A stretch of 64,000 bases of DNA from an uncultured delta proteobacterium (GTDB lineage: Bacteria > Desulfobacterota > Desulfomonilia > UBA1062): positions 96,001 through 160,000 of the forward strand of contig CAWCTR010000014.1 of assembly GCA_963798485.1 (NCBI GenBank). The letters are read 5' to 3'. The position numbers and the translations under genes are program-made. This document shows positions 1 to 64,000 of the stretch, one piece after another. Numbering within the stretch: the first letter of the stretch is position 1; each line of letters starts with the position of its first letter. The notes below the pieces were generated by a model. The model saw nothing but the letters and a program-made list of their open reading frames with translations, did not search any database and was not told where the DNA came from.

Positions 1-783
1 CTTTACATCCTTGTGCACCATCTTGGCAAACTCGTCATCAAAAACAGGCATCTCCTTTTGCTTTATCCCCTGGACCTGAATCCTGAGCCCGGCCGACTTA
101 CCCCTCATATCCTCCAGAAAATGGGTTTCGGGAAAGGTTATCTTCACCTCTTTGATATCACCGGTCTTAAGCCCCAACACCTCATTCTCAAGCCCTGGGA
201 AGGCGCTCCGGACACCCGCTTCAATCGTGATCTTGTCCCTGTTCAACTTCTCGTTTTCCTCGCAGGTAATGTTAACAATAGCATAGTCACCGGTCTTAAC
301 TTCAAAATCAGGATCGTCCACATCCTTAACCGTGGCATAGGTTTCCAACAACCTTGTAATGACGTCATCGATGTTCTTATCTTCCACTGCAATCTTCGGC
401 TTTTTCAACTCAAACCCGGTATAAACCTGTGGTACTACCTCCGGCTTCACATCGAACTTCGCAAAAAATGAAAAATCTTCATTCTCCTTCGGCGGTTCAT
501 TCTCAAACTCCGGGACCGACACAACAAAAACATTCTGTTCTTTTGCCGCCTCTTCAAACTTATCCCTTACAAGTTTACGGGAGAGTTCATTGTTGATGTA
601 GTCCTGGTAGTACATCTTAATAATGTGCCTGGGCGCCTTTCCTTTTCTGAATCCTTTTATCGCAACACCCTGGGCAATCTCTTGATAGATCTCCTGCGTT
701 ACCGTAGTCACTTCCTCTTTGGAGACAAACACCTTCATCTGCCTCTTTGTGCCACCGACATCAATAATCTCGACCTTCATCAT
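1..783 (-). CDS. tig: Trigger factor, 3' end truncated by window edge
   Basis: Not in the ORF track. Manual reverse-strand translation from ATG 783 gives MMKVEIIDVGGTKRQMKVFVSKEEV...AIKGFRKGKAPRHIIK, containing the GFRxGxxP ribosome-binding motif. AGAAAGGA RBS upstream. Confidence 0.93.
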   Translation of the reverse strand, partial: MMKVEIIDVGGTKRQMKVFVSKEEVTTVTQEIYQEIAQGVAIKGFRKGKAPRHIIKMYYQDYINNELSRKLVRDKFEEAAKEQNVFVVSVPEFENEPPKENEDFSFFAKFDVKPEVVPQVYTGFELKKPKIAVEDKNIDDVITRLLETYATVKDVDDPDFEVKTGDYAIVNITCEENEKLNRDKITIEAGVRSAFPGLENEVLGLKTGDIKEVKITFPETHFLEDMRGKSAGLRIQVQGIKQKEMPVFDDEFAKMVHKDVK

Positions 784-836
784 GAATCCTTTCTCTATCT
801 GCCGAAGTGGCTATTCCTTTCTCATGTATCCTATAT

Positions 837-1592
837 TCAGGTCAATGGCTTTTTCGGTAAGATAAGAGCCTGGAAGATCATCTCCATGTCATGGTGGTAT
901 GAGTTGTCTTGATTATAAACTATCAAGGGGCTCTCGATGGTGAACTCTTTGCCTCCATCACGCACCCCGCATACAAGGCAGATCTCGCATGTCCTTGTAG
1001 GGGATGTATATACGCACCTCATTTGTTTCGGCTCGATCCGTATGGCCCGCATGGCACACAGGAGATCCGGCACTCTCCATGCCGGATACACGATGTATAA
1101 TCTTCCCAGCGGCCGCAAGAGCCCATACGTCTTCTTCAGCAGCACATCAAGATCCAGAGAGATCTCATGCCTGGCTATTGCCTTTGACCTGTCCGGGTTT
1201 ATCCTGCCGGTGGAAAGCGGCCTGTATGGGGGATTCGCAACCACGGCATCAACCCTGGGTCCGGAATAATCTTTTATATCACAGCAGGTTATCTTGACCT
1301 TATCCGACAGGCCTGAGCGCTCAATGGACCTTTTTGACATCTCAGCCAGGTCTTCCTGTATCTCTATGCCGGTTACATGGAGTCCCTTCACGGCTGAAAG
1401 AAGGATAGCAACCACACCTGAACCTGATCCTATCTCAATGACTTCTGTTCCTGGGGCCTCATCTACAAAGGCCCCGAGGAGATACGAATCGAGCGAGTAC
1501 CGGTAACCTTTTTTCTTCTGGAGGATGGACAGGTTGCAACACGATAAGCTATCGAGCGTCTCATCCTTATTCGGCTCGCATTTTCCCTTCAT
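837..1592 (-). CDS. tRNA1(Val) A37 N6-methyltransferase (TrmN6/YfiC family)
   Basis: Q..GYRYSLDSYLL, EIGSGSG SAM motif, NPPY, ARHE motifs. Confidence 0.88.
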   Translation of the reverse strand: MKGKCEPNKDETLDSLSCCNLSILQKKKGYRYSLDSYLLGAFVDEAPGTEVIEIGSGSGVVAILLSAVKGLHVTGIEIQEDLAEMSKRSIERSGLSDKVKITCCDIKDYSGPRVDAVVANPPYRPLSTGRINPDRSKAIARHEISLDLDVLLKKTYGLLRPLGRLYIVYPAWRVPDLLCAMRAIRIEPKQMRCVYTSPTRTCEICLVCGVRDGGKEFTIESPLIVYNQDNSYHHDMEMIFQALILPKKPLT

Positions 1593-1626
1593 CCATCTCT
1601 ATCCCTTTCACGGCAACTCAATCGGA

Positions 1627-2358
1627 CTATTTATCACTGGAACCAACTTCTGCTTTCATGAGGTCTTCAAACAAGGTAGGGGCTATTGCCATGACGTCAT
1701 TAAACATGAGGTATGCCAGACGTCTGATCTCCCACTCGGCAGACTTCTCAAGGCGAAGCTCGAAGAAATGCCGTAAGGACCGGGCATTGACATAGACATA
1801 TGCCGCTGTGGACCACCCCACAGGCATGAGCCTTCTCAGTTCCTGGTTGCGCACCCCAAGCTTCTGGAGCTCTTCGTAGACATCCATGGAATGCCTGTGT
1901 TCCCTTTCATAAGCCTGATAGATGGATTTCACCTGGTCTTCTGAATCGATATATTCCAGTGCCGGGTAAATGAACATATTCTTGTTGGCCTTTACATATC
2001 TCGTAGATCGGAAGGTCCACCCGATGCCGATCCTATGGCGTGTCCACTGGCCGGCCAGCGATTTGGACACCCCTGTCACATAGTAGACAAACTGTACTGC
2101 CTCCAGGCAGGTCTGGTGGCCCCATGAGATAAGCTTCTTGTTGAGCCGCAGGTCGTCCTCGTGGGTGCCTTCCGATTCATGGCTCTGCCTGGCGGTATAG
2201 GCCGGTAAGGTCTCAATGGTTACATCCTGGGAGGCCATTTCTTCTACGGGCGTGGTAACCCCGATAAGCTTAACCATGGGTTCCTCGTTCCTGAACAGGC
2301 CCTGCCTGATATTGCTCCACTTTTCTATATGTTCCATCTCGGAATTGAAGTACTTCAA
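1627..2358 (-). CDS. thyX: FAD-dependent thymidylate synthase
   Basis: GHQTCLE, QWTRHR...STRYV, NARSLRHFFELR, AEWEIR. Start uncertain (TTG overlapping the upstream stop). Confidence 0.9.
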   Translation of the reverse strand: MKYFNSEMEHIEKWSNIRQGLFRNEEPMVKLIGVTTPVEEMASQDVTIETLPAYTARQSHESEGTHEDDLRLNKKLISWGHQTCLEAVQFVYYVTGVSKSLAGQWTRHRIGIGWTFRSTRYVKANKNMFIYPALEYIDSEDQVKSIYQAYEREHRHSMDVYEELQKLGVRNQELRRLMPVGWSTAAYVYVNARSLRHFFELRLEKSAEWEIRRLAYLMFNDVMAIAPTLFEDLMKAEVGSSDK

Positions 2359-2939
2359 AATGGTCTCTCCTCCTTGCCATTGGTTGAAACCCGCTCACCC
2401 TGCCACACCCCCCTGTATGGCACTGCATTACCCTCAATGGGGAAAAATGCGATGCACAGGATACGGAAACCCATCTGTATCTCCACATCCATGAACCCCT
2501 GATGCTTCATACCCACGGTAAGCTTGCCCTGGTAATTAGGTGATATAAAGGCCGTTTCCAGCGGTATGCCCGAACGGATCAGTGTGGTGCGCGGCCTTAT
2601 GTATGCAAAAAGATTCGAGGGCAGATTGATCTGCTCAATGGTCTGGAAAAGCAGATAATCACCCGGCTTGACCGTAAACACCCCATCGGGCATGTCGGTT
2701 ATATCCATGAGCTTGTCAATCTCGGGGGTGACTCGGCTGTCTCTCATAAGACATGCCTTGCCAATAGGTTTGTATACTGCACCAAGACGCAAGTCCACGG
2801 TGGTACCCTCAATACCGTCAATCTGGTCCGTGCCAAGATACTCGACAAGAGGTTTCATCACATTCTTTCGAGTGATGTGGTCTTCCACCTCAACCCCATG
2901 GCAAATCATCTGGATGATCCTGTCGGCCCCCAATACCAT
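2355..2939 (-). CDS. dCTP deaminase/dUTPase-fold protein (trimeric dUTPase superfamily)
   Basis: TVDLRLG, E.INLP, PRTTLIRSG, PNYQGKL, YRGVWQG. The usual Dcd catalytic Glu position reads LTVGM. Confidence 0.8.
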   Translation of the reverse strand: MVLGADRIIQMICHGVEVEDHITRKNVMKPLVEYLGTDQIDGIEGTTVDLRLGAVYKPIGKACLMRDSRVTPEIDKLMDITDMPDGVFTVKPGDYLLFQTIEQINLPSNLFAYIRPRTTLIRSGIPLETAFISPNYQGKLTVGMKHQGFMDVEIQMGFRILCIAFFPIEGNAVPYRGVWQGERVSTNGKEERPF

Positions 2940-3476
2940 CTACAGCCTCCTCTTCGATGTGTCACCACTCATGAATTGCATAGCATACTCCATTGTCTCA
3001 TTATTGATTCCCAGTTGTTCAACTATCGTGTGGCTCAATGCAAGCACATCCTTCCAATACTGGTCTCGCTCCGGGATGGGTGAATCATAGGGGTGCTCAT
3101 AGACAACCCTGGCGATTCCCGACATCACGATGAGTTTAGAGCACGTTATACACGGTTCGAGCGTGCAATATATGGTTGCCCCCTCAAGGCTGACCCCCTT
3201 CTTTGCTGCCAGAGAGACGGCATTGGCCTCTGCATGGGCTGATCTGCACATGTCATACTTCATGGCCTCAGGCCATTTGAGTGACCTCCGGAAGCAGATC
3301 CCGTCATCCATGCAATGGGATTGCCCCGGCAGAGAGCCATTGTAGCCCGTTGTAACAACCTGCTTGTCCTTAACCACGACAGCACCGGTTGGCCTTGAAA
3401 GGCATGTTGAGCGGGAGGCTGCCAGTTTTGCAAGCATCATAAAGTATTCATCCCATGAAGGTCTTCTCTGACTCAT
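2940..3476 (-). CDS. dCMP deaminase (ComEB-like zinc deaminase)
   Basis: RPSWDEYFM, RSTC, TGYNG, HAEANA, EPCITC. Confidence 0.92.
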   Translation of the reverse strand: MSQRRPSWDEYFMMLAKLAASRSTCLSRPTGAVVVKDKQVVTTGYNGSLPGQSHCMDDGICFRRSLKWPEAMKYDMCRSAHAEANAVSLAAKKGVSLEGATIYCTLEPCITCSKLIVMSGIARVVYEHPYDSPIPERDQYWKDVLALSHTIVEQLGINNETMEYAMQFMSGDTSKRRL

Positions 3477-3670
3477 ACAGGTGGCCTCAAAAATACTTAT
3501 TAGTGAAAACAGGTGGGCTTCATATAATACGAAGTCCTAGAACCTGTAAAGATTCAAACCTGGGATTTCAAAAGAGATCAGCTTTCTAGACAATCGATGA
3601 GCATGAGCTTGGAATTAAATACGGACCGAGGCACATCGCCTGCGGCCCGATATTTCCTTAACAATACAAG

Positions 3671-4738
3671 CTACAGAATATTAGAAATCAGGAACAACGT
3701 GAGCATGGACTTAGAGGGCAGTATTTCTCGGTGTCCACAGAATGTCTTTTGCTCTACACCCTCAAACCTGGACTTGGTGAAGTATAATCCCTTGAAGCTG
3801 TATATCATGTTTCCATACTTATAGAGCAGTCGGATAATCATCTTCGTGAGCTTTGACTCACAGGGCGCATCCTTCTCATCCACAACCGCCGGGCACAGGC
3901 CGAGGTGCAAATACTTCACCCCCTCTTTCTTGAAGACTTCCATGGCATGGCACATGAGGGGATAGAAGATCCCCTGCTTGAATTTGTTGCTGAACCGGGA
4001 GATGTTGGGTACATAGCTGACTACCTTGCCGTCCTTATAGAGCGGATCGAAAAAGATAAAGCCTACGAGTTTTCCTTCATGATACGCACAGAACTTTCTT
4101 GTACCTTCCTGGTATTCCTGGTCCATGGGACGGATGAGAAAAACGACCTCACGGTTTCTAACCTTGCGGGTCTTGAGCCATTCCTTTGTAAGCTGGCGGC
4201 ACCCATCTTCTGAACTGTTCTCTTCTATCGTCACACCCTCCTTCGTGGCATGATTTACCGATGTCCTCAGGACCTGTTTTTTCTTGCCCTTGAGATCCCA
4301 TTTCTCAAGATCGACCACTGATTCGATACCAAACTGGGTAGCGTAATACCCTAACTTCTCATGAAGAAATTCTGCCATACCCTGAGAGATCTGGACAAAG
4401 GCAGTGTTTGTCCTATCCTTGAGAAACTCCCGGATGAGGAGTTCCCTGTCTTTCACATCACAGATAGGGTCAGCAAGGACGAACCGGGTACCCCATTTCT
4501 TCCTGTAGGTTATGAACCCGACCCCTGGTATATCGAAAAAGTGCATTTCCGGTTGCAGCATTGAAAAGGACAGGCAGTGATCACCGTATTTCCTGAGGTA
4601 GGAGATCCTCTCGTCGAAGGAGAATACATCAATCCCTGCACGGGTGCCGGGTCTGTAATCATCTATGGAGATAACCTTGGCCGGGAAGAACTCCCTTGGA
4701 CTCCTTACGAGTGGTTTTACCTGCGCCATGGTACTCAT
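3671..4738 (-). CDS. Stand-alone DUF2156 / MprF-type aminoacyl-tRNA-dependent transferase domain
   Basis: VLADP, GIESVVDLEKWDLKGKKKQVLRTSVN, LHLGLCP, YSFKGLYFTKSRF match the LPG-synthase C-terminal fold. No membrane or flippase domain. Confidence 0.8.
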   Translation of the reverse strand: MSTMAQVKPLVRSPREFFPAKVISIDDYRPGTRAGIDVFSFDERISYLRKYGDHCLSFSMLQPEMHFFDIPGVGFITYRKKWGTRFVLADPICDVKDRELLIREFLKDRTNTAFVQISQGMAEFLHEKLGYYATQFGIESVVDLEKWDLKGKKKQVLRTSVNHATKEGVTIEENSSEDGCRQLTKEWLKTRKVRNREVVFLIRPMDQEYQEGTRKFCAYHEGKLVGFIFFDPLYKDGKVVSYVPNISRFSNKFKQGIFYPLMCHAMEVFKKEGVKYLHLGLCPAVVDEKDAPCESKLTKMIIRLLYKYGNMIYSFKGLYFTKSRFEGVEQKTFCGHREILPSKSMLTLFLISNIL

Positions 4739-4774
4739 ATATGCATCTCTCCTTTTTTATTATCCGTTTATGCC

Positions 4775-6382
4775 CTAGCGATTTTTCCCGAAACGCTCAT
4801 GGCTCGTGACCCAATCTAAAGATGAGAGAGCTCCTGCCAGCGAGATCTCGCCTGCTATCACGACTGCTGCTGCAATCTCTGCGAACTTTAGGACCTTGCC
4901 CTGACCACAGCATCCAAGGATATCGAGACACTCTCTCTGGGTAGGAAGGCCGGTGCCTCCTCCATGGGTGGCCACAATGAGAGAAGGCAGCGTTACTGAA
5001 CCATAGAGGTCCCCTTCCGGTGTTATCTCGGTATAGATGAGAGTCGCAGCAGACTCAGCGACATTGGCTACATCCTGTCCGGTGGCAATAAAGAGTGCTG
5101 TCAGTGCGTTTGCCGCATGAAGGGCATTGCTTGAAGAACCTGCCATAAAGGCGCCAAGGTTGCCTACTCGGCAAAGATGGTCGAGGGTCTCCGGGTCAAC
5201 CCGCATATGCTGGATCATGACCTCTCGCGGAATGACGATCTCCGCCGTGACTCTCTTCCCTCGTGTATTCATGGTATTGACCACAGAAGCCTTCTTATCA
5301 GTAGCAAAGTTTGATTCCATATAGAAGTGGCGGACGGTATTTACCTGGGCAAGGATCCAACTGCATGCCGTGAAGGTGGCCATACTCACCATATTCTGCC
5401 CTGCCGCATCACCGGTGAAGTAATTGAACCGTAGATATACGAACTTGCTTGCCTGGTATCTTTCGACATTGAGAAACTTTGCTACCCTGGAACAGGACTC
5501 GGCCTGCTGGCGGATCTCATCGATATGTTCATCAATCCATACCACGAAGTCCCTGGCTTCCCGAGCTGAATCGAATGCAAAAGCAGGTGCCCTCTGCATA
5601 CGGTCTTCTACGACGGTGGTGGTCGTACCGCCGCACATGTTGATGATCTTCATGCCCCTGTTGTATGATGCCACCAGAGTCCCTTCGCTGGTGCATAGGG
5701 GGATGAGGAACTCGCCCTTTGCATGCTCGCCGTTGATCTTGACAGGCCCTGCAAACCCAAGGGGTATCTGCGCTACGCCGGTGAAATTCTCAATATTGCC
5801 CTTTGTGACTATAGGATCAAAAGAATGGTGTTTAACATGATGAAGGTGAACGCCGGTATATTCTTCTACGAAATCCTGTCGTTGACGGACGATATCCATA
5901 TCGTAATTATTCTGCTTGTCGCATGGAACCTTTTTCTGTGTTGTTCTCGTTTCAATAACCGAGTCCTTAGCTTCCAGATCCAGTATGCCGTAAGGATCTG
6001 TATTGCAGGATATGGTGATCTGATGTTCGATATTTTTCGCAAGGGCGATTGCCCGTGCATGAAACTCTACATCCATCCCCATGGGGAAAGGAAGAGGCTG
6101 GTCCTGGTTTATCTCATTGGCCTTGAGTTTAGTTCCGTTATTCCTCATGATCACATCATCCAAAGGGATTTCGAGGCCATTGATGCAAATGCCTGTAATG
6201 CCTGTAATTAAACCATCTTTCATAGGATTTTTAATAGTGAATGATACTCCGTCGTCGACATTCTTCAGGCTTCCGATGGAATAGATCTTCTTCAAGATGA
6301 GAGGAGATATCGCAATATGATTCTTTGGTTCCGATATCCTGCTGATAGACACAAGTCTTGGTTCTGTCGTTGTATTTCGCAT
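4775..6382 (-). CDS. Class I HMG-CoA reductase with extra N-terminal domain
   Basis: ENFTG, TSEGTLVAS, DAAGQNM, TDKK, GQDVA, HGGGT, GEIS and C-terminal His. Start moved to ATG 6382 (AAGGGA RBS). Confidence 0.88.
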   Translation of the reverse strand: MRNTTTEPRLVSISRISEPKNHIAISPLILKKIYSIGSLKNVDDGVSFTIKNPMKDGLITGITGICINGLEIPLDDVIMRNNGTKLKANEINQDQPLPFPMGMDVEFHARAIALAKNIEHQITISCNTDPYGILDLEAKDSVIETRTTQKKVPCDKQNNYDMDIVRQRQDFVEEYTGVHLHHVKHHSFDPIVTKGNIENFTGVAQIPLGFAGPVKINGEHAKGEFLIPLCTSEGTLVASYNRGMKIINMCGGTTTTVVEDRMQRAPAFAFDSAREARDFVVWIDEHIDEIRQQAESCSRVAKFLNVERYQASKFVYLRFNYFTGDAAGQNMVSMATFTACSWILAQVNTVRHFYMESNFATDKKASVVNTMNTRGKRVTAEIVIPREVMIQHMRVDPETLDHLCRVGNLGAFMAGSSSNALHAANALTALFIATGQDVANVAESAATLIYTEITPEGDLYGSVTLPSLIVATHGGGTGLPTQRECLDILGCCGQGKVLKFAEIAAAVVIAGEISLAGALSSLDWVTSHERFGKNR

Positions 6383-6785
6383 TATTCCCTTCCTTTCATT
6401 AAATCTGGGAAAAAATCCCAACTTACCGATTGTTGTTTTTTCCATCCAGGGATATTAACCATGTCCCAATGATAATCACGAAACGTGCCAAGATTGGGCA
6501 AATAAATTACGAAACTACCCTCAGTCGATTATCAGGCGCTGTCTAGTACTATTTTTAGTATAACATGTTATTTCGATAAGTTATAAAACATGATCCTAGT
6601 GGATAATATTTTGTTATGTGAATTATTTTTCCACTATCCGAAGAAAAGCTTTTCTTGGATAAACAAAAAATCATAATGGTTAACAAGCAAAGATTAAACT
6701 GCTATGAAAAAATATCAATCGAGTTTTTTGGGGGGGGCGGTTCAATATTATTCTATGCCAGGCGTAAAGGTGCCCATAACAATAT

Positions 6786-8651
6786 ATGACTTCTACAAAA
6801 AGGTTGATTACAAAACTCACCATACGCCTCGAACTATACATCAATCTCATTGTAGTTCCATTGGCTTTATATTACGGAACCATTGCAGGAATGTTTCAGG
6901 GGAAAAAGTTGTTATATGTTATCTATACTGCAATAATATCGGCAACCCTTGCAACCCTCTTCGGCATGTCCATCCGTATATGGAAGCTTAACGGGATCTT
7001 GAATGCCCTTGATGCAGGGACAGAAGACTATGCAAAGATCAAGCTTGATCTTCTCTCCTACCCCACAACCGAGAGCATTGTCATAGTTCTTCGATGGGTC
7101 CTCGGCCTGGTGTGTCAATATGCGATTTTGCAGTCATCGGTTGGGATTACATGGTTTGAGACATTGCCGGTATTCTTTATCCTGCTTCTCTGTATCCCTA
7201 TAAACAGCATCATATCCTATTGCACTACGGAACATCTCCTTTCGCCTGTCCTCATGGATGATCGCATCAAAGGGGTACATCTCCCTCGGGACTCATATAC
7301 CCTATTCAGTGTCTCTTCCCGGACTACATTCATTGTTATCTCCGTTCTTATCATCCCTTTGGTCACCCTTGGTCATTTTTTATTCATATCCCATCTCCAG
7401 GCCATCAGTCTTAGTGATCTCTCCTTCAATGTTTTTATTATCCTGTCACTTTCACTGGCTGCCATCTTTGTAACCGTGCATGAATCGAATGCAGGTATAC
7501 AGTCAGGATTGAGAATGACCCTGGAGACCCTGGGAGAGCTCGAAAAGGGAAATCTCCTTGTAGCGCCTATACCATTGTTAGCCAAGGGAGAAATCGGTGT
7601 CATCAGCCAATCCGTGAATGTCCTGGCCCATTCTTTACGAAACTCAGAAGAGATGTTCTCAAAGGCCTTCAGATCCAGCCCAGTCGGAATTGTAATCTGG
7701 AGGGTTATCGATGGCTGCTTTCTCAATGTGAACGAAAGTTTTTTCAAGATATCCGGTTTTTCAAGGGATTCTGTCATAGGGAGGACCCTTGAAGAAGTCG
7801 GGCTCTTTAATACAATCTCTGACTATTACCGTATGGTCCAAACCCTTCAAGGTCAAGGACAGGTCCGTGGATTTGAAACAGAATTCCACACCAGCACCGG
7901 AGAAATCAGGATGGTCACCATATCAGCCGAGATGATCATGCTCACGGATGAGCAGTGTATGATAGCGACCATAGAAGATGTCACTGAGAAAAAGACTTTG
8001 GAAAAAGAGATCCTGATTATTGGTGAAAGGGAGCGACAGAAAATCGGCCAGGACCTGCATGACGATCTCGCCCCGCACCTCATAGGCATTGAGGTTATGA
8101 GCGAGTTATTGAAAAAAAAGCTCCAGGAAAACAGTGTTCCTTCAACCGGTGAGGTAGAAAAGATCAGGAGCCTGATCGAACAGGCCATTCAAAAAACAAG
8201 GAGACTCTCCAGAGGATTATGCCCGGTCTTCCTCGCTGATCACGGGCTTGAGTCATTGTTGCAGGAGATGGCATCAAACATAAACGAGGTATATGGGATT
8301 ACCTGCATGTTCCATTATCAACAATCCATCTTAATCGATGACATTTCCATATGTACCCATATATACTATATAGTACACGAAGCCATTTATAATGCAATAA
8401 GACATGGGAAGGCAGACAGGATTACTATTGATTTATTGTATGAAAATAATATTGTGATGCTTACCACCGCAGATAACGGCATAGGAATGCAAAACCATGA
8501 GGAACCACAGGGTATGGGGCTCAAGATTATGAATTTCCGCGCAAATATGATAGGGGCGAATTTAACAATATCCAGCAATCAGGACAAAGGTACCAAAGTG
8601 ACTCTATCTTTCAAGTATGATGGTCATAATGAAACGAATATTTGGAAATAA
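6786..8651 (+). CDS. Membrane sensor histidine kinase (TM-HAMP-PAS-HisKA_3-HATPase)
   Basis: Hydrophobic N-terminal segments, PAS (FLNVNESF..GF), ERQKIGQDLHDDL, EAIYNAIRHG, DNGIG, GMGL. Confidence 0.9.
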   Translation: MTSTKRLITKLTIRLELYINLIVVPLALYYGTIAGMFQGKKLLYVIYTAIISATLATLFGMSIRIWKLNGILNALDAGTEDYAKIKLDLLSYPTTESIVIVLRWVLGLVCQYAILQSSVGITWFETLPVFFILLLCIPINSIISYCTTEHLLSPVLMDDRIKGVHLPRDSYTLFSVSSRTTFIVISVLIIPLVTLGHFLFISHLQAISLSDLSFNVFIILSLSLAAIFVTVHESNAGIQSGLRMTLETLGELEKGNLLVAPIPLLAKGEIGVISQSVNVLAHSLRNSEEMFSKAFRSSPVGIVIWRVIDGCFLNVNESFFKISGFSRDSVIGRTLEEVGLFNTISDYYRMVQTLQGQGQVRGFETEFHTSTGEIRMVTISAEMIMLTDEQCMIATIEDVTEKKTLEKEILIIGERERQKIGQDLHDDLAPHLIGIEVMSELLKKKLQENSVPSTGEVEKIRSLIEQAIQKTRRLSRGLCPVFLADHGLESLLQEMASNINEVYGITCMFHYQQSILIDDISICTHIYYIVHEAIYNAIRHGKADRITIDLLYENNIVMLTTADNGIGMQNHEEPQGMGLKIMNFRANMIGANLTISSNQDKGTKVTLSFKYDGHNETNIWK

Positions 8652-8657
8652 ATCGAT

Positions 8658-9314
8658 ATGAACAGCTCTAAGATGGTCAAGATACTGATTGTGGAAGATC
8701 ATGAAATTTTCCGGCTTGGAATCAAAGAACTGATCAACCATGAGCATGATCTTACCGTGTGTGGCGAGGCGGAAGATGTCGATACCGCCAGGACCCTCAT
8801 AAAAGAATTCCATCCTGACATGGTCATCATAGATATCACCTTGAAAAAAAGCAACGGCATGGAGCTCATCAAGGAGATCAGCACCTTTCATAAGACTATG
8901 AAGATGCTTGTTCTGTCCATGCATGACGAGCTCCTTTACGCCGAACGGTCTCTTCAGGCCGGCGCACAAGGCTATATCATGAAGCAGGAGACCTCAAAGT
9001 CAATAGTAAAGGCCATTCGCCACATTTTGCAGGGTAATATCTATGTCAGCGAGAGCATCATGAGCAATCTCCTGAACAGGGTGCGGACCGGCCAGGATAC
9101 TTTTGAGAAGTCACCGGTTGAGAACCTTTCTGACCGAGAGCTTGAGGTCTTGAGAAGGATCGGACAAGGAAGATCTTCCAGTGAGATTGCCGATGAAATG
9201 AACCTGAGCATAAGCACCATCAGCACTTATCGTGAGAGAATCAAAGAAAAACTTCAGTTGAAAAATTCTGCGGAACTCGTACGATATGCCGTCCACTGGG
9301 AAGAGAATAAGTAA
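8658..9314 (+). CDS. NarL/LuxR-family response regulator
   Basis: EDH, receiver Asp, LSMHDE, LSDRELEV HTH. Confidence 0.93.
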   Translation: MNSSKMVKILIVEDHEIFRLGIKELINHEHDLTVCGEAEDVDTARTLIKEFHPDMVIIDITLKKSNGMELIKEISTFHKTMKMLVLSMHDELLYAERSLQAGAQGYIMKQETSKSIVKAIRHILQGNIYVSESIMSNLLNRVRTGQDTFEKSPVENLSDRELEVLRRIGQGRSSSEIADEMNLSISTISTYRERIKEKLQLKNSAELVRYAVHWEENK

Positions 9315-9383
9315 TATTCAATAAATATCGTTTTTATTCTCTTACATAAAGCCATTCAGTCTCCTAAGTTTTATAACATCTCC

Positions 9384-9425
9384 TGTAATGTATCATTCTA
9401 CATTGCACTACAAGCAGCCACTACA
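9384..9425 (+). promoter_or_regulatory. Putative response-regulator binding repeats upstream of the AOR operon
   Basis: CTACA at 9398, 9408 and 9421 plus TGTA at 9384, upstream of TATAAT near 9469. Confidence 0.35.
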
Positions 9426-9540
9426 AAAGATTAGCTTCCCCCTTGATTGAATCATATGAGAGATTATTAGTATAATATAATTACATTATGAATAGGAGCA
9501 CGGCACTATACTATATAAAATAAATACCGGAGGTGGTCAC

Positions 9541-11400
9541 ATGGGCGGTGGGTACGCAGGAAAATTCTTACATGTTAATTTAACAAATGCGACCTGTTCT
9601 GATTTCATAATTGATGATGCCACATTGAAAAAATGCATCGGTGGAAGTTGTCTTGCCGCCAAGCTATTTCTCGACAGGTATCCACTTGATCTCGATCCCC
9701 TGGCCCCGGAAAACCCGTTCATGATCATGACAGGCCCTATGGTGGGCAGCGGATTCCCCGGCACATCAAGGTTCAGCATCTGTGCAAAATCCCCCCAGAC
9801 AGGGATATGGGGTGAGTCCGCCTGCGGGGGCACCTTCAGCCCGGATCTGAAACGCTCAGGATACGATGGTATCATAATAGAAGGAAAGGCGAATACCCCC
9901 GTGTACCTATCCATAACGGATGATGGTGCGCAGATCATGGATGCATCGCATTTGTGGGGCAAGGACATCTACGAAGCCACGGACATCCTCAAGGCACCGG
10001 ACAAATCGCTCAAGATCCTTGCTATCGGGCCTGCCGGTGAGAATCTTGTAAAGATAGCCGCCATCGGAAATGACAAGGGCCATTTCAGCGGAAGGACAGG
10101 CCTCGGCGCCGTCATGGGCTCCAAAAACCTGAAGGCCATCATTGTGAAGGGCTCCAAAAAGCTCACCAAGGCCGATGAAGAGAAGTATAAACAGTACTTG
10201 AAGGAAGCCATGCAGGAGGTGAAAGACTCGGCCCTTGCAGACGGTATCCACCAGATGGGGTCCGACGCCAACATGGACCTCGGCATGATCTCGGGTGATG
10301 TTCCGGTCAAGAACTGGACCGTGGGCGAGGACTTCATGCTCTCATCCAGCCTGAGCGGACCGACCATGAAGGAAAAATATCTCACCAAGGCCCATGCATG
10401 CTCGAACTGCCCGGTTGCCTGCAAAAGGGTGGTCAAGGTGGACGAAGGCCCCTTCAAAACTGATGAAGGTCCCGGGCCTGAATATGAAACATGCGGCACC
10501 TTCGGCACCATGATGATGAACCCAGATCTGGCAGCCGTGATCAAGGCCAATGAGCTCTGCAACAAGTACGGCATGGACACTATCAGCTGCGGTTCGGCTA
10601 TTGCCCTGGCCATGGAGCTTTATGAAAAGGGCATTATTACAAAAGACGACCTGGGTGGGCTCGATCTCACCTGGGGAAACATGGATGCAGCGATTGCATT
10701 GATCAAGAAGATCGCATACCGGGAGGGTTTCGGTGATATCCTGGCCGAAGGGAGCGTGAAGGCAGCCCTTAAGATAGGCAAAGGTGCCATTGATTTAGTA
10801 GTCTCGGTCAAGGGCCTTGAGGCCCCCATGCACGACCCCAGGGGTTTCCACGGTATGGGACTTGCCTACATGATGTCAAACAGGGGGGCCTGTCACCTCC
10901 AGCATGCAGTACTCGCAACAGAGCAAGGCATGGCCTCATGGCCGCAGCTCTTCGACATGAAAGACGACTACGTGGGCACCACCAGCGTCGGCAAGGCAGC
11001 GCTTGTATACAATTCCGAGAACTACGGCATCCTGGGGAATTCGCTCGCTATCTGCCACTATCTCATCGATATATTAAAACCCGAGACCATCCTGGGAGCC
11101 TTCAATGCCATCACCGGTTGGGACCTGAGTCAAAAGGACCTTCTCAAGGCCGGCATGAGGGACTGGACACTGAAACGCGGATTCAACAACCTGCTGGGCA
11201 TCACCGTGAAAGACGACAAGCTCCCCAAGAAGCTCCTGACTGCCCTCGAAGAGGGTGGGGGTGCAGGTTCCGTACCTGATGTCGAGCTTCTCCTGAAAGA
11301 GTATTATGCGCTACGCGGCCTCGACGAGAGGGGCTACCCAAAGATAGAGATGCTTACCGAGCTTGGCCTGGATGAACTTAAGAACAGACTCTATACATAA
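9541..11400 (+). CDS. aor: Aldehyde:ferredoxin oxidoreductase (W/Mo-pterin AOR family)
   Basis: KSPQTG, IGPAGEN, GRTGLGAVMGSKNLKA, CSNCPVAC, PEYET, GMDTIS, HDPR, RGACH. Confidence 0.93.
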   Translation: MGGGYAGKFLHVNLTNATCSDFIIDDATLKKCIGGSCLAAKLFLDRYPLDLDPLAPENPFMIMTGPMVGSGFPGTSRFSICAKSPQTGIWGESACGGTFSPDLKRSGYDGIIIEGKANTPVYLSITDDGAQIMDASHLWGKDIYEATDILKAPDKSLKILAIGPAGENLVKIAAIGNDKGHFSGRTGLGAVMGSKNLKAIIVKGSKKLTKADEEKYKQYLKEAMQEVKDSALADGIHQMGSDANMDLGMISGDVPVKNWTVGEDFMLSSSLSGPTMKEKYLTKAHACSNCPVACKRVVKVDEGPFKTDEGPGPEYETCGTFGTMMMNPDLAAVIKANELCNKYGMDTISCGSAIALAMELYEKGIITKDDLGGLDLTWGNMDAAIALIKKIAYREGFGDILAEGSVKAALKIGKGAIDLVVSVKGLEAPMHDPRGFHGMGLAYMMSNRGACHLQHAVLATEQGMASWPQLFDMKDDYVGTTSVGKAALVYNSENYGILGNSLAICHYLIDILKPETILGAFNAITGWDLSQKDLLKAGMRDWTLKRGFNNLLGITVKDDKLPKKLLTALEEGGGAGSVPDVELLLKEYYALRGLDERGYPKIEMLTELGLDELKNRLYT

Positions 11401-11430
11401 CACCTTAATCCTTAAGAGGAGGTATTTTTT

Positions 11431-11859
11431 ATGGCAAAAGTGAAGGCATTGACGCAGGAATGGATGGATGCATACAAGGCAGCGATCGTATCGGACCCTG
11501 ATTACAAGCAGATCGCCAAGGACTGGGAGGGGAGCGTTTCACTGATCGTGAATGCAGACCCATCCAAGGGAGTCCCCGAGCCTGTTTATCTCTTCCAGGA
11601 CTACTGGCACGGCGACGTGGGAGAGTTCATTGTGTGCGACAAGGCAAAGGCCGAGAGCGCAAAGTTCGTCATGACCGGCGACTATTCCCGCTGGAAGCAG
11701 GTAGCCCTCAAAGAGCTTGATGCCACCAAGGGACTCCTGCAGGGCAAGCTGAAGATGAAGGGTGACCTGCCTTATGTGGTGAGGAACATCAAGGTAGTCA
11801 ACAAGGTCGTCGATGTCCTTGGAAAGTTTGAAACACAATGGCCTGATGACCCTGCATGA
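11431..11859 (+). CDS. SCP2 sterol/acyl-CoA carrier domain protein
   Basis: EWMDAY, W.G, DATKGLLQGKLKMKGDL. Confidence 0.8.
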   Translation: MAKVKALTQEWMDAYKAAIVSDPDYKQIAKDWEGSVSLIVNADPSKGVPEPVYLFQDYWHGDVGEFIVCDKAKAESAKFVMTGDYSRWKQVALKELDATKGLLQGKLKMKGDLPYVVRNIKVVNKVVDVLGKFETQWPDDPA

Positions 11860-11876
11860 TTAATAAGGAGAGATAA

Positions 11877-13040
11877 ATGGCTTACGATTCAGATTTATCA
11901 TTCAATTATTTTGGACCGACGAAGATTATCTTCGGGGTGGATTCATCGAAAGATGTTGAAATCGAGATGAGCTATTTAGGAGGCGCAAAGGCTGTCGTTG
12001 TCACTGATCAGGGCATTATCAATGCAGGCCTCATCGATCACATCGTGAAGGCGCTGGGCAGCAAGTGCGTAGGTGTATTCAGCGATATTCCTCAGGACAC
12101 CGGGGTGGAGGTAGTGGATGCAGGCGCGTCCTTTGCCAAAAAGAACGGTGCAGATATCGTTGTCAGCGTAGGCGGAGGCAGTGTCATCGATACGGCCAAA
12201 GGCATGTGCATATTGCTTACTGAAGGCGGCAATCTGCGGGACTTCAATGGTGTCCAGCTGTTGTCAAGACCTCAGACTCCGCATGTTGTAATCCCCACTA
12301 CGGCAGGTACAGGCAGTGAAGTAACCAATGCCGCGGTTATCATGGATAAAGAGAGGGGCCAGAAGCGTCTGGTCGTTGAGAATTTCAACGTTCCAAGGCT
12401 TGCCATCCTTGACCCTAAGATGACGGTCAAACTGCCCAAGCTCATGACGGCAGGCACGGGCATGGATGCCATGACTCACGCAGTGGAGGCCCTGCATGTC
12501 ATACCGCATGAACCTATAACCGACGCCTTGGGCATCCATGCTATCCGGCTGCTCTTCCAATACCTGCCTGTATGTGTTGAGAACGGCACGGACCTCGTTG
12601 CCCGGGGTCAGGTACAGATCGCGGCCACTATTGCCGGATGGGCCTTTGGTATCGCGGGTGTGGGCAACGTGCATGCACTGGCCCACTCCATCGGGGCCGT
12701 TGCCCATGTGCCGCACGGCATTGCAAACGGCATCCTTCTGGCGGACTGTATGGAATTCAACCTAGAGAGCTGCCCCGATGCCTATGCCATGGTGGCCGAG
12801 GCCTTCGGGGTCCGCGATAAGGGCATGGATGACATGGATGCCGCCAAGGCAGCTATTGCCGCCATAAGAGAATTCACCAAGAAGATCTCGCACCCCCAGA
12901 GGCTCTCGGAGTGTAAGGTGAAAGAGGCCGATATCATAAAGGCTGCCGAGCTCAGCCTGAGCGACGGAGCCATCGTAAGCAACCCACGGCTCGTGCTCGA
13001 TGCATCCGAGGTACTCGAAATCTATAAAAAAGTACTCTAG
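11877..13040 (+). CDS. Iron-containing alcohol dehydrogenase
   Basis: GGGSVIDTAK, PTTAGTGSE, GMDAMTHAVE, HALAH, HGIAN. Confidence 0.93.
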   Translation: MAYDSDLSFNYFGPTKIIFGVDSSKDVEIEMSYLGGAKAVVVTDQGIINAGLIDHIVKALGSKCVGVFSDIPQDTGVEVVDAGASFAKKNGADIVVSVGGGSVIDTAKGMCILLTEGGNLRDFNGVQLLSRPQTPHVVIPTTAGTGSEVTNAAVIMDKERGQKRLVVENFNVPRLAILDPKMTVKLPKLMTAGTGMDAMTHAVEALHVIPHEPITDALGIHAIRLLFQYLPVCVENGTDLVARGQVQIAATIAGWAFGIAGVGNVHALAHSIGAVAHVPHGIANGILLADCMEFNLESCPDAYAMVAEAFGVRDKGMDDMDAAKAAIAAIREFTKKISHPQRLSECKVKEADIIKAAELSLSDGAIVSNPRLVLDASEVLEIYKKVL

Positions 13041-13047
13041 AATTCCA

Positions 13048-13079
13048 GGGAAGGGAGGCATATTGCCGCCCTTCCCTTT
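13048..13079 (+). terminator. GC-rich hairpin after adh (terminator or mRNA stabiliser inside the operon)
   Basis: GGGAAGGGAGGCA-TAT-TGCCGCCCTTCCC followed by TTT. Confidence 0.55.
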
Positions 13080-13109
13080 ACGATTCAACATCTCCAGGAG
13101 GTAATTATC

Positions 13110-13529
13110 ATGGCAGAAAATATCGTTGATAACCGCGCCGAAGAGGTGCCCTTTTCCTATGTAATCGCAGATCTCCTCTCGGGCAATCTCCAGCAGAAGC
13201 CCAAGAAGATGACTACATTCAATAACATGTTCGGCGTAGTGGCCCTGAACCTGCCGGATATAGAGGCAGCGGTAACGCTCATCTTCGCAGGTGGACGACT
13301 ACGGATCGAACCGGGTATCCTGGGCAAGCCCGACCTCATCATTAACTCCAGCTCTGAAAATATAATTTCGCTCAATGCCATCAACATCAAGTTCGGGCTT
13401 CCTTACTACTTCGACGAGGCTGGCAGGAATGTGCTTAAGCAGCTATTGAACGGCGACCTCAAGATAAAGGGCATGTTTCTCCACCCCATACTCCTTACAC
13501 GACTCACCAAGATCATGTCGGTGATGTGA
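13110..13529 (+). CDS. SCP2-like domain protein
   Basis: AVTLIFAGGRLRI, PDLII, LLNGDLKIKG. GGAGG RBS. Confidence 0.6.
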   Translation: MAENIVDNRAEEVPFSYVIADLLSGNLQQKPKKMTTFNNMFGVVALNLPDIEAAVTLIFAGGRLRIEPGILGKPDLIINSSSENIISLNAINIKFGLPYYFDEAGRNVLKQLLNGDLKIKGMFLHPILLTRLTKIMSVM

Positions 13530-13667
13530 GGTTGACTCCCCCTTGATAACTACAACACCTTTTCCATAAAGGCCTTGACCCTGCTGAAGAAATCCAAGGT
13601 AAAAGGGTAATGAAAGACAACAGGAACAGCGCGACAAAGATCACGTTGCCTGAATGCGGTTAGCGTC

Positions 13668-14480
13668 TTATTTCCAGGAAGTGATGTCATCCCCGAACCA
13701 CTTGATGGATATCTTCTTCATGGTGCCATCCTTGAACATGCCATCCAGGGTCTTCTGGATCTTGTCCTTAAGCTCGGCATCCTCTCTCCTGATGCCGATA
13801 CCAATGGGCTCAGAGAGGAGCGATTCCTTGAGGACCGAATATTTGCCATATTCGCCGGGCGTCTGCAACAGGTAGTAGCGGCCCACGAGTTCATCCACTG
13901 CCAGGACGTCGATCCTGCCGATCTTCAGGTCCATGAAGGCATCGGTGTTCTTATCATACTTTTTGATCTCCTTGAACTTCTTGTTCAGCTTCTTAAGGGC
14001 CTCTTCAGAGGTAGGGCCAAGCAGTACACCCACAATCGTTTCTTCATTGAGGTCTTTTAAGCCCTTAATCTTGTTGTTGCCCTTCTTTACCACGATGACC
14101 TGCTTCTCCATAATATAGGCCTTGGTGAAGGCGATCTTTTTTTCGCGCTCGGCAGTAATGGACATTGTTGACCAGATGATATCGAACTTCTTGGACTTCA
14201 ATGACAGGATGATGGTATCCCATACCGTCGGGAGGTGTTCTACCTTGATACCGAGCCTCTTTACCAGCTCCTTGGATGCATCGATGTCAAAGCCCACAAG
14301 CTCGTTCTTATCTTTGCGGAACTCCATTGGCGGGAAGGCATCATCAATACCTATAGTGAGTTTGCCTTCTTTCTTTACCCTCTCCCATGAACCATCGTCA
14401 GCTGCAAATAGGGTATTCGTAAACACAAAGGCCAAGGCTGCCGTTAATAGAACAGCCAATAATCCTTTCTTCATATACAT
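13668..14480 (-). CDS. Amino-acid ABC transporter substrate-binding protein (family 3), orphan
   Basis: Signal peptide, FPPMEF, GFDID, DLKIGRID, DGTMKKISIKWFG. Confidence 0.9.
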   Translation of the reverse strand: MYMKKGLLAVLLTAALAFVFTNTLFAADDGSWERVKKEGKLTIGIDDAFPPMEFRKDKNELVGFDIDASKELVKRLGIKVEHLPTVWDTIILSLKSKKFDIIWSTMSITAEREKKIAFTKAYIMEKQVIVVKKGNNKIKGLKDLNEETIVGVLLGPTSEEALKKLNKKFKEIKKYDKNTDAFMDLKIGRIDVLAVDELVGRYYLLQTPGEYGKYSVLKESLLSEPIGIGIRREDAELKDKIQKTLDGMFKDGTMKKISIKWFGDDITSWK

Positions 14481-14584
14481 TCCCCCTCAGATAATTGTGG
14501 TTTCTTCAACAGGACTATTTAATCACATATCAGGAAATTTCAAGAAGACATACATGAGAAGAGTTAACAGTGATCAGTAGGTGG

Positions 14585-15631
14585 TCACTCTTCAACTACA
14601 ATTGTGCCCGGATGTGTATCAATGATCTCGCCGATAATTGCCGCTTCTTCAACACCGCCTTCTCTAAGCTGTAAAACGAGCTTTCCGGCATCATCACCGG
14701 GCAGTACGATAAGCAGTCCGCCTGAGGTCTGGGGGTCGAACAGTGTTATTACAAGCTCATCACTGATACCTTGCTGGATATCAACCATCCTAGTCCTGAA
14801 TTCCCTGTTCCTGTATGCCCCCCCAGGAATCAACCCCATACGGGCATATTCCAGCGCTTCAGGAAAGACATGCACCAGCGTTGCATGGATTTTCATACCC
14901 ACATCAGTGCCCTCTATCATCTCGCATGCATGGCCCAGCAGGCCGAAGCCTGTAACATCGGTGCAGGCATGGACATTAAAGGATTCCATGACCTCTGCGG
15001 CTTTACGATTGAGGGTCTTCATTGATCGGACAGCCTTTTCCTCGGCTGCCTTGCTTGCCATGTCCGCCTTGATGGCCGTGCTGATAATCCCGCACCCCAA
15101 AGGCTTGGTGAGGATGACAGCATCACCCGGTATGCCCCCGGTATTTTTCAGGACCTTGTTTGGGTGGACCGTGCCGGTAACGGACAGGCCGTATTTGATC
15201 TCAGGGTCGTCCACACTGTGTCCTCCCACCAGAAGGACACCGGCCTCGACCATCTTGTCTGAGCCCCCCCGCAAGATCTCCTGCAAAATGGCAATGTCAA
15301 AAGTCTTTTCCGGGAAACAGATAATATTCATGGCAAGCAGCGGCCTGCCCCCCATGGCGTAGACATCGCTTAAGGCATTGGCCACTGCGATCTGGCCGAA
15401 ATCATAAGGATCGTCCACGATGGGGGTAAAGAAATCCAGGGTAAGGATCAAGGCCAGATCCTGGGCGATCCTGTACACCCCTGCGTCATCGGGTCTGTCC
15501 ATCCCGACGATTAGGTTCGGGTCATGCATGACCGCTATCGAGCGCAATGCCTTGTCCAGAAACTCCGGACCGAGCTTGCAGGCTCAACCAGCGCCGTGGA
15601 CGGTATTGGTAAGTTTCACCTTCTTGTCCAT
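14585..15631 (-). CDS. selD: Selenide, water dikinase; selenoprotein with in-frame UGA (Sec16)
   Basis: ATG 15631 after GGAGAG. MDKKVKLTNTVHGAG-U-ACKLGP with TGA at 15586-15584 in frame with the ORF. DDAGVY, DFFTP, DVYAMGG, TDVTGFGL, DPQTSGGL. Confidence 0.95.
15552..15583 (-). promoter_or_regulatory. Putative bacterial SECIS hairpin
   Basis: Immediately 3' of UGA: AAGCUC-GGUCCG-GAGUUU stem-loop with a G-containing loop. Confidence 0.6.
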
Positions 15632-15797
15632 TCTCTCTCCATTTTCACAGGCGCTATTCGCTTGATGAAATAAAATATCTTTCCTCGACCTACTGCCTAA
15701 ATCACTGCATCTAGTGCCTGTTTCTCAACCATCTATAACTCAAAATAAGAAATGTTTCCATTGATACCCTCAAATACCCAAGGTATGATGCAAAATC

Positions 15798-16727
15798 ATG
15801 AACCCCGACAAGTTCAGATTCATCACACTCCAGCAATTGGATGCCCTTGTGTGTCTTGTCGAGGAGCGGGGCTTCTCGAAGGCTGCCCGCAAGATGCTGC
15901 TTACCCAGCCTTCTCTGAGCAAACATATTAAAAACCTTGAGGACTTCACCTCGTGCCGACTCATCAACCGGGCCAAGTCCGGCATAAGCCTCACTACTGA
16001 GGGCTCCATCCTCTATGGGTACGCCAAGAGGATATTGCGGCTCAGGGACGAAGCCCGCGACAAGATCATCCTGGCAAAAGATACTGCGTCGGGCCTCATC
16101 TTTACCAGCGCCAGCACCATACCTGCTACATACCTGCTCCCGAGAGTCCTCACCACGCTAAGAAAAACATACCCGGAAATCAGGGTCCATTTATCTCCAG
16201 GCGACAGTGACAGTGTCATCCACATGGTGATTGACGGTCATGCCGAAATCGGGTTCATCGGGAAACCGGTTCACGATAAAAGGCTTCTGTCCGAGCCTGT
16301 CTGGTATGATGAGCTTATTCTTGTTGCTTGCAAAGGCCATCCTTGGGAGGCCTCTTGCGGGGTGAGTGTTTCAGAGCTGGCACAGGAACCCTTTATCATC
16401 AGGGAAAAGGGCTCAGGCACCATGTCTGTATTTGATGAATATCTTAAAAGCCAGAATGAAACCATGCTTTTGAATTTTCAGATCGTGAGCGAAATGGGCT
16501 CCACTGAGGCGGTTAAAGAGTCGGTCATAGCAGGCCTTGGTGTTTCCGTGCTTTCCATCCATGCCGTGAGGCGCGAGCTTACCCAGGGCATCCTGGTCCG
16601 TGTACCCCTTAAAGGCCCGAAGATCAGACGGCCCTTCTTTATGATCCGCAAGAAACAGTTCACCCCCCTGCCGCAGCACCTGCTGTTCATGGAAACGGCA
16701 AAGGCACATCAAAGCGATATCGCTTGA
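15798..16727 (+). CDS. LysR-family regulator (selenium-metabolism/CysL-like), divergent from selD
   Basis: GFSKAA..LTQPSLS..IKNLE HTH, ASTIP, REKGSGT, GSTEAVKESV. Confidence 0.88.
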   Translation: MNPDKFRFITLQQLDALVCLVEERGFSKAARKMLLTQPSLSKHIKNLEDFTSCRLINRAKSGISLTTEGSILYGYAKRILRLRDEARDKIILAKDTASGLIFTSASTIPATYLLPRVLTTLRKTYPEIRVHLSPGDSDSVIHMVIDGHAEIGFIGKPVHDKRLLSEPVWYDELILVACKGHPWEASCGVSVSELAQEPFIIREKGSGTMSVFDEYLKSQNETMLLNFQIVSEMGSTEAVKESVIAGLGVSVLSIHAVRRELTQGILVRVPLKGPKIRRPFFMIRKKQFTPLPQHLLFMETAKAHQSDIA

Positions 16728-16860
16728 CCTTCGAGACTTGCGGTGGTCCTACACCCCCATGCCTGCAGGTGATTATTTTACCCTTTCCGAAAAGATAGTG
16801 ATCTGGTAAGAAACCCGCTGAGCTTTAAAACTATCATCTCAAGATAAAGGTAAAACCAGT

Positions 16861-18012
16861 ATGTCATCAGACGTGATTTATGTTGATTATCAGGAACTTA
16901 AGCGATTCATGAGAGAGGGCTTTATCGCCCTGGGCGTCCCCGAGGCCGATGCCCGGATCTGTGCAACCGTTCTCATCGAGTCGGATCTAAGGGGCATCGA
17001 ATCCCACGGCATCGGAAGGTTCAAGATGTATGTGGACCGCATGAAGGACGGCATCATCAGCCCGGTTGACCGGCAGACCATTATCAAGGAAACCGATAAT
17101 ACAGCCCTCATTGATGGGGGTGACTCTCTGGGCCACATAGTGGCTCACAACGCCATGCAACTCGCCATCGACAAGGCCCGGAAAAATAACGTGGGCATAG
17201 TTGCGGTAAAAAACAGCACCCACTTCGGTATTACAGGCTACTATCCCACCATGGCTGTCAAGAACAACATGGTAGGTCTTGCCTTCTCCAATGCACGGCC
17301 CTCAGTGGCTCCCACGTTTGGTTTAGAGCCCATGATAGGTACAAACCCCATCAGTTTCGGCGCCCCCTGTGATGAGACATATCCCTTCCTGCTGGATATC
17401 GCCACATCAACCACCCAGCGCGGCAAGATAGAGGTCTATGCCCGTGAGGGCAAGCCGACGCCCAAAGGCCTCACCATTGATATGAATGGCAACGAGCCGA
17501 CCGACAGCAAGGCCCTGCTGAAGCTGTTCGTTGACGGCACTGCATCGCTCCTGCCATTAGGCGGCGCCGGTGAAGAGCTTGGTGGGCACAAAGGCTACGG
17601 CCTGGGTGTCATGGTGGAAATCCTGTGCGCGGCCTTCTCCGGCGGAAGCTTCGGCAAGGATTTGACCGGCTTTGACGGTGATAAGAGCGTCCCCCACCGG
17701 CTCGGCCACTTCTTTGTCGCCATCAATATCGAGAGCTTCGTGCCTGTCAAGGTCTTCAAGATGATCACCGGCTCCATTATGCGCGAGATCAGGTCTTCCG
17801 CCAAGGTCCCCGGCCAGGACAGGATCTTCCTTGCAGGCGAGAAGGAATTCGAGATGATCGAGCGCCGCAAGAAAGAGGGCGTTCCAATCAATAAATCACA
17901 GCAGGACATCATGATCGGGCTTAAAGATGAGCTTAAACTCGGGAGTTTTGACTTCCCTTTTTTCTCACATGACAGGGCTCCCATACAAAACGCTCAACAC
18001 CATACTTCGTGA
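16861..18012 (+). CDS. Ldh_2 family oxidoreductase (malate/sulfolactate dehydrogenase, ComC/YbiC-like)
   Basis: DLRGIESHG, NSTHFG, GTNPI, LDIATS, GGHKGYGL. Confidence 0.88.
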   Translation: MSSDVIYVDYQELKRFMREGFIALGVPEADARICATVLIESDLRGIESHGIGRFKMYVDRMKDGIISPVDRQTIIKETDNTALIDGGDSLGHIVAHNAMQLAIDKARKNNVGIVAVKNSTHFGITGYYPTMAVKNNMVGLAFSNARPSVAPTFGLEPMIGTNPISFGAPCDETYPFLLDIATSTTQRGKIEVYAREGKPTPKGLTIDMNGNEPTDSKALLKLFVDGTASLLPLGGAGEELGGHKGYGLGVMVEILCAAFSGGSFGKDLTGFDGDKSVPHRLGHFFVAINIESFVPVKVFKMITGSIMREIRSSAKVPGQDRIFLAGEKEFEMIERRKKEGVPINKSQQDIMIGLKDELKLGSFDFPFFSHDRAPIQNAQHHTS

Positions 18013-18880
18013 ACGCTTCGGCGTCCGTGTACAGAAGATCACCCTCGACGCGGGCCTGACATGCCCACACCGCGACTCTGACAAAAGAGGCGGCTGCATT
18101 TATTGCAATGCCCAAGGTTCCGGAACAGGTGCGCTAGGCCGTGGTATAGGCCTTAAGGAACAGATAGAAGAGCAGATGCAGGCCATGAAGAGGCGTTACA
18201 AGGCCCAGGCCTTTATCGCCTATTTCCAGTCCTTTTCCAACACCCATGCACCTCTTGATGAATTGAAATCCATTTTCAATACCATTCTCCCTTACCCTGA
18301 GATCAAGGGCCTTGCCATCGGGACCCGTCCCGATTGTATAGACGAAGACAAACTCAGCCTCATCGAATCATATACCCCTGAGCGCCTCATCTGGATGGAA
18401 TATGGACTCCAATCCGGCAACGATAAGACACTTTTACGCATCAACCGGGGTCATGATGTGAGGACGTTCATTGATGCAGTCACGCTTACCTCACGCTTCA
18501 ACCTGCGCCGGTGCGCCCATGTCATCATCGGGCTGCCGGGTGAAGGCATGGATGACTATCTTTCTACAGCCCGGCTCATATCCTCGCTCCCTATTACCGA
18601 CATCAAGCTCCATCTGCTCTATGTGGTCAGGGGCACACCTCTTGAGGCAATGTATAATCGTGGCGAATACACACCCCTGTCCCAAATGGAATACGCACGG
18701 GCAGTGACGCAATTCATCGCCCATCTCCGTGAAGACATCGTAATCCAGCGCATCACCGGCGACCCGCATGCCGATGAACTCATTGAGCCGAAATGGGCAC
18801 TGGACAAGGGCAAGGTGCGCCAGGCCATTCATGATGAGTTTGCCTCGTCGAGCATAATCCAGGGCTGTATGGTCGGATGA
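17969..18880 (+). CDS. TIGR01212/YhcC-family radical SAM protein
   Basis: DAGLTCPHRD..GGCIYC, YFQSFSNT, IGTRPDC, INRGH. Start moved to ATG 17969. Confidence 0.88.
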   Translation: MTGLPYKTLNTILRERFGVRVQKITLDAGLTCPHRDSDKRGGCIYCNAQGSGTGALGRGIGLKEQIEEQMQAMKRRYKAQAFIAYFQSFSNTHAPLDELKSIFNTILPYPEIKGLAIGTRPDCIDEDKLSLIESYTPERLIWMEYGLQSGNDKTLLRINRGHDVRTFIDAVTLTSRFNLRRCAHVIIGLPGEGMDDYLSTARLISSLPITDIKLHLLYVVRGTPLEAMYNRGEYTPLSQMEYARAVTQFIAHLREDIVIQRITGDPHADELIEPKWALDKGKVRQAIHDEFASSSIIQGCMVG

Positions 18881-18883
18881 GAT

Positions 18884-19831
18884 ATGCGGGCATACAATCT
18901 CGATTTTGACAAAGGCCTCTTCCTTGCCCCGCTCTCGGGCTATACGAGCTGGCCCATGAGGATGCTGTGCAGGGAGTACGGGGCAGAGCTCTGCTATACC
19001 GAGATGATCAGTGCCGCAGGCCTTATCCGGAACACGCAAAATACAGGGTCACTCCTGAAGAGACCGCCCGAAGATACCCCCCTGGTTGCCCAGATCTTCA
19101 CCAATTCTCCTGAAGATGCGGTTCATGCGGCCCACATGATTGAAGACCGGGGCTTTGACGGCATCGACATAAACATGGGCTGCCCGGTAAAGAAGGTGGT
19201 GTCCAAAGGCGCCGGCGTAGCGCTTATGGCCGAGCCGGATCTAGCTGTCCGCCTGGCCCAGACCGTGATCAGGAGCGTCAATATCCCGGTGAGCATCAAG
19301 ATGCGCGCCGGATGGGATGCAAGCTCGCTCAATGCCCCTGCCCTGGCCGAGGCCCTGGAATATGCAGGCGCAGACTCCATCATACTTCACCCCAGAACGC
19401 GCTTCGACATGTACCGTGGCAGGCCCAGGTGGGAGATCCTCAAGGAGGTGAAAAACCGCATCATGATCCCTGTTATCGCGAGCGGAGATATCCGCACACA
19501 AGATGATGTGAACATGCTCAAGGGTGTCGGTGCGGATGCCTTCATGATCGGCAGGGGGGCGATCGGAAGGCCGTGGATCTTCCGCGAGCTTAAAGGCGGC
19601 CCTGCCCCTACCATGAACGAACACAAGGAACTCATGCTCAGGCACCTGGACATGCTCTGCACCTGTCATGGGTCAAGGCCCGGTGTGCGTCATATGAGGA
19701 AGTTCCTCTCATCCTATGTAAAAGGACTGCGCGGCGCCGCCCATTTCCGTATGGAGGCTTGCCTCCTCGACAAGCCCGGCCGGATTGCACAGAAAATCGA
19801 GGAATACTTTGCAGGGATCGATGAAGGATGA
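18884..19831 (+). CDS. dusB: tRNA-dihydrouridine synthase (DusB family)
   Basis: LAPLSG, TEMIS, DINMGCP, KMRAGW, HPRT, SGDI, MIGRGAIGRPW. Confidence 0.85.
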   Translation: MRAYNLDFDKGLFLAPLSGYTSWPMRMLCREYGAELCYTEMISAAGLIRNTQNTGSLLKRPPEDTPLVAQIFTNSPEDAVHAAHMIEDRGFDGIDINMGCPVKKVVSKGAGVALMAEPDLAVRLAQTVIRSVNIPVSIKMRAGWDASSLNAPALAEALEYAGADSIILHPRTRFDMYRGRPRWEILKEVKNRIMIPVIASGDIRTQDDVNMLKGVGADAFMIGRGAIGRPWIFRELKGGPAPTMNEHKELMLRHLDMLCTCHGSRPGVRHMRKFLSSYVKGLRGAAHFRMEACLLDKPGRIAQKIEEYFAGIDEG

Positions 19832-19938
19832 GAGCATGGGAGTCCGAGGCTGAAGCCGTTAAAATAATTTTTAATCCATCCAGTGCTCCCGGCATGGCGT
19901 CTCCCTTCTTTGTCACGATTGTAAGCAATCTACTATTG

Positions 19939-21078
19939 TCATGATTGAAGTACACGCCCGATGGTCATGATTTCCGCCTCCTTCGTTCCCTCGTAAAGCT
20001 CGAGGATTTTGGCATCGCGGTACCATTTCTGAACGGCATATTCATCCATGTAGCCGTACCCTCCGTGGATTTCGACAGCGGCATTGGCGCAGAAGACGGC
20101 GGTCTGTCCTCCCAGGTACTTGCACATGGCGGCCAGGTGAAAGTCCGGCTTGCCGGCATCGACAAGCCATGCAGCCTTGTGGGTAAGCGTTCTGAGCGAT
20201 TCGATTCTAATGGCCATTTCCGTCAGTTTGGCCATGGTGATCTGATAGCTGCCGATAGGCGCGCCGAAAACTATTCTTTCCTTGGCATACTTGACGGCCG
20301 CGTCCAGGCAGGCCTGAGAAAGTCCTATCGCCTGACAGGAAACCAGAATCCTTGTAATATCAAAAAAATGCATCAACTGATGGAATCCCCGGCCTTCTCT
20401 TCCGATAAGGTTTTCTTGGGGGACACGAACGTCCTCAAAGCTAATTTCCGATGTATCACTGGCCCGTATGCCCATCTTTCCGTGGAGCTTGTTGCGGATG
20501 ACTCCTTTTGCATCGCCGGGGACGATAATCTGGCTGAAGCTGTTATGCCTTTTTTCCTCAGGCTTAGTGATGCACTGCACCACCATAAAATCGCAGACGG
20601 TCCCATTGGTGATAAACATCTTATTACCAGTAATGATAAAATCGGTTCCGTCTCTCACCGCCCTGGTTTTGTACCCTGCGACATCCGTACCGGCGTTGGG
20701 CTCGGTGAAGGCCCCGGCCGATACCCATTCCCCACGGCATACGGGAGGGATATATTTCTGTTTTTGTGCTTCCGTGCCGAAATAAAAAATGGCTTCACAG
20801 CCGAAAGAGGCCGCCACAATATTCAGTCCAATGCCCATATCCACTCGGGAAAGTTCTTCGGTAATGATAGCGTTACCCAGAATACCGACACCCGCGCCCC
20901 CATAGGCTTCTGGCACCCATGCAGCCACAAGACCCAGTTCGGCAGCCTTCCTGCGTATGTCAGGGGTATACTTTTCTTCCTTGTCACAGTCAAAAGAGAT
21001 CGGAGCTATCTCGTTCACAGCAAACTTATAGGTCATGTCCTTCAACATTTTGTGCTCTTCAGATAGATCGTAATTCAT
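19939..21078 (-). CDS. Acyl-CoA dehydrogenase
   Basis: TEPNAGTD, GNKMFITNG, KMGIRAS, HGGYGY, YRDAKI..LYEGT. Confidence 0.95.
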   Translation of the reverse strand: MNYDLSEEHKMLKDMTYKFAVNEIAPISFDCDKEEKYTPDIRRKAAELGLVAAWVPEAYGGAGVGILGNAIITEELSRVDMGIGLNIVAASFGCEAIFYFGTEAQKQKYIPPVCRGEWVSAGAFTEPNAGTDVAGYKTRAVRDGTDFIITGNKMFITNGTVCDFMVVQCITKPEEKRHNSFSQIIVPGDAKGVIRNKLHGKMGIRASDTSEISFEDVRVPQENLIGREGRGFHQLMHFFDITRILVSCQAIGLSQACLDAAVKYAKERIVFGAPIGSYQITMAKLTEMAIRIESLRTLTHKAAWLVDAGKPDFHLAAMCKYLGGQTAVFCANAAVEIHGGYGYMDEYAVQKWYRDAKILELYEGTKEAEIMTIGRVLQS

Positions 21079-21102
21079 GGTTTTTCTCCTTTCCGATGCT
21101 CG

Positions 21103-21420
21103 TTAATAGAAGTTCTTCCCATTGAGCTTTGGGCTGAGTTCGATCAGATCGGACCACCTCATGGGTCCACCCTTATCGTCGGGGAATCCCGTGCCCCAGA
21201 TCATTCCCACATCGATCATCCTGGGATCGTCCACGATATTCCTGGCCAGGAGATCTTTCCCGACCTTGGCCATGTCCGGGAGGAGAACCCATCTGACTTT
21301 CCTCGGCCATTGCCGCCTTGGGTTCTTTAAGGACAAACAATGGGAGGACGTCCGGGTCTACGGTGCCATCTTTCACGAAGAACCCTTTCCCTGATATTTA
21401 CAGACCTAGGCGTTCCGGTT
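21103..21420 (-). pseudogene. C-terminal remnant of a FadB/FadJ-type 3-hydroxyacyl-CoA dehydrogenase/hydratase
   Basis: RLGL*ISGKGFF (RLGxKxGxGFY motif with a stop), then in another frame IDVGMIWGTGFP..KGGPMRWSD. Confidence 0.72.
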
Positions 21421-21472
21421 CCGATACCCGCTTTATAGTTGTCTCGGCATGAACAGCTTCTTTCTCGATCCC

Positions 21473-22693
21473 TTAAGGAACACGCAGGATGACCGCTTCA
21501 CCTTGGGCAAGGCCGCCGCAGATGGATGCCACGCCATATCCGCCGCCCCTTCGTTGGAGTTCATAAGCCATATGCATGGTGATTCTGGCAGCGCTGGCGC
21601 CAACCGGGTGCCCGATCGCAATGGCGCCGCCATTGACATTGGTCCGGTCCATTATGGCCTGCCATTTTCCATTATTGCCATCCGCCAGGATTTTTGTGGA
21701 CGTCAGGGTAACGGCGGCAAAGGCCTCGTTGATCTCAATCATATCCATCTGGTCGAGGGTTAATCCAGCTTTATCCAGGGCCTTTTGGATCGTATGGGCC
21801 GGGATCTCCGCGATAGCCCGCGGCACCATTGCCGATGCCACGGAAGCCACGATCGTGGCCAAAGGTTTCAGCCCCTTTTCTTCCGCTTTCTTCCTCGTCA
21901 TGATGAGGATCGCACTGGAGCCTGCGCTGATGGGCGGCGCATTGCCCGCCGTAACCGTCGGGCTCCCGTAAATGGGTTTCAACTTGGCAAGAGCTTCCAT
22001 GGATGTTTTCCGGGGCGACTCATCCTTGTCGATGACAATGGCCTCGCCTCTTTTTTGCGGGATCACCACGGGCATGATTTCCTCGCCTACCTTAAACTTC
22101 CCTTCGGCAAAAGCCTTTGCATATTTTGATTGGCTCCCCAACGCCCATGCATCCTGCATCTCTCGCGTTATACCATGCTCCACGGCGACTTCTCCCGCGT
22201 CCTTAGCGACGGTATTGAAGCCCTTGGCCGTGTAGCCCAGCTCAAAGAGTGAATCTATGAGCTTGATATGCCCCAACTTGGTTCCTTTTCTCAGGCCGGG
22301 GGCTAAATGAGGTGTCCGGGGCATATTCTCGGAACCAACGGCCATGGCGATTTCCGCTTCGCCTGCCTTGATGGCCCGCACGCCCAAGCGCAGGCAGGTG
22401 AGGGAAGAACAGCAGGCCCGATCGAGGGTGAGGGATATGTTCTCTGCCGGGAATCCCGCCAGAAGCGTGGCCTGCCTCGCCGGCACATCCGTCTCCAGCG
22501 CAAGTTCGGCCAGGACGCAGCTGCCGTAACTGATATCATCGACTTCACCGGGATTTATGCCGGCACGCCGTACGACCTCTTGCATCACCATGACACCGAG
22601 GTCAATACTGGGGATATCCGCCATAGCTGAATCAAAATTGCTGAAAGGCGTTCTCACGGCGCTGACAATAACAATATCATCTTTGCAATCCAT
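21473..22693 (-). CDS. Thiolase (acetyl-CoA acyltransferase)
   Basis: RACCSS, EINEAFA, NVNGGAIAIGHPVGAS, ICGGLAQG. Confidence 0.93.
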   Translation of the reverse strand: MDCKDDIVIVSAVRTPFSNFDSAMADIPSIDLGVMVMQEVVRRAGINPGEVDDISYGSCVLAELALETDVPARQATLLAGFPAENISLTLDRACCSSLTCLRLGVRAIKAGEAEIAMAVGSENMPRTPHLAPGLRKGTKLGHIKLIDSLFELGYTAKGFNTVAKDAGEVAVEHGITREMQDAWALGSQSKYAKAFAEGKFKVGEEIMPVVIPQKRGEAIVIDKDESPRKTSMEALAKLKPIYGSPTVTAGNAPPISAGSSAILIMTRKKAEEKGLKPLATIVASVASAMVPRAIAEIPAHTIQKALDKAGLTLDQMDMIEINEAFAAVTLTSTKILADGNNGKWQAIMDRTNVNGGAIAIGHPVGASAARITMHMAYELQRRGGGYGVASICGGLAQGEAVILRVP

Positions 22694-22753
22694 CTTATGT
22701 GCTCTCCTTTTTGTTTGTTATATGTCCATGAATGTTAATTGTCGTAATCCCGG

Positions 22754-23521
22754 CTATTTGGCGGCCATCCGGATTGCCCCATCGATCCTGATCACTTCGC
22801 CGTTCAGCATGGGATTTTCAATAATATGACGGGCCAGGGCGGCGAATTCCTCCGGTCGTCCCAGCCGTTGAGGGAACGGCGCCATTTTGCTCAGTGCTTC
22901 ACGAGCCGCCTCCGGCAAGCCATGCAATAAAGGCGTGTCGAACAGGCCTGGTGCAATCGTCATCACCCGGATGCCGTAGTCCGCACATTCCCTGGCGATG
23001 GGCAGGGTCATGGCCACGATACCGCCTTTGGAGGCACTGTAATCCGCCTGTCCAATCTGGCCGTCGAAAGCCGCCACCGATGATGTGTTGATGATGACAC
23101 CCTTCTCGCCTTCGGAATTGGGCTCGTTTTTGACCATCTGTTCAACAGCCAGCCGGATCACGTTGAATGTACCGATAAGGTTAATCTGAATCGTCCTGTT
23201 GAAAGCGGCCAGCGGCATAGGTCCTTTTTTGGACAGAACCTTCATGGGCGCGCCACCCCCTGCGCAGTTGATCGTAATGTTGATCGCGCCGAAGGCTTCC
23301 ATGGTCTTATTGACGGCCGCCTGGACGCCTGTTTCGTCGGCCACGTTTGTTTGAGCGAAGATGACGTCCTTGCCGAGTTCTGCGGCAATCTTCTCCCCCC
23401 TGTCAGCTGCAAAATCAAAGATAGCTACCTTTGCCCCGCCTTTGAGCAAATTCCGGACGCAGGCTTCTCCCAATCCGGAAGCGCCGCCCGTAACAATCGC
23501 AACACTGTCTTTAATAATCAT
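22754..23521 (-). CDS. SDR 3-hydroxyacyl-CoA dehydrogenase (HSD17B10-like)
   Basis: [39 protein letters not shown]. Confidence 0.93.
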
Positions 23522-23587
23522 GGTTCCTCCCTTCCTATTTTAAACCCGGCCATTTCCTCCGGTTTATTGTTGCATCCCACTATGATT

Positions 23588-23608
23588 GGTATGTAATGCA
23601 TACTTACC
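23588..23608. promoter_or_regulatory. Palindromic operator, likely for the adjacent TetR, in the beta-oxidation promoter
   Basis: GGTATGTA-ATGCA-TACTTACC (7/8 arms), just downstream of a minus-strand TTGACT -35 box. Confidence 0.55.
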
Positions 23609-23813
23609 TTTTAAGTCAACTTTTTTCCCATTGCTAATCCGCCGGTTCCGGCGTGTAGATAAAAATATGGAGTTATAAGAACGGCTGGTTATTTTTATGT
23701 AGAGGATGAGCAACGTGTCGGGAGACTATACGGGCAGAAAAGTCCTTTGGAAGGGGCTGATGATAGCACTCATATCAGCCGGGGAAGACGGGGATAGATT
23801 TTATGTGAGATCG

Positions 23814-24473
23814 TTAAACATCCCTGGAAATACTTTTTTTCCTGCCTGACCTCGTCTGTTTTTGAATGCCGTTGAAAACGAATTTACAGATCTCATCCGT
23901 ATATGACTCGGGCGTTACATTCGTTCCGAATATCACTTTCGGCAGGCACATGTGTTCAATGGCGCCGTTGATCATTTGACTGGCATATCGGGCGGAGATA
24001 TCCGCGCGTATATCTCCTCGTTTGACGCCCTCCTCGATAATCTTCATGAGGATATTTGAGTATTCCCTGATCTGTTCATACGTCTCGCTTTTAAAAAAAG
24101 CGGGGAAACTACGGACTTCTATAATGAGGATTTTCGCAAAGACCGGCGTTTCGTGGTAATAATTCAAAGTCGAGGAAATGAACGTCCTGATTTTGTCAAA
24201 GGTACCTTCGGCAGCCTGAAGATGTTGACGGAGGATCTTGAGGAAATCCGAATTATATTCCTGTAAAACGTCGTGCATGAGGTTCCGCTTATCTTTGAAG
24301 TACTTGTAAATCAAGGCCTCGTTGACGCCGGCGGTTTCTGCAATTTCCACCCATGTAATTGCGTCGAAACTTTTTTTCTTCAGGAGCGATATCATTGCCT
24401 TGGAGATCTTAATGCGGCCCGGCGGGGCTGGTGGCCGCTTCTGATCTTTTAGTCCAGTCACCTTCATCATCAT
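23814..24473 (-). CDS. TetR/AcrR-family regulator (FadR-like)
   Basis: EIAETAGVNEALIYKYFKDK HTH. Confidence 0.9.
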   Translation of the reverse strand: MMMKVTGLKDQKRPPAPPGRIKISKAMISLLKKKSFDAITWVEIAETAGVNEALIYKYFKDKRNLMHDVLQEYNSDFLKILRQHLQAAEGTFDKIRTFISSTLNYYHETPVFAKILIIEVRSFPAFFKSETYEQIREYSNILMKIIEEGVKRGDIRADISARYASQMINGAIEHMCLPKVIFGTNVTPESYTDEICKFVFNGIQKQTRSGRKKSISRDV

Positions 24474-24690
24474 ACCTACAAAAGGAGAGATTTTTAGATA
24501 AGTTTACACTTATATTTACATGCGAAGTGTGTTGTCAATGAAAACTGATCACCAAGGAATAAAGACAAGGAGTTTAAAGCAAGGATAGGGAAACTTTGGG
24601 GATGCCAAACCGGTTTTTATCGATAGAGCCAACATAAAGGCATAAAATCTATTTATTCCAGTTGCAATCAAAGTCATCATTTAAGAAAGG

Positions 24691-27156
24691 TTACTTTTCA
24701 CCCAACACCTTTCTGATGGTTCTGGCCAGGTCTTCAATCTCAAAGGGCTTCATGAGAAATTCTCGAACTCCAAGCTCCTTTGCCTTCTCTTCCGTCATAT
24801 GTTCACTATACCCTGTGCATAGGATAATCGGGATGTCCGGACGGATTTTCATAAATTCCAGGGCCATCTTGTCACCCGTCATGACCGGCATGATGATGTC
24901 AGTAATCACAAGATCAAACTGCTCGGGGTGTTTCTGAAAAAGATCAAGGGCCTCTATGCTGCTTGTCCTGGAAACAACACGGTATCCCAGGTATCTTAAT
25001 CTCTCTTTTGTTGCCTTTACCAGAATCTGCTCGTCATCAATGAACAGTATCCGCTCGGTTCCATTCAGGGAAGGAGTCCCGGCGCGAGATGTCACTGCAT
25101 CTTTTTTGAATTCAATTTCCGGCAGATATATTTCAAAGGTGGTTCCTTCTCCCGGCATACTCTTACAGGTGATAGCCCCTTTGTGGCTTTTCACTATCCC
25201 GTGCACGACTGACAAACCCAAGCCTGTACCTCGGCCCTTTTCTTTGGTGGTAAAATAAGGATCAAAGATCCGCTCCAGAACCTCAGGGGGCATGCCATGT
25301 CCTGTATCTCTTATCGAGAGCCTTAAATAAGGTCCGGGTGGCAAATCCAGTGCAAGGGCTTGAGTATCTTCATGTATCTCAACTTTGTTCAGGCCCACTT
25401 CCAGCACCCCCCCCCTTTCGTCCATGGCTTGAGCAGCATTGGAACAAAGGTTCATCACCACCTGATGAATCTGGGTGGAGTCTGCCATAACACGGCCATT
25501 TGCCTGAAGGTTCTGCCGGATCTCAATGGTCTTGGGTAAGATTGCACGAAGCATCTTCAGTGGTTCTTTAATGGCGGTATCGAGCTTAAGTTGAATAAAT
25601 TCATGCTTGGTTCGGCGGCTGAAGGCAAGTATCTGTCTCACGAGGTCTTTTGCCCTGTTTGTTACCTTGAGTACCTCGTCAATATTTTTTCGTACCTTGT
25701 CGGGATCTGAAACATTTTGCATCCCGCGTTCCGTATAAGCGATAATGGCTGAAAGGATATTATTGAAATCATGGGCGATACCACCGGCCAATGTACCCAG
25801 TGCCTCCATCTTATGAGCCTGTACAAGTTGAGCCTCAAGTTTCTTTCTTTCGTCTTCAGCCCGCTTGCGGTCAGTTATGTCGAGCGAAACATTGGCGAGA
25901 AGCATTGGTGCTCCTGTCCCAGTTTCTGTGATGGTGAAGGTAACTGCGTGTACATCAGTAAGTTTGCCGGTCTTGAGGTTGCGATATTGCAACTCACCTT
26001 CCCAGGTGCCACCCTCCATCAGTGCCGGCAGGAGTTCACATTGCACCTTCTCTTGTAAATGATCAGGTATAACCTGAAGGATGTTTACCTGTTCAACCTC
26101 TTCAGGATAAATGCCCAACATAGCTCTCCCTGCTTCATTGAGAAAGATCATCTTCCCGTCAAGGTTTGACAGGTTGACGAACTCGCTGCTGTACCTGACC
26201 AATGATGCCAACTTCTGGAGTTCTTCCTCCACTTGTTTGCGCTTGGTGATGTTTTCAAGTGTTTCGATGGCTCCTACCAGGTCTCCTGAAGAATTCCTGA
26301 TCACGGCTGCGGTAAAACGAAGCCATGTTCCTTTTTCCCCCAGAGATGGAAAAAAGTCGGTGGCTTCATAGGCCTCATTGATTAAAGGAGACTTACTGAA
26401 CTTGTTGGGATACCACTCGTGAATCGTTTCTAATGCTCCATCGACAATAAGATCGGCCATGCAAGGCCTTTGGTTGTCATAGAAGGCCTTCCAGTGATCA
26501 CAGGTGCCTACCATGTCCCCCGTTTTCATCCCGCTCAAATGCTCCAAGGCCTCATTCCAGGAAATGACCCTATGATCTTTGTCAATGACAAAAGTGGCAA
26601 TTGGGGAGCCATGGAGGATAATCTGCAGTCTCTGCTCGCTCTCTCTCAGCGCCTCTTCGGCTTGTTTACGCTCGGTGATATCCCGGATTACCCCGTCGTA
26701 GGAAATGAGATTACCCCTTAGATCAAAGTGGAGCACCGGTGTGTTACTGACCCAACGCACACTTCCATCTTTGCGACGTATACGGTGCTCGATACGGCCG
26801 ATATTATCTCCCTTAAGAATCTGTGAGGCATGATCCCGGACTATTCCCTGGTCTTCTTCCACAACCATGTTGAACCACAGAAAGGGATCCTTTTCTAACT
26901 CCTCGGCGGTGTATCCGGTCACGGGTTCACAAACAGGAGTATGCAATGTGCGGACAGCAATGCCATCTTCAACTTCAACGGTGAAGATGTAATCGGTAAT
27001 AGCCGAGGTTATCCGGCGATACCTCTCTTCGCTCTCCTTAAGGGCATCCTCTATCTTATTGTTATCAGTATTTGATTTTTCTAATTCGGTTACCAGTCGG
27101 CGAGCATCAACCAACTCTTTTATGAGCTGCTCTTTTGTTACACCTTCATAATTCAC
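24691..27156 (-). CDS. Cytoplasmic hybrid sensor kinase (3 PAS-HisKA-HATPase-receiver)
   Basis: Three PAS/PAC blocks, LAGGIAHDFNN, FDPYFTTK..GTGLGL, receiver IDDE/TDIIMP/KP. Confidence 0.93.
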   Translation of the reverse strand: MNYEGVTKEQLIKELVDARRLVTELEKSNTDNNKIEDALKESEERYRRITSAITDYIFTVEVEDGIAVRTLHTPVCEPVTGYTAEELEKDPFLWFNMVVEEDQGIVRDHASQILKGDNIGRIEHRIRRKDGSVRWVSNTPVLHFDLRGNLISYDGVIRDITERKQAEEALRESEQRLQIILHGSPIATFVIDKDHRVISWNEALEHLSGMKTGDMVGTCDHWKAFYDNQRPCMADLIVDGALETIHEWYPNKFSKSPLINEAYEATDFFPSLGEKGTWLRFTAAVIRNSSGDLVGAIETLENITKRKQVEEELQKLASLVRYSSEFVNLSNLDGKMIFLNEAGRAMLGIYPEEVEQVNILQVIPDHLQEKVQCELLPALMEGGTWEGELQYRNLKTGKLTDVHAVTFTITETGTGAPMLLANVSLDITDRKRAEDERKKLEAQLVQAHKMEALGTLAGGIAHDFNNILSAIIAYTERGMQNVSDPDKVRKNIDEVLKVTNRAKDLVRQILAFSRRTKHEFIQLKLDTAIKEPLKMLRAILPKTIEIRQNLQANGRVMADSTQIHQVVMNLCSNAAQAMDERGGVLEVGLNKVEIHEDTQALALDLPPGPYLRLSIRDTGHGMPPEVLERIFDPYFTTKEKGRGTGLGLSVVHGIVKSHKGAITCKSMPGEGTTFEIYLPEIEFKKDAVTSRAGTPSLNGTERILFIDDEQILVKATKERLRYLGYRVVSRTSSIEALDLFQKHPEQFDLVITDIIMPVMTGDKMALEFMKIRPDIPIILCTGYSEHMTEEKAKELGVREFLMKPFEIEDLARTIRKVLGEK

Positions 27157-27459
27157 GTTTTCTTTTCTCCTGCCATGGAACCAGAGGTTCGTTTTTCTTG
27201 AAATCCCATTTGATCAGTAAGTTAATATTACCTCCAAATATTATAACATGAACCTGCACGAAAACCACAAGGAGTTGCTTGGTTGTCTTAGGGCTGATCC
27301 ATACTGCGTGCTTTCAATGCAGTCTTTGTTTTTTCTAAGCAGGAGGGATTGTCGCCTACAGGAAAGGCATTTCCATTCATATGGTAAAAATATTCCCATA
27401 TGACATGTATTACAAGCATACAATATTGCTAACAAATTGATATTCCGCCAACAATATTT

Positions 27460-27475
27460 TGGCAATCATTTTGCA
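27460..27475 (+). promoter_or_regulatory. Sigma54 (-24/-12) promoter
   Basis: TGGCAA-TCATT-TTGCA versus consensus TGGCAC-N5-TTGCW, about 80 bp upstream of the surface-protein gene. Confidence 0.6.
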
Positions 27476-27556
27476 ACAAAAAAATGGACTGTGCAAAGGA
27501 GAAATGAGCTCCTTATAATAAAGGATGCATTTTTATAAAAGCGCGGTCATTTTTAG

Positions 27557-30520
27557 ATGGAGTTCTACATGGGGATTACTAGGTCAAGGAAGACCTGCGG
27601 GTTTTCTTTGCTTATCATACTTTTTTGTTCCGCCTTTTTGTGCTCCGGGAAAGGATATGCCCAGGAGTGGGAATGGCAGAACCCCCTTCCGCAGGGTAAC
27701 AACCTGAATTCCGTCTGGAGCAATTCAAGCAATGATGTCTATGCCGTAGGATACAATGGCACAATCCTGCACTATGACGGCGCCACCTGGAACACCATGT
27801 CCAGCGGAACGAGCAGCGATCTCTGGTGCATCTGGGGCAGCTCTGGCAACGATCTCTTTGCTGTTGGAAATAATGGAACAATCCTTCACTTTAATGGGAG
27901 CACGTGGAGTGCCATGGCCAGCAGTACCACCAGTTACCTCTGGGGTATTTGGGGCTCTTCAAACAGCGATGTCTTTGCTGTTGGATATAATGGAACGATC
28001 CTTCATTATAACGGCACCGAGTGGACCGGCATGAACAGTGGTACAAACACAACGCTGAGAGGGATCTGGGGTGATTCGAGCACTGAAGTCTATGCTGTAG
28101 GATATGATGGTACGATCCTAAGCTACAACGGCACATCATGGAACATCATGAACTCAGGGTCGCATAAAGCCCTGTTAGGGATCTGGGGCAGCTCGAGCAG
28201 CGATGTCTTTGCAGTTGGATACGATGGCACTATGCTTCACTTTGACGGCACATCCTGGGGCATCATGAATGCGGGCACCCGTAAGGACCTTCTCAGTATA
28301 TGGGGAAGTTCCGCAAAGAGCATATATGCCATAGGTGATGCAGGGACGATCCTTCATTTTGATGGCAGCTCCTGGAGCCCGATGATCAATAATGGAACAA
28401 GTAATATCAATGGCGTAGGAGGTGTTTCGGATAAGTGTATTTATGCTGTAGGGGCCGGAGGGATGGTTTTAAGCTATGACGGCAGCGAATGGGCCTCCAT
28501 GACAAACGGCAAAAAGAATAAACTGTTAGCCATCCTGGGAAACTCGAAAACCGACATCCTTGCCGTTGGTGGTGAAGGTACTGTCTTGCATTATACTGGC
28601 AGCATCTGGAATTCCGAAAACATTGGGACAAATAACTCCCTTAACTGCGCCTGGAGCCCAGCAGGAAACGATATCTTTGCCGTGGGAAATAATGGTGCGA
28701 TCATTCACTATAATGATGGTGCCTGGAACGACATGACAAGCGGGACCACCAATATCCTCACGGGGGTATGGGGAACCTCGGGAAATGATGTTTTTGCCGT
28801 AGGGTATAATGGAACAATCCTTCACTATGACGGCAGCAACTGGAGCCCGATAAGCAGCGGAACAACGTCGAATCTCACCCAGGTCTGGGGGACTTCAGGA
28901 ACCAATGTGTTTGCCGTTGGGGAAAGAGGCACGATACTTCACTATGATGGTGCCGCATGGACCAGCACATTCAAAGGTACTCCCAACACGTTATTGGGGA
29001 TCTGGGGCAGTTCGGCAACCGATGTCTTTGCCGTAGGAGAGGCCGGTACGATCCTGCATTATGACGGCACTGCCTGGAGCCCGATGAACAGCAAAATAAC
29101 CTCCCTTCTTAATGGCGTATGGGGCGGCTCGGGAAGCGATGTATTTGCTGTTGGCGAGGAAGGTTCTATCCTCCATTATGACGGTACAGCGTGGAGTATG
29201 ATGAGCAGGGGGACGCGTAACTCTCTCTACAAGATCTGGGGCTGTTCAGCCGATGTGTTTGCCGTAGGTGATGCAGGGACAATTCTGCACTACAATAAAT
29301 CAGAGATTCAAACACCCCCCCCTTCTTTACCACGGGTCTTAGATGTAGCCTCTTCAGCCGTTCTCAAAGATAAAACTGATGCTGTTGCCGGTGTATATAA
29401 AGACGAGTCAATAAGATTGAATACCTCTTCGCAGAATTCCGGAAATGAGGCATCGGGGAACCCTGACGTTCAGAACCATAGCCTCCCTCATCCTGAGATA
29501 AATAAGGAAGAAACTAATGCTGTTGCCGGTGTATTTAAAGACGAGACAACAAGACTGAATACCTCTTCGCAGAATTCCGTAAATAAGGCATCGGGGATCT
29601 CCGACGTTCAGGACCATAGCCTCCCTCATCCTGTAATAAATAAGGATGAAACTAATGCTGTTGCCGGTGTATTTAATAAAGACGAGTCAACAAGACTGAA
29701 TACCTCTTCGCAGAATTACGGAAATGAAGCATCGAGGAACCCTGACGTTCAGAACCATAGCCTCCCTCATCCTGAGATAAATAAGGAAGAAACTAATGCT
29801 GTTGCCGGTGTATTTAAAGACGAGACAACAAGACTGAATACCTCTTCGCAGAATTCCGGAAATGAGGCATCGGGGAACCCTGACGTTCAGAACCATAGCC
29901 TCCCTCATCCTGTAATAAATAAGGAAGAAACTAATGCTGTTGCCGGTGTATATAAAGACGAGTCAACAAGATTGAACACCTCTTTGCAGAATTCCGGAGA
30001 TGAGGCATCGAGGATCTCCGACGTTCAGGACCATAGCCCCTCTCCTCTGGTAACGAACACGGAGATTCCATCAATCACCCCTCAGGTAGAAACTGATGTG
30101 GATATTATATCGTCCCACAGCACCTCTGGTTCACCTTCACTTAAAGATGATGCCGGCAATAACCGGGAGGCCGACATGATAAGCAGCGTGCCGTCTGATG
30201 AAGCAGTATCACGGGATAGAAAACAAAGAACCTCATCCATAAACAAACATGAAGATGGTACGCCCCAACCAACAGTCCGCAATGAGGGTGTTCATTCTGT
30301 CCTCATAAATGCTATAGGTCCTGATCCCGCAGGGCTGAAGGCAAAAAAGGTTCCAAATCCAAAAAGTAGAGAAGCTGAAAGGAAAGAACGTGGTGGAAAC
30401 AGCTTTTTCTCAGCGAATATTTTATATGATCAATTTATCCAGGAGATGTCACTTGTAGTCCTTGCGGCCTTAGTGCTCCTCGGTGTTTTAGGCATCTACC
30501 GAAGGCTTGGGAGTAACTGA
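27557..30520 (+). CDS. Secreted, C-terminally anchored beta-propeller repeat surface protein
   Basis: Signal peptide; 14 repeats of about 39 aa (WGsS.sDVFAVG..GTILHYDG..W); 46-aa repeat stalk; C-terminal TM helix followed by RR. Confidence 0.8.
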   Translation: MEFYMGITRSRKTCGFSLLIILFCSAFLCSGKGYAQEWEWQNPLPQGNNLNSVWSNSSNDVYAVGYNGTILHYDGATWNTMSSGTSSDLWCIWGSSGNDLFAVGNNGTILHFNGSTWSAMASSTTSYLWGIWGSSNSDVFAVGYNGTILHYNGTEWTGMNSGTNTTLRGIWGDSSTEVYAVGYDGTILSYNGTSWNIMNSGSHKALLGIWGSSSSDVFAVGYDGTMLHFDGTSWGIMNAGTRKDLLSIWGSSAKSIYAIGDAGTILHFDGSSWSPMINNGTSNINGVGGVSDKCIYAVGAGGMVLSYDGSEWASMTNGKKNKLLAILGNSKTDILAVGGEGTVLHYTGSIWNSENIGTNNSLNCAWSPAGNDIFAVGNNGAIIHYNDGAWNDMTSGTTNILTGVWGTSGNDVFAVGYNGTILHYDGSNWSPISSGTTSNLTQVWGTSGTNVFAVGERGTILHYDGAAWTSTFKGTPNTLLGIWGSSATDVFAVGEAGTILHYDGTAWSPMNSKITSLLNGVWGGSGSDVFAVGEEGSILHYDGTAWSMMSRGTRNSLYKIWGCSADVFAVGDAGTILHYNKSEIQTPPPSLPRVLDVASSAVLKDKTDAVAGVYKDESIRLNTSSQNSGNEASGNPDVQNHSLPHPEINKEETNAVAGVFKDETTRLNTSSQNSVNKASGISDVQDHSLPHPVINKDETNAVAGVFNKDESTRLNTSSQNYGNEASRNPDVQNHSLPHPEINKEETNAVAGVFKDETTRLNTSSQNSGNEASGNPDVQNHSLPHPVINKEETNAVAGVYKDESTRLNTSLQNSGDEASRISDVQDHSPSPLVTNTEIPSITPQVETDVDIISSHSTSGSPSLKDDAGNNREADMISSVPSDEAVSRDRKQRTSSINKHEDGTPQPTVRNEGVHSVLINAIGPDPAGLKAKKVPNPKSREAERKERGGNSFFSANILYDQFIQEMSLVVLAALVLLGVLGIYRRLGSN
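29372..30040 (+). repeat. Coding tandem repeat, 138-bp unit, about 5 copies
   Basis: GCTGTTGCCGGTGTA recurs at 29381, 29519, 29657, 29798 and 29936 (spacing 138, 138, 141, 138). Confidence 0.95.
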
Positions 30521-30633
30521 GTCGCTGTAAGGAAATAGTTGTACGTCTGAAAGCGTCCCTGAAATAAATGTCTCATATATTATTCCTTACACCTTGTACC
30601 CTATGAACCATTCATGTACATATTCAAGAATAT

Positions 30634-32397
30634 ATGACCCAGATCAAAATACTTTCTCAGGACCTCATTAACCAGATCGCTGCGGGCGAGGTCATTGAAC
30701 GGCCGGCATCCGTGGTGAAGGAATTAGTGGAGAATGCTATTGATGCCGGGGCTAAGGGCATATCCGTGGAGATGGAGGGCAATGGCCTGGAGCTCATCCG
30801 GGTTTCGGATGATGGCAACGGGATGGACGAGGAAGGGCTGGAGCTTGCCATGAAGCGTCATGCCACGAGCAAGATCAGCACGGTGGACGATCTCTTCGCA
30901 ATCCGAACGCTCGGCTTCAGGGGAGAAGCCCTGCCGAGTATCCTGTCTGTGAGCAGGTCTGTAATATCCACAAGAATGCATTCATCACCCTATGGATATT
31001 CTGTTGAGATGGAAGCAGGTTCCATTACCAGGCGCACCAAGAAAGGTATTCCCCCAGGGACCATCGTGGAGGTGGCTGACCTTTTCTTCAATACCCCTGC
31101 ACGCAGGAAGTTCCTTAAGACAGCGGCCACGGAGCAGAGAAACGTCATCGATGTGGTCTCGCGCTATGCACTGGCCTACCCGCTTATACGTTTTGTCCTC
31201 GAGATCAATAACAGGGCAGTCCTGAGCCTCCCTGCCCAGTCAAGCCTGCAGGACCGTGCATCGAATATACTCGGCACCAAGCTCTCAGCAAGCCTCATCC
31301 CGTTTAGGCGGGAACTCCCCGGTATTACCATACATGGGCTTATGGCTATGCCTAATGAGACGCGTCAGAACCGCTCCGGTATCCATGCGTATGTGAACAA
31401 CCGTTCTGTCAGGGATGTACTGCTGAGTTCTGCTGTTATTGAAGGTTACAGCGGCATGCTCATGAAGGGTAGATACCCCATAGCAGTGCTCTTTATTGAG
31501 GTGGACCCGGCTGAGGTGGATGTGAACGTACACCCTGCAAAGGCGGAGGTGAGGTTCATGCATGCCTCTGCTGTGTTCGGTATAGTGGCAAAAACCATGA
31601 AGGAGACGCTGGTGCCCAGAAGGATGGACGATGCAGATTATACTGAGATTACCACGCCGCCTCCGGCTGCTCGTAATAACAAAACATTGTATACATCCTC
31701 TGAGGTACGTGAAGGTATGTCGGTTGTGTATGGCCCCAAAGCGCTGGCCCGGATGGAGGCAGGCAGCCTCTTTAACGAACCTTCCCAGCCGGATCGGGCT
31801 GCATTCACCTATTCCGACAAGGCCATTATCGGCATACTGCATGCCACCTATGTCCTGCTCCAGGATGACTCGGCGCTGTATATACTTGACCAGCACGCCG
31901 CCCACGAGCGGATAACCTACGCGCGGCTTATGGCCCTGCACTCAAAAGGCCCTATGAGCACCCAGCTATTGTTGAGCCCCATGATCATGGAGCTAAGCCC
32001 ACAGGAATTCAACGCCTTTGAGGAGGTTTCCGGGCAGATCCAGGCAATAGGCATTGACTGCGAGCCCTTTGGGGACAATACCATCTCCATCCGAGCAGTG
32101 CCGGACCCTTTGAGTGAGGCTGATATCAAGGGTGCGGTTTACGGCCTCATCCATGCGCTCATGGATGGCGAACTTCCCGCCCACAGGCCCGGGAATGACC
32201 GCTTCAGCTCTGTGATCGCCACCATTGCCTGCCATGCAAGCGTACGCGCAGGCAAGACACTTACCCTGCCCGAAGCCGTAAACCTGCTAGGCGAGCTTGA
32301 CAATATAGGCGCACCAATCACTTGCCCGCACGGCAGGCCTTTATTCAAGAAGATCACAAGAGAAGAGATCGAACGATGGATAGGCAGGAGGGCCTGA
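30634..32397 (+). CDS. mutL: DNA mismatch repair endonuclease MutL
   Basis: IAAGEVIERPASVVKELVEN, GFRGEAL, DQHAAHER, ACH, CPHGRP. Confidence 0.97.
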   Translation: MTQIKILSQDLINQIAAGEVIERPASVVKELVENAIDAGAKGISVEMEGNGLELIRVSDDGNGMDEEGLELAMKRHATSKISTVDDLFAIRTLGFRGEALPSILSVSRSVISTRMHSSPYGYSVEMEAGSITRRTKKGIPPGTIVEVADLFFNTPARRKFLKTAATEQRNVIDVVSRYALAYPLIRFVLEINNRAVLSLPAQSSLQDRASNILGTKLSASLIPFRRELPGITIHGLMAMPNETRQNRSGIHAYVNNRSVRDVLLSSAVIEGYSGMLMKGRYPIAVLFIEVDPAEVDVNVHPAKAEVRFMHASAVFGIVAKTMKETLVPRRMDDADYTEITTPPPAARNNKTLYTSSEVREGMSVVYGPKALARMEAGSLFNEPSQPDRAAFTYSDKAIIGILHATYVLLQDDSALYILDQHAAHERITYARLMALHSKGPMSTQLLLSPMIMELSPQEFNAFEEVSGQIQAIGIDCEPFGDNTISIRAVPDPLSEADIKGAVYGLIHALMDGELPAHRPGNDRFSSVIATIACHASVRAGKTLTLPEAVNLLGELDNIGAPITCPHGRPLFKKITREEIERWIGRRA

Positions 32398-33305
32398 TCG
32401 TCATCACCGGGCCCACCGGTTCGGGCAAGACGGCCCTTACGCTCGAGCTTGCCCATCAGCATGCCATTGAGGTGATCTCCGCCGATTCCATGCAGGTCTA
32501 TCGTCATATGGACATCGCAACTGCCAAACCAAGCCCGGAAGAGCGTGCTGTGGTCGCCCACCACCTCATCGACGAGGTTGACCCTGACCAGGAATTCCAG
32601 GCAGCCATGTTTATGCACATGGCATGGGACAGAATCGCCGAGGTGAAGGCGAGAGGGAAGATACCAATAGTGGTCGGGGGAACCGGACTCTATATCAAGG
32701 CACTCATATACGGCCTGGCCCCTGCTCCAGCCCGAGTTGATAAGGTGAGGAAGGCCTTGAGATCGATCATTGACCGCAAAGGCATTCACTATCTGGAAGC
32801 AATGCTCATGAGGCTGGACCCTGATGCGGCATCCGCGATCAGGAAGAACGATGCGGTAAGGGTCATACGATCCCTGGAGATCATCTTTCTGAGCGGGCGC
32901 AAGACGAGCAGCCTCTATGCAAATCATGGCTTTCAAAGGCCTTTGTTCAATGCGCGGATCGCCTGCATTATGCCTGAGCGTGACCTGCTCTTCAGAGAAA
33001 TCGATACAAGGACAATGAAGATGATGGACAACGGCCTGCTTGATGAGACGGAGAGGCTTCTTGAATTGGGCTACAAACCTGAGCTGCGTTCCATGCAGAC
33101 CCTTGGATACAAACATGTGATCAGGCATCTGAACGCCGAGATAGACTTGACTGAGACAATCCGCCTGATCCAGCGTGATACGAGACGATATGCAAAGCGC
33201 CAGCTCACGTGGATGAAGGCCAGGCAGGACCACATATTTCTCGATTCAATCGATCAAACCTATAAAGCGGTATCTTCCTGGCTGGATGAACAAAACAAAA
33301 TTTGA
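32376..33305 (+). CDS. miaA: tRNA dimethylallyltransferase
   Basis: GPTGSGKT, SADSMQVYR, VGGTGLY, TRRYAKRQLTW. Start moved to ATG 32376. Confidence 0.96.
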   Translation: MDRQEGLIVITGPTGSGKTALTLELAHQHAIEVISADSMQVYRHMDIATAKPSPEERAVVAHHLIDEVDPDQEFQAAMFMHMAWDRIAEVKARGKIPIVVGGTGLYIKALIYGLAPAPARVDKVRKALRSIIDRKGIHYLEAMLMRLDPDAASAIRKNDAVRVIRSLEIIFLSGRKTSSLYANHGFQRPLFNARIACIMPERDLLFREIDTRTMKMMDNGLLDETERLLELGYKPELRSMQTLGYKHVIRHLNAEIDLTETIRLIQRDTRRYAKRQLTWMKARQDHIFLDSIDQTYKAVSSWLDEQNKI

Positions 33306-33376
33306 AGAGAAATATCCCCTCCATAGACTTCACTAACTTATGGCCTATCTCTACAAGCTTATGTTAAACAAGCCTT

Positions 33377-34144
33377 GTGTCATATACATCCAAACGATTT
33401 TTGGAGAGACGGCTGAGGAAAAAGGTAGGCCAGGCCATACACGACTACCGGATGATCGAGCCGGGCGACAAGGTGCTTGTGGCCATCTCCGGGGGTAAGG
33501 ACTCCATTGTCATGATGAAGATCCTTGTAGCCCTGAGGGAGGCTGCCCCTCTTGAGTTCGAGCTTATACCGGTGCATGTGAAGACCGGGTATGACGTGGG
33601 TTTTGAGCGGGTATCTGCCTGGATACAGGAGAATTTAGGATATGAGGTGCTGGTCTGTGACGGGTATATTTCCCAGATCATGGAGGCTGTTTCAGACCCG
33701 GAGAAGAGCCCGTGCGCACTTTGCTCCAGGCTCAGGAGGGGCAAGCTTTATGGACTGGCTGAAGAAATAGGGGTTACGTCCATTGCACTGGGGCACCACA
33801 TGGATGACATCATCGAAACATTTCTTTTACGATGCTTCTACACGGGTCAGTTAGGCGCTATGGCGCCGGCACGAAGTTCGGATGATGGAAAGAACAGGAT
33901 CATAAGGCCCCTGGCCTACTGCACCACCGAGCTCATCACCGCTTATTATGCGCATCTTGAGATTGAGCCGGTTGAGATAAGGTGCCCCATCAGGCCTGAC
34001 AGTAAACGGGGGCTTATCAGGGACTTTATAAAAAGGATTGAAAATGATATACCTTCCGTTAAACATTCAATGTTTGCAGCCTTGGGGAATATCGATATGA
34101 AGAGTTTGTGCATCAAGGAGAAAACCGATGCGGATCGAAATTGA
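33377..34144 (+). CDS. ttcA: tRNA 2-thiocytidine biosynthesis protein
   Basis: SGGKDS, CALCSRLRRG, GHHMDD, IRPL. Confidence 0.85.
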   Translation: MSYTSKRFLERRLRKKVGQAIHDYRMIEPGDKVLVAISGGKDSIVMMKILVALREAAPLEFELIPVHVKTGYDVGFERVSAWIQENLGYEVLVCDGYISQIMEAVSDPEKSPCALCSRLRRGKLYGLAEEIGVTSIALGHHMDDIIETFLLRCFYTGQLGAMAPARSSDDGKNRIIRPLAYCTTELITAYYAHLEIEPVEIRCPIRPDSKRGLIRDFIKRIENDIPSVKHSMFAALGNIDMKSLCIKEKTDADRN

Positions 34145-34736
34145 TCCGTTCAGACCGAAACCCCGCGCAGTGTCCCAGGTGGCGGATATCCTGACAAAGG
34201 GTGGAATAATCGTATATCCTACGGATACGGTCTATGGACTCGGCTGCTTGATCACCAACAAACAGGGGATCGATAAGATCAACAAGATCAAGACATCAAA
34301 GAAACCCAAGAGCATCATGTTCTCCGATATCAAGGAGATCAGCCAATACGCCAAGGTGAGCAATGAGGCATTCAGGCTCATGCGGCTGCTGCTTCCGGGT
34401 CCCTATACCTTCATCCTGCCCGCTACCCGCCTTGTGCCGCGCCTGTTACAGAGGGACCGCAAGGCCGTGGGTGTCCGGATACCGGAGCACTGGTTCTGTA
34501 AATCCATTATCGAGATGGTGGGTGAACCCATCATCACGACGAGCATCCCGCTCTCGGACGAGCGGATCCACGTCGACCCTTTGGAGATCGAGGAACAATT
34601 CGGGCACATGGTGGATATTATCGTGGACAGTGGGATCCTGCCTGACATACCATCCACGATTCTCTCCCTGGAGACCGACACCATGGAGATCATCAGGCGC
34701 GGGCTCGGCTCCATTGATATGTTTGAGGTAGCTTGA
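34128..34736 (+). CDS. Sua5/YrdC/YciO family protein (YciO-like)
   Basis: YPTDTVYGLGC, LPGPYTFIL, VGVRIP. Confidence 0.85.
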   Translation: MRIEIDPFRPKPRAVSQVADILTKGGIIVYPTDTVYGLGCLITNKQGIDKINKIKTSKKPKSIMFSDIKEISQYAKVSNEAFRLMRLLLPGPYTFILPATRLVPRLLQRDRKAVGVRIPEHWFCKSIIEMVGEPIITTSIPLSDERIHVDPLEIEEQFGHMVDIIVDSGILPDIPSTILSLETDTMEIIRRGLGSIDMFEVA

Positions 34737-34737
34737 T

Positions 34738-36195
34738 ATGAAGAAGATGCTTATTAATGCCATCCACACGGAAGAGATAAGGGTGGCTGTTGTTGATGAA
34801 GGAATTCTCAAGGAATTTTATATGGAGAGCGCCCTGAAGGAGCAACTTAAGGGTAATATCTATAAGGCCAGGATCTCAAAGATCGAACACAGCCTGAACG
34901 CAGTGTTTGTTGATTACGGCCGGGAGAAGCATGGTCTTCTCTCAGCCGGCGATATCAACCCTTCCCTCATCCCAGGCCTGAATATCGAGAGAAATGTCAT
35001 GCATTCCCTGCACAAGGGCCTCGAGATCCTTGTCCAGGTGATCCGAGAGGAAAAGACGGCCAAGGGTGCCTTGCTCACCATGAATATTTCCCTGCCGGGC
35101 CGGTTCCTCGTGCTCCTGCCCCATCAGGACCTGGCCGGGATCTCCAGAAAGATCGAGGATGAGAAGCAGCGCAAACGGCTGCGCGAGATTATCGAACAGC
35201 TCAAGCCGCCTGAGAACATGGGCATCATCGTGAGGACGGCCGGTATGGACAAGACCAAGGCCGAACTCTCCCGGGACATGACATACATGATCAGGCTGTG
35301 GAAGAGCATCGAGGAGCAATTCAACAAGGCCTCATGCCCGAGCTCCATATACAAAGAGGGTGACATCATTATCCGTACCATAAGGGATTACCTGAATACG
35401 GATACTACCGAGATCCTTATCGACGACGATGAGACTCTCAAGCGGGCAGCACTTTTCATGAAGGCCGTCATGCCCAGGCAGAAACGGATCATCAAGCCCT
35501 ATAAACAGAACAAGCCTCTGTTCACCAAATACGAGCTCGAGCAGCAGATTGAGGGTATATTCAACAAGAAGGTAAAACTGAAGTCCGGCGGCACCATAAT
35601 CATCGAGCCCACCGAGGCTATGGTGGTTATTGATGTTAACTCCGGCCAGTCTACACTTGGTAAATCCATCGAGGAGACTGCCTTTGAGACGAACAGGGAG
35701 GCTGCTGCTGAAATAGCCAGCCAGCTTATACTGCGAGGCCTGGGCGGGCTCATTGTCATTGACTTTATTGACATGCGCTCCAAGGAAAATATCCGGGGCG
35801 TTGAGAAGGCCCTACGCGATGGGCTGAAGAATGACCGGGCCCACCTGGTTATCGGAAAGATCTCGAAGTTCGGCATCCTGGAGCTTTCCCGCGAGAGGCT
35901 CTCACCCCCCTTGCTGGAAAAGAGCCATGTGAAATGTCCGATCTGTGAAGGTGCCGGGCTGATAAGATCGGTTGAATCCTCGGCCTTCATGTTACTTCGC
36001 GAGATACAGCTTTACCTTTCCCGGAATAAGGTTGCAAAGATCAGGGTGGACATACCCGAGGAAGTCGGCATGTATGTTCTCAATCAGCAGAAGAAACACC
36101 TCATGCGCCTTGAACAGGAGTTTGCTGTGGAGATCTTTGTTCGTACGAATGACAGTCTCACGAGAGGTCAGATTGCTATTGAGCCTGCGGATTGA
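34738..36195 (+). CDS. Ribonuclease E/G family
   Basis: KGNIY, FVDYG..KHG, KGALLT..SLPGR, IDVNSG, GGLIVIDFIDM, CPICEG. Confidence 0.93.
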   Translation: MKKMLINAIHTEEIRVAVVDEGILKEFYMESALKEQLKGNIYKARISKIEHSLNAVFVDYGREKHGLLSAGDINPSLIPGLNIERNVMHSLHKGLEILVQVIREEKTAKGALLTMNISLPGRFLVLLPHQDLAGISRKIEDEKQRKRLREIIEQLKPPENMGIIVRTAGMDKTKAELSRDMTYMIRLWKSIEEQFNKASCPSSIYKEGDIIIRTIRDYLNTDTTEILIDDDETLKRAALFMKAVMPRQKRIIKPYKQNKPLFTKYELEQQIEGIFNKKVKLKSGGTIIIEPTEAMVVIDVNSGQSTLGKSIEETAFETNREAAAEIASQLILRGLGGLIVIDFIDMRSKENIRGVEKALRDGLKNDRAHLVIGKISKFGILELSRERLSPPLLEKSHVKCPICEGAGLIRSVESSAFMLLREIQLYLSRNKVAKIRVDIPEEVGMYVLNQQKKHLMRLEQEFAVEIFVRTNDSLTRGQIAIEPAD

Positions 36196-36263
36196 AGCAT
36201 AAAGGGGGAGATGCCCATCACCGCATGCCTTCAATCATTTCATAATGAACGTATAAGCAATCT

Positions 36264-37256
36264 TCATATAAACAAATTTATAAGGAAAGCCACATAAAGG
36301 AGCCCCCCTACAAGGAGCACAAAAGGGTTGAGCTTTTTAAAGACAGTAACCCAGCACAGTACCAGCAGTGATGACGCAAAGGCCAGCATGGCCGAGAGCA
36401 TGGTCGTACCGGCAAGGTTCCATGGGGTAAAGATAATGCCGAAGACTACCGGGAAACAGCTCTGGAAGACCATGGCGCCGGTGATGTTCCCGATAGCCAG
36501 CGTGTCCTTGCCTCTGCCGATCCAGATGATGGAGTTCATCTTCTCTGGTAGCTCGGTGGCAATGGGTGTGATGATGATGGACAGAATGAGCGGGGCCACG
36601 CCAAAGGCCAGGGAGAGCTTTTCCACATACCCGATGAACAGGTGTGAGCCCACTATCATGAGAAGCAGGCCCAGCAGGACCTGTATCGAGATCCACAAGA
36701 GGTCTTCCGGGAGCCTGAGGAACCGTGATAGGTAAAGCTCCCCGACTGTATCATTGAGTTCGGAGTCTGAATCTATGGTGAGCTTGAGATAAAAGATATA
36801 GGAAAGCATCAGCATAACCGCTATGACGATACGCATTATATGATTGTTGACAAAGGTGGTAAGCACTGCCATGCCGTATATTATGAGGAAGAAGGACAGG
36901 TCCTTGCGCACAAGGGAGGGGTCGGCGTTCATGGTGATGGTCCGCTTGCCCAGGGCTGAATAGACAAGGACAGCCGTCCCTGTAACAAAGAATGCCAGGG
37001 TCCCCAGCATGAACGGGGCGCCGGCAATTGCCCCGATGCCGATATCATGTGAGCTCTGCGTGTTTGTGATGATGATGGCCATGATAGGAATGATTGTCTC
37101 AGGCAGGGCCGTTCCTATAGCCGCAAGGACACTGCCGATGATGCCCTGATGGAGATTGAGCTTCTCCCCGGCCTGCTCCACCGCGTTGACAAAGATGTAG
37201 CATGAAAGCAGGATCAGGCCGAGGCTAAAGGCTGTCATAAGAATGGCGGATATCAT
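36264..37256 (-). CDS. Sodium:calcium (CaCA) antiporter family
   Basis: Two alpha repeats GTALPE and ATELPE, GNITG; highly hydrophobic. Confidence 0.85.
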   Translation of the reverse strand: MISAILMTAFSLGLILLSCYIFVNAVEQAGEKLNLHQGIIGSVLAAIGTALPETIIPIMAIIITNTQSSHDIGIGAIAGAPFMLGTLAFFVTGTAVLVYSALGKRTITMNADPSLVRKDLSFFLIIYGMAVLTTFVNNHIMRIVIAVMLMLSYIFYLKLTIDSDSELNDTVGELYLSRFLRLPEDLLWISIQVLLGLLLMIVGSHLFIGYVEKLSLAFGVAPLILSIIITPIATELPEKMNSIIWIGRGKDTLAIGNITGAMVFQSCFPVVFGIIFTPWNLAGTTMLSAMLAFASSLLVLCWVTVFKKLNPFVLLVGGLLYVAFLINLFI

Positions 37257-37337
37257 GAATGATTATCTCCGGGAATATTCATGCATCGATTACCACAGAA
37301 AGCCTAGAGAGTCTATTATAGTTGCAAAGGGATCTTT

Positions 37338-38219
37338 ATGGAAAAAGGCAGACCGGCATTGAATCTCGAAGAGCAGCTCGCCACGGGTATGGCAATCCTG
37401 ATCAATCTGCTCATCGCAGTGTTCTTCCAATGGAGCCGGGCCTGGGATCTGTTCCTGATCAATTGCCTCATCATCCTTGGCATCGGCGCCATAAGCCTTG
37501 CACAGAAACGCTCGCAGCATATATTGATGCATTATGTGAGAGACTGGTATGTTGTTGCGCTCCTCTTGATCATCTATCTGGAAAACCGAAGGCTCATTCC
37601 TCTTATCAACCCCCATGACCTCGATCTTTTCCTTATCGAAACAGATAGGCTCATGTTTTTCGGCCATAACCCGACCATTCTTCTGGAGAAGATCACCTGT
37701 CCTATCCTGACTGAGGTGTTTCAGATAATCTATGCGAGCTTTTACTTCCTCCCTTTAAGCCTGTGCCTCATCCTTTACAGAAAAGAGACACCCATAAAAT
37801 TCCATAGTGCGGCATCAACTATTCTCATGGGTTTTTATCTCTCCTTTATCGGTTACTACCTGACACCCGCCATCGGTCCGCGCTTCACCCTTGCAAACCA
37901 GCAGGCCTTCCCCCTTTCAGGTTTATTTCTGTTCGAAGTATTACAGCACATTATCGCTCAGATAGAAGGGGTGATGAGGGATTGCTGCCCGAGCGGCCAT
38001 GCACTGGTATCCGTTTTGACCATGTTCCTTGCCAGGCATTCTGCAAGGGGCTTTTACCCTGTGGCCTTTCTATGGGCGGCCCTCATTATCTTCTCCACGG
38101 TTTACCTGCGCTACCACTATGTCACGGATCTTATTATCGGAGTAAGCCTTGGGTTTGCAGTGTACCACTGGGGCGAGCCCATGGCCCGGGCAACCATCAC
38201 ACGCAACAGCAGGACATAA
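37338..38219 (+). CDS. PAP2_3 / Aur1-like membrane phosphotransferase
   Basis: YYLTPAIGPR, DCCPSGH, STVYLRYHYVTDL. Confidence 0.75.
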   Translation: MEKGRPALNLEEQLATGMAILINLLIAVFFQWSRAWDLFLINCLIILGIGAISLAQKRSQHILMHYVRDWYVVALLLIIYLENRRLIPLINPHDLDLFLIETDRLMFFGHNPTILLEKITCPILTEVFQIIYASFYFLPLSLCLILYRKETPIKFHSAASTILMGFYLSFIGYYLTPAIGPRFTLANQQAFPLSGLFLFEVLQHIIAQIEGVMRDCCPSGHALVSVLTMFLARHSARGFYPVAFLWAALIIFSTVYLRYHYVTDLIIGVSLGFAVYHWGEPMARATITRNSRT

Positions 38220-38247
38220 ACCGGCCTGCGGATAAACACCCACGAAG

Positions 38248-39375
38248 TCAGGGAATAGGTCGTTCATAGATGCGATAGGTTTTGTAGTGCTCAGGGGTGA
38301 GCGGTTGCAGTGCATGGATCATCTTTGTATTGGTCTCGGCAATGAGCGAGCAGTCCGACTCCCAGATATCCGAGACAAGCCCTTGTTCAATGGCCTTCAG
38401 ATAAAAAATGTCATCGATGTGCTGACCGCGGTATTCCGGAAGCACCCCCATGATGACGGTCCTTACCCTCTTGGTTTTCTTAGCCTCTCTCATGAACTTC
38501 AAGATCCGCCATGGGTAGAGCCTTCCGTTTAAGATCCTCAATGCCGGATTGATGTCTGGTATGGTGATAATGAAGCCTATGGTCTTACCATCCTTTTCAG
38601 CAAATATTGCAAGTTCCGGGATGATAAATAATCTCAACTCATGAAAGATCATCTCCATCTGCTTATCCGTTAGCGGAAGATGCCCCCAGTTTCCTTCCCA
38701 TGCGGCATTGAAGACATGCTGCACATCTTTCACCCTTCTTGGCATATCCCGTTTTTCAAGTTTTTTGAATACCGCATCCGTTGTAGAGAGAAGGCCGTTC
38801 CTTACTTCATCCAGATAGGGTGCATGTTGGGCATAATTGACCCGCTTTACCAGGAAGCTGTACCAGTCGATACATTTGACAAACCCGCATGCCTCCGCAA
38901 GGTCTTTGTAGTACGGGGCAAAGTGGAAGAGACCTACAGAGGGGATGTTCTCTTCACCATAAACCTCAAAACCTATCGAGTCATAGATGGAGAAGCTCTG
39001 GGGGCCGTTCATGATCTTCTTGCCCTTGTGCTTGAGCCAGGCAGATGCCGTATCGAACAGGGCACCGGCGACCTCCGGGTCGTTGACGGACTCGAAGAAC
39101 CCGAAGAACCCGGTATCGCTGTCGTATTTCTCCTCGTAGAGGTGGTTCACATGAGCAGTAATGCGGCCTACAGGCCTGGAGCCTCTGTATGCCACAAAAT
39201 AATCCGCCTCACCGATCTCGAAGAAGTACCCCTTGTTCCTGTCGAAGAGCCTTTTCTGATCACGGATGATAGGCGGTACCCACGCCGGGTCATTCTCATA
39301 GATCCTTGCAGTCCAGGGGAGCATAATGAAGTCCTTCATCATGCCGTTGTGCTCGACCCTCTTTGCCTCGACCAT
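38248..39375 (-). CDS. YghO-like GNAT acyltransferase (bacterial ceramide synthase family)
   Basis: FIMLPW..IYENDPAWVPP, GRITA, GFFGFFE, FNAAWEGNWG, PDIN..L..LNGRL.P, MGVLPEY. Confidence 0.75.
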   Translation of the reverse strand: MVEAKRVEHNGMMKDFIMLPWTARIYENDPAWVPPIIRDQKRLFDRNKGYFFEIGEADYFVAYRGSRPVGRITAHVNHLYEEKYDSDTGFFGFFESVNDPEVAGALFDTASAWLKHKGKKIMNGPQSFSIYDSIGFEVYGEENIPSVGLFHFAPYYKDLAEACGFVKCIDWYSFLVKRVNYAQHAPYLDEVRNGLLSTTDAVFKKLEKRDMPRRVKDVQHVFNAAWEGNWGHLPLTDKQMEMIFHELRLFIIPELAIFAEKDGKTIGFIITIPDINPALRILNGRLYPWRILKFMREAKKTKRVRTVIMGVLPEYRGQHIDDIFYLKAIEQGLVSDIWESDCSLIAETNTKMIHALQPLTPEHYKTYRIYERPIP

Positions 39376-39680
39376 GACATCTCACCTCCATTGCATGATA
39401 CGAGATTGAATAAGGACAACGAAGCCAGATGCCAAGCCCATGAAGTGAATGCCGGTTGTCAGCCCTGGGTGAAAGGATCAATGGAGAGAACTATTTTGCC
39501 AGGTTCCAGACGTCAGTCTTGTTTTTATAATAAATGGTGAACAATTTTTTTTCTTTAACCAATTTGATTTTTGTTGATTGCTCATTATACCCGGGGTAGA
39601 TGACCTGAGGGCTGTCGATTTCTATCGTCTTCAGCAAGAAGCTCTAAAACAGTTCCAATCAAACGAGGATAGGCATAAAC

Positions 39681-40646
39681 ATGCGGGAATGGACAGAGAG
39701 GAAAGTCGTTATTGTCGGGGCCGGTGCTGTAGGTTCGACATTTGCGTATGCCCTTGCTCAAACCGGTATTGCTGACACTATTGTCCTTCTTGACCCAAAC
39801 CTGGATTTGATGAAAGGACAAGTCCTCGATCTTCAGCATGGATATCCTTTTGGGCCTACAATAATCATCCGTGAAGGCTCAGATGCCGATTATCACGATG
39901 CCCATGTGGTCGTGATCACCGCTGGAGCGAAACAACAACCCGGGGAATCACGATTAAACCTTCTCAAGAAAAACATCGCCATAATAGAACACATTGCCTT
40001 GGATATTGCTGCTCAAAACTCGCAGGCGGTTATTGTAGTTGTAAGCAATCCCGTGGATCTGTTGACATATGTAATGTTAAGGAAATTAGACTGGCCACGA
40101 GGCCGGGTGATCGGTTCAGGCACCTTTCTCGATAGTGCAAGGCTTCGATATCTGCTCAGTCAGCATTGCGGTATTGATGTCCATAACGTTCATGCATATA
40201 TCCTGGGAGAACACGGCGATAGTGAATTTGCCCCATGGTCTATGGCCCATATTGCCGGTATGCCGATTGATCAATACTGCCTACTCTGCAACAAGTGTAA
40301 TGATTTTAAAAAAGAACAGCAGCAGATCGAAGATGAAGTCAGGGATTCTGCCTACCATATCATTGATTATAAAGGATCCACCAATTTTGCCATCGGGTTA
40401 GCACTGGTTCAGATTGTTGCTGCAATAATACGAAATCAACACAGCGTACTGACTGTCTCCACACTCCTGAATGGGGAATATGGGCTTCATGATATCTGTA
40501 TAAGCATTCCTTGCATACTCTCTCAGTATGGGGTTGAACAAATTATCGAGGAGAGGCTTACCGAGAATGAATTGAAGGCATTAGTCCGCTCAGCAGATGT
40601 TTTACGAAAGGTATATGAAGAAGTGCACGTTAAGGTACATTCATAG
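39681..40646 (+). CDS. ldh: L-lactate dehydrogenase
   Basis: GAGAVG, AGAKQQPGESRLNL (Gln specificity residue), NPVD, LDSAR, GEHGDS. Confidence 0.9.
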   Translation: MREWTERKVVIVGAGAVGSTFAYALAQTGIADTIVLLDPNLDLMKGQVLDLQHGYPFGPTIIIREGSDADYHDAHVVVITAGAKQQPGESRLNLLKKNIAIIEHIALDIAAQNSQAVIVVVSNPVDLLTYVMLRKLDWPRGRVIGSGTFLDSARLRYLLSQHCGIDVHNVHAYILGEHGDSEFAPWSMAHIAGMPIDQYCLLCNKCNDFKKEQQQIEDEVRDSAYHIIDYKGSTNFAIGLALVQIVAAIIRNQHSVLTVSTLLNGEYGLHDICISIPCILSQYGVEQIIEERLTENELKALVRSADVLRKVYEEVHVKVHS

Positions 40647-40762
40647 TAACCGTCACTTTATCGAAGTAATATACACCCAGAGAAAATCATGGATGGCCCA
40701 ATTTTCCTCCCGTGTAAAAGTATTATGACAGATTCAGTAAAAAAAAATTTATTCAGGAAAAG

Positions 40763-40821
40763 ACAAAGCTCCGCCTCTGAAGTTTGGTGTTCCGCATCAA
40801 ACTTCAGAGGCGGAGCTTTGT
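40763..40821. terminator. Long perfect hairpin between convergent ldh and HMG-CoA reductase genes
   Basis: 24-bp perfect arms ACAAAGCTCCGCCTCTGAAGTTTG / CAAACTTCAGAGGCGGAGCTTTGT around an 11-nt centre. Confidence 0.7.
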
Positions 40822-40834
40822 GTATGTTGTTAAA

Positions 40835-41998
40835 TCAAAAGTTGCGGCCGTATTTATCGTGGGATGAAACCCAATGTTTTCCAAGTATTGCGGCCATAAG
40901 AGAGAGCTCACCGCATAACGCCGTTGCAGCGACGATTTCTGTCAGTTTCTTCGCTGTGTCTTTTCCTACGCAGCCCATAATACTCCGATATTCAGTCTGG
41001 GTCGGAAGACCGGTACCCCCTCCGTATGTTCCTACGATAAGTGACGGGATGGTAAGGGAGTAATAGTAGCTGTTGTCAGGGAGCAGGTCTGCATAAAGTA
41101 TGGCGGCTGATGATTCGGCAAGATTGGCGACATCCATCCCGCACGCTATAAACATTGCAGTAATACCGTTCGAGGAGTGGAGACCGTTATTATTTGTACC
41201 TGCGAGGATCGATCCGGTATTGACGATATTTCTCATTCGCAATAACTCACTAGGGGGCATGGTACTCATATTGGTGATGGCTTCGGCCGGAATGGTAACC
41301 TCAGCAATAACCCTCTTGCCCCTTGGGTGGTAAAAATTCATGTATGAGTGCTTTTTATCGGTATCGATATTCCCGGAGAGGATATAGTTTTTTATGTCGG
41401 GATTAATACTCTTGATCCATTCACTGACGGCAAAGGTGGCTTTTCCTACCATATTCTGCCCGGCAGCGTCCCCGGTTAAATAGTTGAAGCGGGTATAGAT
41501 CATATTCCCAACCGCATATTGCTCGATATCCTTCAAGGTGCAGAAGGGGTCGGTAGCCTCCGCCTTTGCCTTGATCTCCGCAAAGTTATCTTTCAGCCAC
41601 TGTCCGAACTTCTGCGCCTCCCTGGCGCTCGCAAAAGAGAAAACCGGTGCTCTCTGCATGGCCTCGTCGACGATTGTCGTGGTTATCCCTCCGGATTGGC
41701 GGCTGAGCCTCATCCCGCGATTATAACTTGCCACAAGCGTCCCCTCCGTTGTCGCCAGAGGGACATAAAATTCTCCTTTCGCATACTGGCCATTTACTTT
41801 CAGAGGACCGGCCAGTCCCACGGGGATCTGGGCGACACCGATAAAGTTTTCAAGATTGTTTTTCAGAATCTGCGGATCGAAGGAATAATTACAAGCATGT
41901 TTAAGTTCAACGCCCGTCTCCTTTTTAATAAATTCCCGCCTTGCTGCTGCCATTTCATTTGTGTAATTGTTCTCTTCCGATCTTGGAATCTTACTCAT
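40835..41998 (-). CDS. Class I HMG-CoA reductase (second paralogue, catalytic domain only)
   Basis: ENFIG, TTEGTLVAS, DAAGQNM, SGNIDTDKK, GTYGGGT, GELS, C-terminal His. Start ATG 41998 after AAGGAGG. Confidence 0.9.
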   Translation of the reverse strand: MSKIPRSEENNYTNEMAAARREFIKKETGVELKHACNYSFDPQILKNNLENFIGVAQIPVGLAGPLKVNGQYAKGEFYVPLATTEGTLVASYNRGMRLSRQSGGITTTIVDEAMQRAPVFSFASAREAQKFGQWLKDNFAEIKAKAEATDPFCTLKDIEQYAVGNMIYTRFNYLTGDAAGQNMVGKATFAVSEWIKSINPDIKNYILSGNIDTDKKHSYMNFYHPRGKRVIAEVTIPAEAITNMSTMPPSELLRMRNIVNTGSILAGTNNNGLHSSNGITAMFIACGMDVANLAESSAAILYADLLPDNSYYYSLTIPSLIVGTYGGGTGLPTQTEYRSIMGCVGKDTAKKLTEIVAATALCGELSLMAAILGKHWVSSHDKYGRNF

Positions 41999-42453
41999 TG
42001 CACCCTCCTTCAATATGCTGATTTTTAATTATCTTCTCATAAATATGGATATTAATTATTAACATATGATATATATCTATATTAACTATTATTGTCAAGA
42101 AAAATTGTAGCGCATTTGCCGCTATTTGCTGTACATCGAAGAATGGAATATAAGGAAAGGTGAAAAAATGCAGGCGTGACCTGAATTCGAACCTATGCCC
42201 CAGAGCAAGGAATATATGATATTATAAGCATCATCTCTGAGATATGGAACGCAGCCAGAAAAGAAGCAGGCTTCGGCTATCTGAAGCTCTACAACTGCAC
42301 AAGGCATATATTCGCTACTCTAATGAGACAAGGCGGTATGAACAAAGCTGACATCAAGATTTCATGCGCCATTCTGATATAAAAATGACTGACAGATATG
42401 ACCATTCATCGGTTATAAGATTAGCCTCACAAGTTGATATTAGGTAACAAAAT

Positions 42454-42476
42454 TGGTGGGCCGCGTAGGATTTGAA
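42454..42476 (-). mobile_element. att site: 23-bp copy of a tRNA 3' end marking the island boundary
   Basis: Minus strand TTCAAATCCTACGCGGCCCACCA is T-loop, T-stem, acceptor arm and CCA, with no 5' half. AT-rich DNA begins right after it. Confidence 0.75.
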
Positions 42477-42729
42477 GTTTTGATTCACCTCATCCAGCCT
42501 TATTCTGGGGGCTATATGGGACAATGTCGGGATAATTTTTTTAATAATTTTAAAATAATTGTGAGCAAAAAACAGATGAATGTGATCAGAGTTATGAAAA
42601 ATTGAAGCAAATAAAATAGGAACATAAAAATTGATTGAAAATATTGAGAATGAAAATGGTTGATAATGAGAAATAACACGCATTGTATAATTTATAGGAA
42701 AAAAATGAAGGAGAGCATCTATTAATATT

Positions 42730-44075
42730 CAGTAATGTCCGGTTAGGATTTTGCATAAACCCTTAATATATTGGTTCATCGTATTCGTTTTGTTTTGGTG
42801 AAAAAAATGCATCCGTGTGCAGATATCTCTTGACATATCGGGCACATAGGGAGGCGATTTTTCTGTAACTATCTATTATTACGGAGGAATTGCTCATGCC
42901 CTACACGTGGATGCCAGGAAAACCCAAGGAAAAACACAAAACCCACGACACCCTTATGACACCTGTCAACGACATATTGCCCGAAATCACCCCCCTGCTC
43001 TCGGGATGCAACCGACCCTTGAAAATGTCTTTTGAAGATCAGCTGAACATCTTGGTGTATTTCCATCTGGAAGAACACCATTCAGGACGTCACCTCCTAC
43101 AGGTTCTGAAGGAAGAACATTTTGCCCGGCAGCACATCGCACCCGTGGGCGGTATTGAAAAGAGCAGCTTCTTCGAGGACATCAGCTCACGTGGGTTGGA
43201 GCAGATGATAGAAATGTTCGGGAAGCTCTATGCAAAGGCTGCTAAACATTTACCCAAGGGACATGCTGAGTTAGGAGCTCTGGTCCTTATCGATGGTTCC
43301 CTGATTGATGCTGTGTTGTCCATGTACTGGGCCGACTACCGCAATGGCTCGAAAAAGGCCAAGGTTCATATCGGTTTCGATCTCAATTGCGGCATTCCCA
43401 AAAAAATATTCCTCACCGACGGCAAAGAGGCGGAACGGCCTTTTGTCGAGAGGATTCTGGCTCCGGGGGAAACAGGCGTCATGGATCGAGGCTACCAGAG
43501 CCATAAGCTCTTTGACACCTGGCAAGCTGACGGCAAGCATTTTATCTGCCGGATCAAAGCCTCCACGGATAAAATTGTCGTAAGAACGAATGACGTTCAA
43601 CTCGACAGTATAATCTTTTACGACGCCGTAGTTCTTCTTGGGACACCCGGTATCAATCGGACAGAAAGGGAACTCCGGCTGGTCGGCTATCGGGTAGCGA
43701 ACGTCAATTACTGGATAGCCACCGATCGCCACGATCTCACAGCCGAACAGATTGCCTCCGCTTATAAGCTCAGGTGGAACATCGAGATCTTCTTCGGCTG
43801 GTGGAAACGACATCTGAAGGTTTACCACCTTATTTCAAGGAGCAAATACGGATTGATGGTCCAGATGCTGGCCGGACTGATCACCTATATCCTCCTAGCC
43901 ATCTACTGCCATGACCACCATCGGGAAAAGGTTTCCGTCAAACGTCTTCGGGAAATATCCATCAATATCCACAACGAAATGAGTATCGAGGATATTGTAA
44001 ATCAAACCGGAGCCTGGTACTATCAACCGCCAAACAAGGATCAATCACATGCAAATCCTTAACCGGACATCAATG
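42730..44075 (+). mobile_element. IS4-family insertion sequence
   Basis: Imperfect terminal IRs CAGTAATGTCCGGTTAGG / CATTGATGTCCGGTTAAGG. 9-bp target duplication ATTAATATT at 42721-42729 and 44076-44084. Confidence 0.92.
42890..44062 (+). CDS. IS4-family DDE transposase
   Basis: IDGS, MDRGY, YKLRWNIEIFF..WK (YREK motif). Confidence 0.93.
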   Translation: MLMPYTWMPGKPKEKHKTHDTLMTPVNDILPEITPLLSGCNRPLKMSFEDQLNILVYFHLEEHHSGRHLLQVLKEEHFARQHIAPVGGIEKSSFFEDISSRGLEQMIEMFGKLYAKAAKHLPKGHAELGALVLIDGSLIDAVLSMYWADYRNGSKKAKVHIGFDLNCGIPKKIFLTDGKEAERPFVERILAPGETGVMDRGYQSHKLFDTWQADGKHFICRIKASTDKIVVRTNDVQLDSIIFYDAVVLLGTPGINRTERELRLVGYRVANVNYWIATDRHDLTAEQIASAYKLRWNIEIFFGWWKRHLKVYHLISRSKYGLMVQMLAGLITYILLAIYCHDHHREKVSVKRLREISINIHNEMSIEDIVNQTGAWYYQPPNKDQSHANP

Positions 44076-44619
44076 ATTAATATTAACTTAAGAAATATGA
44101 CGCTTAAATAATTGTTGGAGATAATAATTGCAAATAAAACCTACTGATAATGGGAAAATAAAGAGATAAATATGATGAGAAAAACACTATAAAAATTTAT
44201 GATGAAACAGAATTGATGAAAGAAATACTCATAATTATTTTAATTTGAAAAATATAACAAAAAATAACTATTTGAGATAATCGAGATAGATAAACCTGAC
44301 GCTTAAATCTGACATTAAATCTGACGCCTAAAACTTACACTTATTAAAATTTAAATGAATGAAAACAAGATGAGAGCGAGCAAACTTTTATTTAAAAACG
44401 AGCAATGCCCCAGCAGTGCGCAGGCTTCCGGTGTTGAGTTTAAAATAAAAGTAAAAAAATATTGCGCACTATATTTGAGAAAAAAGGCAATTGATAGCCT
44501 TGATGGAATCGGTTTCTGAAAATTATAAATAATATAAAGTGAAATTAAATGATTAAAATTAATTATGTATTTGTAGAAACAAAAGTAAAAGAAATAGTTA
44601 CTAAGGAGGAATTATTTAA

Positions 44620-45120
44620 ATGAGTAATTTATCATTTTCACGAATTGACGAAATTGAGCCTGTACAATTTCATTTAAAAGATGAAATTGAATCCTGGTGG
44701 AAGGAATACCAATTTGATGCCTTTATTTCGTTAAGCATCGATAATCAGTGGTTAAATGTCCCTTCAATAAATAGAAAATTAATTAGGTGGGTAAGAAAAA
44801 TTCAAGAAATAGAAAAAATTCAGATTGCTTATATGGGTGTAATTTCAAAACATAGGGGACATTCTAGAAAACATATTCATCTCCTCATGGTTGCAAAAAA
44901 TCGATACGGTAAATTACTGAAAAACTGTGACCTAGATAATTTCAAGAAATCTTGGGACTCATGTGCCAATATTCAATTTATTTATAATTATGAGGGCATT
45001 GTCAGATATCTTTGTTATAAAAATATGGGCTGTACTTACGAATTGATAACTCCATATAACATGAAATTGCTTAAAGCTATTTCTGTTAATCATAAGCAAA
45101 AAGATCAATTATTTCATTAA
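44620..45120 (+). CDS. Small HUH endonuclease / rolling-circle Rep-like protein
   Basis: AAGGAGG RBS; FISL (motif 1), KHIHLLM (HUH), GIVRYLCYK (Tyr motif). Confidence 0.55.
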   Translation: MSNLSFSRIDEIEPVQFHLKDEIESWWKEYQFDAFISLSIDNQWLNVPSINRKLIRWVRKIQEIEKIQIAYMGVISKHRGHSRKHIHLLMVAKNRYGKLLKNCDLDNFKKSWDSCANIQFIYNYEGIVRYLCYKNMGCTYELITPYNMKLLKAISVNHKQKDQLFH

Positions 45121-45615
45121 TTCTGAAATTATTGGTAATAACATCAAAAGGACAGTTTTTAGTTAAAAAATTATGAATTATGATTTTGTATTATTGAAAA
45201 AGAATTGCTATCATCTGATGTTTTCGACATTGTTTGAATGGTATATTTTGTTTAATTATCTAATTCGGGGTAATTTAGAAATTCAATTTAATTCTATGAA
45301 TTCAAAAAATCGTGAATTGCCACTTTTGAGAGTGCATCAGAAATTGTTAAAACAAAGGCCATTAGACTATTTACAGTCATTTTGTGATCATTTTTTGAGA
45401 TTTTTTTGAAACTTCTTAAAGCAGGGCATTTTCCCTGGTCAATTTTCAGTGTTTTTTGCATGAAAAATTGCCCTGAAAAACAATTTGTTGGTGAATTAAT
45501 TCTGAGAAATTCATTTTTGGAAGCATGTTGTGATATATGGTTGGTTCGGTCAAAGATTAACACCTTGATTTTATTTTTGGAATCTCTATTCTTGATTTTG
45601 TTTAGGATTAAATAA

Positions 45616-45646
45616 AAAAGCAGGGCCTGAGATTGACCCTGCTTTT
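45616..45646. terminator. Bidirectional rho-independent terminator
   Basis: AAAAGCAGGG-N11-CCCTGCTTTT downstream of the GT-C gene. Confidence 0.6.
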
Positions 45647-45688
45647 ACAATTTTTTAAATGTAATATTTCCAGTGGATTATATCAAGA

Positions 45689-47404
45689 TCACATTCTAAT
45701 CAGTTCATACAGATAATAATGCTCGTCATGCTGGATAATGTCCCCTTCGAAGCTTATGATCTTCTTCAAGAGATTGTTGCTTGTTAATTTTAGCATGGTT
45801 ACCGGCACTCCATTTGAATCACCCAATTTAAAATTGAGTATTATAAGAATCTTTTTGTTGTAATAATTCTGGAGATAGATGCTCTTTCTGAACAATTCAT
45901 TTAGATCTAGATTAGGGTTTCTATTAACACCCCACTCCATTGTTTTACTGAATTTATTTGTCTGAGGCAGAAAGATCTCTCTGTCTAAAATCACTGCTAT
46001 GGGTACAACTGTAAAATCAGGGCCACCTACTATTACATAATCATTATAATTATTATTTTTGATATAATTAGCTGCATCCCAGGATTTCGTGAATTGATAC
46101 ATAATACCTCTTGGATAAGTTAAAACCCCAGCAATAAACTGAAAGAAAAAAATTATTGTGACAAAGTACAAGGATACAGTATTATCAAATTTTTGATTAA
46201 GAAAATTGGTTGGATTTAATTTATTAAAAATAGGTATTTTAATTTTATCGTCAGAGTACTTGTAAAGCCAACAACAGTAGACAAAGATGATAAATAATAG
46301 ACCCTGATGCCTAATGAAGTAAGCCCCAAAGAAAAAGTTTAAGAAAACATAGTAGATACCGGTATTAAATAGAAATGTAATTAATATTGGTATCTTTTTT
46401 GAAAATATGAATAAACAAATTAAAATAATCAAGATGGCTGTAATAATTGTAAATACATTACCAGATGTTAAAAGGGTATATGCATTATAATATTCAGGAT
46501 AAAACCCAGGAGAAGGAAAAACATTAGTATTCCAGAAGGCTGCACCGTTTGAGAAATCAGGTATAGGAATGTAAGAATTCCAGATTGTCCTTATACTCAT
46601 GAAAAGAGGGGGATGGCCGAGTGACCCAAATTGTTGGGTATTTTGATTACTATATACATATGCATACTGAGAAAAAAGTAAGATGGAACCGACTCCCCAA
46701 ATAACAGCAGAAGCAATTATTTGATTTTTCTCTCTTGGTGTAAATTTATCTGATACGAGACCATTCAGCACATGAATTATAGTATAGAGCGCAAGACTAC
46801 ATGCAAATGTTGCAGAACTGATATTGTGATTTGCTAAAATAATGAGAAGAATGCTGATAACTAAATAATTCTTTCTTTCTCTTGTTAATAAGTAGATTAT
46901 AAGAAATAGCAATAAGATAAAAAAGCCATACCACCTACTAATAATTCCATACTCAAACAACATGAAATAACTAAATGTAAAATGAAATTTTTGAATATTA
47001 TTAAAATTTGAGTATTTGTTGAATATATATATGGCTAATGTGATAATAATTAAATGAAACGACTGAAAAACAGTAAAAGATGGTATAACATTTAATATAA
47101 TATGCAATAAGCCATAATACAGGATCGAATTAAACTCTAGATATCCTTGCGGCCCGTTATATTTGAAAAATCCATTATGTAAAATATTTGTATATACTTC
47201 AAGTTCATCTCTCCATAACAGATGATAATACATTCCAATTATTATCAGTAAAATATACATGAGGGTAATAATTATGGAGAAATAAGTGTTAAAATAACGG
47301 TTAGTAAACTTTAATAAATTCGATTCTGTTATTTTAACCTTTTTAGTATTATTACGAGATGTAGACTTATAATTTGGAATGTTATGTTTAATTTTTGAAT
47401 CCAT
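45689..47404 (-). CDS. Polytopic membrane protein, probable GT-C-fold glycosyltransferase
   Basis: LWRDE acidic motif after the first TM, FEYGIISRWY, many TM helices, C-terminal soluble domain; very AT-rich. Confidence 0.6.
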   Translation of the reverse strand: MDSKIKHNIPNYKSTSRNNTKKVKITESNLLKFTNRYFNTYFSIIITLMYILLIIIGMYYHLLWRDELEVYTNILHNGFFKYNGPQGYLEFNSILYYGLLHIILNVIPSFTVFQSFHLIIITLAIYIFNKYSNFNNIQKFHFTFSYFMLFEYGIISRWYGFFILLLFLIIYLLTRERKNYLVISILLIILANHNISSATFACSLALYTIIHVLNGLVSDKFTPREKNQIIASAVIWGVGSILLFSQYAYVYSNQNTQQFGSLGHPPLFMSIRTIWNSYIPIPDFSNGAAFWNTNVFPSPGFYPEYYNAYTLLTSGNVFTIITAILIILICLFIFSKKIPILITFLFNTGIYYVFLNFFFGAYFIRHQGLLFIIFVYCCWLYKYSDDKIKIPIFNKLNPTNFLNQKFDNTVSLYFVTIIFFFQFIAGVLTYPRGIMYQFTKSWDAANYIKNNNYNDYVIVGGPDFTVVPIAVILDREIFLPQTNKFSKTMEWGVNRNPNLDLNELFRKSIYLQNYYNKKILIILNFKLGDSNGVPVTMLKLTSNNLLKKIISFEGDIIQHDEHYYLYELIRM

Positions 47405-47413
47405 ATATTCTAA

Positions 47414-49352
47414 CCCATCTTCGACAGTTGGTTTAAGAAAGCTTTATGATATTAATAGAATAGGAGGTCATGGCTCGTCTTTGGCACCAGGAATTGCTGT
47501 TATGTGGCAGCCTTTTTTCTTCGCTATTGCACCTGCCTGATCGTGGGCGGCATAGCAACGCCTGCAGCCTGGAATACTTTTCCGCAAGAGCCGGATGTTC
47601 CAGTGCGAATCAGAAATCGCTTACCGTCCTCCTCCAACTCCACCTCGTCCATGTTATCCAGATCCCGAACGATGTCCTTCCACTCCAGAGAATTCGATTT
47701 ATCCGCAAGCCTGCCTATGAGCTCCTTCATAAGGATGAGGGCAAGAAACGAACAGAAGACATGGCCCCGAATCGTCTCATCACGCTTGTGATAGATGGGA
47801 CGGGTAGCAAGAACCGACTTGATGGTGCGGAACAATGACTCCACCATCCAGAGCTGCTTGTACTTCAGCGCCACCTCGGCGGCAGGAAGGTTTGTGTTGG
47901 TACGCAAAACCCACTTCCCATCGTACCTCGCATCCTCCGCCACCTTCTTATCATCGATGGTGAACGACTCTCCTCTGGTCTTCAGATACCGCCGGTAGCC
48001 CTTATTGCCCACCAAGGATTTGTCTCCGGCCTTGAGTTTATCTTGAAGGGATTTCAGAATAGCCTCACGGTCCAATGCATCCTTGGCCGCCTGGTCATCG
48101 TTGTGGCACACGATGTATCGCTTCCCCTCCACAACGACCTCCTTGACCTTCAGGGGGGACGGGTCCTTTGCATGAGACCGCTGCGGGTGAACTGTCTGAT
48201 AGCGTCCTGCCCGCCCCAGCACCTCGATGTCGATCTCCTTGACCCTGCGCATCCTGGCTCCCAGGATGTAAGGGGTTGGGTCTTCCGGGTTCTCCATCCA
48301 AGTAAGCGTTTCCTTCGAGATCATGCCCCGGTCCGCCACCACGCAGGCACGCTCCACACCGAACCGCTTCTTCATCCGCTTTACCACGGGCACCAGTGTG
48401 CTCACGTCCGTGGTGTTCCCCGGCCACATCTCGCAGCATACCGGATTGCCTTCCCCATCCAGAAGCGCTCCTACCACCATTTGCTTCAGGTCAGGACGAT
48501 GATCCTTGCTGTGCCCATACTCTCCGAGGCTCTCTCCTCCTTCTCCCTCAAAATAGATGGAGGTCGTGTCGAAAAACATCATGTCCATGCTCGTGAACAG
48601 ATCCCGGCGTCTGAAGAACAGCTCCTCCTCGATTACATCCTTCACACACCGTGGGGAGAAAGGGACAAGACCATCCTGCTCATCCTCTTCAAGAGGATCT
48701 CCCAGCCATCCCATCGCCCGGTAGAAATGTTGGAGGTCCAATTCATCCGCCCCCTTTATCCGGTATGCCTCTTTCCACTTCTCGCATGCCCGGTCGGAAC
48801 CGGGATTCAGCAACCTATGCAGCACGGTCACGAACACGGCACGCTCCAGGTCGAATCCGAACTTCCTGATCTGAGCATAGCGTTTTATGATCTCTGCACA
48901 TCCGCTCTCGTTCCAGAGTCTCTCGAAAACCATGGGGCCGCCTATCTTCTTCTTCGATACCTCTGCAATTCGTCCTTCCCGGTGGGCGGACAGCACCATG
49001 AGAGATCGAGAATATCGTGCTCCAGATGCCAGCAGTGCGTCCAGGTGACCCGTTTCCCGGAGTTGATCAAGACGGCCGAGAGTCCCTAGGACTCTCTGGC
49101 GGCTTCTGCCTTCTTCCCACTGGTTCTCCACCACCTGCAGGTAGGAGTACCCCTTCGTCTTCTTTTCCCGGAAAAACATGACCGCCTCCTTGTATTTCCA
49201 CTATGGATTATCACCGAATAGCATATCTATGTCAAGCAATATAAATCATTTAGTTGGCACCATGTTTTTCCCGCTGAAAATCACAACCTAGGATTTATGA
49301 GCCTCTACAGGCGCCAAAACCCCATTTTTACCGATTTACTGTAGAAGATGGG
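47414..49352 (-). mobile_element. IS1634-family insertion sequence
   Basis: 15-bp IRs CCCATCTTCGACAGT / CCCATCTTCTACAGT. 5-bp target duplication TCTAA at 47409-47413 and 49353-49357. Confidence 0.92.
47524..49179 (-). CDS. IS1634-family transposase
   Basis: FFDTTSIYFEG, GHSKDHRPDLKQ, VADRGM, YKQLWMVESLFR..K, RPIYH. Confidence 0.94.
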   Translation of the reverse strand: MFFREKKTKGYSYLQVVENQWEEGRSRQRVLGTLGRLDQLRETGHLDALLASGARYSRSLMVLSAHREGRIAEVSKKKIGGPMVFERLWNESGCAEIIKRYAQIRKFGFDLERAVFVTVLHRLLNPGSDRACEKWKEAYRIKGADELDLQHFYRAMGWLGDPLEEDEQDGLVPFSPRCVKDVIEEELFFRRRDLFTSMDMMFFDTTSIYFEGEGGESLGEYGHSKDHRPDLKQMVVGALLDGEGNPVCCEMWPGNTTDVSTLVPVVKRMKKRFGVERACVVADRGMISKETLTWMENPEDPTPYILGARMRRVKEIDIEVLGRAGRYQTVHPQRSHAKDPSPLKVKEVVVEGKRYIVCHNDDQAAKDALDREAILKSLQDKLKAGDKSLVGNKGYRRYLKTRGESFTIDDKKVAEDARYDGKWVLRTNTNLPAAEVALKYKQLWMVESLFRTIKSVLATRPIYHKRDETIRGHVFCSFLALILMKELIGRLADKSNSLEWKDIVRDLDNMDEVELEEDGKRFLIRTGTSGSCGKVFQAAGVAMPPTIRQVQ

Positions 49353-49390
49353 TCTAACCCTGATCATGGTTACTAATTATCTTTACGTAA

Positions 49391-50399
49391 TTATTGAATC
49401 ATCTTATTTTTTAGAGCAAGATTTAGGCTGGAAATGGAAGATATGACATTTTTCCCGATTGCAATGAACGGTTTTTCGATGAAACGATACGAAAGGTACC
49501 CGACTGAATATGAACAGATTAGCACGAACGAAATCATTATCGTGAGCCATTCTAAATGCTTCATGCTTTGAAGGTAAGGGCTATGAAAAAGCATCATACC
49601 AAACGTAGCTATGAAGAAAGGGTGAACAAGATAGACGCTGTACGATACATCGGAGCAGAAAGATATAATTTTGAGCTTAGGGAAGACTCTCAGGAGTTTC
49701 ATAATTGGGTGTTCTATAAACTTGTAGAGAATCATTCCGGCTACAAACCACTGAATTCTGAAGCAGAGCAAAGAAGGTTCAGTAAAGTTGAGATGATTGA
49801 TAAAGATAATAACGGATACAATAAATCCAACAATACAAGCCCACATGGCGCTTTTGATATATCCGAATCTCTTAAATGCAAGGAACAGCAAGGGGAACAG
49901 AAGATAGAACTGCATCTCAAGGCTCAGGCTCCAATCAGGCAGACCAGAAGTATTGCCCCAATCGGGAAGTAGTCCAAACAGGAAGGTAATGTGAAGAAGT
50001 GCGCCCTTGATATTGTACGGATTCATCAAATGATTATTCATCTCAATCCATTGAGTCGTCCAAGGATTAAGATAGCCAAGGATTCTGTACCCTTCGGTAA
50101 GGTAGCTGTTTCCAAGGACAAAGGCTATTGCCAAGAAAAGATAGTATGCAGGGGCTATCCTGAAAAATCTTCTGGTATAGAACTTCAACCAACTTCGGGC
50201 CTCAGACATGGATTCCCTATCGTATCGGGCTGTTACATTCGCTGCCATGAGAAAGCCGCTGATGATCATGAAAAGATCAACGGCTCCCTTGGGGGTCAGG
50301 AATGTATCCTAAGTATCCTCCCCATATAAGACAGTGTGCAAAGATTACCCAAAACGCTGCCAAAGCCCTTAGAAAACTGATAAAAGGATAGTCTTTCAT
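49391..50399 (-). pseudogene. Acyltransferase-3 (OafA-like) O-acyltransferase with +1 frameshift
   Basis: ATG 50399 gives MKDYPFISFLRALAAFWVIFAH. Removing one base from G5 (50291-50295) joins it to GAVDLFMIISGF...RRFFRIAP...WSLSLEMQFY...SYSVYLVH. Confidence 0.85.
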
Positions 50400-50877
50400 A
50401 AATTACCAATAGATTATTTCTATAATCCTATCTATAGATTATTTAAATTTAAATTAAAAATATCTTTTAAAAAGTGAAGATTTCGTGTCAGGCCATACGC
50501 TCTGCCCGTACTGAATATTTCTTTTGATAATTTCATAGGCCTTACGAATAAGAGAAGAGCAACGTTGACAAGAATTACAAATTTCTAAAATATTTGGTAA
50601 ATCAGTCTATGAAATAAGCCCGTCAAAGGCTATGTTTAAATCAACAATATTTAATTCCGAAGGAATATAAGAACCATTATTACATAACTTACGATTAATT
50701 CTATCAGTTAGAATATCAATGCTGAAATTCTAGGCAATTTTAAGATTACTAGAATAATTCTGTTGCTTATATATCGATAAAAAAACGATCTTTGATTGAA
50801 AATATCAAATGAACGCATGTAAAATCCCTATTCACAACTTTTAGGGAAGTCTTGATGAGATGAAGAACTACTTTGCA

Positions 50878-51015
50878 TGTTCCATCAAACGACCGATACA
50901 TGAGACCCCTTCAGTAGTAGTTCCTAACAACGTAAATCCATCATTCATAAGTCTCATAAAACCATCTCATTAATCATTGTCTCATATTGCCGATAAGTGT
51001 ATAATAAATGAGACA
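50878..51015. promoter_or_regulatory. res site and autoregulated sigma70 promoter of the resolvase
   Basis: GTCTCAT/ATGAGAC half-sites at 50900, 50951, 50964, 50978 and 51008. TTGTCT-N17-TATAAT (50977-51005) is overlapped by the TGTCTCAT..ATGAGACA inverted repeat. Confidence 0.65.
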
Positions 51016-51036
51016 CCATAGTGGGAGGATGAGATC

Positions 51037-51618
51037 ATGAAGGGAAAGCTGGTTGGATATGCCAGGGTTTCAACAAATGGACAGGAACTGGCTTTACAAT
51101 TGGATGCTCTGAAGAAGGCAGGGTGTAAGAAGGATCTCATCTTCACTGACAAGGTCAGTGGAGCAAAATCAGAGAGACCTGGTTTGGGTGCCTGTTTAAA
51201 GCAGCTGAAGGAAGGAGATACTCTACTGGTTTGGAGGCTCGATAGACTGGGTAGATCCATGCATCACTTGGTAGAACTTATTGAACAGCTACATAAGAAA
51301 GGAGTCGGTTTCCGATCCATATGTGATGGTCATATAGATACTACAACAGCATCAGGGGAACTGATATTTAACATCTTCAGTTCCTTGGCTCAGTTTGAAC
51401 GTAAGCTTCTTCAGGAAAGAACACGAGCAGGTCTTTCAGCTGCACGAGCCAGGGGTCATGTGGGAGGAAGGAGACCCATCCAGAGTGACAGCCCCAAGGT
51501 AAAGATGGCAAAGAAGATGAACCAGGATAAGAGCATGAGCATTGCTGATATCTGCTCAACACTCCGGATATCCAGAGCTACTCTATACCGGTATGTATCT
51601 CTTCCTGAGACTGCATGA
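51037..51618 (+). CDS. Serine resolvase/invertase (Hin/TnpR-type with C-terminal HTH)
   Basis: GYARVST, VWRLDRLGRS, ERTRAGL..AR.RG..GGRR, ISRATLYRY. Confidence 0.95.
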   Translation: MKGKLVGYARVSTNGQELALQLDALKKAGCKKDLIFTDKVSGAKSERPGLGACLKQLKEGDTLLVWRLDRLGRSMHHLVELIEQLHKKGVGFRSICDGHIDTTTASGELIFNIFSSLAQFERKLLQERTRAGLSAARARGHVGGRRPIQSDSPKVKMAKKMNQDKSMSIADICSTLRISRATLYRYVSLPETA

Positions 51619-51648
51619 AGGCTAATATCTTTCCTAAAGAGTTGTGAA

Positions 51649-52215
51649 TTACCCATTGAGCTTCTTCAGTAAACAGGCAATCTTCTGTCCCAGAGATCTT
51701 GCCTGTAGTATACCTTCCTCATCCTTTTCTACCTCACCTTTATCTCTGGCAACACTCATTGCACGACCAGCTATTATAAGGTCATTGCTAAGGAAAAAGT
51801 GATTCATGGTCTCTATAGTATGCATTCCTCCACTACGTCGAAAACAGACTACAGAAGCACCAACTTTATTCTGGTACATCTTCCCATTTGCCAACCCGAC
51901 AAAGCCAGCCCTGTCTACTAAAGCTTTCATCTCTGCTGTCACATCTTGAAAATAGGAAGGAGATCCCAGTATTATTCCCTGAGCTGCTCTTATCTTTTCG
52001 ATATATTCATTTGCAGCATCATTTTTTACGGAACACTGCTGGTCTTTATTCTCGAAGCACTTATAACAGGCAATACATCCGTGGATAGGCTTTGCTGAGA
52101 GTTGAACGAGTTCCGTTTCAATACCTTTATCTCCAATCTCTTGTAGAAGGTAGTTTATCAAAGTAGTTGTGTTCCCGTCTTTTCTTGGGCTCCCGTTAAA
52201 TGCTATGACCTTCAT
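51649..52215 (-). CDS. Iron-sulfur flavoprotein / NADPH-dependent FMN reductase family
   Basis: GSPRKDGNT, CIACYKC..C, GSPSYF. Confidence 0.88.
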   Translation of the reverse strand: MKVIAFNGSPRKDGNTTTLINYLLQEIGDKGIETELVQLSAKPIHGCIACYKCFENKDQQCSVKNDAANEYIEKIRAAQGIILGSPSYFQDVTAEMKALVDRAGFVGLANGKMYQNKVGASVVCFRRSGGMHTIETMNHFFLSNDLIIAGRAMSVARDKGEVEKDEEGILQARSLGQKIACLLKKLNG

Positions 52216-52313
52216 ATATGTTCTCCTTTCCCATACAAGGTACTATCGAATAGTATGAACAGCCATGGTTATTTAATCAAGGCATAAATAGAAAAGGCTA
52301 CAGGAGGAATGCT

Positions 52314-52895
52314 ATGAGCAGACTGCTTGAAATGGTGGATGAGAAAGCTCATCAAAGATCAATAACGGTAACAACATATAGAGCAGGAGTTGGCAAGGCT
52401 GTGGTTGAAGGTAGATTGGTGGATCATAGGTTGATGGAAAATTATCTGCTCACCGGAGAGAAAATCCCTGCTGGGGATATTCACAACATGATTGTAAGGC
52501 TCCTGATCGATACAACAAGCCTCATGATAGAGGATGTCGAAGTTGAAATGATTAAAGTGCCACGACAAGAGTGCACTGAACTTCATGACAGCCTTTCCGT
52601 AATCAAGGGGCTCCGGATATCCAAGGGATTCACTCAAAGGATAAAATCTCTCTTGGGTGGAACCAAGAGTTGCTCACACTTGAGAGAATTAGCAGAGGCA
52701 ATAGGTCCGGCTGTTATACAAGGTGTTTTCTCCATAAGAGCATCGAATGCTGCAGGATTTCGTGCTCTCATGGATGATCCACACATGAAAAAAGCCTTTT
52801 CAGATTCTCTTGCCAATTCTTGCTATGTATGGAGGGAGGATGGACCTGAGTTTAAGAAGGTCTTTGGTAATAATAACCGGCAGGGAGAAGCATGA
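52314..52895 (+). CDS. DUF2889-like protein
   Basis: HQRSI, IHNM..RL, P...C, GG..SCSHL.EL, NSCY.W. Confidence 0.7.
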   Translation: MSRLLEMVDEKAHQRSITVTTYRAGVGKAVVEGRLVDHRLMENYLLTGEKIPAGDIHNMIVRLLIDTTSLMIEDVEVEMIKVPRQECTELHDSLSVIKGLRISKGFTQRIKSLLGGTKSCSHLRELAEAIGPAVIQGVFSIRASNAAGFRALMDDPHMKKAFSDSLANSCYVWREDGPEFKKVFGNNNRQGEA

Positions 52896-53440
52896 TGGAT
52901 AATGATCGGTACTATGTGATGGGACAAATGGTTGAAGCCGTGGCATTACTTACTGCCTCTCCAAAGGTAAATACTCTCCTTCCTGAGATACGGAGCAACC
53001 TGGTAATGGCTACAAAGGATGCAGTAACACCAGAAGACATAGCAGGTATCCCAGGCAGACTCACGGCTGTATTTGGAAGGATCACAGCTCCGTCCTACCC
53101 AGCATGGGGAGCTTCAAAATATACTGCACTGATCCTGCTGGAGGTTCGGAAGATCAGGCCGGAGATCCGTGCTGCAATGGAAATCAAGTATGATCCCAAA
53201 CTAGTGCATTTAATGCAGAGCCACAATATCTCGATTGCAAGGCTTGATATTCGTGAGGGTGACAGCCTGGATGCCATTTTAAAAGAATGTATGCATGAAG
53301 GGATATTACCGGATCTCTTTTATACTGAAGGTGGTTTTGCCAGGGAAGGAGCCATCATCATAACAGGTATTGATGCAGTGACAGTAGCTAAGCTGGTTGT
53401 GCAGATTGCTGATTGGTCAGCCGAATCATGTCAGAGCTGA
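52892..53440 (+). CDS. ThiN-family (thiamine-phosphate synthase) domain protein
   Basis: LPEIRSNLVMA, AGIPGRL, WGAS, RAAMEIKY, GGFARE. Confidence 0.75.
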   Translation: MMDNDRYYVMGQMVEAVALLTASPKVNTLLPEIRSNLVMATKDAVTPEDIAGIPGRLTAVFGRITAPSYPAWGASKYTALILLEVRKIRPEIRAAMEIKYDPKLVHLMQSHNISIARLDIREGDSLDAILKECMHEGILPDLFYTEGGFAREGAIIITGIDAVTVAKLVVQIADWSAESCQS

Positions 53441-53654
53441 GCTGTTGATACAGAAACCATGCTTTATCACTGTGACTACATCTCTTTAAGAGTGCCATTA
53501 ACAACCGTGGTGGATGAGACTGACAAGATAGTCTGTAAGGTTTACCACGTCATAGACAGACCTGCTGATTGTAAAGACATGGTGATATTGATTTCATCCT
53601 GTCTCAACACATAATAATATTTGTGAGATTGTCCAATGAAGAAGGGGTAAGAAA

Positions 53655-54089
53655 GTGGCTACATCATATGAGATCTTCAAAGATATAGAACTGGTTGTCG
53701 TAACCTCCTCAGGTCCGGCAATCACTGAAGAAGTCATTGATATGCTTATCCGGTTGCAGGCTGATCCGGATTTTTCAATAACCTATAATGTTTTGTGGGA
53801 TAGCAGAGAGAGAACTATTCCTTTCACTTCAGATGAGATCAGGAACTTGGTGTCCTATGTCCACCGTTACAAGGGAGATAAGATACCCAAACCTAAACGA
53901 GCATTTTTGGTTTCCAAAGATGTGGTCTTCGGCATGCTACGGGTGTATGAGAGCTATCGTTCTGGCATAAGTCATGCTGATATTCAGATTTTCAGAGATA
54001 GGGATGAAGCACTGAAGTGGTTGGGAGTTCATGATTATCCACTATTCTGTACTAACAACAGCTCTGGTAATGATGAAGAAAGTAAATAG
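53655..54089 (+). CDS. STAS/SEC14-like (SpoIIAA-like) hypothetical protein
   Basis: LWDSR, KRAFLV...FGMLRVY, IFRDRDEALKWL. Confidence 0.6.
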   Translation: MATSYEIFKDIELVVVTSSGPAITEEVIDMLIRLQADPDFSITYNVLWDSRERTIPFTSDEIRNLVSYVHRYKGDKIPKPKRAFLVSKDVVFGMLRVYESYRSGISHADIQIFRDRDEALKWLGVHDYPLFCTNNSSGNDEESK

Positions 54090-54138
54090 TCCATTCTTCC
54101 AATATAGAGCTATGTCTTCGATTATCTAGGGTGGTGAA

Positions 54139-54549
54139 GTGGTAAAAGCCCTAGTAGTTATTGGAATATTCATCTCATTCCTTACTGCTACTATCCCTCT
54201 CTATGCCAATAAATATCAGCCTCTTCAAGAGAAGTGCACTGAACAGGCTAAGAAATTTGTTGAGCATCTTGATACTCCTACTACATATACTTGCCACTAC
54301 AATAAGAGACTGAAGAAGTGTTTCTTGTGCGTCCAGTTTAACATTGATCGGATAAAATTGAGAGGAGGAAAGACCAGGGTTCTTAAGCACCCTCAGAGGA
54401 TGGTGGTTCTCTATGATGTGCCGAAAGGTAAAATGATCGGCAATTGTACTTATGTAGGGATAGATAAGCAGGAGTGTTGGGTTAGAAAGACAAAATGCAA
54501 AACTAAGGATGAATTTGAAAAACTTATACGTCCATATATGGAAGAGTAG
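54139..54549 (+). CDS. Secreted Cys-rich hypothetical protein
   Basis: Signal peptide, seven Cys, HYNKRLKKCF. Confidence 0.6.
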   Translation: MVKALVVIGIFISFLTATIPLYANKYQPLQEKCTEQAKKFVEHLDTPTTYTCHYNKRLKKCFLCVQFNIDRIKLRGGKTRVLKHPQRMVVLYDVPKGKMIGNCTYVGIDKQECWVRKTKCKTKDEFEKLIRPYMEE

Positions 54550-54688
54550 TTGTAGGTGTAGCTGGAGGAGAACATTCTATTCTTTTTAGTTCTATTTCAA
54601 AGCTACTACAACTCAACCCTGGATGGTCGGTAAATATGCATGGGTACTGATCATCTCAGGTGGGCTAGATCAGGACTGATATCAATTT

Positions 54689-55006
54689 CTATTTGTTATC
54701 TGTATCCTCATGCTCTTCCAGGACAATGTCATCAACATCCACAGTATATTCGGCATCAACTTCACTAACAACCTCGATCACATCAGTCCTCTCTTCCTGA
54801 GCAAATATGACTGGTTCTGTCTTACCAAAGTAGGCTGATCGTCTCCTTCTCTTCCTTTTGTGAGTCCCCTTTGCCTCATCATCGTTCTGATTGACACCAC
54901 AGGAGGGGCAAAGTGGTTCTGGTCTGCCTAAGTCATAAAACTTAGTCCCACACTTATAACACTTGTATCGTGTACCGAGATCCACCGGAGTAATATCCTT
55001 CTTCAA
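54689..55006 (-). CDS. FYDLN-acid domain protein (zinc ribbon with acidic tail)
   Basis: DLGTRYKCYKCGTKFYDL...CPSCG and an acidic C-terminus. Confidence 0.85.
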   Translation of the reverse strand: MKKDITPVDLGTRYKCYKCGTKFYDLGRPEPLCPSCGVNQNDDEAKGTHKRKRRRRSAYFGKTEPVIFAQEERTDVIEVVSEVDAEYTVDVDDIVLEEHEDTDNK

Positions 55007-55075
55007 AAGACAGGGGCATGCAACCTAAACCAGCACACCCCTGTCAGATCAGGCCGAAGCTATTATAGATAACTT

Positions 55076-55594
55076 TTACTGTTCTTTAGGTTCATGCCGG
55101 AAATCTTTGCCATGTTGTGAATGCTGTTTTCCCCTCATCTCGTGGAACTTAACCATGAGCTGGTGGGAACGATCCGATCCGAGGATCCTTTTTATACCAA
55201 GTATATATTTGATATGTTCATCCGAAATCTTCAGCTTGTCTTCTGAAACCACCTTGTTCTGGGCAAGCACAGATGCCTCATCAACGGTATCTTTCTCAAG
55301 CATATCATGCAGTTTGAATCGGTCTTTCATGAGAGAGCTTTTGAGATCAATAAGTGTATCACGGTTATTTACGAACAGATTATCCAATGACTGCTTCTCT
55401 CCGGCAGTAAGCTTGAGTTCCTTGGACAGCTCTGGAGACTGCCACCACTTGAAGTTGTGCATGCCTTGGTGCATGCAGTGATGCATTTCCATTGCCTGGG
55501 CTTGCATTGTTCCAAAAAGAATGATCATTGCTGAGCAGACAAGCATTTTGAAGAGCTGTATTTTCCTCTGACCTAAATCCAATTGGCTTTTCAT
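55076..55594 (-). CDS. Spy/CpxP-like periplasmic protein
   Basis: Signal peptide, Met/His-rich start, KWW...ELKLT, helical. Start moved to ATG 55594 (GGAGG RBS). Confidence 0.7.
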   Translation of the reverse strand: MKSQLDLGQRKIQLFKMLVCSAMIILFGTMQAQAMEMHHCMHQGMHNFKWWQSPELSKELKLTAGEKQSLDNLFVNNRDTLIDLKSSLMKDRFKLHDMLEKDTVDEASVLAQNKVVSEDKLKISDEHIKYILGIKRILGSDRSHQLMVKFHEMRGKQHSQHGKDFRHEPKEQ

Positions 55595-55726
55595 AGTTCC
55601 TCCATAGTCATTTTCTAATTTCTTAAGACGTATAGAACATCGATGTTGTCTACATCTGGCATGGTGAGATGCTATGCCCAAGGATTGAGCAGTCACATTA
55701 AAGGTGGAGAGAGGTAAGGTATTAGA

Positions 55727-56258
55727 TTAGAACGATATCCACAGCACCAGATCATTATCTCTGACTGTAATACTTTTTAAGATCAGTCGGGCAAGGTTTT
55801 GTTTGTAGTCATCCTGCTTTAATTTATAGATCGGGTAATCTTCAAATATGTTTTTTACTACCAATGAGATAATACCCATAGCTTTGTCATTTTCGGAGAT
55901 AGTCTCATTGTTCATGGTCAGTTGAACTATTTCAAAATCACTCAGATAAAAGGATGTTTTTCCCGGTTTATAAACAGGCTTACACATGAATGCAATGTTC
56001 CCATTAATCTTTCTCAGAAGAAGAGAACCAGTATATTGGGCTGAGATACCGATACTATTACCCTGAAAAAAGACATTGGGTGAGAAAAACTTAATGGTTG
56101 CTGCAAGTGGCTTCTTCTCAAACTTTTTTCTCAAGAGGGAACTTCTTTTCGGTCATCTGTTGTAAGGTTGCCAGTGGTATAATGATTTCTTTCTCAAGAC
56201 CCAGGCATCCTGTGAATACAACCAACAAAACTAACATAGGTATAATCATTTTCTTCAT
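55727..56258 (-). pseudogene. DUF1439-like lipoprotein with +1 frameshift
   Basis: Lipobox VFTGC, LQQMTEKKFPLEK. One extra A in the run at 56124-56129 splits it from FEKKPL...PIYKL...LKSITV. Confidence 0.75.
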
Positions 56259-56425
56259 AAATATCCTCAGACAGGCAGTCACTCTATTGACGTAGTAGAC
56301 ATCATATACCATAGGTTTTTATGCAATAAACTTTGAAATAATAGGCCATAGATGATCCCGTATTATCTTCTCTACATAGCATTTAGGATTGTCACCAACA
56401 ACACTGTGGAGGTAAGTAATCAGTA

Positions 56426-57571
56426 ATGCCATTCTTCCTACTCACAGTCCTCAGCATTTATAGTGCAGTTCATGTATATACCTTCTTCAAGGTAAAGGCT
56501 GCTTTCCCCTTCGGACTCAGAAAAGGTATTCTCCTGGGTATCCTCTTTGCTTTCATGGAGTGCTCCCTAATTCTTATCCGAATTTTGGTCAGGTATGGTT
56601 ATGATTCTCCAGCCAGGGTGTTAGCTTACATAGGCTATTGTTGGATGGGTGTTCTTTTTCTCTTCTTTACGTTATCTATCCTGACAGATCTTTATTGCTT
56701 ATCATTGAAAGTTATCAGCCTGGTCTTTCATAAAGATATGACCTCTCTCATACCTTCGGCAAAGCAGATACTTCTGATACCCCTTTTCCTTGGTCTCTCC
56801 TTTTCCCTCTATGGATACTTCGAAGCCCTGAACATACGACCAGTACACATAACTATCAGATCACCCAAAATCCCAGAAGCTGTTGGTCATATTCGGATTG
56901 CCCAGATCTCTGATGTCCATATGGGTCTTATTGTCCAGGAAGACAGGATAAGAAAAATGATCAAAGTGATACAGGAGGCTCACCCTGATATCCTCATATC
57001 CACTGGGGACTTTGTGGATGGACAAATGGATAATCTTGCTGGCTTTGCAGATCTGTTTAAAGAGATCAAGACACGATATGGGAAATATGCAATCACAGGG
57101 AATCATGAATTTCATGCTGGTATAGCTGAGGGTATTGAGATTAACAGAAGAGCAGGGTTTACTATGCTAAGAGGTCAGGCTGTGACAGTTGCTGGCCTTA
57201 TCAATATAGCTGGTGTTGACTATTCCTTCGGAAGACATAGTGGTATATCTGAGAAGAACATACTTTCAAAACTCCCATTGGATAAGTTCACGATTCTTCT
57301 CAAGCATGCTCCTGTTGTGGATCAGAGTGCCCTGGGTTTATATGACCTTCAACTTTCAGGGCATACCCATGGGGGACAGATCTTCCCCTTCCGGCTTATC
57401 ATTAGGATTTTTACTCCCTATGTCATGGGATGGTACAATCTTCCTTATGGATCTCACCTGTACGTTAGTAAGGGAACAGGGACTTGGGGTGCTCCAATAC
57501 GGTTCCTTTCACCACCGGAGGTCACTGTGATTGATCTTATTCATGGCAACCAACTTCGACCCAACACTTAA
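56426..57571 (+). CDS. Membrane-anchored metallophosphoesterase (YkuE-like)
   Basis: N-terminal TM helices; SDVH, TGDFVD, GNHE, LKH, SGHTHGGQ. Confidence 0.9.
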   Translation: MPFFLLTVLSIYSAVHVYTFFKVKAAFPFGLRKGILLGILFAFMECSLILIRILVRYGYDSPARVLAYIGYCWMGVLFLFFTLSILTDLYCLSLKVISLVFHKDMTSLIPSAKQILLIPLFLGLSFSLYGYFEALNIRPVHITIRSPKIPEAVGHIRIAQISDVHMGLIVQEDRIRKMIKVIQEAHPDILISTGDFVDGQMDNLAGFADLFKEIKTRYGKYAITGNHEFHAGIAEGIEINRRAGFTMLRGQAVTVAGLINIAGVDYSFGRHSGISEKNILSKLPLDKFTILLKHAPVVDQSALGLYDLQLSGHTHGGQIFPFRLIIRIFTPYVMGWYNLPYGSHLYVSKGTGTWGAPIRFLSPPEVTVIDLIHGNQLRPNT

Positions 57572-58122
57572 TCAATGTAGTCCACTGATCCCTTCCTATT
57601 ACGTTCATTAGAAGTATATTTGTTCTCAGCTGCTGCATAACCAATGGCGACAGCACACTTAAGCCCATAGCCGTCAGGGATACCTGCCTCTTTTGAAAGG
57701 TCACTGTTGCTCTCACCATTCAATGCCAGTGTCGGACTGACAAGGAAGCATGATCCAAACCCCAGAGCAGTAGCTTCCAGGAGCATGTTTTGTGCAGCAA
57801 GAGCTGCATTAACTGCTCCATATGGAGAATTATCAGGAGCTGAGAGCAGGATCAACATTGGTGCTCCATACAGAGGCTGATATCCTGGCAGAGCTGCTCT
57901 CTGTTGTAGGAATTCAAGGCTAGAATGCACCATTGCATCGAGTGTCCGATCATTTATCTTTTTACGAAGCTCTGCATTGCGGATGATGGAGATCTGAAAT
58001 GGTCCGGCATTCGGAGCCCACCGACCAGCTTCGATTATCTTCTCCAGATCATCAGCAGGAACTGGTTTATCCAAGTATGCTCTGATACTTTTCCTCTTTA
58101 ATATTGCCTCTGTGATATTCAT
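57568..58122 (-). CDS. Nitroreductase family protein
   Basis: RKSIRAY, AGRWAP, AAQNMLL.A..LGFGSC, AIGY. Confidence 0.9.
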   Translation of the reverse strand: MNITEAILKRKSIRAYLDKPVPADDLEKIIEAGRWAPNAGPFQISIIRNAELRKKINDRTLDAMVHSSLEFLQQRAALPGYQPLYGAPMLILLSAPDNSPYGAVNAALAAQNMLLEATALGFGSCFLVSPTLALNGESNSDLSKEAGIPDGYGLKCAVAIGYAAAENKYTSNERNRKGSVDYID

Positions 58123-58206
58123 TCTCGTTCTCCCTCTTGGTCATCAGTTCTGCACAACAATAGTACTCACCTTAGGTATAGGCAAAGCATTTGGAGGTAC
58201 ATTATC

Positions 58207-58950
58207 TCATATGTGATGATTGAATGTTTTCCGTCCTCCAAACAGAGCCAACTCAAAGACCTTGAAGAAACAATCCACATCTTGAAAGCCTATGTCACGA
58301 AGCCATTGACACTGTGTTTCAACGGGGGCAAGAATATTTTCTAGCTTGTCAGGCCGATAATAGTATACCTCTTCGATCTCCTTCCTTGTTTAACTTGGGC
58401 TGGCATTGCTGTGGAATTGCATGAGGTGATCAACAAAGAAGCTGTCAAAAAGCTTACTTACTGAAGGGGTTGTTGGACTAACATGATCAAGGTTTAAGAA
58501 AAGGCCATCTTCATTGAGAAGTCCATAGATCTCGGCATACAACTCCCTCTTTCTATCATCTGGTTGATGATGGATGGCAAATCCCGATACAATAATATCA
58601 AAAGGCTTTTCTAGTTCAATCCCATTAGTCCAAGCCGATGTTGCAAAATCTATATTGATGACCGTTGCATGTTTATTAATACCGATCTGGTTATGTAACT
58701 TATCCAGCATAGGTTCGGAAAAATCAGCAAAGATCACATGAACTGTGGGGTGCTCATCAAGTAGCATTCGACCAAGAATTCCATCTCCACACCCCAGGTC
58801 TAAAATCTTGGATGGCAGAGGGCACCACTCACTTACAATCTTACTGATTACTTCCAGCTGGAAGTCTGCTACAGGAATAGCTCCTCTAACCCCTTCTAAG
58901 AAGGTCCGTGCACTCTCCTTGGTTTGCCATTTACTGTGATATTCATTCAT
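58207..58950 (-). pseudogene. Class I SAM methyltransferase with internal TAA stop
   Basis: LDLGCGDG, SGFAIHH. After TAA at 58392-58390 the same frame continues TRKEIEEVYYYRPDK...WLRDIGFQDVDCFFK..ELALFGG to TGA at 58207. Confidence 0.85.
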
Positions 58951-59064
58951 TCCTATTCCTCAAACTGGTCTGATTAAAACTCAACTTAAGTTTCATCATA
59001 ATAATGACGAACTATGTATAGATATAGGATAACCTCGGTTCTCAATAAAGCCCATAAGGAGGGG

Positions 59065-59493
59065 ATGATGTCAACAGTGTCAGGAATCTCATCTGTGAAC
59101 TATCAGTACCAGACTAATACACAAAACACCTTCAAGCAGGACTTTCAGGCTCTGAGCAATGCCCTTCAATCCGGTAATTTATCAGCTGCCCAGTCAGCAT
59201 TCTCAGCACTTCAGACAGCTATGCAGGGTAATCAGTCAAACGGAACACAGCAGCAAAGTCAGAACAGTACATTAACCACCGACTTCAACAACCTTGCAAG
59301 TGCTCTGCAATCAGGTAATTTAGCAAGTGCCCAGTCAGCATTTGCCACTCTGCAACAGGCCATGCAGCAGGTTCAGCAGGGTCAGGGTCATCATCATCAC
59401 CATCATCACCAAACCGATAGTACAACTGCTTCAACCGATCAGACTAGTGGAACGACTAGTATGACTGGTACCACCGTCAATGTTACAACCTGA
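59065..59493 (+). CDS. Gln/Ser/Thr-rich protein with duplicated helical motif and His7 tract
   Basis: AAGGAGG RBS; F..L..ALQSGNL..AQSAF..LQ occurs twice; GHHHHHHH. Confidence 0.7.
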   Translation: MMSTVSGISSVNYQYQTNTQNTFKQDFQALSNALQSGNLSAAQSAFSALQTAMQGNQSNGTQQQSQNSTLTTDFNNLASALQSGNLASAQSAFATLQQAMQQVQQGQGHHHHHHHQTDSTTASTDQTSGTTSMTGTTVNVTT

Positions 59494-59569
59494 GGGAGAA
59501 TCGGAAGATCAGTTATCAGTAATGATAGAGATTTATAAGGATTGAGTGATCCATCTATCTCCCTGTTTG

Positions 59570-60166
59570 TCATTCTCTTTTAGCTATTAAAATGTCTTGA
59601 TCGAGGTCTTGTAAGAATGCCCAGAGCATATTGACCCAAACCTGATATGTCACAATATTAGGAGAGTGGGTTTTTGTCAGAGGTAGAAGGAAAAGATGAT
59701 ACCATGTAACAATATAATTGTTGTACTGATACTGCTTTATGACCTTGTCACCCTTCTTGACATCAATAGTGAGAGTGAAATTATCTGTTGACCTAACAGG
59801 AATGAGTCCTAAGGATAGACCCAAGATTATTCCACATATAGCTGCTGAATCCTCATCACCATCATTTCTCATGATAATAGAAAAGTGATAATCCGATTTG
59901 CCGTTTCCTACATTATATTTCGAGAAAAGATTGCTTTGGGCAAAGATACTGTTGATCTCTCCCTGGAACACAGGTAATACCATTGAATTATCTCGGTTAT
60001 TCCATAAGTACTTTACATCATAATCAATGGATGGTTTTGTTTCCGGCGGCTTAACTTGATAGGATTTAGGAAAGTCATGGCCCAGAAAGCTTGCACATCC
60101 TGAGAAGGAGGAACAAATAAATAAAAGAATTAGACACCGTACACTAAGAAATAAATCAGATTTCAT
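59570..60166 (-). CDS. Hypothetical lipoprotein (paralogue 1)
   Basis: Lipobox FSGC; internal hydrophobic helix. Confidence 0.7.
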   Translation of the reverse strand: MKSDLFLSVRCLILLFICSSFSGCASFLGHDFPKSYQVKPPETKPSIDYDVKYLWNNRDNSMVLPVFQGEINSIFAQSNLFSKYNVGNGKSDYHFSIIMRNDGDEDSAAICGIILGLSLGLIPVRSTDNFTLTIDVKKGDKVIKQYQYNNYIVTWYHLFLLPLTKTHSPNIVTYQVWVNMLWAFLQDLDQDILIAKRE

Positions 60167-60180
60167 AAACTACCTCCATG

Positions 60181-60801
60181 CTAAGGCTGACGTGTATGCT
60201 CAAGAGCAACATCCTTTCGGAAATCATGTAGGAATGCCATGAACATCTGATTCATTACCTGTCTATCTGCATCAACTGGAAAATGTGAAGGAGTCAGAAC
60301 AACGAGAAATAGATCTAGCCAAACTGTAACATAATCCTTATACTCATATTGTTTTAAGAACTGATCACCCTTACTAACATCAACATTAAGAGTATAGTCT
60401 TCCTCGATATATGCTGGAAGAATTGTCCCAGTAATTACGTATAGGATTAAAAGAGACATGGAAAAATGCTGCCTTATATCAAACGAAAAAGAGAAGTGGT
60501 AATCTGCAGTTCCTATACCAGAACTGAATTTTGAGAAGCAATTGTTCTGGGCAAAACTCTTATTGATATATTCTTCGAATGACTTCTCTCTGGTGGCACC
60601 TTGGTATTGACTCCCCTCCACGACTAATGATTTGATATCAAAGTCAATTGATGGTTTATTTGGCATTGGCTGGAATTGCTCATTGGTATAATTAGGGAAA
60701 TCTTTATTTATAAAGCTGGCACAGCCTGACACTGATAAAGACAATGCAAAATACAAAATAACATATCGGAAACCGATGTCATTTAAACAATTCAAATTCA
60801 T
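60181..60801 (-). CDS. Hypothetical lipoprotein (paralogue 2)
   Basis: Lipobox VSGC; shares SGCASF, KPSID.D.K and KQY.Y..Y...W with its neighbour. Confidence 0.7.
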   Translation of the reverse strand: MNLNCLNDIGFRYVILYFALSLSVSGCASFINKDFPNYTNEQFQPMPNKPSIDFDIKSLVVEGSQYQGATREKSFEEYINKSFAQNNCFSKFSSGIGTADYHFSFSFDIRQHFSMSLLILYVITGTILPAYIEEDYTLNVDVSKGDQFLKQYEYKDYVTVWLDLFLVVLTPSHFPVDADRQVMNQMFMAFLHDFRKDVALEHTRQP

Positions 60802-61097
60802 TCACCCTGTTCTTTATAAGAGCACATTAGGCCAATTGCAAAACTACTTCAAGGTAATTCTGTCGAATTTTGGTGTCCAGTGATATAAGTAAGCCATACA
60901 AGTTGTATGAAGCATTAAAATCCGTGCAGAATACCCTATCCATGATAAAATAAGACGCATCTATGGTTGTTTCTCGTATATATAATGAATATGAACGATA
61001 ATCATATCTGTAAACGTATAACGTTAATGCTTTACTAACATTTGACGATAATATATATTAATAGGGTTTTCATTAAAATATAAGAAGAAGGTAGAAC

Positions 61098-61727
61098 ATG
61101 ATTGCTCAGAGAAAACCAAAAACCTTTGGTTACCTTCGTGTCTCAACCTCCTCTCAGGACACAGAAAAATTCAAAGCTGAGATCCTAAGCTTTGCTAATA
61201 TTCACGACTTCGGCAAAGTAGAGTTCATTGAAGAAACAGAATCAGGGAAGAAGCACTGGAGAGAAAGAAGGTTAGGGGAACTTGTGGAATCTCTTCAGTC
61301 AGGAGATCATATTATAGCTCCCGAAATGTCTAGATATGGTCGCTCAATGTTAGAAGTTTTGGAAATCCTCAAGGTATGTAAGGACAAGGACATCTCTGTC
61401 TATGCGATCAAGGGTAACTATTCCCTCAATGGGTCTATGGAATCTAAGATCGTTGCCACTATCCTGGCATTAGTGAGTGAACTGGAGCATGATTTTATCG
61501 TATCCAGAACTAAAGAAGCATTAGCTGCTAAGAAAGCTCAAGGAGTCATTTTGGGTAGACCAAAAGGTCCTGGTAAATCAAAACTAGACCAATATAAGCC
61601 TGAGATAGAGGCACTTCTTAAAAATGGGTCTACAAAAGTATTTATTTCAAAGCGTTATAAAACTACCCCTGCAAATCTTTACAATTGGATGAAGCAGAAT
61701 AAAATTATCATCAATAAATCCAAATAA
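61098..61727 (+). CDS. Serine recombinase (resolvase/invertase family)
   Basis: GYLRVST..QD, EMSRYGRS, SRTKEAL..KK..G..LGRP. Confidence 0.93.
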   Translation: MIAQRKPKTFGYLRVSTSSQDTEKFKAEILSFANIHDFGKVEFIEETESGKKHWRERRLGELVESLQSGDHIIAPEMSRYGRSMLEVLEILKVCKDKDISVYAIKGNYSLNGSMESKIVATILALVSELEHDFIVSRTKEALAAKKAQGVILGRPKGPGKSKLDQYKPEIEALLKNGSTKVFISKRYKTTPANLYNWMKQNKIIINKSK

Positions 61728-62001
61728 GACCAACTGGAGATTAATAATGCCTATTATAAAAACTATAAACAGTAGAGATATTACTTTAGTTCAAAGATCA
61801 GGACAACAGGATGGTCAACAAGATAGTCAGTCTGGTGGTGGGTGCCATACGACTAGAATAACAATAGAGACAAGAAGTAATATGTCAGGTCCAGAAGGGA
61901 AACCAAAAGATAATGAAGTAATAGGTGGTCCCCTCTGTGCCAATGAGAGTGAGACACTTTCCCCCCAATAGTTTAGTGTAGGGCGGGAAGGGAAAATATG
62001 A

Positions 62002-62508
62002 GTGGAAAAGAAAGAAGGCATGATTAACGGTTCTAATCTTAAAGATGAGGAAATGGAAGGAGCCCGTAGGGCGACTGGAATTTCCTCATCTTTGGCCCCT
62101 CACAGATCCAGGGGCATCAGTGTTGTTCCAGATCCGGAGGTTCCGGAGAAGGCGACCCGAAGGAGATTTACTGCGGAATACAAGCTCCGTATCCTCAGGG
62201 AAGCACAGGGCTGTGGAGATCAGCGCCAAGTTGGCGCCCTTTTACGCAGGGAGGGCTTGTATTACTCCAACCTGACCACGTGGCGCAAGCAGGTGGAAAA
62301 GGGGACATTGGAGGCCCTTACCTCAAAGAAAAGAGGGCCCAAAGCCAAGAAGCCAAATCCGTATGCCCGCCGCATCGCAGAGCAAGAAAAAGAGAACTTG
62401 AAGCTGCGTTCACAGCTGAGAAAAGCCGGGCTCATCATCGAGGCTCAAAAAAAAATTGCGGCACTCTTTCAATCACACCTGGATCCGGAGGAAGGGGAGA
62501 TATCATGA
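62002..62508 (+). CDS. IS3 transposase OrfA
   Basis: RRRFTAEYKLRIL, GALLRREGLYYS.L..WR. A9 slippery run at 62447-62455. Confidence 0.9.
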   Translation: MEKKEGMINGSNLKDEEMEGARRATGISSSLAPHRSRGISVVPDPEVPEKATRRRFTAEYKLRILREAQGCGDQRQVGALLRREGLYYSNLTTWRKQVEKGTLEALTSKKRGPKAKKPNPYARRIAEQEKENLKLRSQLRKAGLIIEAQKKIAALFQSHLDPEEGEIS

Positions 62509-63515
62509 AAATAACAACTTCTCTTGCCATGAATGTAGGTATCAAGCGGGCTTGTCATGCACTGACGGTTTCCCGTGCCGGGTTTTATCGGTGGAAGAAT
62601 CTTTTTGAGAACGAGAAACCTGAATCTGTCCGTGCGTTGCCACCTCTGTCCTTGTCCATGGAAGAGCAGCTACGGGTTCTTGATGCGCTTCATGAAGAAC
62701 GGTTCGTCGATAAGACGCCCCAGGAGGTGTATGCTTCCCTTCTGGATGATGGCATGTATCTGTGTTCGGTCAGGACCATGTACCGGCTTCTGAAAGCACA
62801 TAAGGAAGTCAAGGAAAGGAGAAACCAGCTCAGACATCCTGTATACACCAAACCGGAACTCCTCGCACAAGGGTCTAACCAGATCTGGTCCTGGGATATA
62901 ACTAAACTAAAAGGACCGGCCAAATGGACCTACTTTTACCTTTACGTTATCCTCGATATCTTCAGCCGATACGTGGTCGGCTGGATGGTTGCCTCCCAGG
63001 AATCCGGATCGTTGGCAAAAAAATTGATCGAACAATCCTGCGAGAAACAGATGATCCAGGCAGACCAACTGTGCATCCATTCCGATCGGGGTCCCAGCAT
63101 GACATCTAAACCGGTCGCGTTCCTGCTTGCAGACCTGAGCATCACCAAAAGCCTTTCCCGGCCTCATGTCAGCAATGACAACCCCTACTCGGAATCTCAG
63201 TTCAAGACAATGAAGTACAGGCCGGAATTCCCGGAAAGGTTCGGCTGTATCGAAGACTCCAGGTCTTTCTCCCAGGAATTCTTCAACTGGTACAATACCG
63301 AACATTACCATTCAGGAATCGGATTCCTCACCCCGGAGGATGTCCATTATGGTCGGGCAGAACAGATTATCAAAGATCGGCAGACTGTTCTTAATGCCGC
63401 ATTCGACAAACATCCGCAGCGCTTTAAGGGCAACATCCCAAAATCTCTACCCTTGCCCGATGCCGTGTGGATTAACAAACCAACACCATTTGCGGACGAG
63501 GAAAGTCTACACTAA
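62505..63515 (+). CDS. IS3 transposase OrfB (DDE integrase domain)
   Basis: WSWDITKL, DIFSRYVVGW, HSDRG, SNDNPYSESQFKTMK. ATGA overlap with OrfA; also reachable by -1 frameshift. Confidence 0.92.
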   Translation: MKITTSLAMNVGIKRACHALTVSRAGFYRWKNLFENEKPESVRALPPLSLSMEEQLRVLDALHEERFVDKTPQEVYASLLDDGMYLCSVRTMYRLLKAHKEVKERRNQLRHPVYTKPELLAQGSNQIWSWDITKLKGPAKWTYFYLYVILDIFSRYVVGWMVASQESGSLAKKLIEQSCEKQMIQADQLCIHSDRGPSMTSKPVAFLLADLSITKSLSRPHVSNDNPYSESQFKTMKYRPEFPERFGCIEDSRSFSQEFFNWYNTEHYHSGIGFLTPEDVHYGRAEQIIKDRQTVLNAAFDKHPQRFKGNIPKSLPLPDAVWINKPTPFADEESLH

Positions 63516-64000
63516 ATGTCTTATGAAAGTGTCTCATCCTCATTGACAAGTTCCGGTCAATCTAGTTCTAATCCTGAGGATGAGACATACATATCAGAGG
63601 TTTCAGATATTGAAGCAGTAATGGATAAGATAGATAATCAAAATGCTGTCATATCAGGCATAGCAGAGTATGGTGAAGAACCTGTTGGGTTTAGCTTTCT
63701 AAGTAATGCCACATTAATTCCAGCAGTTAGTAAAGAAATAAAGAAATGGCTTAATTTGTTCCGCATAAATAATAACATAGAACAAACATTATACTCTCCT
63801 GGCACTCCTCATAGATTAATTCCCAACCTTTGGGGAAGGGAACTGACGTATGCAAAACAAGATACAAGGAGAAGGAGCAAGATTGATAAAGTAGTATGCT
63901 TTATCTTGGATCTAAAAGGGTCAATGGACCCAAAACTTATTAATGTTGTAATATCAACTATTAGTCTAACTCTTCGTAAATATGAAGTGATTAGTAAATA

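What the first reader, a model, noticed from the sequence alone, without database searches (positions are those of the whole stretch)
50820..60950. A 10-kb block almost free of the trinucleotide GCG/CGC
Seen (manual scan): from the res site to just before the second resolvase I find only four GCG (54329, 57647, 57979, 60046) and no CGC on the plus strand. Well over 100 CG dinucleotides remain in TCGA, CCGG, ACGA, TCGG and ACGT contexts, so dozens of GCG/CGC would be expected. The purge spans about 15 unrelated genes on both strands and their spacers, so it is not codon bias or general CpG loss. The core genes, the neighbouring acyltransferase and the IS3 contain GCG/CGC freely. Inference: this DNA long resided on a replicon under selection against a 3-bp motif. 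That points to an unrecognised short-motif defence or DNA-modifying activity, or to combined pressure from GCGC, CGCG and CCGC restriction systems. The signature also defines a nested element.
Basis: partly seen in the sequence, partly recalled or inferred. Interest (0 to 1): 0.78.

Follow-up and report, generated by a model that had tools for sequence, protein, structure and literature searches.

The report
Acquired DNA block purged of GCG
A 10-kb stretch of horizontally acquired DNA in a peat bacterium almost completely lacks the three-letter word GCG on both strands, which points to an unidentified DNA-cutting or DNA-marking activity that reads only three bases.

Summary
Window 50820-60950 holds 4 GCG and 0 CGC, against 62 expected. 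Codon usage does not explain it: synonymous-codon shuffles give 60.8 (minimum 34), and spacers hold 0 against 5.9 expected.

The host is a 4.3-Mb Desulfomonilia MAG with normal GCG content (ratio 0.91). It carries one more such block, C17:118471-124406, a clean insertion into a conserved backbone. Block genes are 76-87% identical to same-genus genes. Those homologues hold 169 GCG/CGC sites, and the blocks keep none of them, while 31-42% of other NCG words survive.

Sixty-five of the lost sites lie outside GCGC, CGCG and CCGC, so known 4-bp enzymes cannot explain the purge. The changes are mostly synonymous and not dominated by CpG transitions. That favours selection over deamination or sequencing error.

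A 2-kb metagenome contig with an 84%-identical nitroreductase is also GCG-free.

My best reading is a fragment of a plasmid-like mobile gene pool, long selected against GCG by a three-base-specific nuclease or modification. I found no agent and no donor.

The parts
50820..60950 (.). GCG/CGC-purged block: 4 GCG and 0 CGC against about 62 expected. G+C 41.6%, against 50.6% for the host genome.
50900..51014 (.). res-like cluster of four ATGAGAC heptamers (orientation + - - +) just upstream of the resolvase gene; the left edge of the purge lies here
   Evidence: 4 of the 18 window matches fall within 115 nt
51037..51618 (+). serine recombinase (resolvase) with an HTH_7 domain
   Evidence: PF00239, E 1.3e-48. 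Relatives are up to 74% identical in many phyla and sit on plasmids.
51649..52215 (-). FMN reductase / iron-sulfur flavoprotein-like gene. A chromosomal paralogue is 79% identical in DNA. The gene is absent from the peat variant of the element.
52314..52895 (+). DUF2889 protein
52892..53440 (+). ThiN-type thiamine-phosphate synthase domain protein. It holds 0 GCG/CGC, against 5-39 in six homologues.
53655..54089 (+). ORF with no Pfam family; lies in the 2.3-kb module absent from the peat variant
54139..54549 (+). ORF with no Pfam family; holds the residual GCG at 54329
54689..55006 (-). FYDLN_acid zinc-ribbon protein; paralogue at G000:C7 is 85% identical in DNA
55076..55696 (-). ORF with a weak, below-cut-off Metal_resist match; paralogue at G000:C8 is 83% identical
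55727..56134 (-). DUF1439 protein
56426..57571 (+). membrane-anchored calcineurin-like metallophosphoesterase
57568..58122 (-). nitroreductase; holds the residual sites 57647 and 57979. GCG-free or GCG-poor relatives are found in L117 (84% DNA identity) and G034 (85%).
58390..58950 (-). small SAM-dependent methyltransferase of the Methyltransf_25/12 type, not a DNA-methylase family; two chromosomal paralogues are 76% identical
59014..59493 (+). Gln/His-rich protein with an internal 141-nt repeat
59570..60166 (-). predicted lipoprotein with no family; holds the residual GCG at 60046
60181..60801 (-). predicted lipoprotein with no family and no relatives in the metagenome scan
61098..61727 (+). 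second serine recombinase, outside the purge (GCG/CGC at 61341, 61404, 61652); marks the right edge
61938..63548 (+). IS3-family element with 24-nt inverted ends, outside the purge and rich in GCG

Best explanation
The block is horizontally acquired DNA. Most likely it is a fragment of a plasmid-like, resolvase-bearing mobile element that circulates among peat Desulfomonilia.

Before it reached this chromosome, its lineage spent a long time under strong selection against the double-stranded word GCG/CGC. The most economical agent is a nuclease, or a modification-dependent defence, that reads just these three bases. Each site then adds to the risk of cleavage at every transfer, so any base change that destroys a site is favoured. 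Most of the changes that became fixed do not alter the protein.

The element picked up ordinary genes from the genus gene pool and recoded them. It landed recently in a host that exerts no such pressure, so only about four sites have arisen again.

Shown here: the purge itself, its independence from codon and dinucleotide usage, its strand symmetry, the complete loss of ancestral sites, a second block that is an insertion, and a third GCG-free contig elsewhere.

Inferred, not shown: that selection rather than mutation did it, that the vehicle is a mobile element, and that a three-base-specific enzyme exists.
For: 1. Size and specificity of the purge. 4 sites against 62 expected. Codon-preserving shuffles gave a minimum of 34. 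Spacers hold 0 against 5.9 expected. No other 3- to 5-mer is extreme.

2. It is a DNA-level effect. The genes lie on both strands, and the four residual sites are GCG in the sense strand once and CGC three times.

3. Loss of ancestral sites.
- Against homologues at least 78% identical, 0 of 169 GCG/CGC sites are kept. The figures for other words are 62 of 199 ACG, 125 of 300 TCG and 99 of 311 CCG. The blocks gained 62-73 new sites of each of the three other classes, but only 4 new GCG/CGC sites.
- Of 72 sites shared by at least 2 homologues, 0 are kept.

4. Selection rather than motif-specific deamination. CpG transitions make up 53% of single changes at GCG, against 52-68% in other NCG contexts. 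First-base changes are 14%, against 6-8%.

5. Real evolution under protein constraint. 238 of 356 codon changes that remove a homologue's site are synonymous (67%), against 62-64% for other changes.

6. Not any set of known 4-bp sites. 65 of the 169 lost sites are DGCGW, and 0 of them are kept.

7. Foreign and recent.
- The host ratio is 0.91.
- Only two such blocks exist in 4.3 Mb.
- The C17 block interrupts a backbone that is contiguous in G037, G028, G032, G038 and G026.
- The four residual sites correspond to about 0.7% substitutions per site, and two of them are not shared with relatives.

8. Mobile pool.
- A res-like site and a resolvase sit at the edge.
- The resolvase's relatives sit on plasmids.
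- Logan contigs from peat runs of three studies hold a variant, about 91-94% identical, that joins 52265-53426 directly to 55727-57568.
- L117, a separate 2027-nt metagenome contig with otherwise unrelated ORFs, holds 0 sites against 11.3 expected.
- G+C is 8-9 points below the host's.

9. Timing. In ThiN the purge post-dates the split from the 87%-identical G033 copy, which keeps 3 ancestral sites.

10. Literature. A 2009 paper states that no natural C5-methyltransferase is known to recognise GCG (PMC2790894, passage seen). [quoted passage not shown]
Against: - No nuclease, DNA methylase or other candidate agent lies in or beside either block.
- The host's own systems could not be assigned a specificity. 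These are a C5-methylase/Vsr/HNH operon and a Type III system. The host genome shows no GCG-related avoidance: GCGC 1.21, CGCG 0.84, CCGC 0.98.
- I recovered no complete GCG-free replicon. The viral scans found nothing and the plasmid search matched only the resolvase gene.
- 80 loci carrying related resolvases are all normal, with a lowest ratio of 0.79. The purge is therefore not a property of that recombinase's element family.
- The C17 block has no recombinase gene.
- The blocks also show general CpG decay, with CpG transitions the commonest changes in all contexts. A methylation-linked mutational component therefore cannot be excluded.
- The spectrum argument rests on 51 single changes and on homologues 70-87% identical.
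- Whether the peat variant is itself GCG-free could be checked for only 36 shown differences out of several hundred: 0 new sites, where roughly 2 would be expected at the rate.
Confidence: 0.5

Rival explanations
1. Mutation, not selection. In the donor, a cytosine methyltransferase (or a deaminase) acting on GCG made these cytosines hypermutable. The word then decayed, as CpG does in vertebrates.
For: The blocks show general CpG decay relative to homologues. G>A and C>T at the CpG are the commonest single changes in every context. CpG density is about 16 per kb, against about 45 per kb in core DNA.
Against: - CpG transitions are no more frequent at GCG (53% of single changes) than at ACG, TCG or CCG (52-68%). 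A roughly 18-fold motif-specific deamination rate should make them nearly all of the changes.
- First-base changes, which deamination cannot cause, are 14%.
- The observed/expected ratio of about 0.05 is lower than the vertebrate CpG ratio of roughly 0.2. That figure is recalled, not taken from a call.
- No natural GCG methyltransferase is on record in the two papers read.
Confidence: 0.2
2. The donor is a whole organism, an unsampled member or neighbour of the genus whose entire genome lacks GCG. It is not a mobile element under special pressure. The two blocks are then ordinary transfers from it.
For: - The cargo is mundane chromosomal-type genes, 76-87% identical to genus genes.
- The C17 block has no mobility gene.
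- L117 carries unrelated ORFs that are also GCG-free.
Against: - All 14 species representatives of the genus, and 6 other genomes of the family, sampled over 2-20 kb each, have ratios of 0.77-0.99.
- Homologous loci in relatives are normal, apart from a 3-kb stretch in G034.
- The ORF of L117 was not found in 122 genomes of the class or in a 401-genome sample of the phylum.
- The modular variants seen in peat runs look like a mobile element.
Confidence: 0.2
3. Combined avoidance of several known 4-bp restriction sites (GCGC, CGCG, CCGC).
For: All three words are absent from the block.
Against: - 65 of the 169 homologue sites lie outside all three words, and 0 of them are kept.
- GCGA, GCGT, ACGC and TCGC together occur twice, although they make up 17% of CG contexts in core DNA.
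- Covering every GCG would need four separate specificities. From recall, only two of these are known.
Confidence: 0.02
4. Artefact: systematic base-calling errors at a modified motif, or a chimeric assembly.
For: The genome is a MAG with 6.96% estimated contamination.
Against: - The replacements are 67% synonymous, like ordinary divergence.
- All 15 ORFs are intact.
- Both blocks lie inside contigs of 308 and 508 kb, and the C17 block has conserved backbone on both sides.
- Independent data show the same property: a contig from another assembly (L117) and a stretch of another genome (G034).
Confidence: 0.03
5. PAM starvation: the element shed a three-base CRISPR protospacer-adjacent motif.
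For: A PAM can lie on either strand, so both GCG and CGC would have to go. The host carries a 73-repeat CRISPR array.
Against: None of the 72 spacers matches the blocks or any fetched locus, apart from one 17-nt chance-level hit. Published PAM depletion in phages is weak (recalled). I recall no GCG PAM.
Confidence: 0.03

Closest known systems
Restriction-site avoidance in phages, plasmids and host genomes (for example PMC4687349 and PMC4176335; only the search listing and abstracts were seen)
   Same: A short DNA word is missing far beyond what composition predicts. It is missing on both strands, in coding and non-coding DNA, on DNA with marks of mobility. It was removed largely by synonymous changes.
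   Different: Known cases concern recognised enzyme sites, mostly 4-6 bp palindromes. Here the word has three bases, is not a palindrome and has no known cognate enzyme. The purge is close to total, with an observed/expected ratio of about 0.05 over about 18 kb.
Very short-motif methylases and nickases of chlorella viruses (GC, CC, CCD, RGCY; PMC9636781, passages seen)
   Same: They show that enzymes reading 2-3 bases exist in nature.
   Different: They are viral enzymes of eukaryotic algae. None reads GCG, and no relative was looked for or found here.
Engineered GCG-specific M.HhaI variant (PMC2790894, passages seen)
   Same: It shows that a C5-methyltransferase fold can read exactly GCG.
   Different: It is a laboratory construct. 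The authors state that no natural enzyme with this target is known.
Tn3-family transposons and plasmid res/resolvase modules
   Same: A serine resolvase with HTH_7 sits behind a res-like repeat cluster at the block's edge, and a second resolvase follows the block.
   Different: There is no Tn3-type transposase and no terminal inverted repeats around the block. 80 related resolvase loci are not GCG-poor.

Membership tests
Restriction-site avoidance on a mobile element | The word is under-represented relative to composition-preserving and codon-preserving nulls | tested here: met
   4 observed against 62.4 (minimum 39) in dinucleotide shuffles and 60.8 (minimum 34) in codon shuffles
Restriction-site avoidance on a mobile element | The effect is strand-symmetric and extends to non-coding DNA | tested here: met
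   Both GCG and CGC are absent in genes of both orientations. Spacers hold 0 against 5.9 expected.
Restriction-site avoidance on a mobile element | The DNA belongs to a mobile or transmissible replicon | tested here: inconclusive
   For: a resolvase and res-like site, modular variants in other samples, and an insertion with an empty site in relatives for the C17 block. Against: no complete replicon, transposase or conjugation genes were found.
Restriction-site avoidance on a mobile element | A cognate nuclease or methylase with that specificity exists in the hosts encountered | not testable with these tools
   The host's C5-methylase/Vsr/HNH and Type III systems have unknown specificity. No enzyme-specificity database was on hand. 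The literature read knows no natural GCG enzyme.
Genomic island acquired by horizontal transfer | Composition deviates from the host's | tested here: met
   G+C 41.6%, against 50.6% for the host. CpG density is about a third of that in core DNA.
Genomic island acquired by horizontal transfer | Absent from the same site in close relatives | tested here: met
   Met for the C17 block: the flanks are adjacent in G037:C116, and also in G028, G032, G038 and G026. Not tested for the window block, whose flanks are themselves a mosaic of IS elements.
Tn3-family transposon | Tn3-type DDE transposase and terminal inverted repeats | tested here: not met
   No such ORF lies in 47-64 kb. No inverted repeats bracket the block.
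CpG decay driven by cytosine methylation | Losses dominated by C>T and G>A at the target | tested here: not met
   53% of single changes at ancestral GCG sites are CpG transitions, the same as in other NCG contexts.

The most novel reading that the evidence does not exclude
Peat Desulfomonilia communities harbour a natural restriction, defence or DNA-modification activity that recognises only the three bases GCG. Its pressure has recoded a whole pool of mobile DNA. GCG-free blocks such as this one are the footprints by which the enzyme and its targets could be found.
Probability: 0.35. Interest if true: 0.85.

Novelty: new variant of a known kind. Interest (0 to 1): 0.7.

Why it matters
Motif avoidance is a standard way to infer which nucleases a mobile element has met. 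A near-total purge of a non-palindromic three-base word has no known cognate enzyme.

If an enzyme is behind it, it would be the shortest specificity known for a bacterial restriction or modification system. It would also be a useful tool: a GCG-specific methylase was considered worth engineering (PMC2790894).

The signature is also a cheap computational marker. It picks out acquired DNA, dates its arrival, and could be used to fish the carrier replicon and the enzyme out of metagenomes. It makes the question testable even though the organisms are uncultured.

Tried and rejected
Rejected explanations:
- Chance or composition.
- Codon bias.
- A general property of low-G+C DNA. In 168 fetched loci outside the host genome (1.92 Mb, 1656 two-kb windows) the median ratio is 0.91 and the 1% quantile 0.54. 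Only L117 and the G034 stretch fall below 0.2.
- RNA-level avoidance, such as an mRNA interferase. Sense and antisense strands are equally purged.
- A RIP-like process acting on duplicated genes. The chromosomal paralogues keep their sites, and GCG-free relatives exist elsewhere.

Searches that led nowhere:
- Metagenome scan with the lipoprotein at 60181-60801: no relatives.
- Viral contig scans with the phosphoesterase, ThiN and the L117 ORF: none.
- Plasmid collection: only the resolvase gene matched.
- Sample of 401 genomes of the phylum, searched with block DNA: nothing closer than the genus.
- L117 DNA in 52 genomes of the family, its ORF in 122 genomes of the class, and a homologue of that ORF in the 401-genome phylum sample: not found in those searched.
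- The L117 ORF has only 5 relatives among 5.8 billion proteins.
- The two L117 ORFs found no match in G000 or in the fetched loci by tblastn.
- Host k-mer spectra gave no clue to the specificity of the host's methylase.
- Host CRISPR spacers do not match the blocks.
- Sequencing runs held only small shares of the block, at most 0.16. I draw no habitat or abundance conclusion from them beyond what the laid contigs bridge.
- Two literature searches for GCG avoidance or natural GCG enzymes found no report of either. Supplementary files were not consulted.

Full report
**1. The observation**

Window 50820-60950 is 10131 nt long with 41.6% G+C.
- It holds GCG at 54329, 57647, 57979 and 60046, no CGC, and 167 CG dinucleotides.
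- The nearest occurrences outside are at 50814 and 60956.
- A first-order Markov model expects 31.1 plus 31.3 sites. GCG and CGC are the two lowest of all 64 trinucleotides, at ratios 0.13 and 0. The next lowest is TAG at 0.71.
- In 1000 exact dinucleotide-preserving shuffles the mean was 62.4 (sd 6.9, minimum 39).

The block holds 15 ORFs on both strands, covering 8433 nt.
- Alanine codon GCG is used 0 of 187 times and arginine codon CGC 1 of 133 times.
- Shuffling synonymous codons within each gene, which keeps that usage, still gives 60.8 sites (sd 6.4, minimum 34), because most sites would arise across codon boundaries.
- The 1706 spacer bases hold 0 sites against 5.9 expected.

Codon bias and general CpG loss are excluded.

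**2. The host and a second block**

The window is C14:96001-160000 of a 4.30-Mb, 32-contig genome with 50.6% G+C. A close relative's record is titled a Desulfomonilia MAG (locus L055, which is G033:C57).

Genome-wide, GCG plus CGC is at 0.91 of expectation. GCGC, CGCG and CCGC stand at 1.21, 0.84 and 0.98. The host is therefore under no such pressure.

A scan of 8494 two-kb windows flagged, at P<1e-4, this block and C17:118.5-125 kb. The GCG-free part of that stretch is 118471-124406, with 2 CGC. The only other window flagged was a mild dip in a G+C-rich stretch of C8. In a second statistic the 13 lowest of 4251 windows all lie in the two blocks.

The C17 block carries membrane and resistance-type ORFs and no recombinase (I did not run family searches on these ORFs). 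It is an insertion. In G037:C116 the penicillin-binding-protein flank and the right flank lie about 120 nt apart, and G028, G032, G038 and G026 show the same adjacency.

A weaker third region, C7:455.9-460.2 kb, has 16 sites against 34.3 expected.

**3. Content and edges of the window block**

Gene order:
- resolvase, FMN reductase/Isf-like, DUF2889, ThiN;
- two ORFs with no family;
- FYDLN_acid, a weak Metal_resist-like ORF, DUF1439;
- a membrane metallophosphoesterase, a nitroreductase, a small SAM methyltransferase;
- a Gln/His-rich protein and two predicted lipoproteins.

Four ATGAGAC heptamers in + - - + order lie within 115 nt, just upstream of the resolvase gene. The left edge of the purge is within about 90 nt of it.

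The right edge falls in the spacer before a second resolvase gene, which holds GCG/CGC at a normal rate and is followed by an IS3. No Tn3-type transposase and no bracketing inverted repeats were found. The wider region, window 40-80 kb, is a compositional mosaic with several IS elements.

**4. Where the genes come from**

Most block genes have homologues in the same genus at 76-87% DNA identity, and paralogues in the same genome at 65-85%. Nothing closer was found in a 401-genome sample of the phylum. The homologous loci are not GCG-poor, apart from a 3.2-kb stretch of G034 with 5 sites. All 14 species of the genus, and 6 other genomes of the family, sampled over 2-20 kb each, have ratios of 0.77-0.99.

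This allows a direct test against the homologues.
- In alignments at least 78% identical, the homologues hold 169 GCG/CGC sites and the blocks keep none. They keep 31% of ACG, 42% of TCG and 32% of CCG sites. They gained 62-73 new sites of each of those three classes, but only 4 new GCG/CGC sites.
- Of 72 sites shared by at least two homologues, and so probably ancestral, none survives.
- In ThiN the window has 0 sites. The 87%-identical G033 copy has 5, three of them shared with outgroups. More distant copies have 9-39. The purge therefore post-dates that split.

**5. Selection or mutation**

- Codon changes that remove a homologue's site are synonymous in 238 of 356 cases (67%), like other differing codons (62-64%). 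This is ordinary evolution under protein constraint, not base-calling error.
- At ancestral GCG sites, CpG transitions make up 53% of single changes, within the 52-68% range of the other NCG contexts. Changes of the first G, which destroy the word but not the CpG, are 14% against 6-8%.
- A deamination rate high enough to reach a ratio of about 0.05 (6 against 130.2 in both-strand counts) should make transitions nearly the only change.
- The data fit fixation of whatever mutation destroys the word, which is selection. The numbers are small (51 single changes). The blocks also show general CpG decay, so I keep a mutational rival at 0.2.

**6. Known 4-bp sites are not enough**

Of the 169 lost sites, 65 lie outside GCGC, CGCG and CCGC/GCGG, and none of them is kept. 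Every GCG could only be covered by four separate specificities. One three-base specificity is simpler.

**7. Evidence for a pool of GCG-free DNA**

- A metagenome scan with the nitroreductase returned 38 loci. One of them, L117, is 2027 nt long with 37.6% G+C and 31 CG, and has 0 sites against 11.3 expected. Its nitroreductase fragment is 84% identical to the block's copy, and the rest of the contig encodes unrelated ORFs.
- Contigs from peat runs of three studies hold a variant about 91-94% identical. It joins 52265-53426 directly to 55727-57568, skipping a 2.3-kb module. In one run it also lacks the Isf-like gene. The element is therefore modular and widespread.
- 36 shown differences that belong to that variant create no new site, where roughly 2 would be expected at the rate. 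The one shown difference that does create a site lies in a short, high-depth match, probably to chromosomal Isf genes. This check is weak, because several hundred differences were not shown.
- The resolvase's relatives are up to 74% identical in protein, occur in many phyla and sit on plasmids. Their 80 loci are all normal, so the purge is not a trait of that recombinase family.

**8. Age in this host**

About 5.4% of random substitutions in the block would create a GCG or CGC. Four sites therefore correspond to about 0.7% substitutions per site. The sites at 57979 and 57647 are not shared with relatives. The backbone differs by 10-12% from the nearest species. Arrival is therefore recent. The weaker regions in C7, G034, L112 and L113 may be older arrivals that are regaining sites; this is inference.

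**9. The agent**

None was found.
- The blocks encode no DNA methylase or nuclease.
- The host has one C5-methylase/Vsr/HNH operon and one Type III system, both of unknown specificity.
- Its 72 CRISPR spacers do not hit the blocks.
- Two papers were read in passages. One states that no natural C5-methyltransferase recognises GCG (PMC2790894). The other found short-motif enzymes, none with this target (PMC9636781).
- Two literature searches found no report of GCG avoidance.

**10. Verdict**

The reading that this DNA lived under selection against a three-base word is the best supported one. The three-enzyme alternative is refuted. The existence of a GCG-reading enzyme remains an inference.

I rate it a new variant of a known kind (motif avoidance on acquired DNA), with interest 0.7.

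Noticed in passing
G000:C17:118471-124406 (L019 6471-12406): A second GCG-purged block, with 2 CGC only. It carries membrane and resistance-type ORFs and is inserted between a penicillin-binding-protein gene and a PhoU-like/acyl-CoA synthetase pair. Those flanks are adjacent in G037, G028, G032, G038 and G026. A small two-ORF module at the right end of the insertion holds normal GCG.
   Followed up: yes
G000:C7:455900-460200: A low-G+C stretch with 16 GCG/CGC against 34.3 expected. It holds the FYDLN paralogue that is 85% identical to the block's copy. It may be an older, partly restored acquisition.
   Followed up: partly
G034:C7:169166-172323 (L002, L013, L014): A sister species has a 3.2-kb stretch with only 5 GCG/CGC. 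It carries a nitroreductase 85% identical to the block's copy, next to a FYDLN gene.
   Followed up: partly
L117:1-2027: A metagenome contig with no GCG/CGC at all. Its 198-aa ORF has only 5 relatives among 5.8 billion proteins and none in the Desulfomonilia genomes searched.
   Followed up: partly
window 52265-57568: Contigs from peat runs of three studies carry a variant about 91-94% identical that lacks 53427-55726. In one run it also lacks the Isf-like gene. The element is built of modules.
   Followed up: partly
G000:C23:122372-126442 (L150): An operon of a C5 DNA methylase, a Vsr mismatch endonuclease and a 313-aa HNH protein. It is probably a restriction-modification system, of unknown specificity.
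   Followed up: partly
G000:C7:1643-6799: A CRISPR array of 73 repeats of 36 nt. None of its 72 spacers matches the host's own islands.
   Followed up: partly
window 44000-47400: A stretch with 29% G+C and very few CG. It holds a 571-aa ORF and a 166-aa ORF with no Pfam family, flanked by IS4-type transposase genes.
   Followed up: no
window 59014-59493: A Gln-rich protein with a run of seven histidines and an internal 141-nt direct repeat. Homologues in the genus are 79-84% identical.
   Followed up: no
window 50811-50819 and 60953-60961: The first GCG/CGC outside each edge of the block sits in the same hexamer, ACGCAT. This may be coincidence.
   Followed up: no
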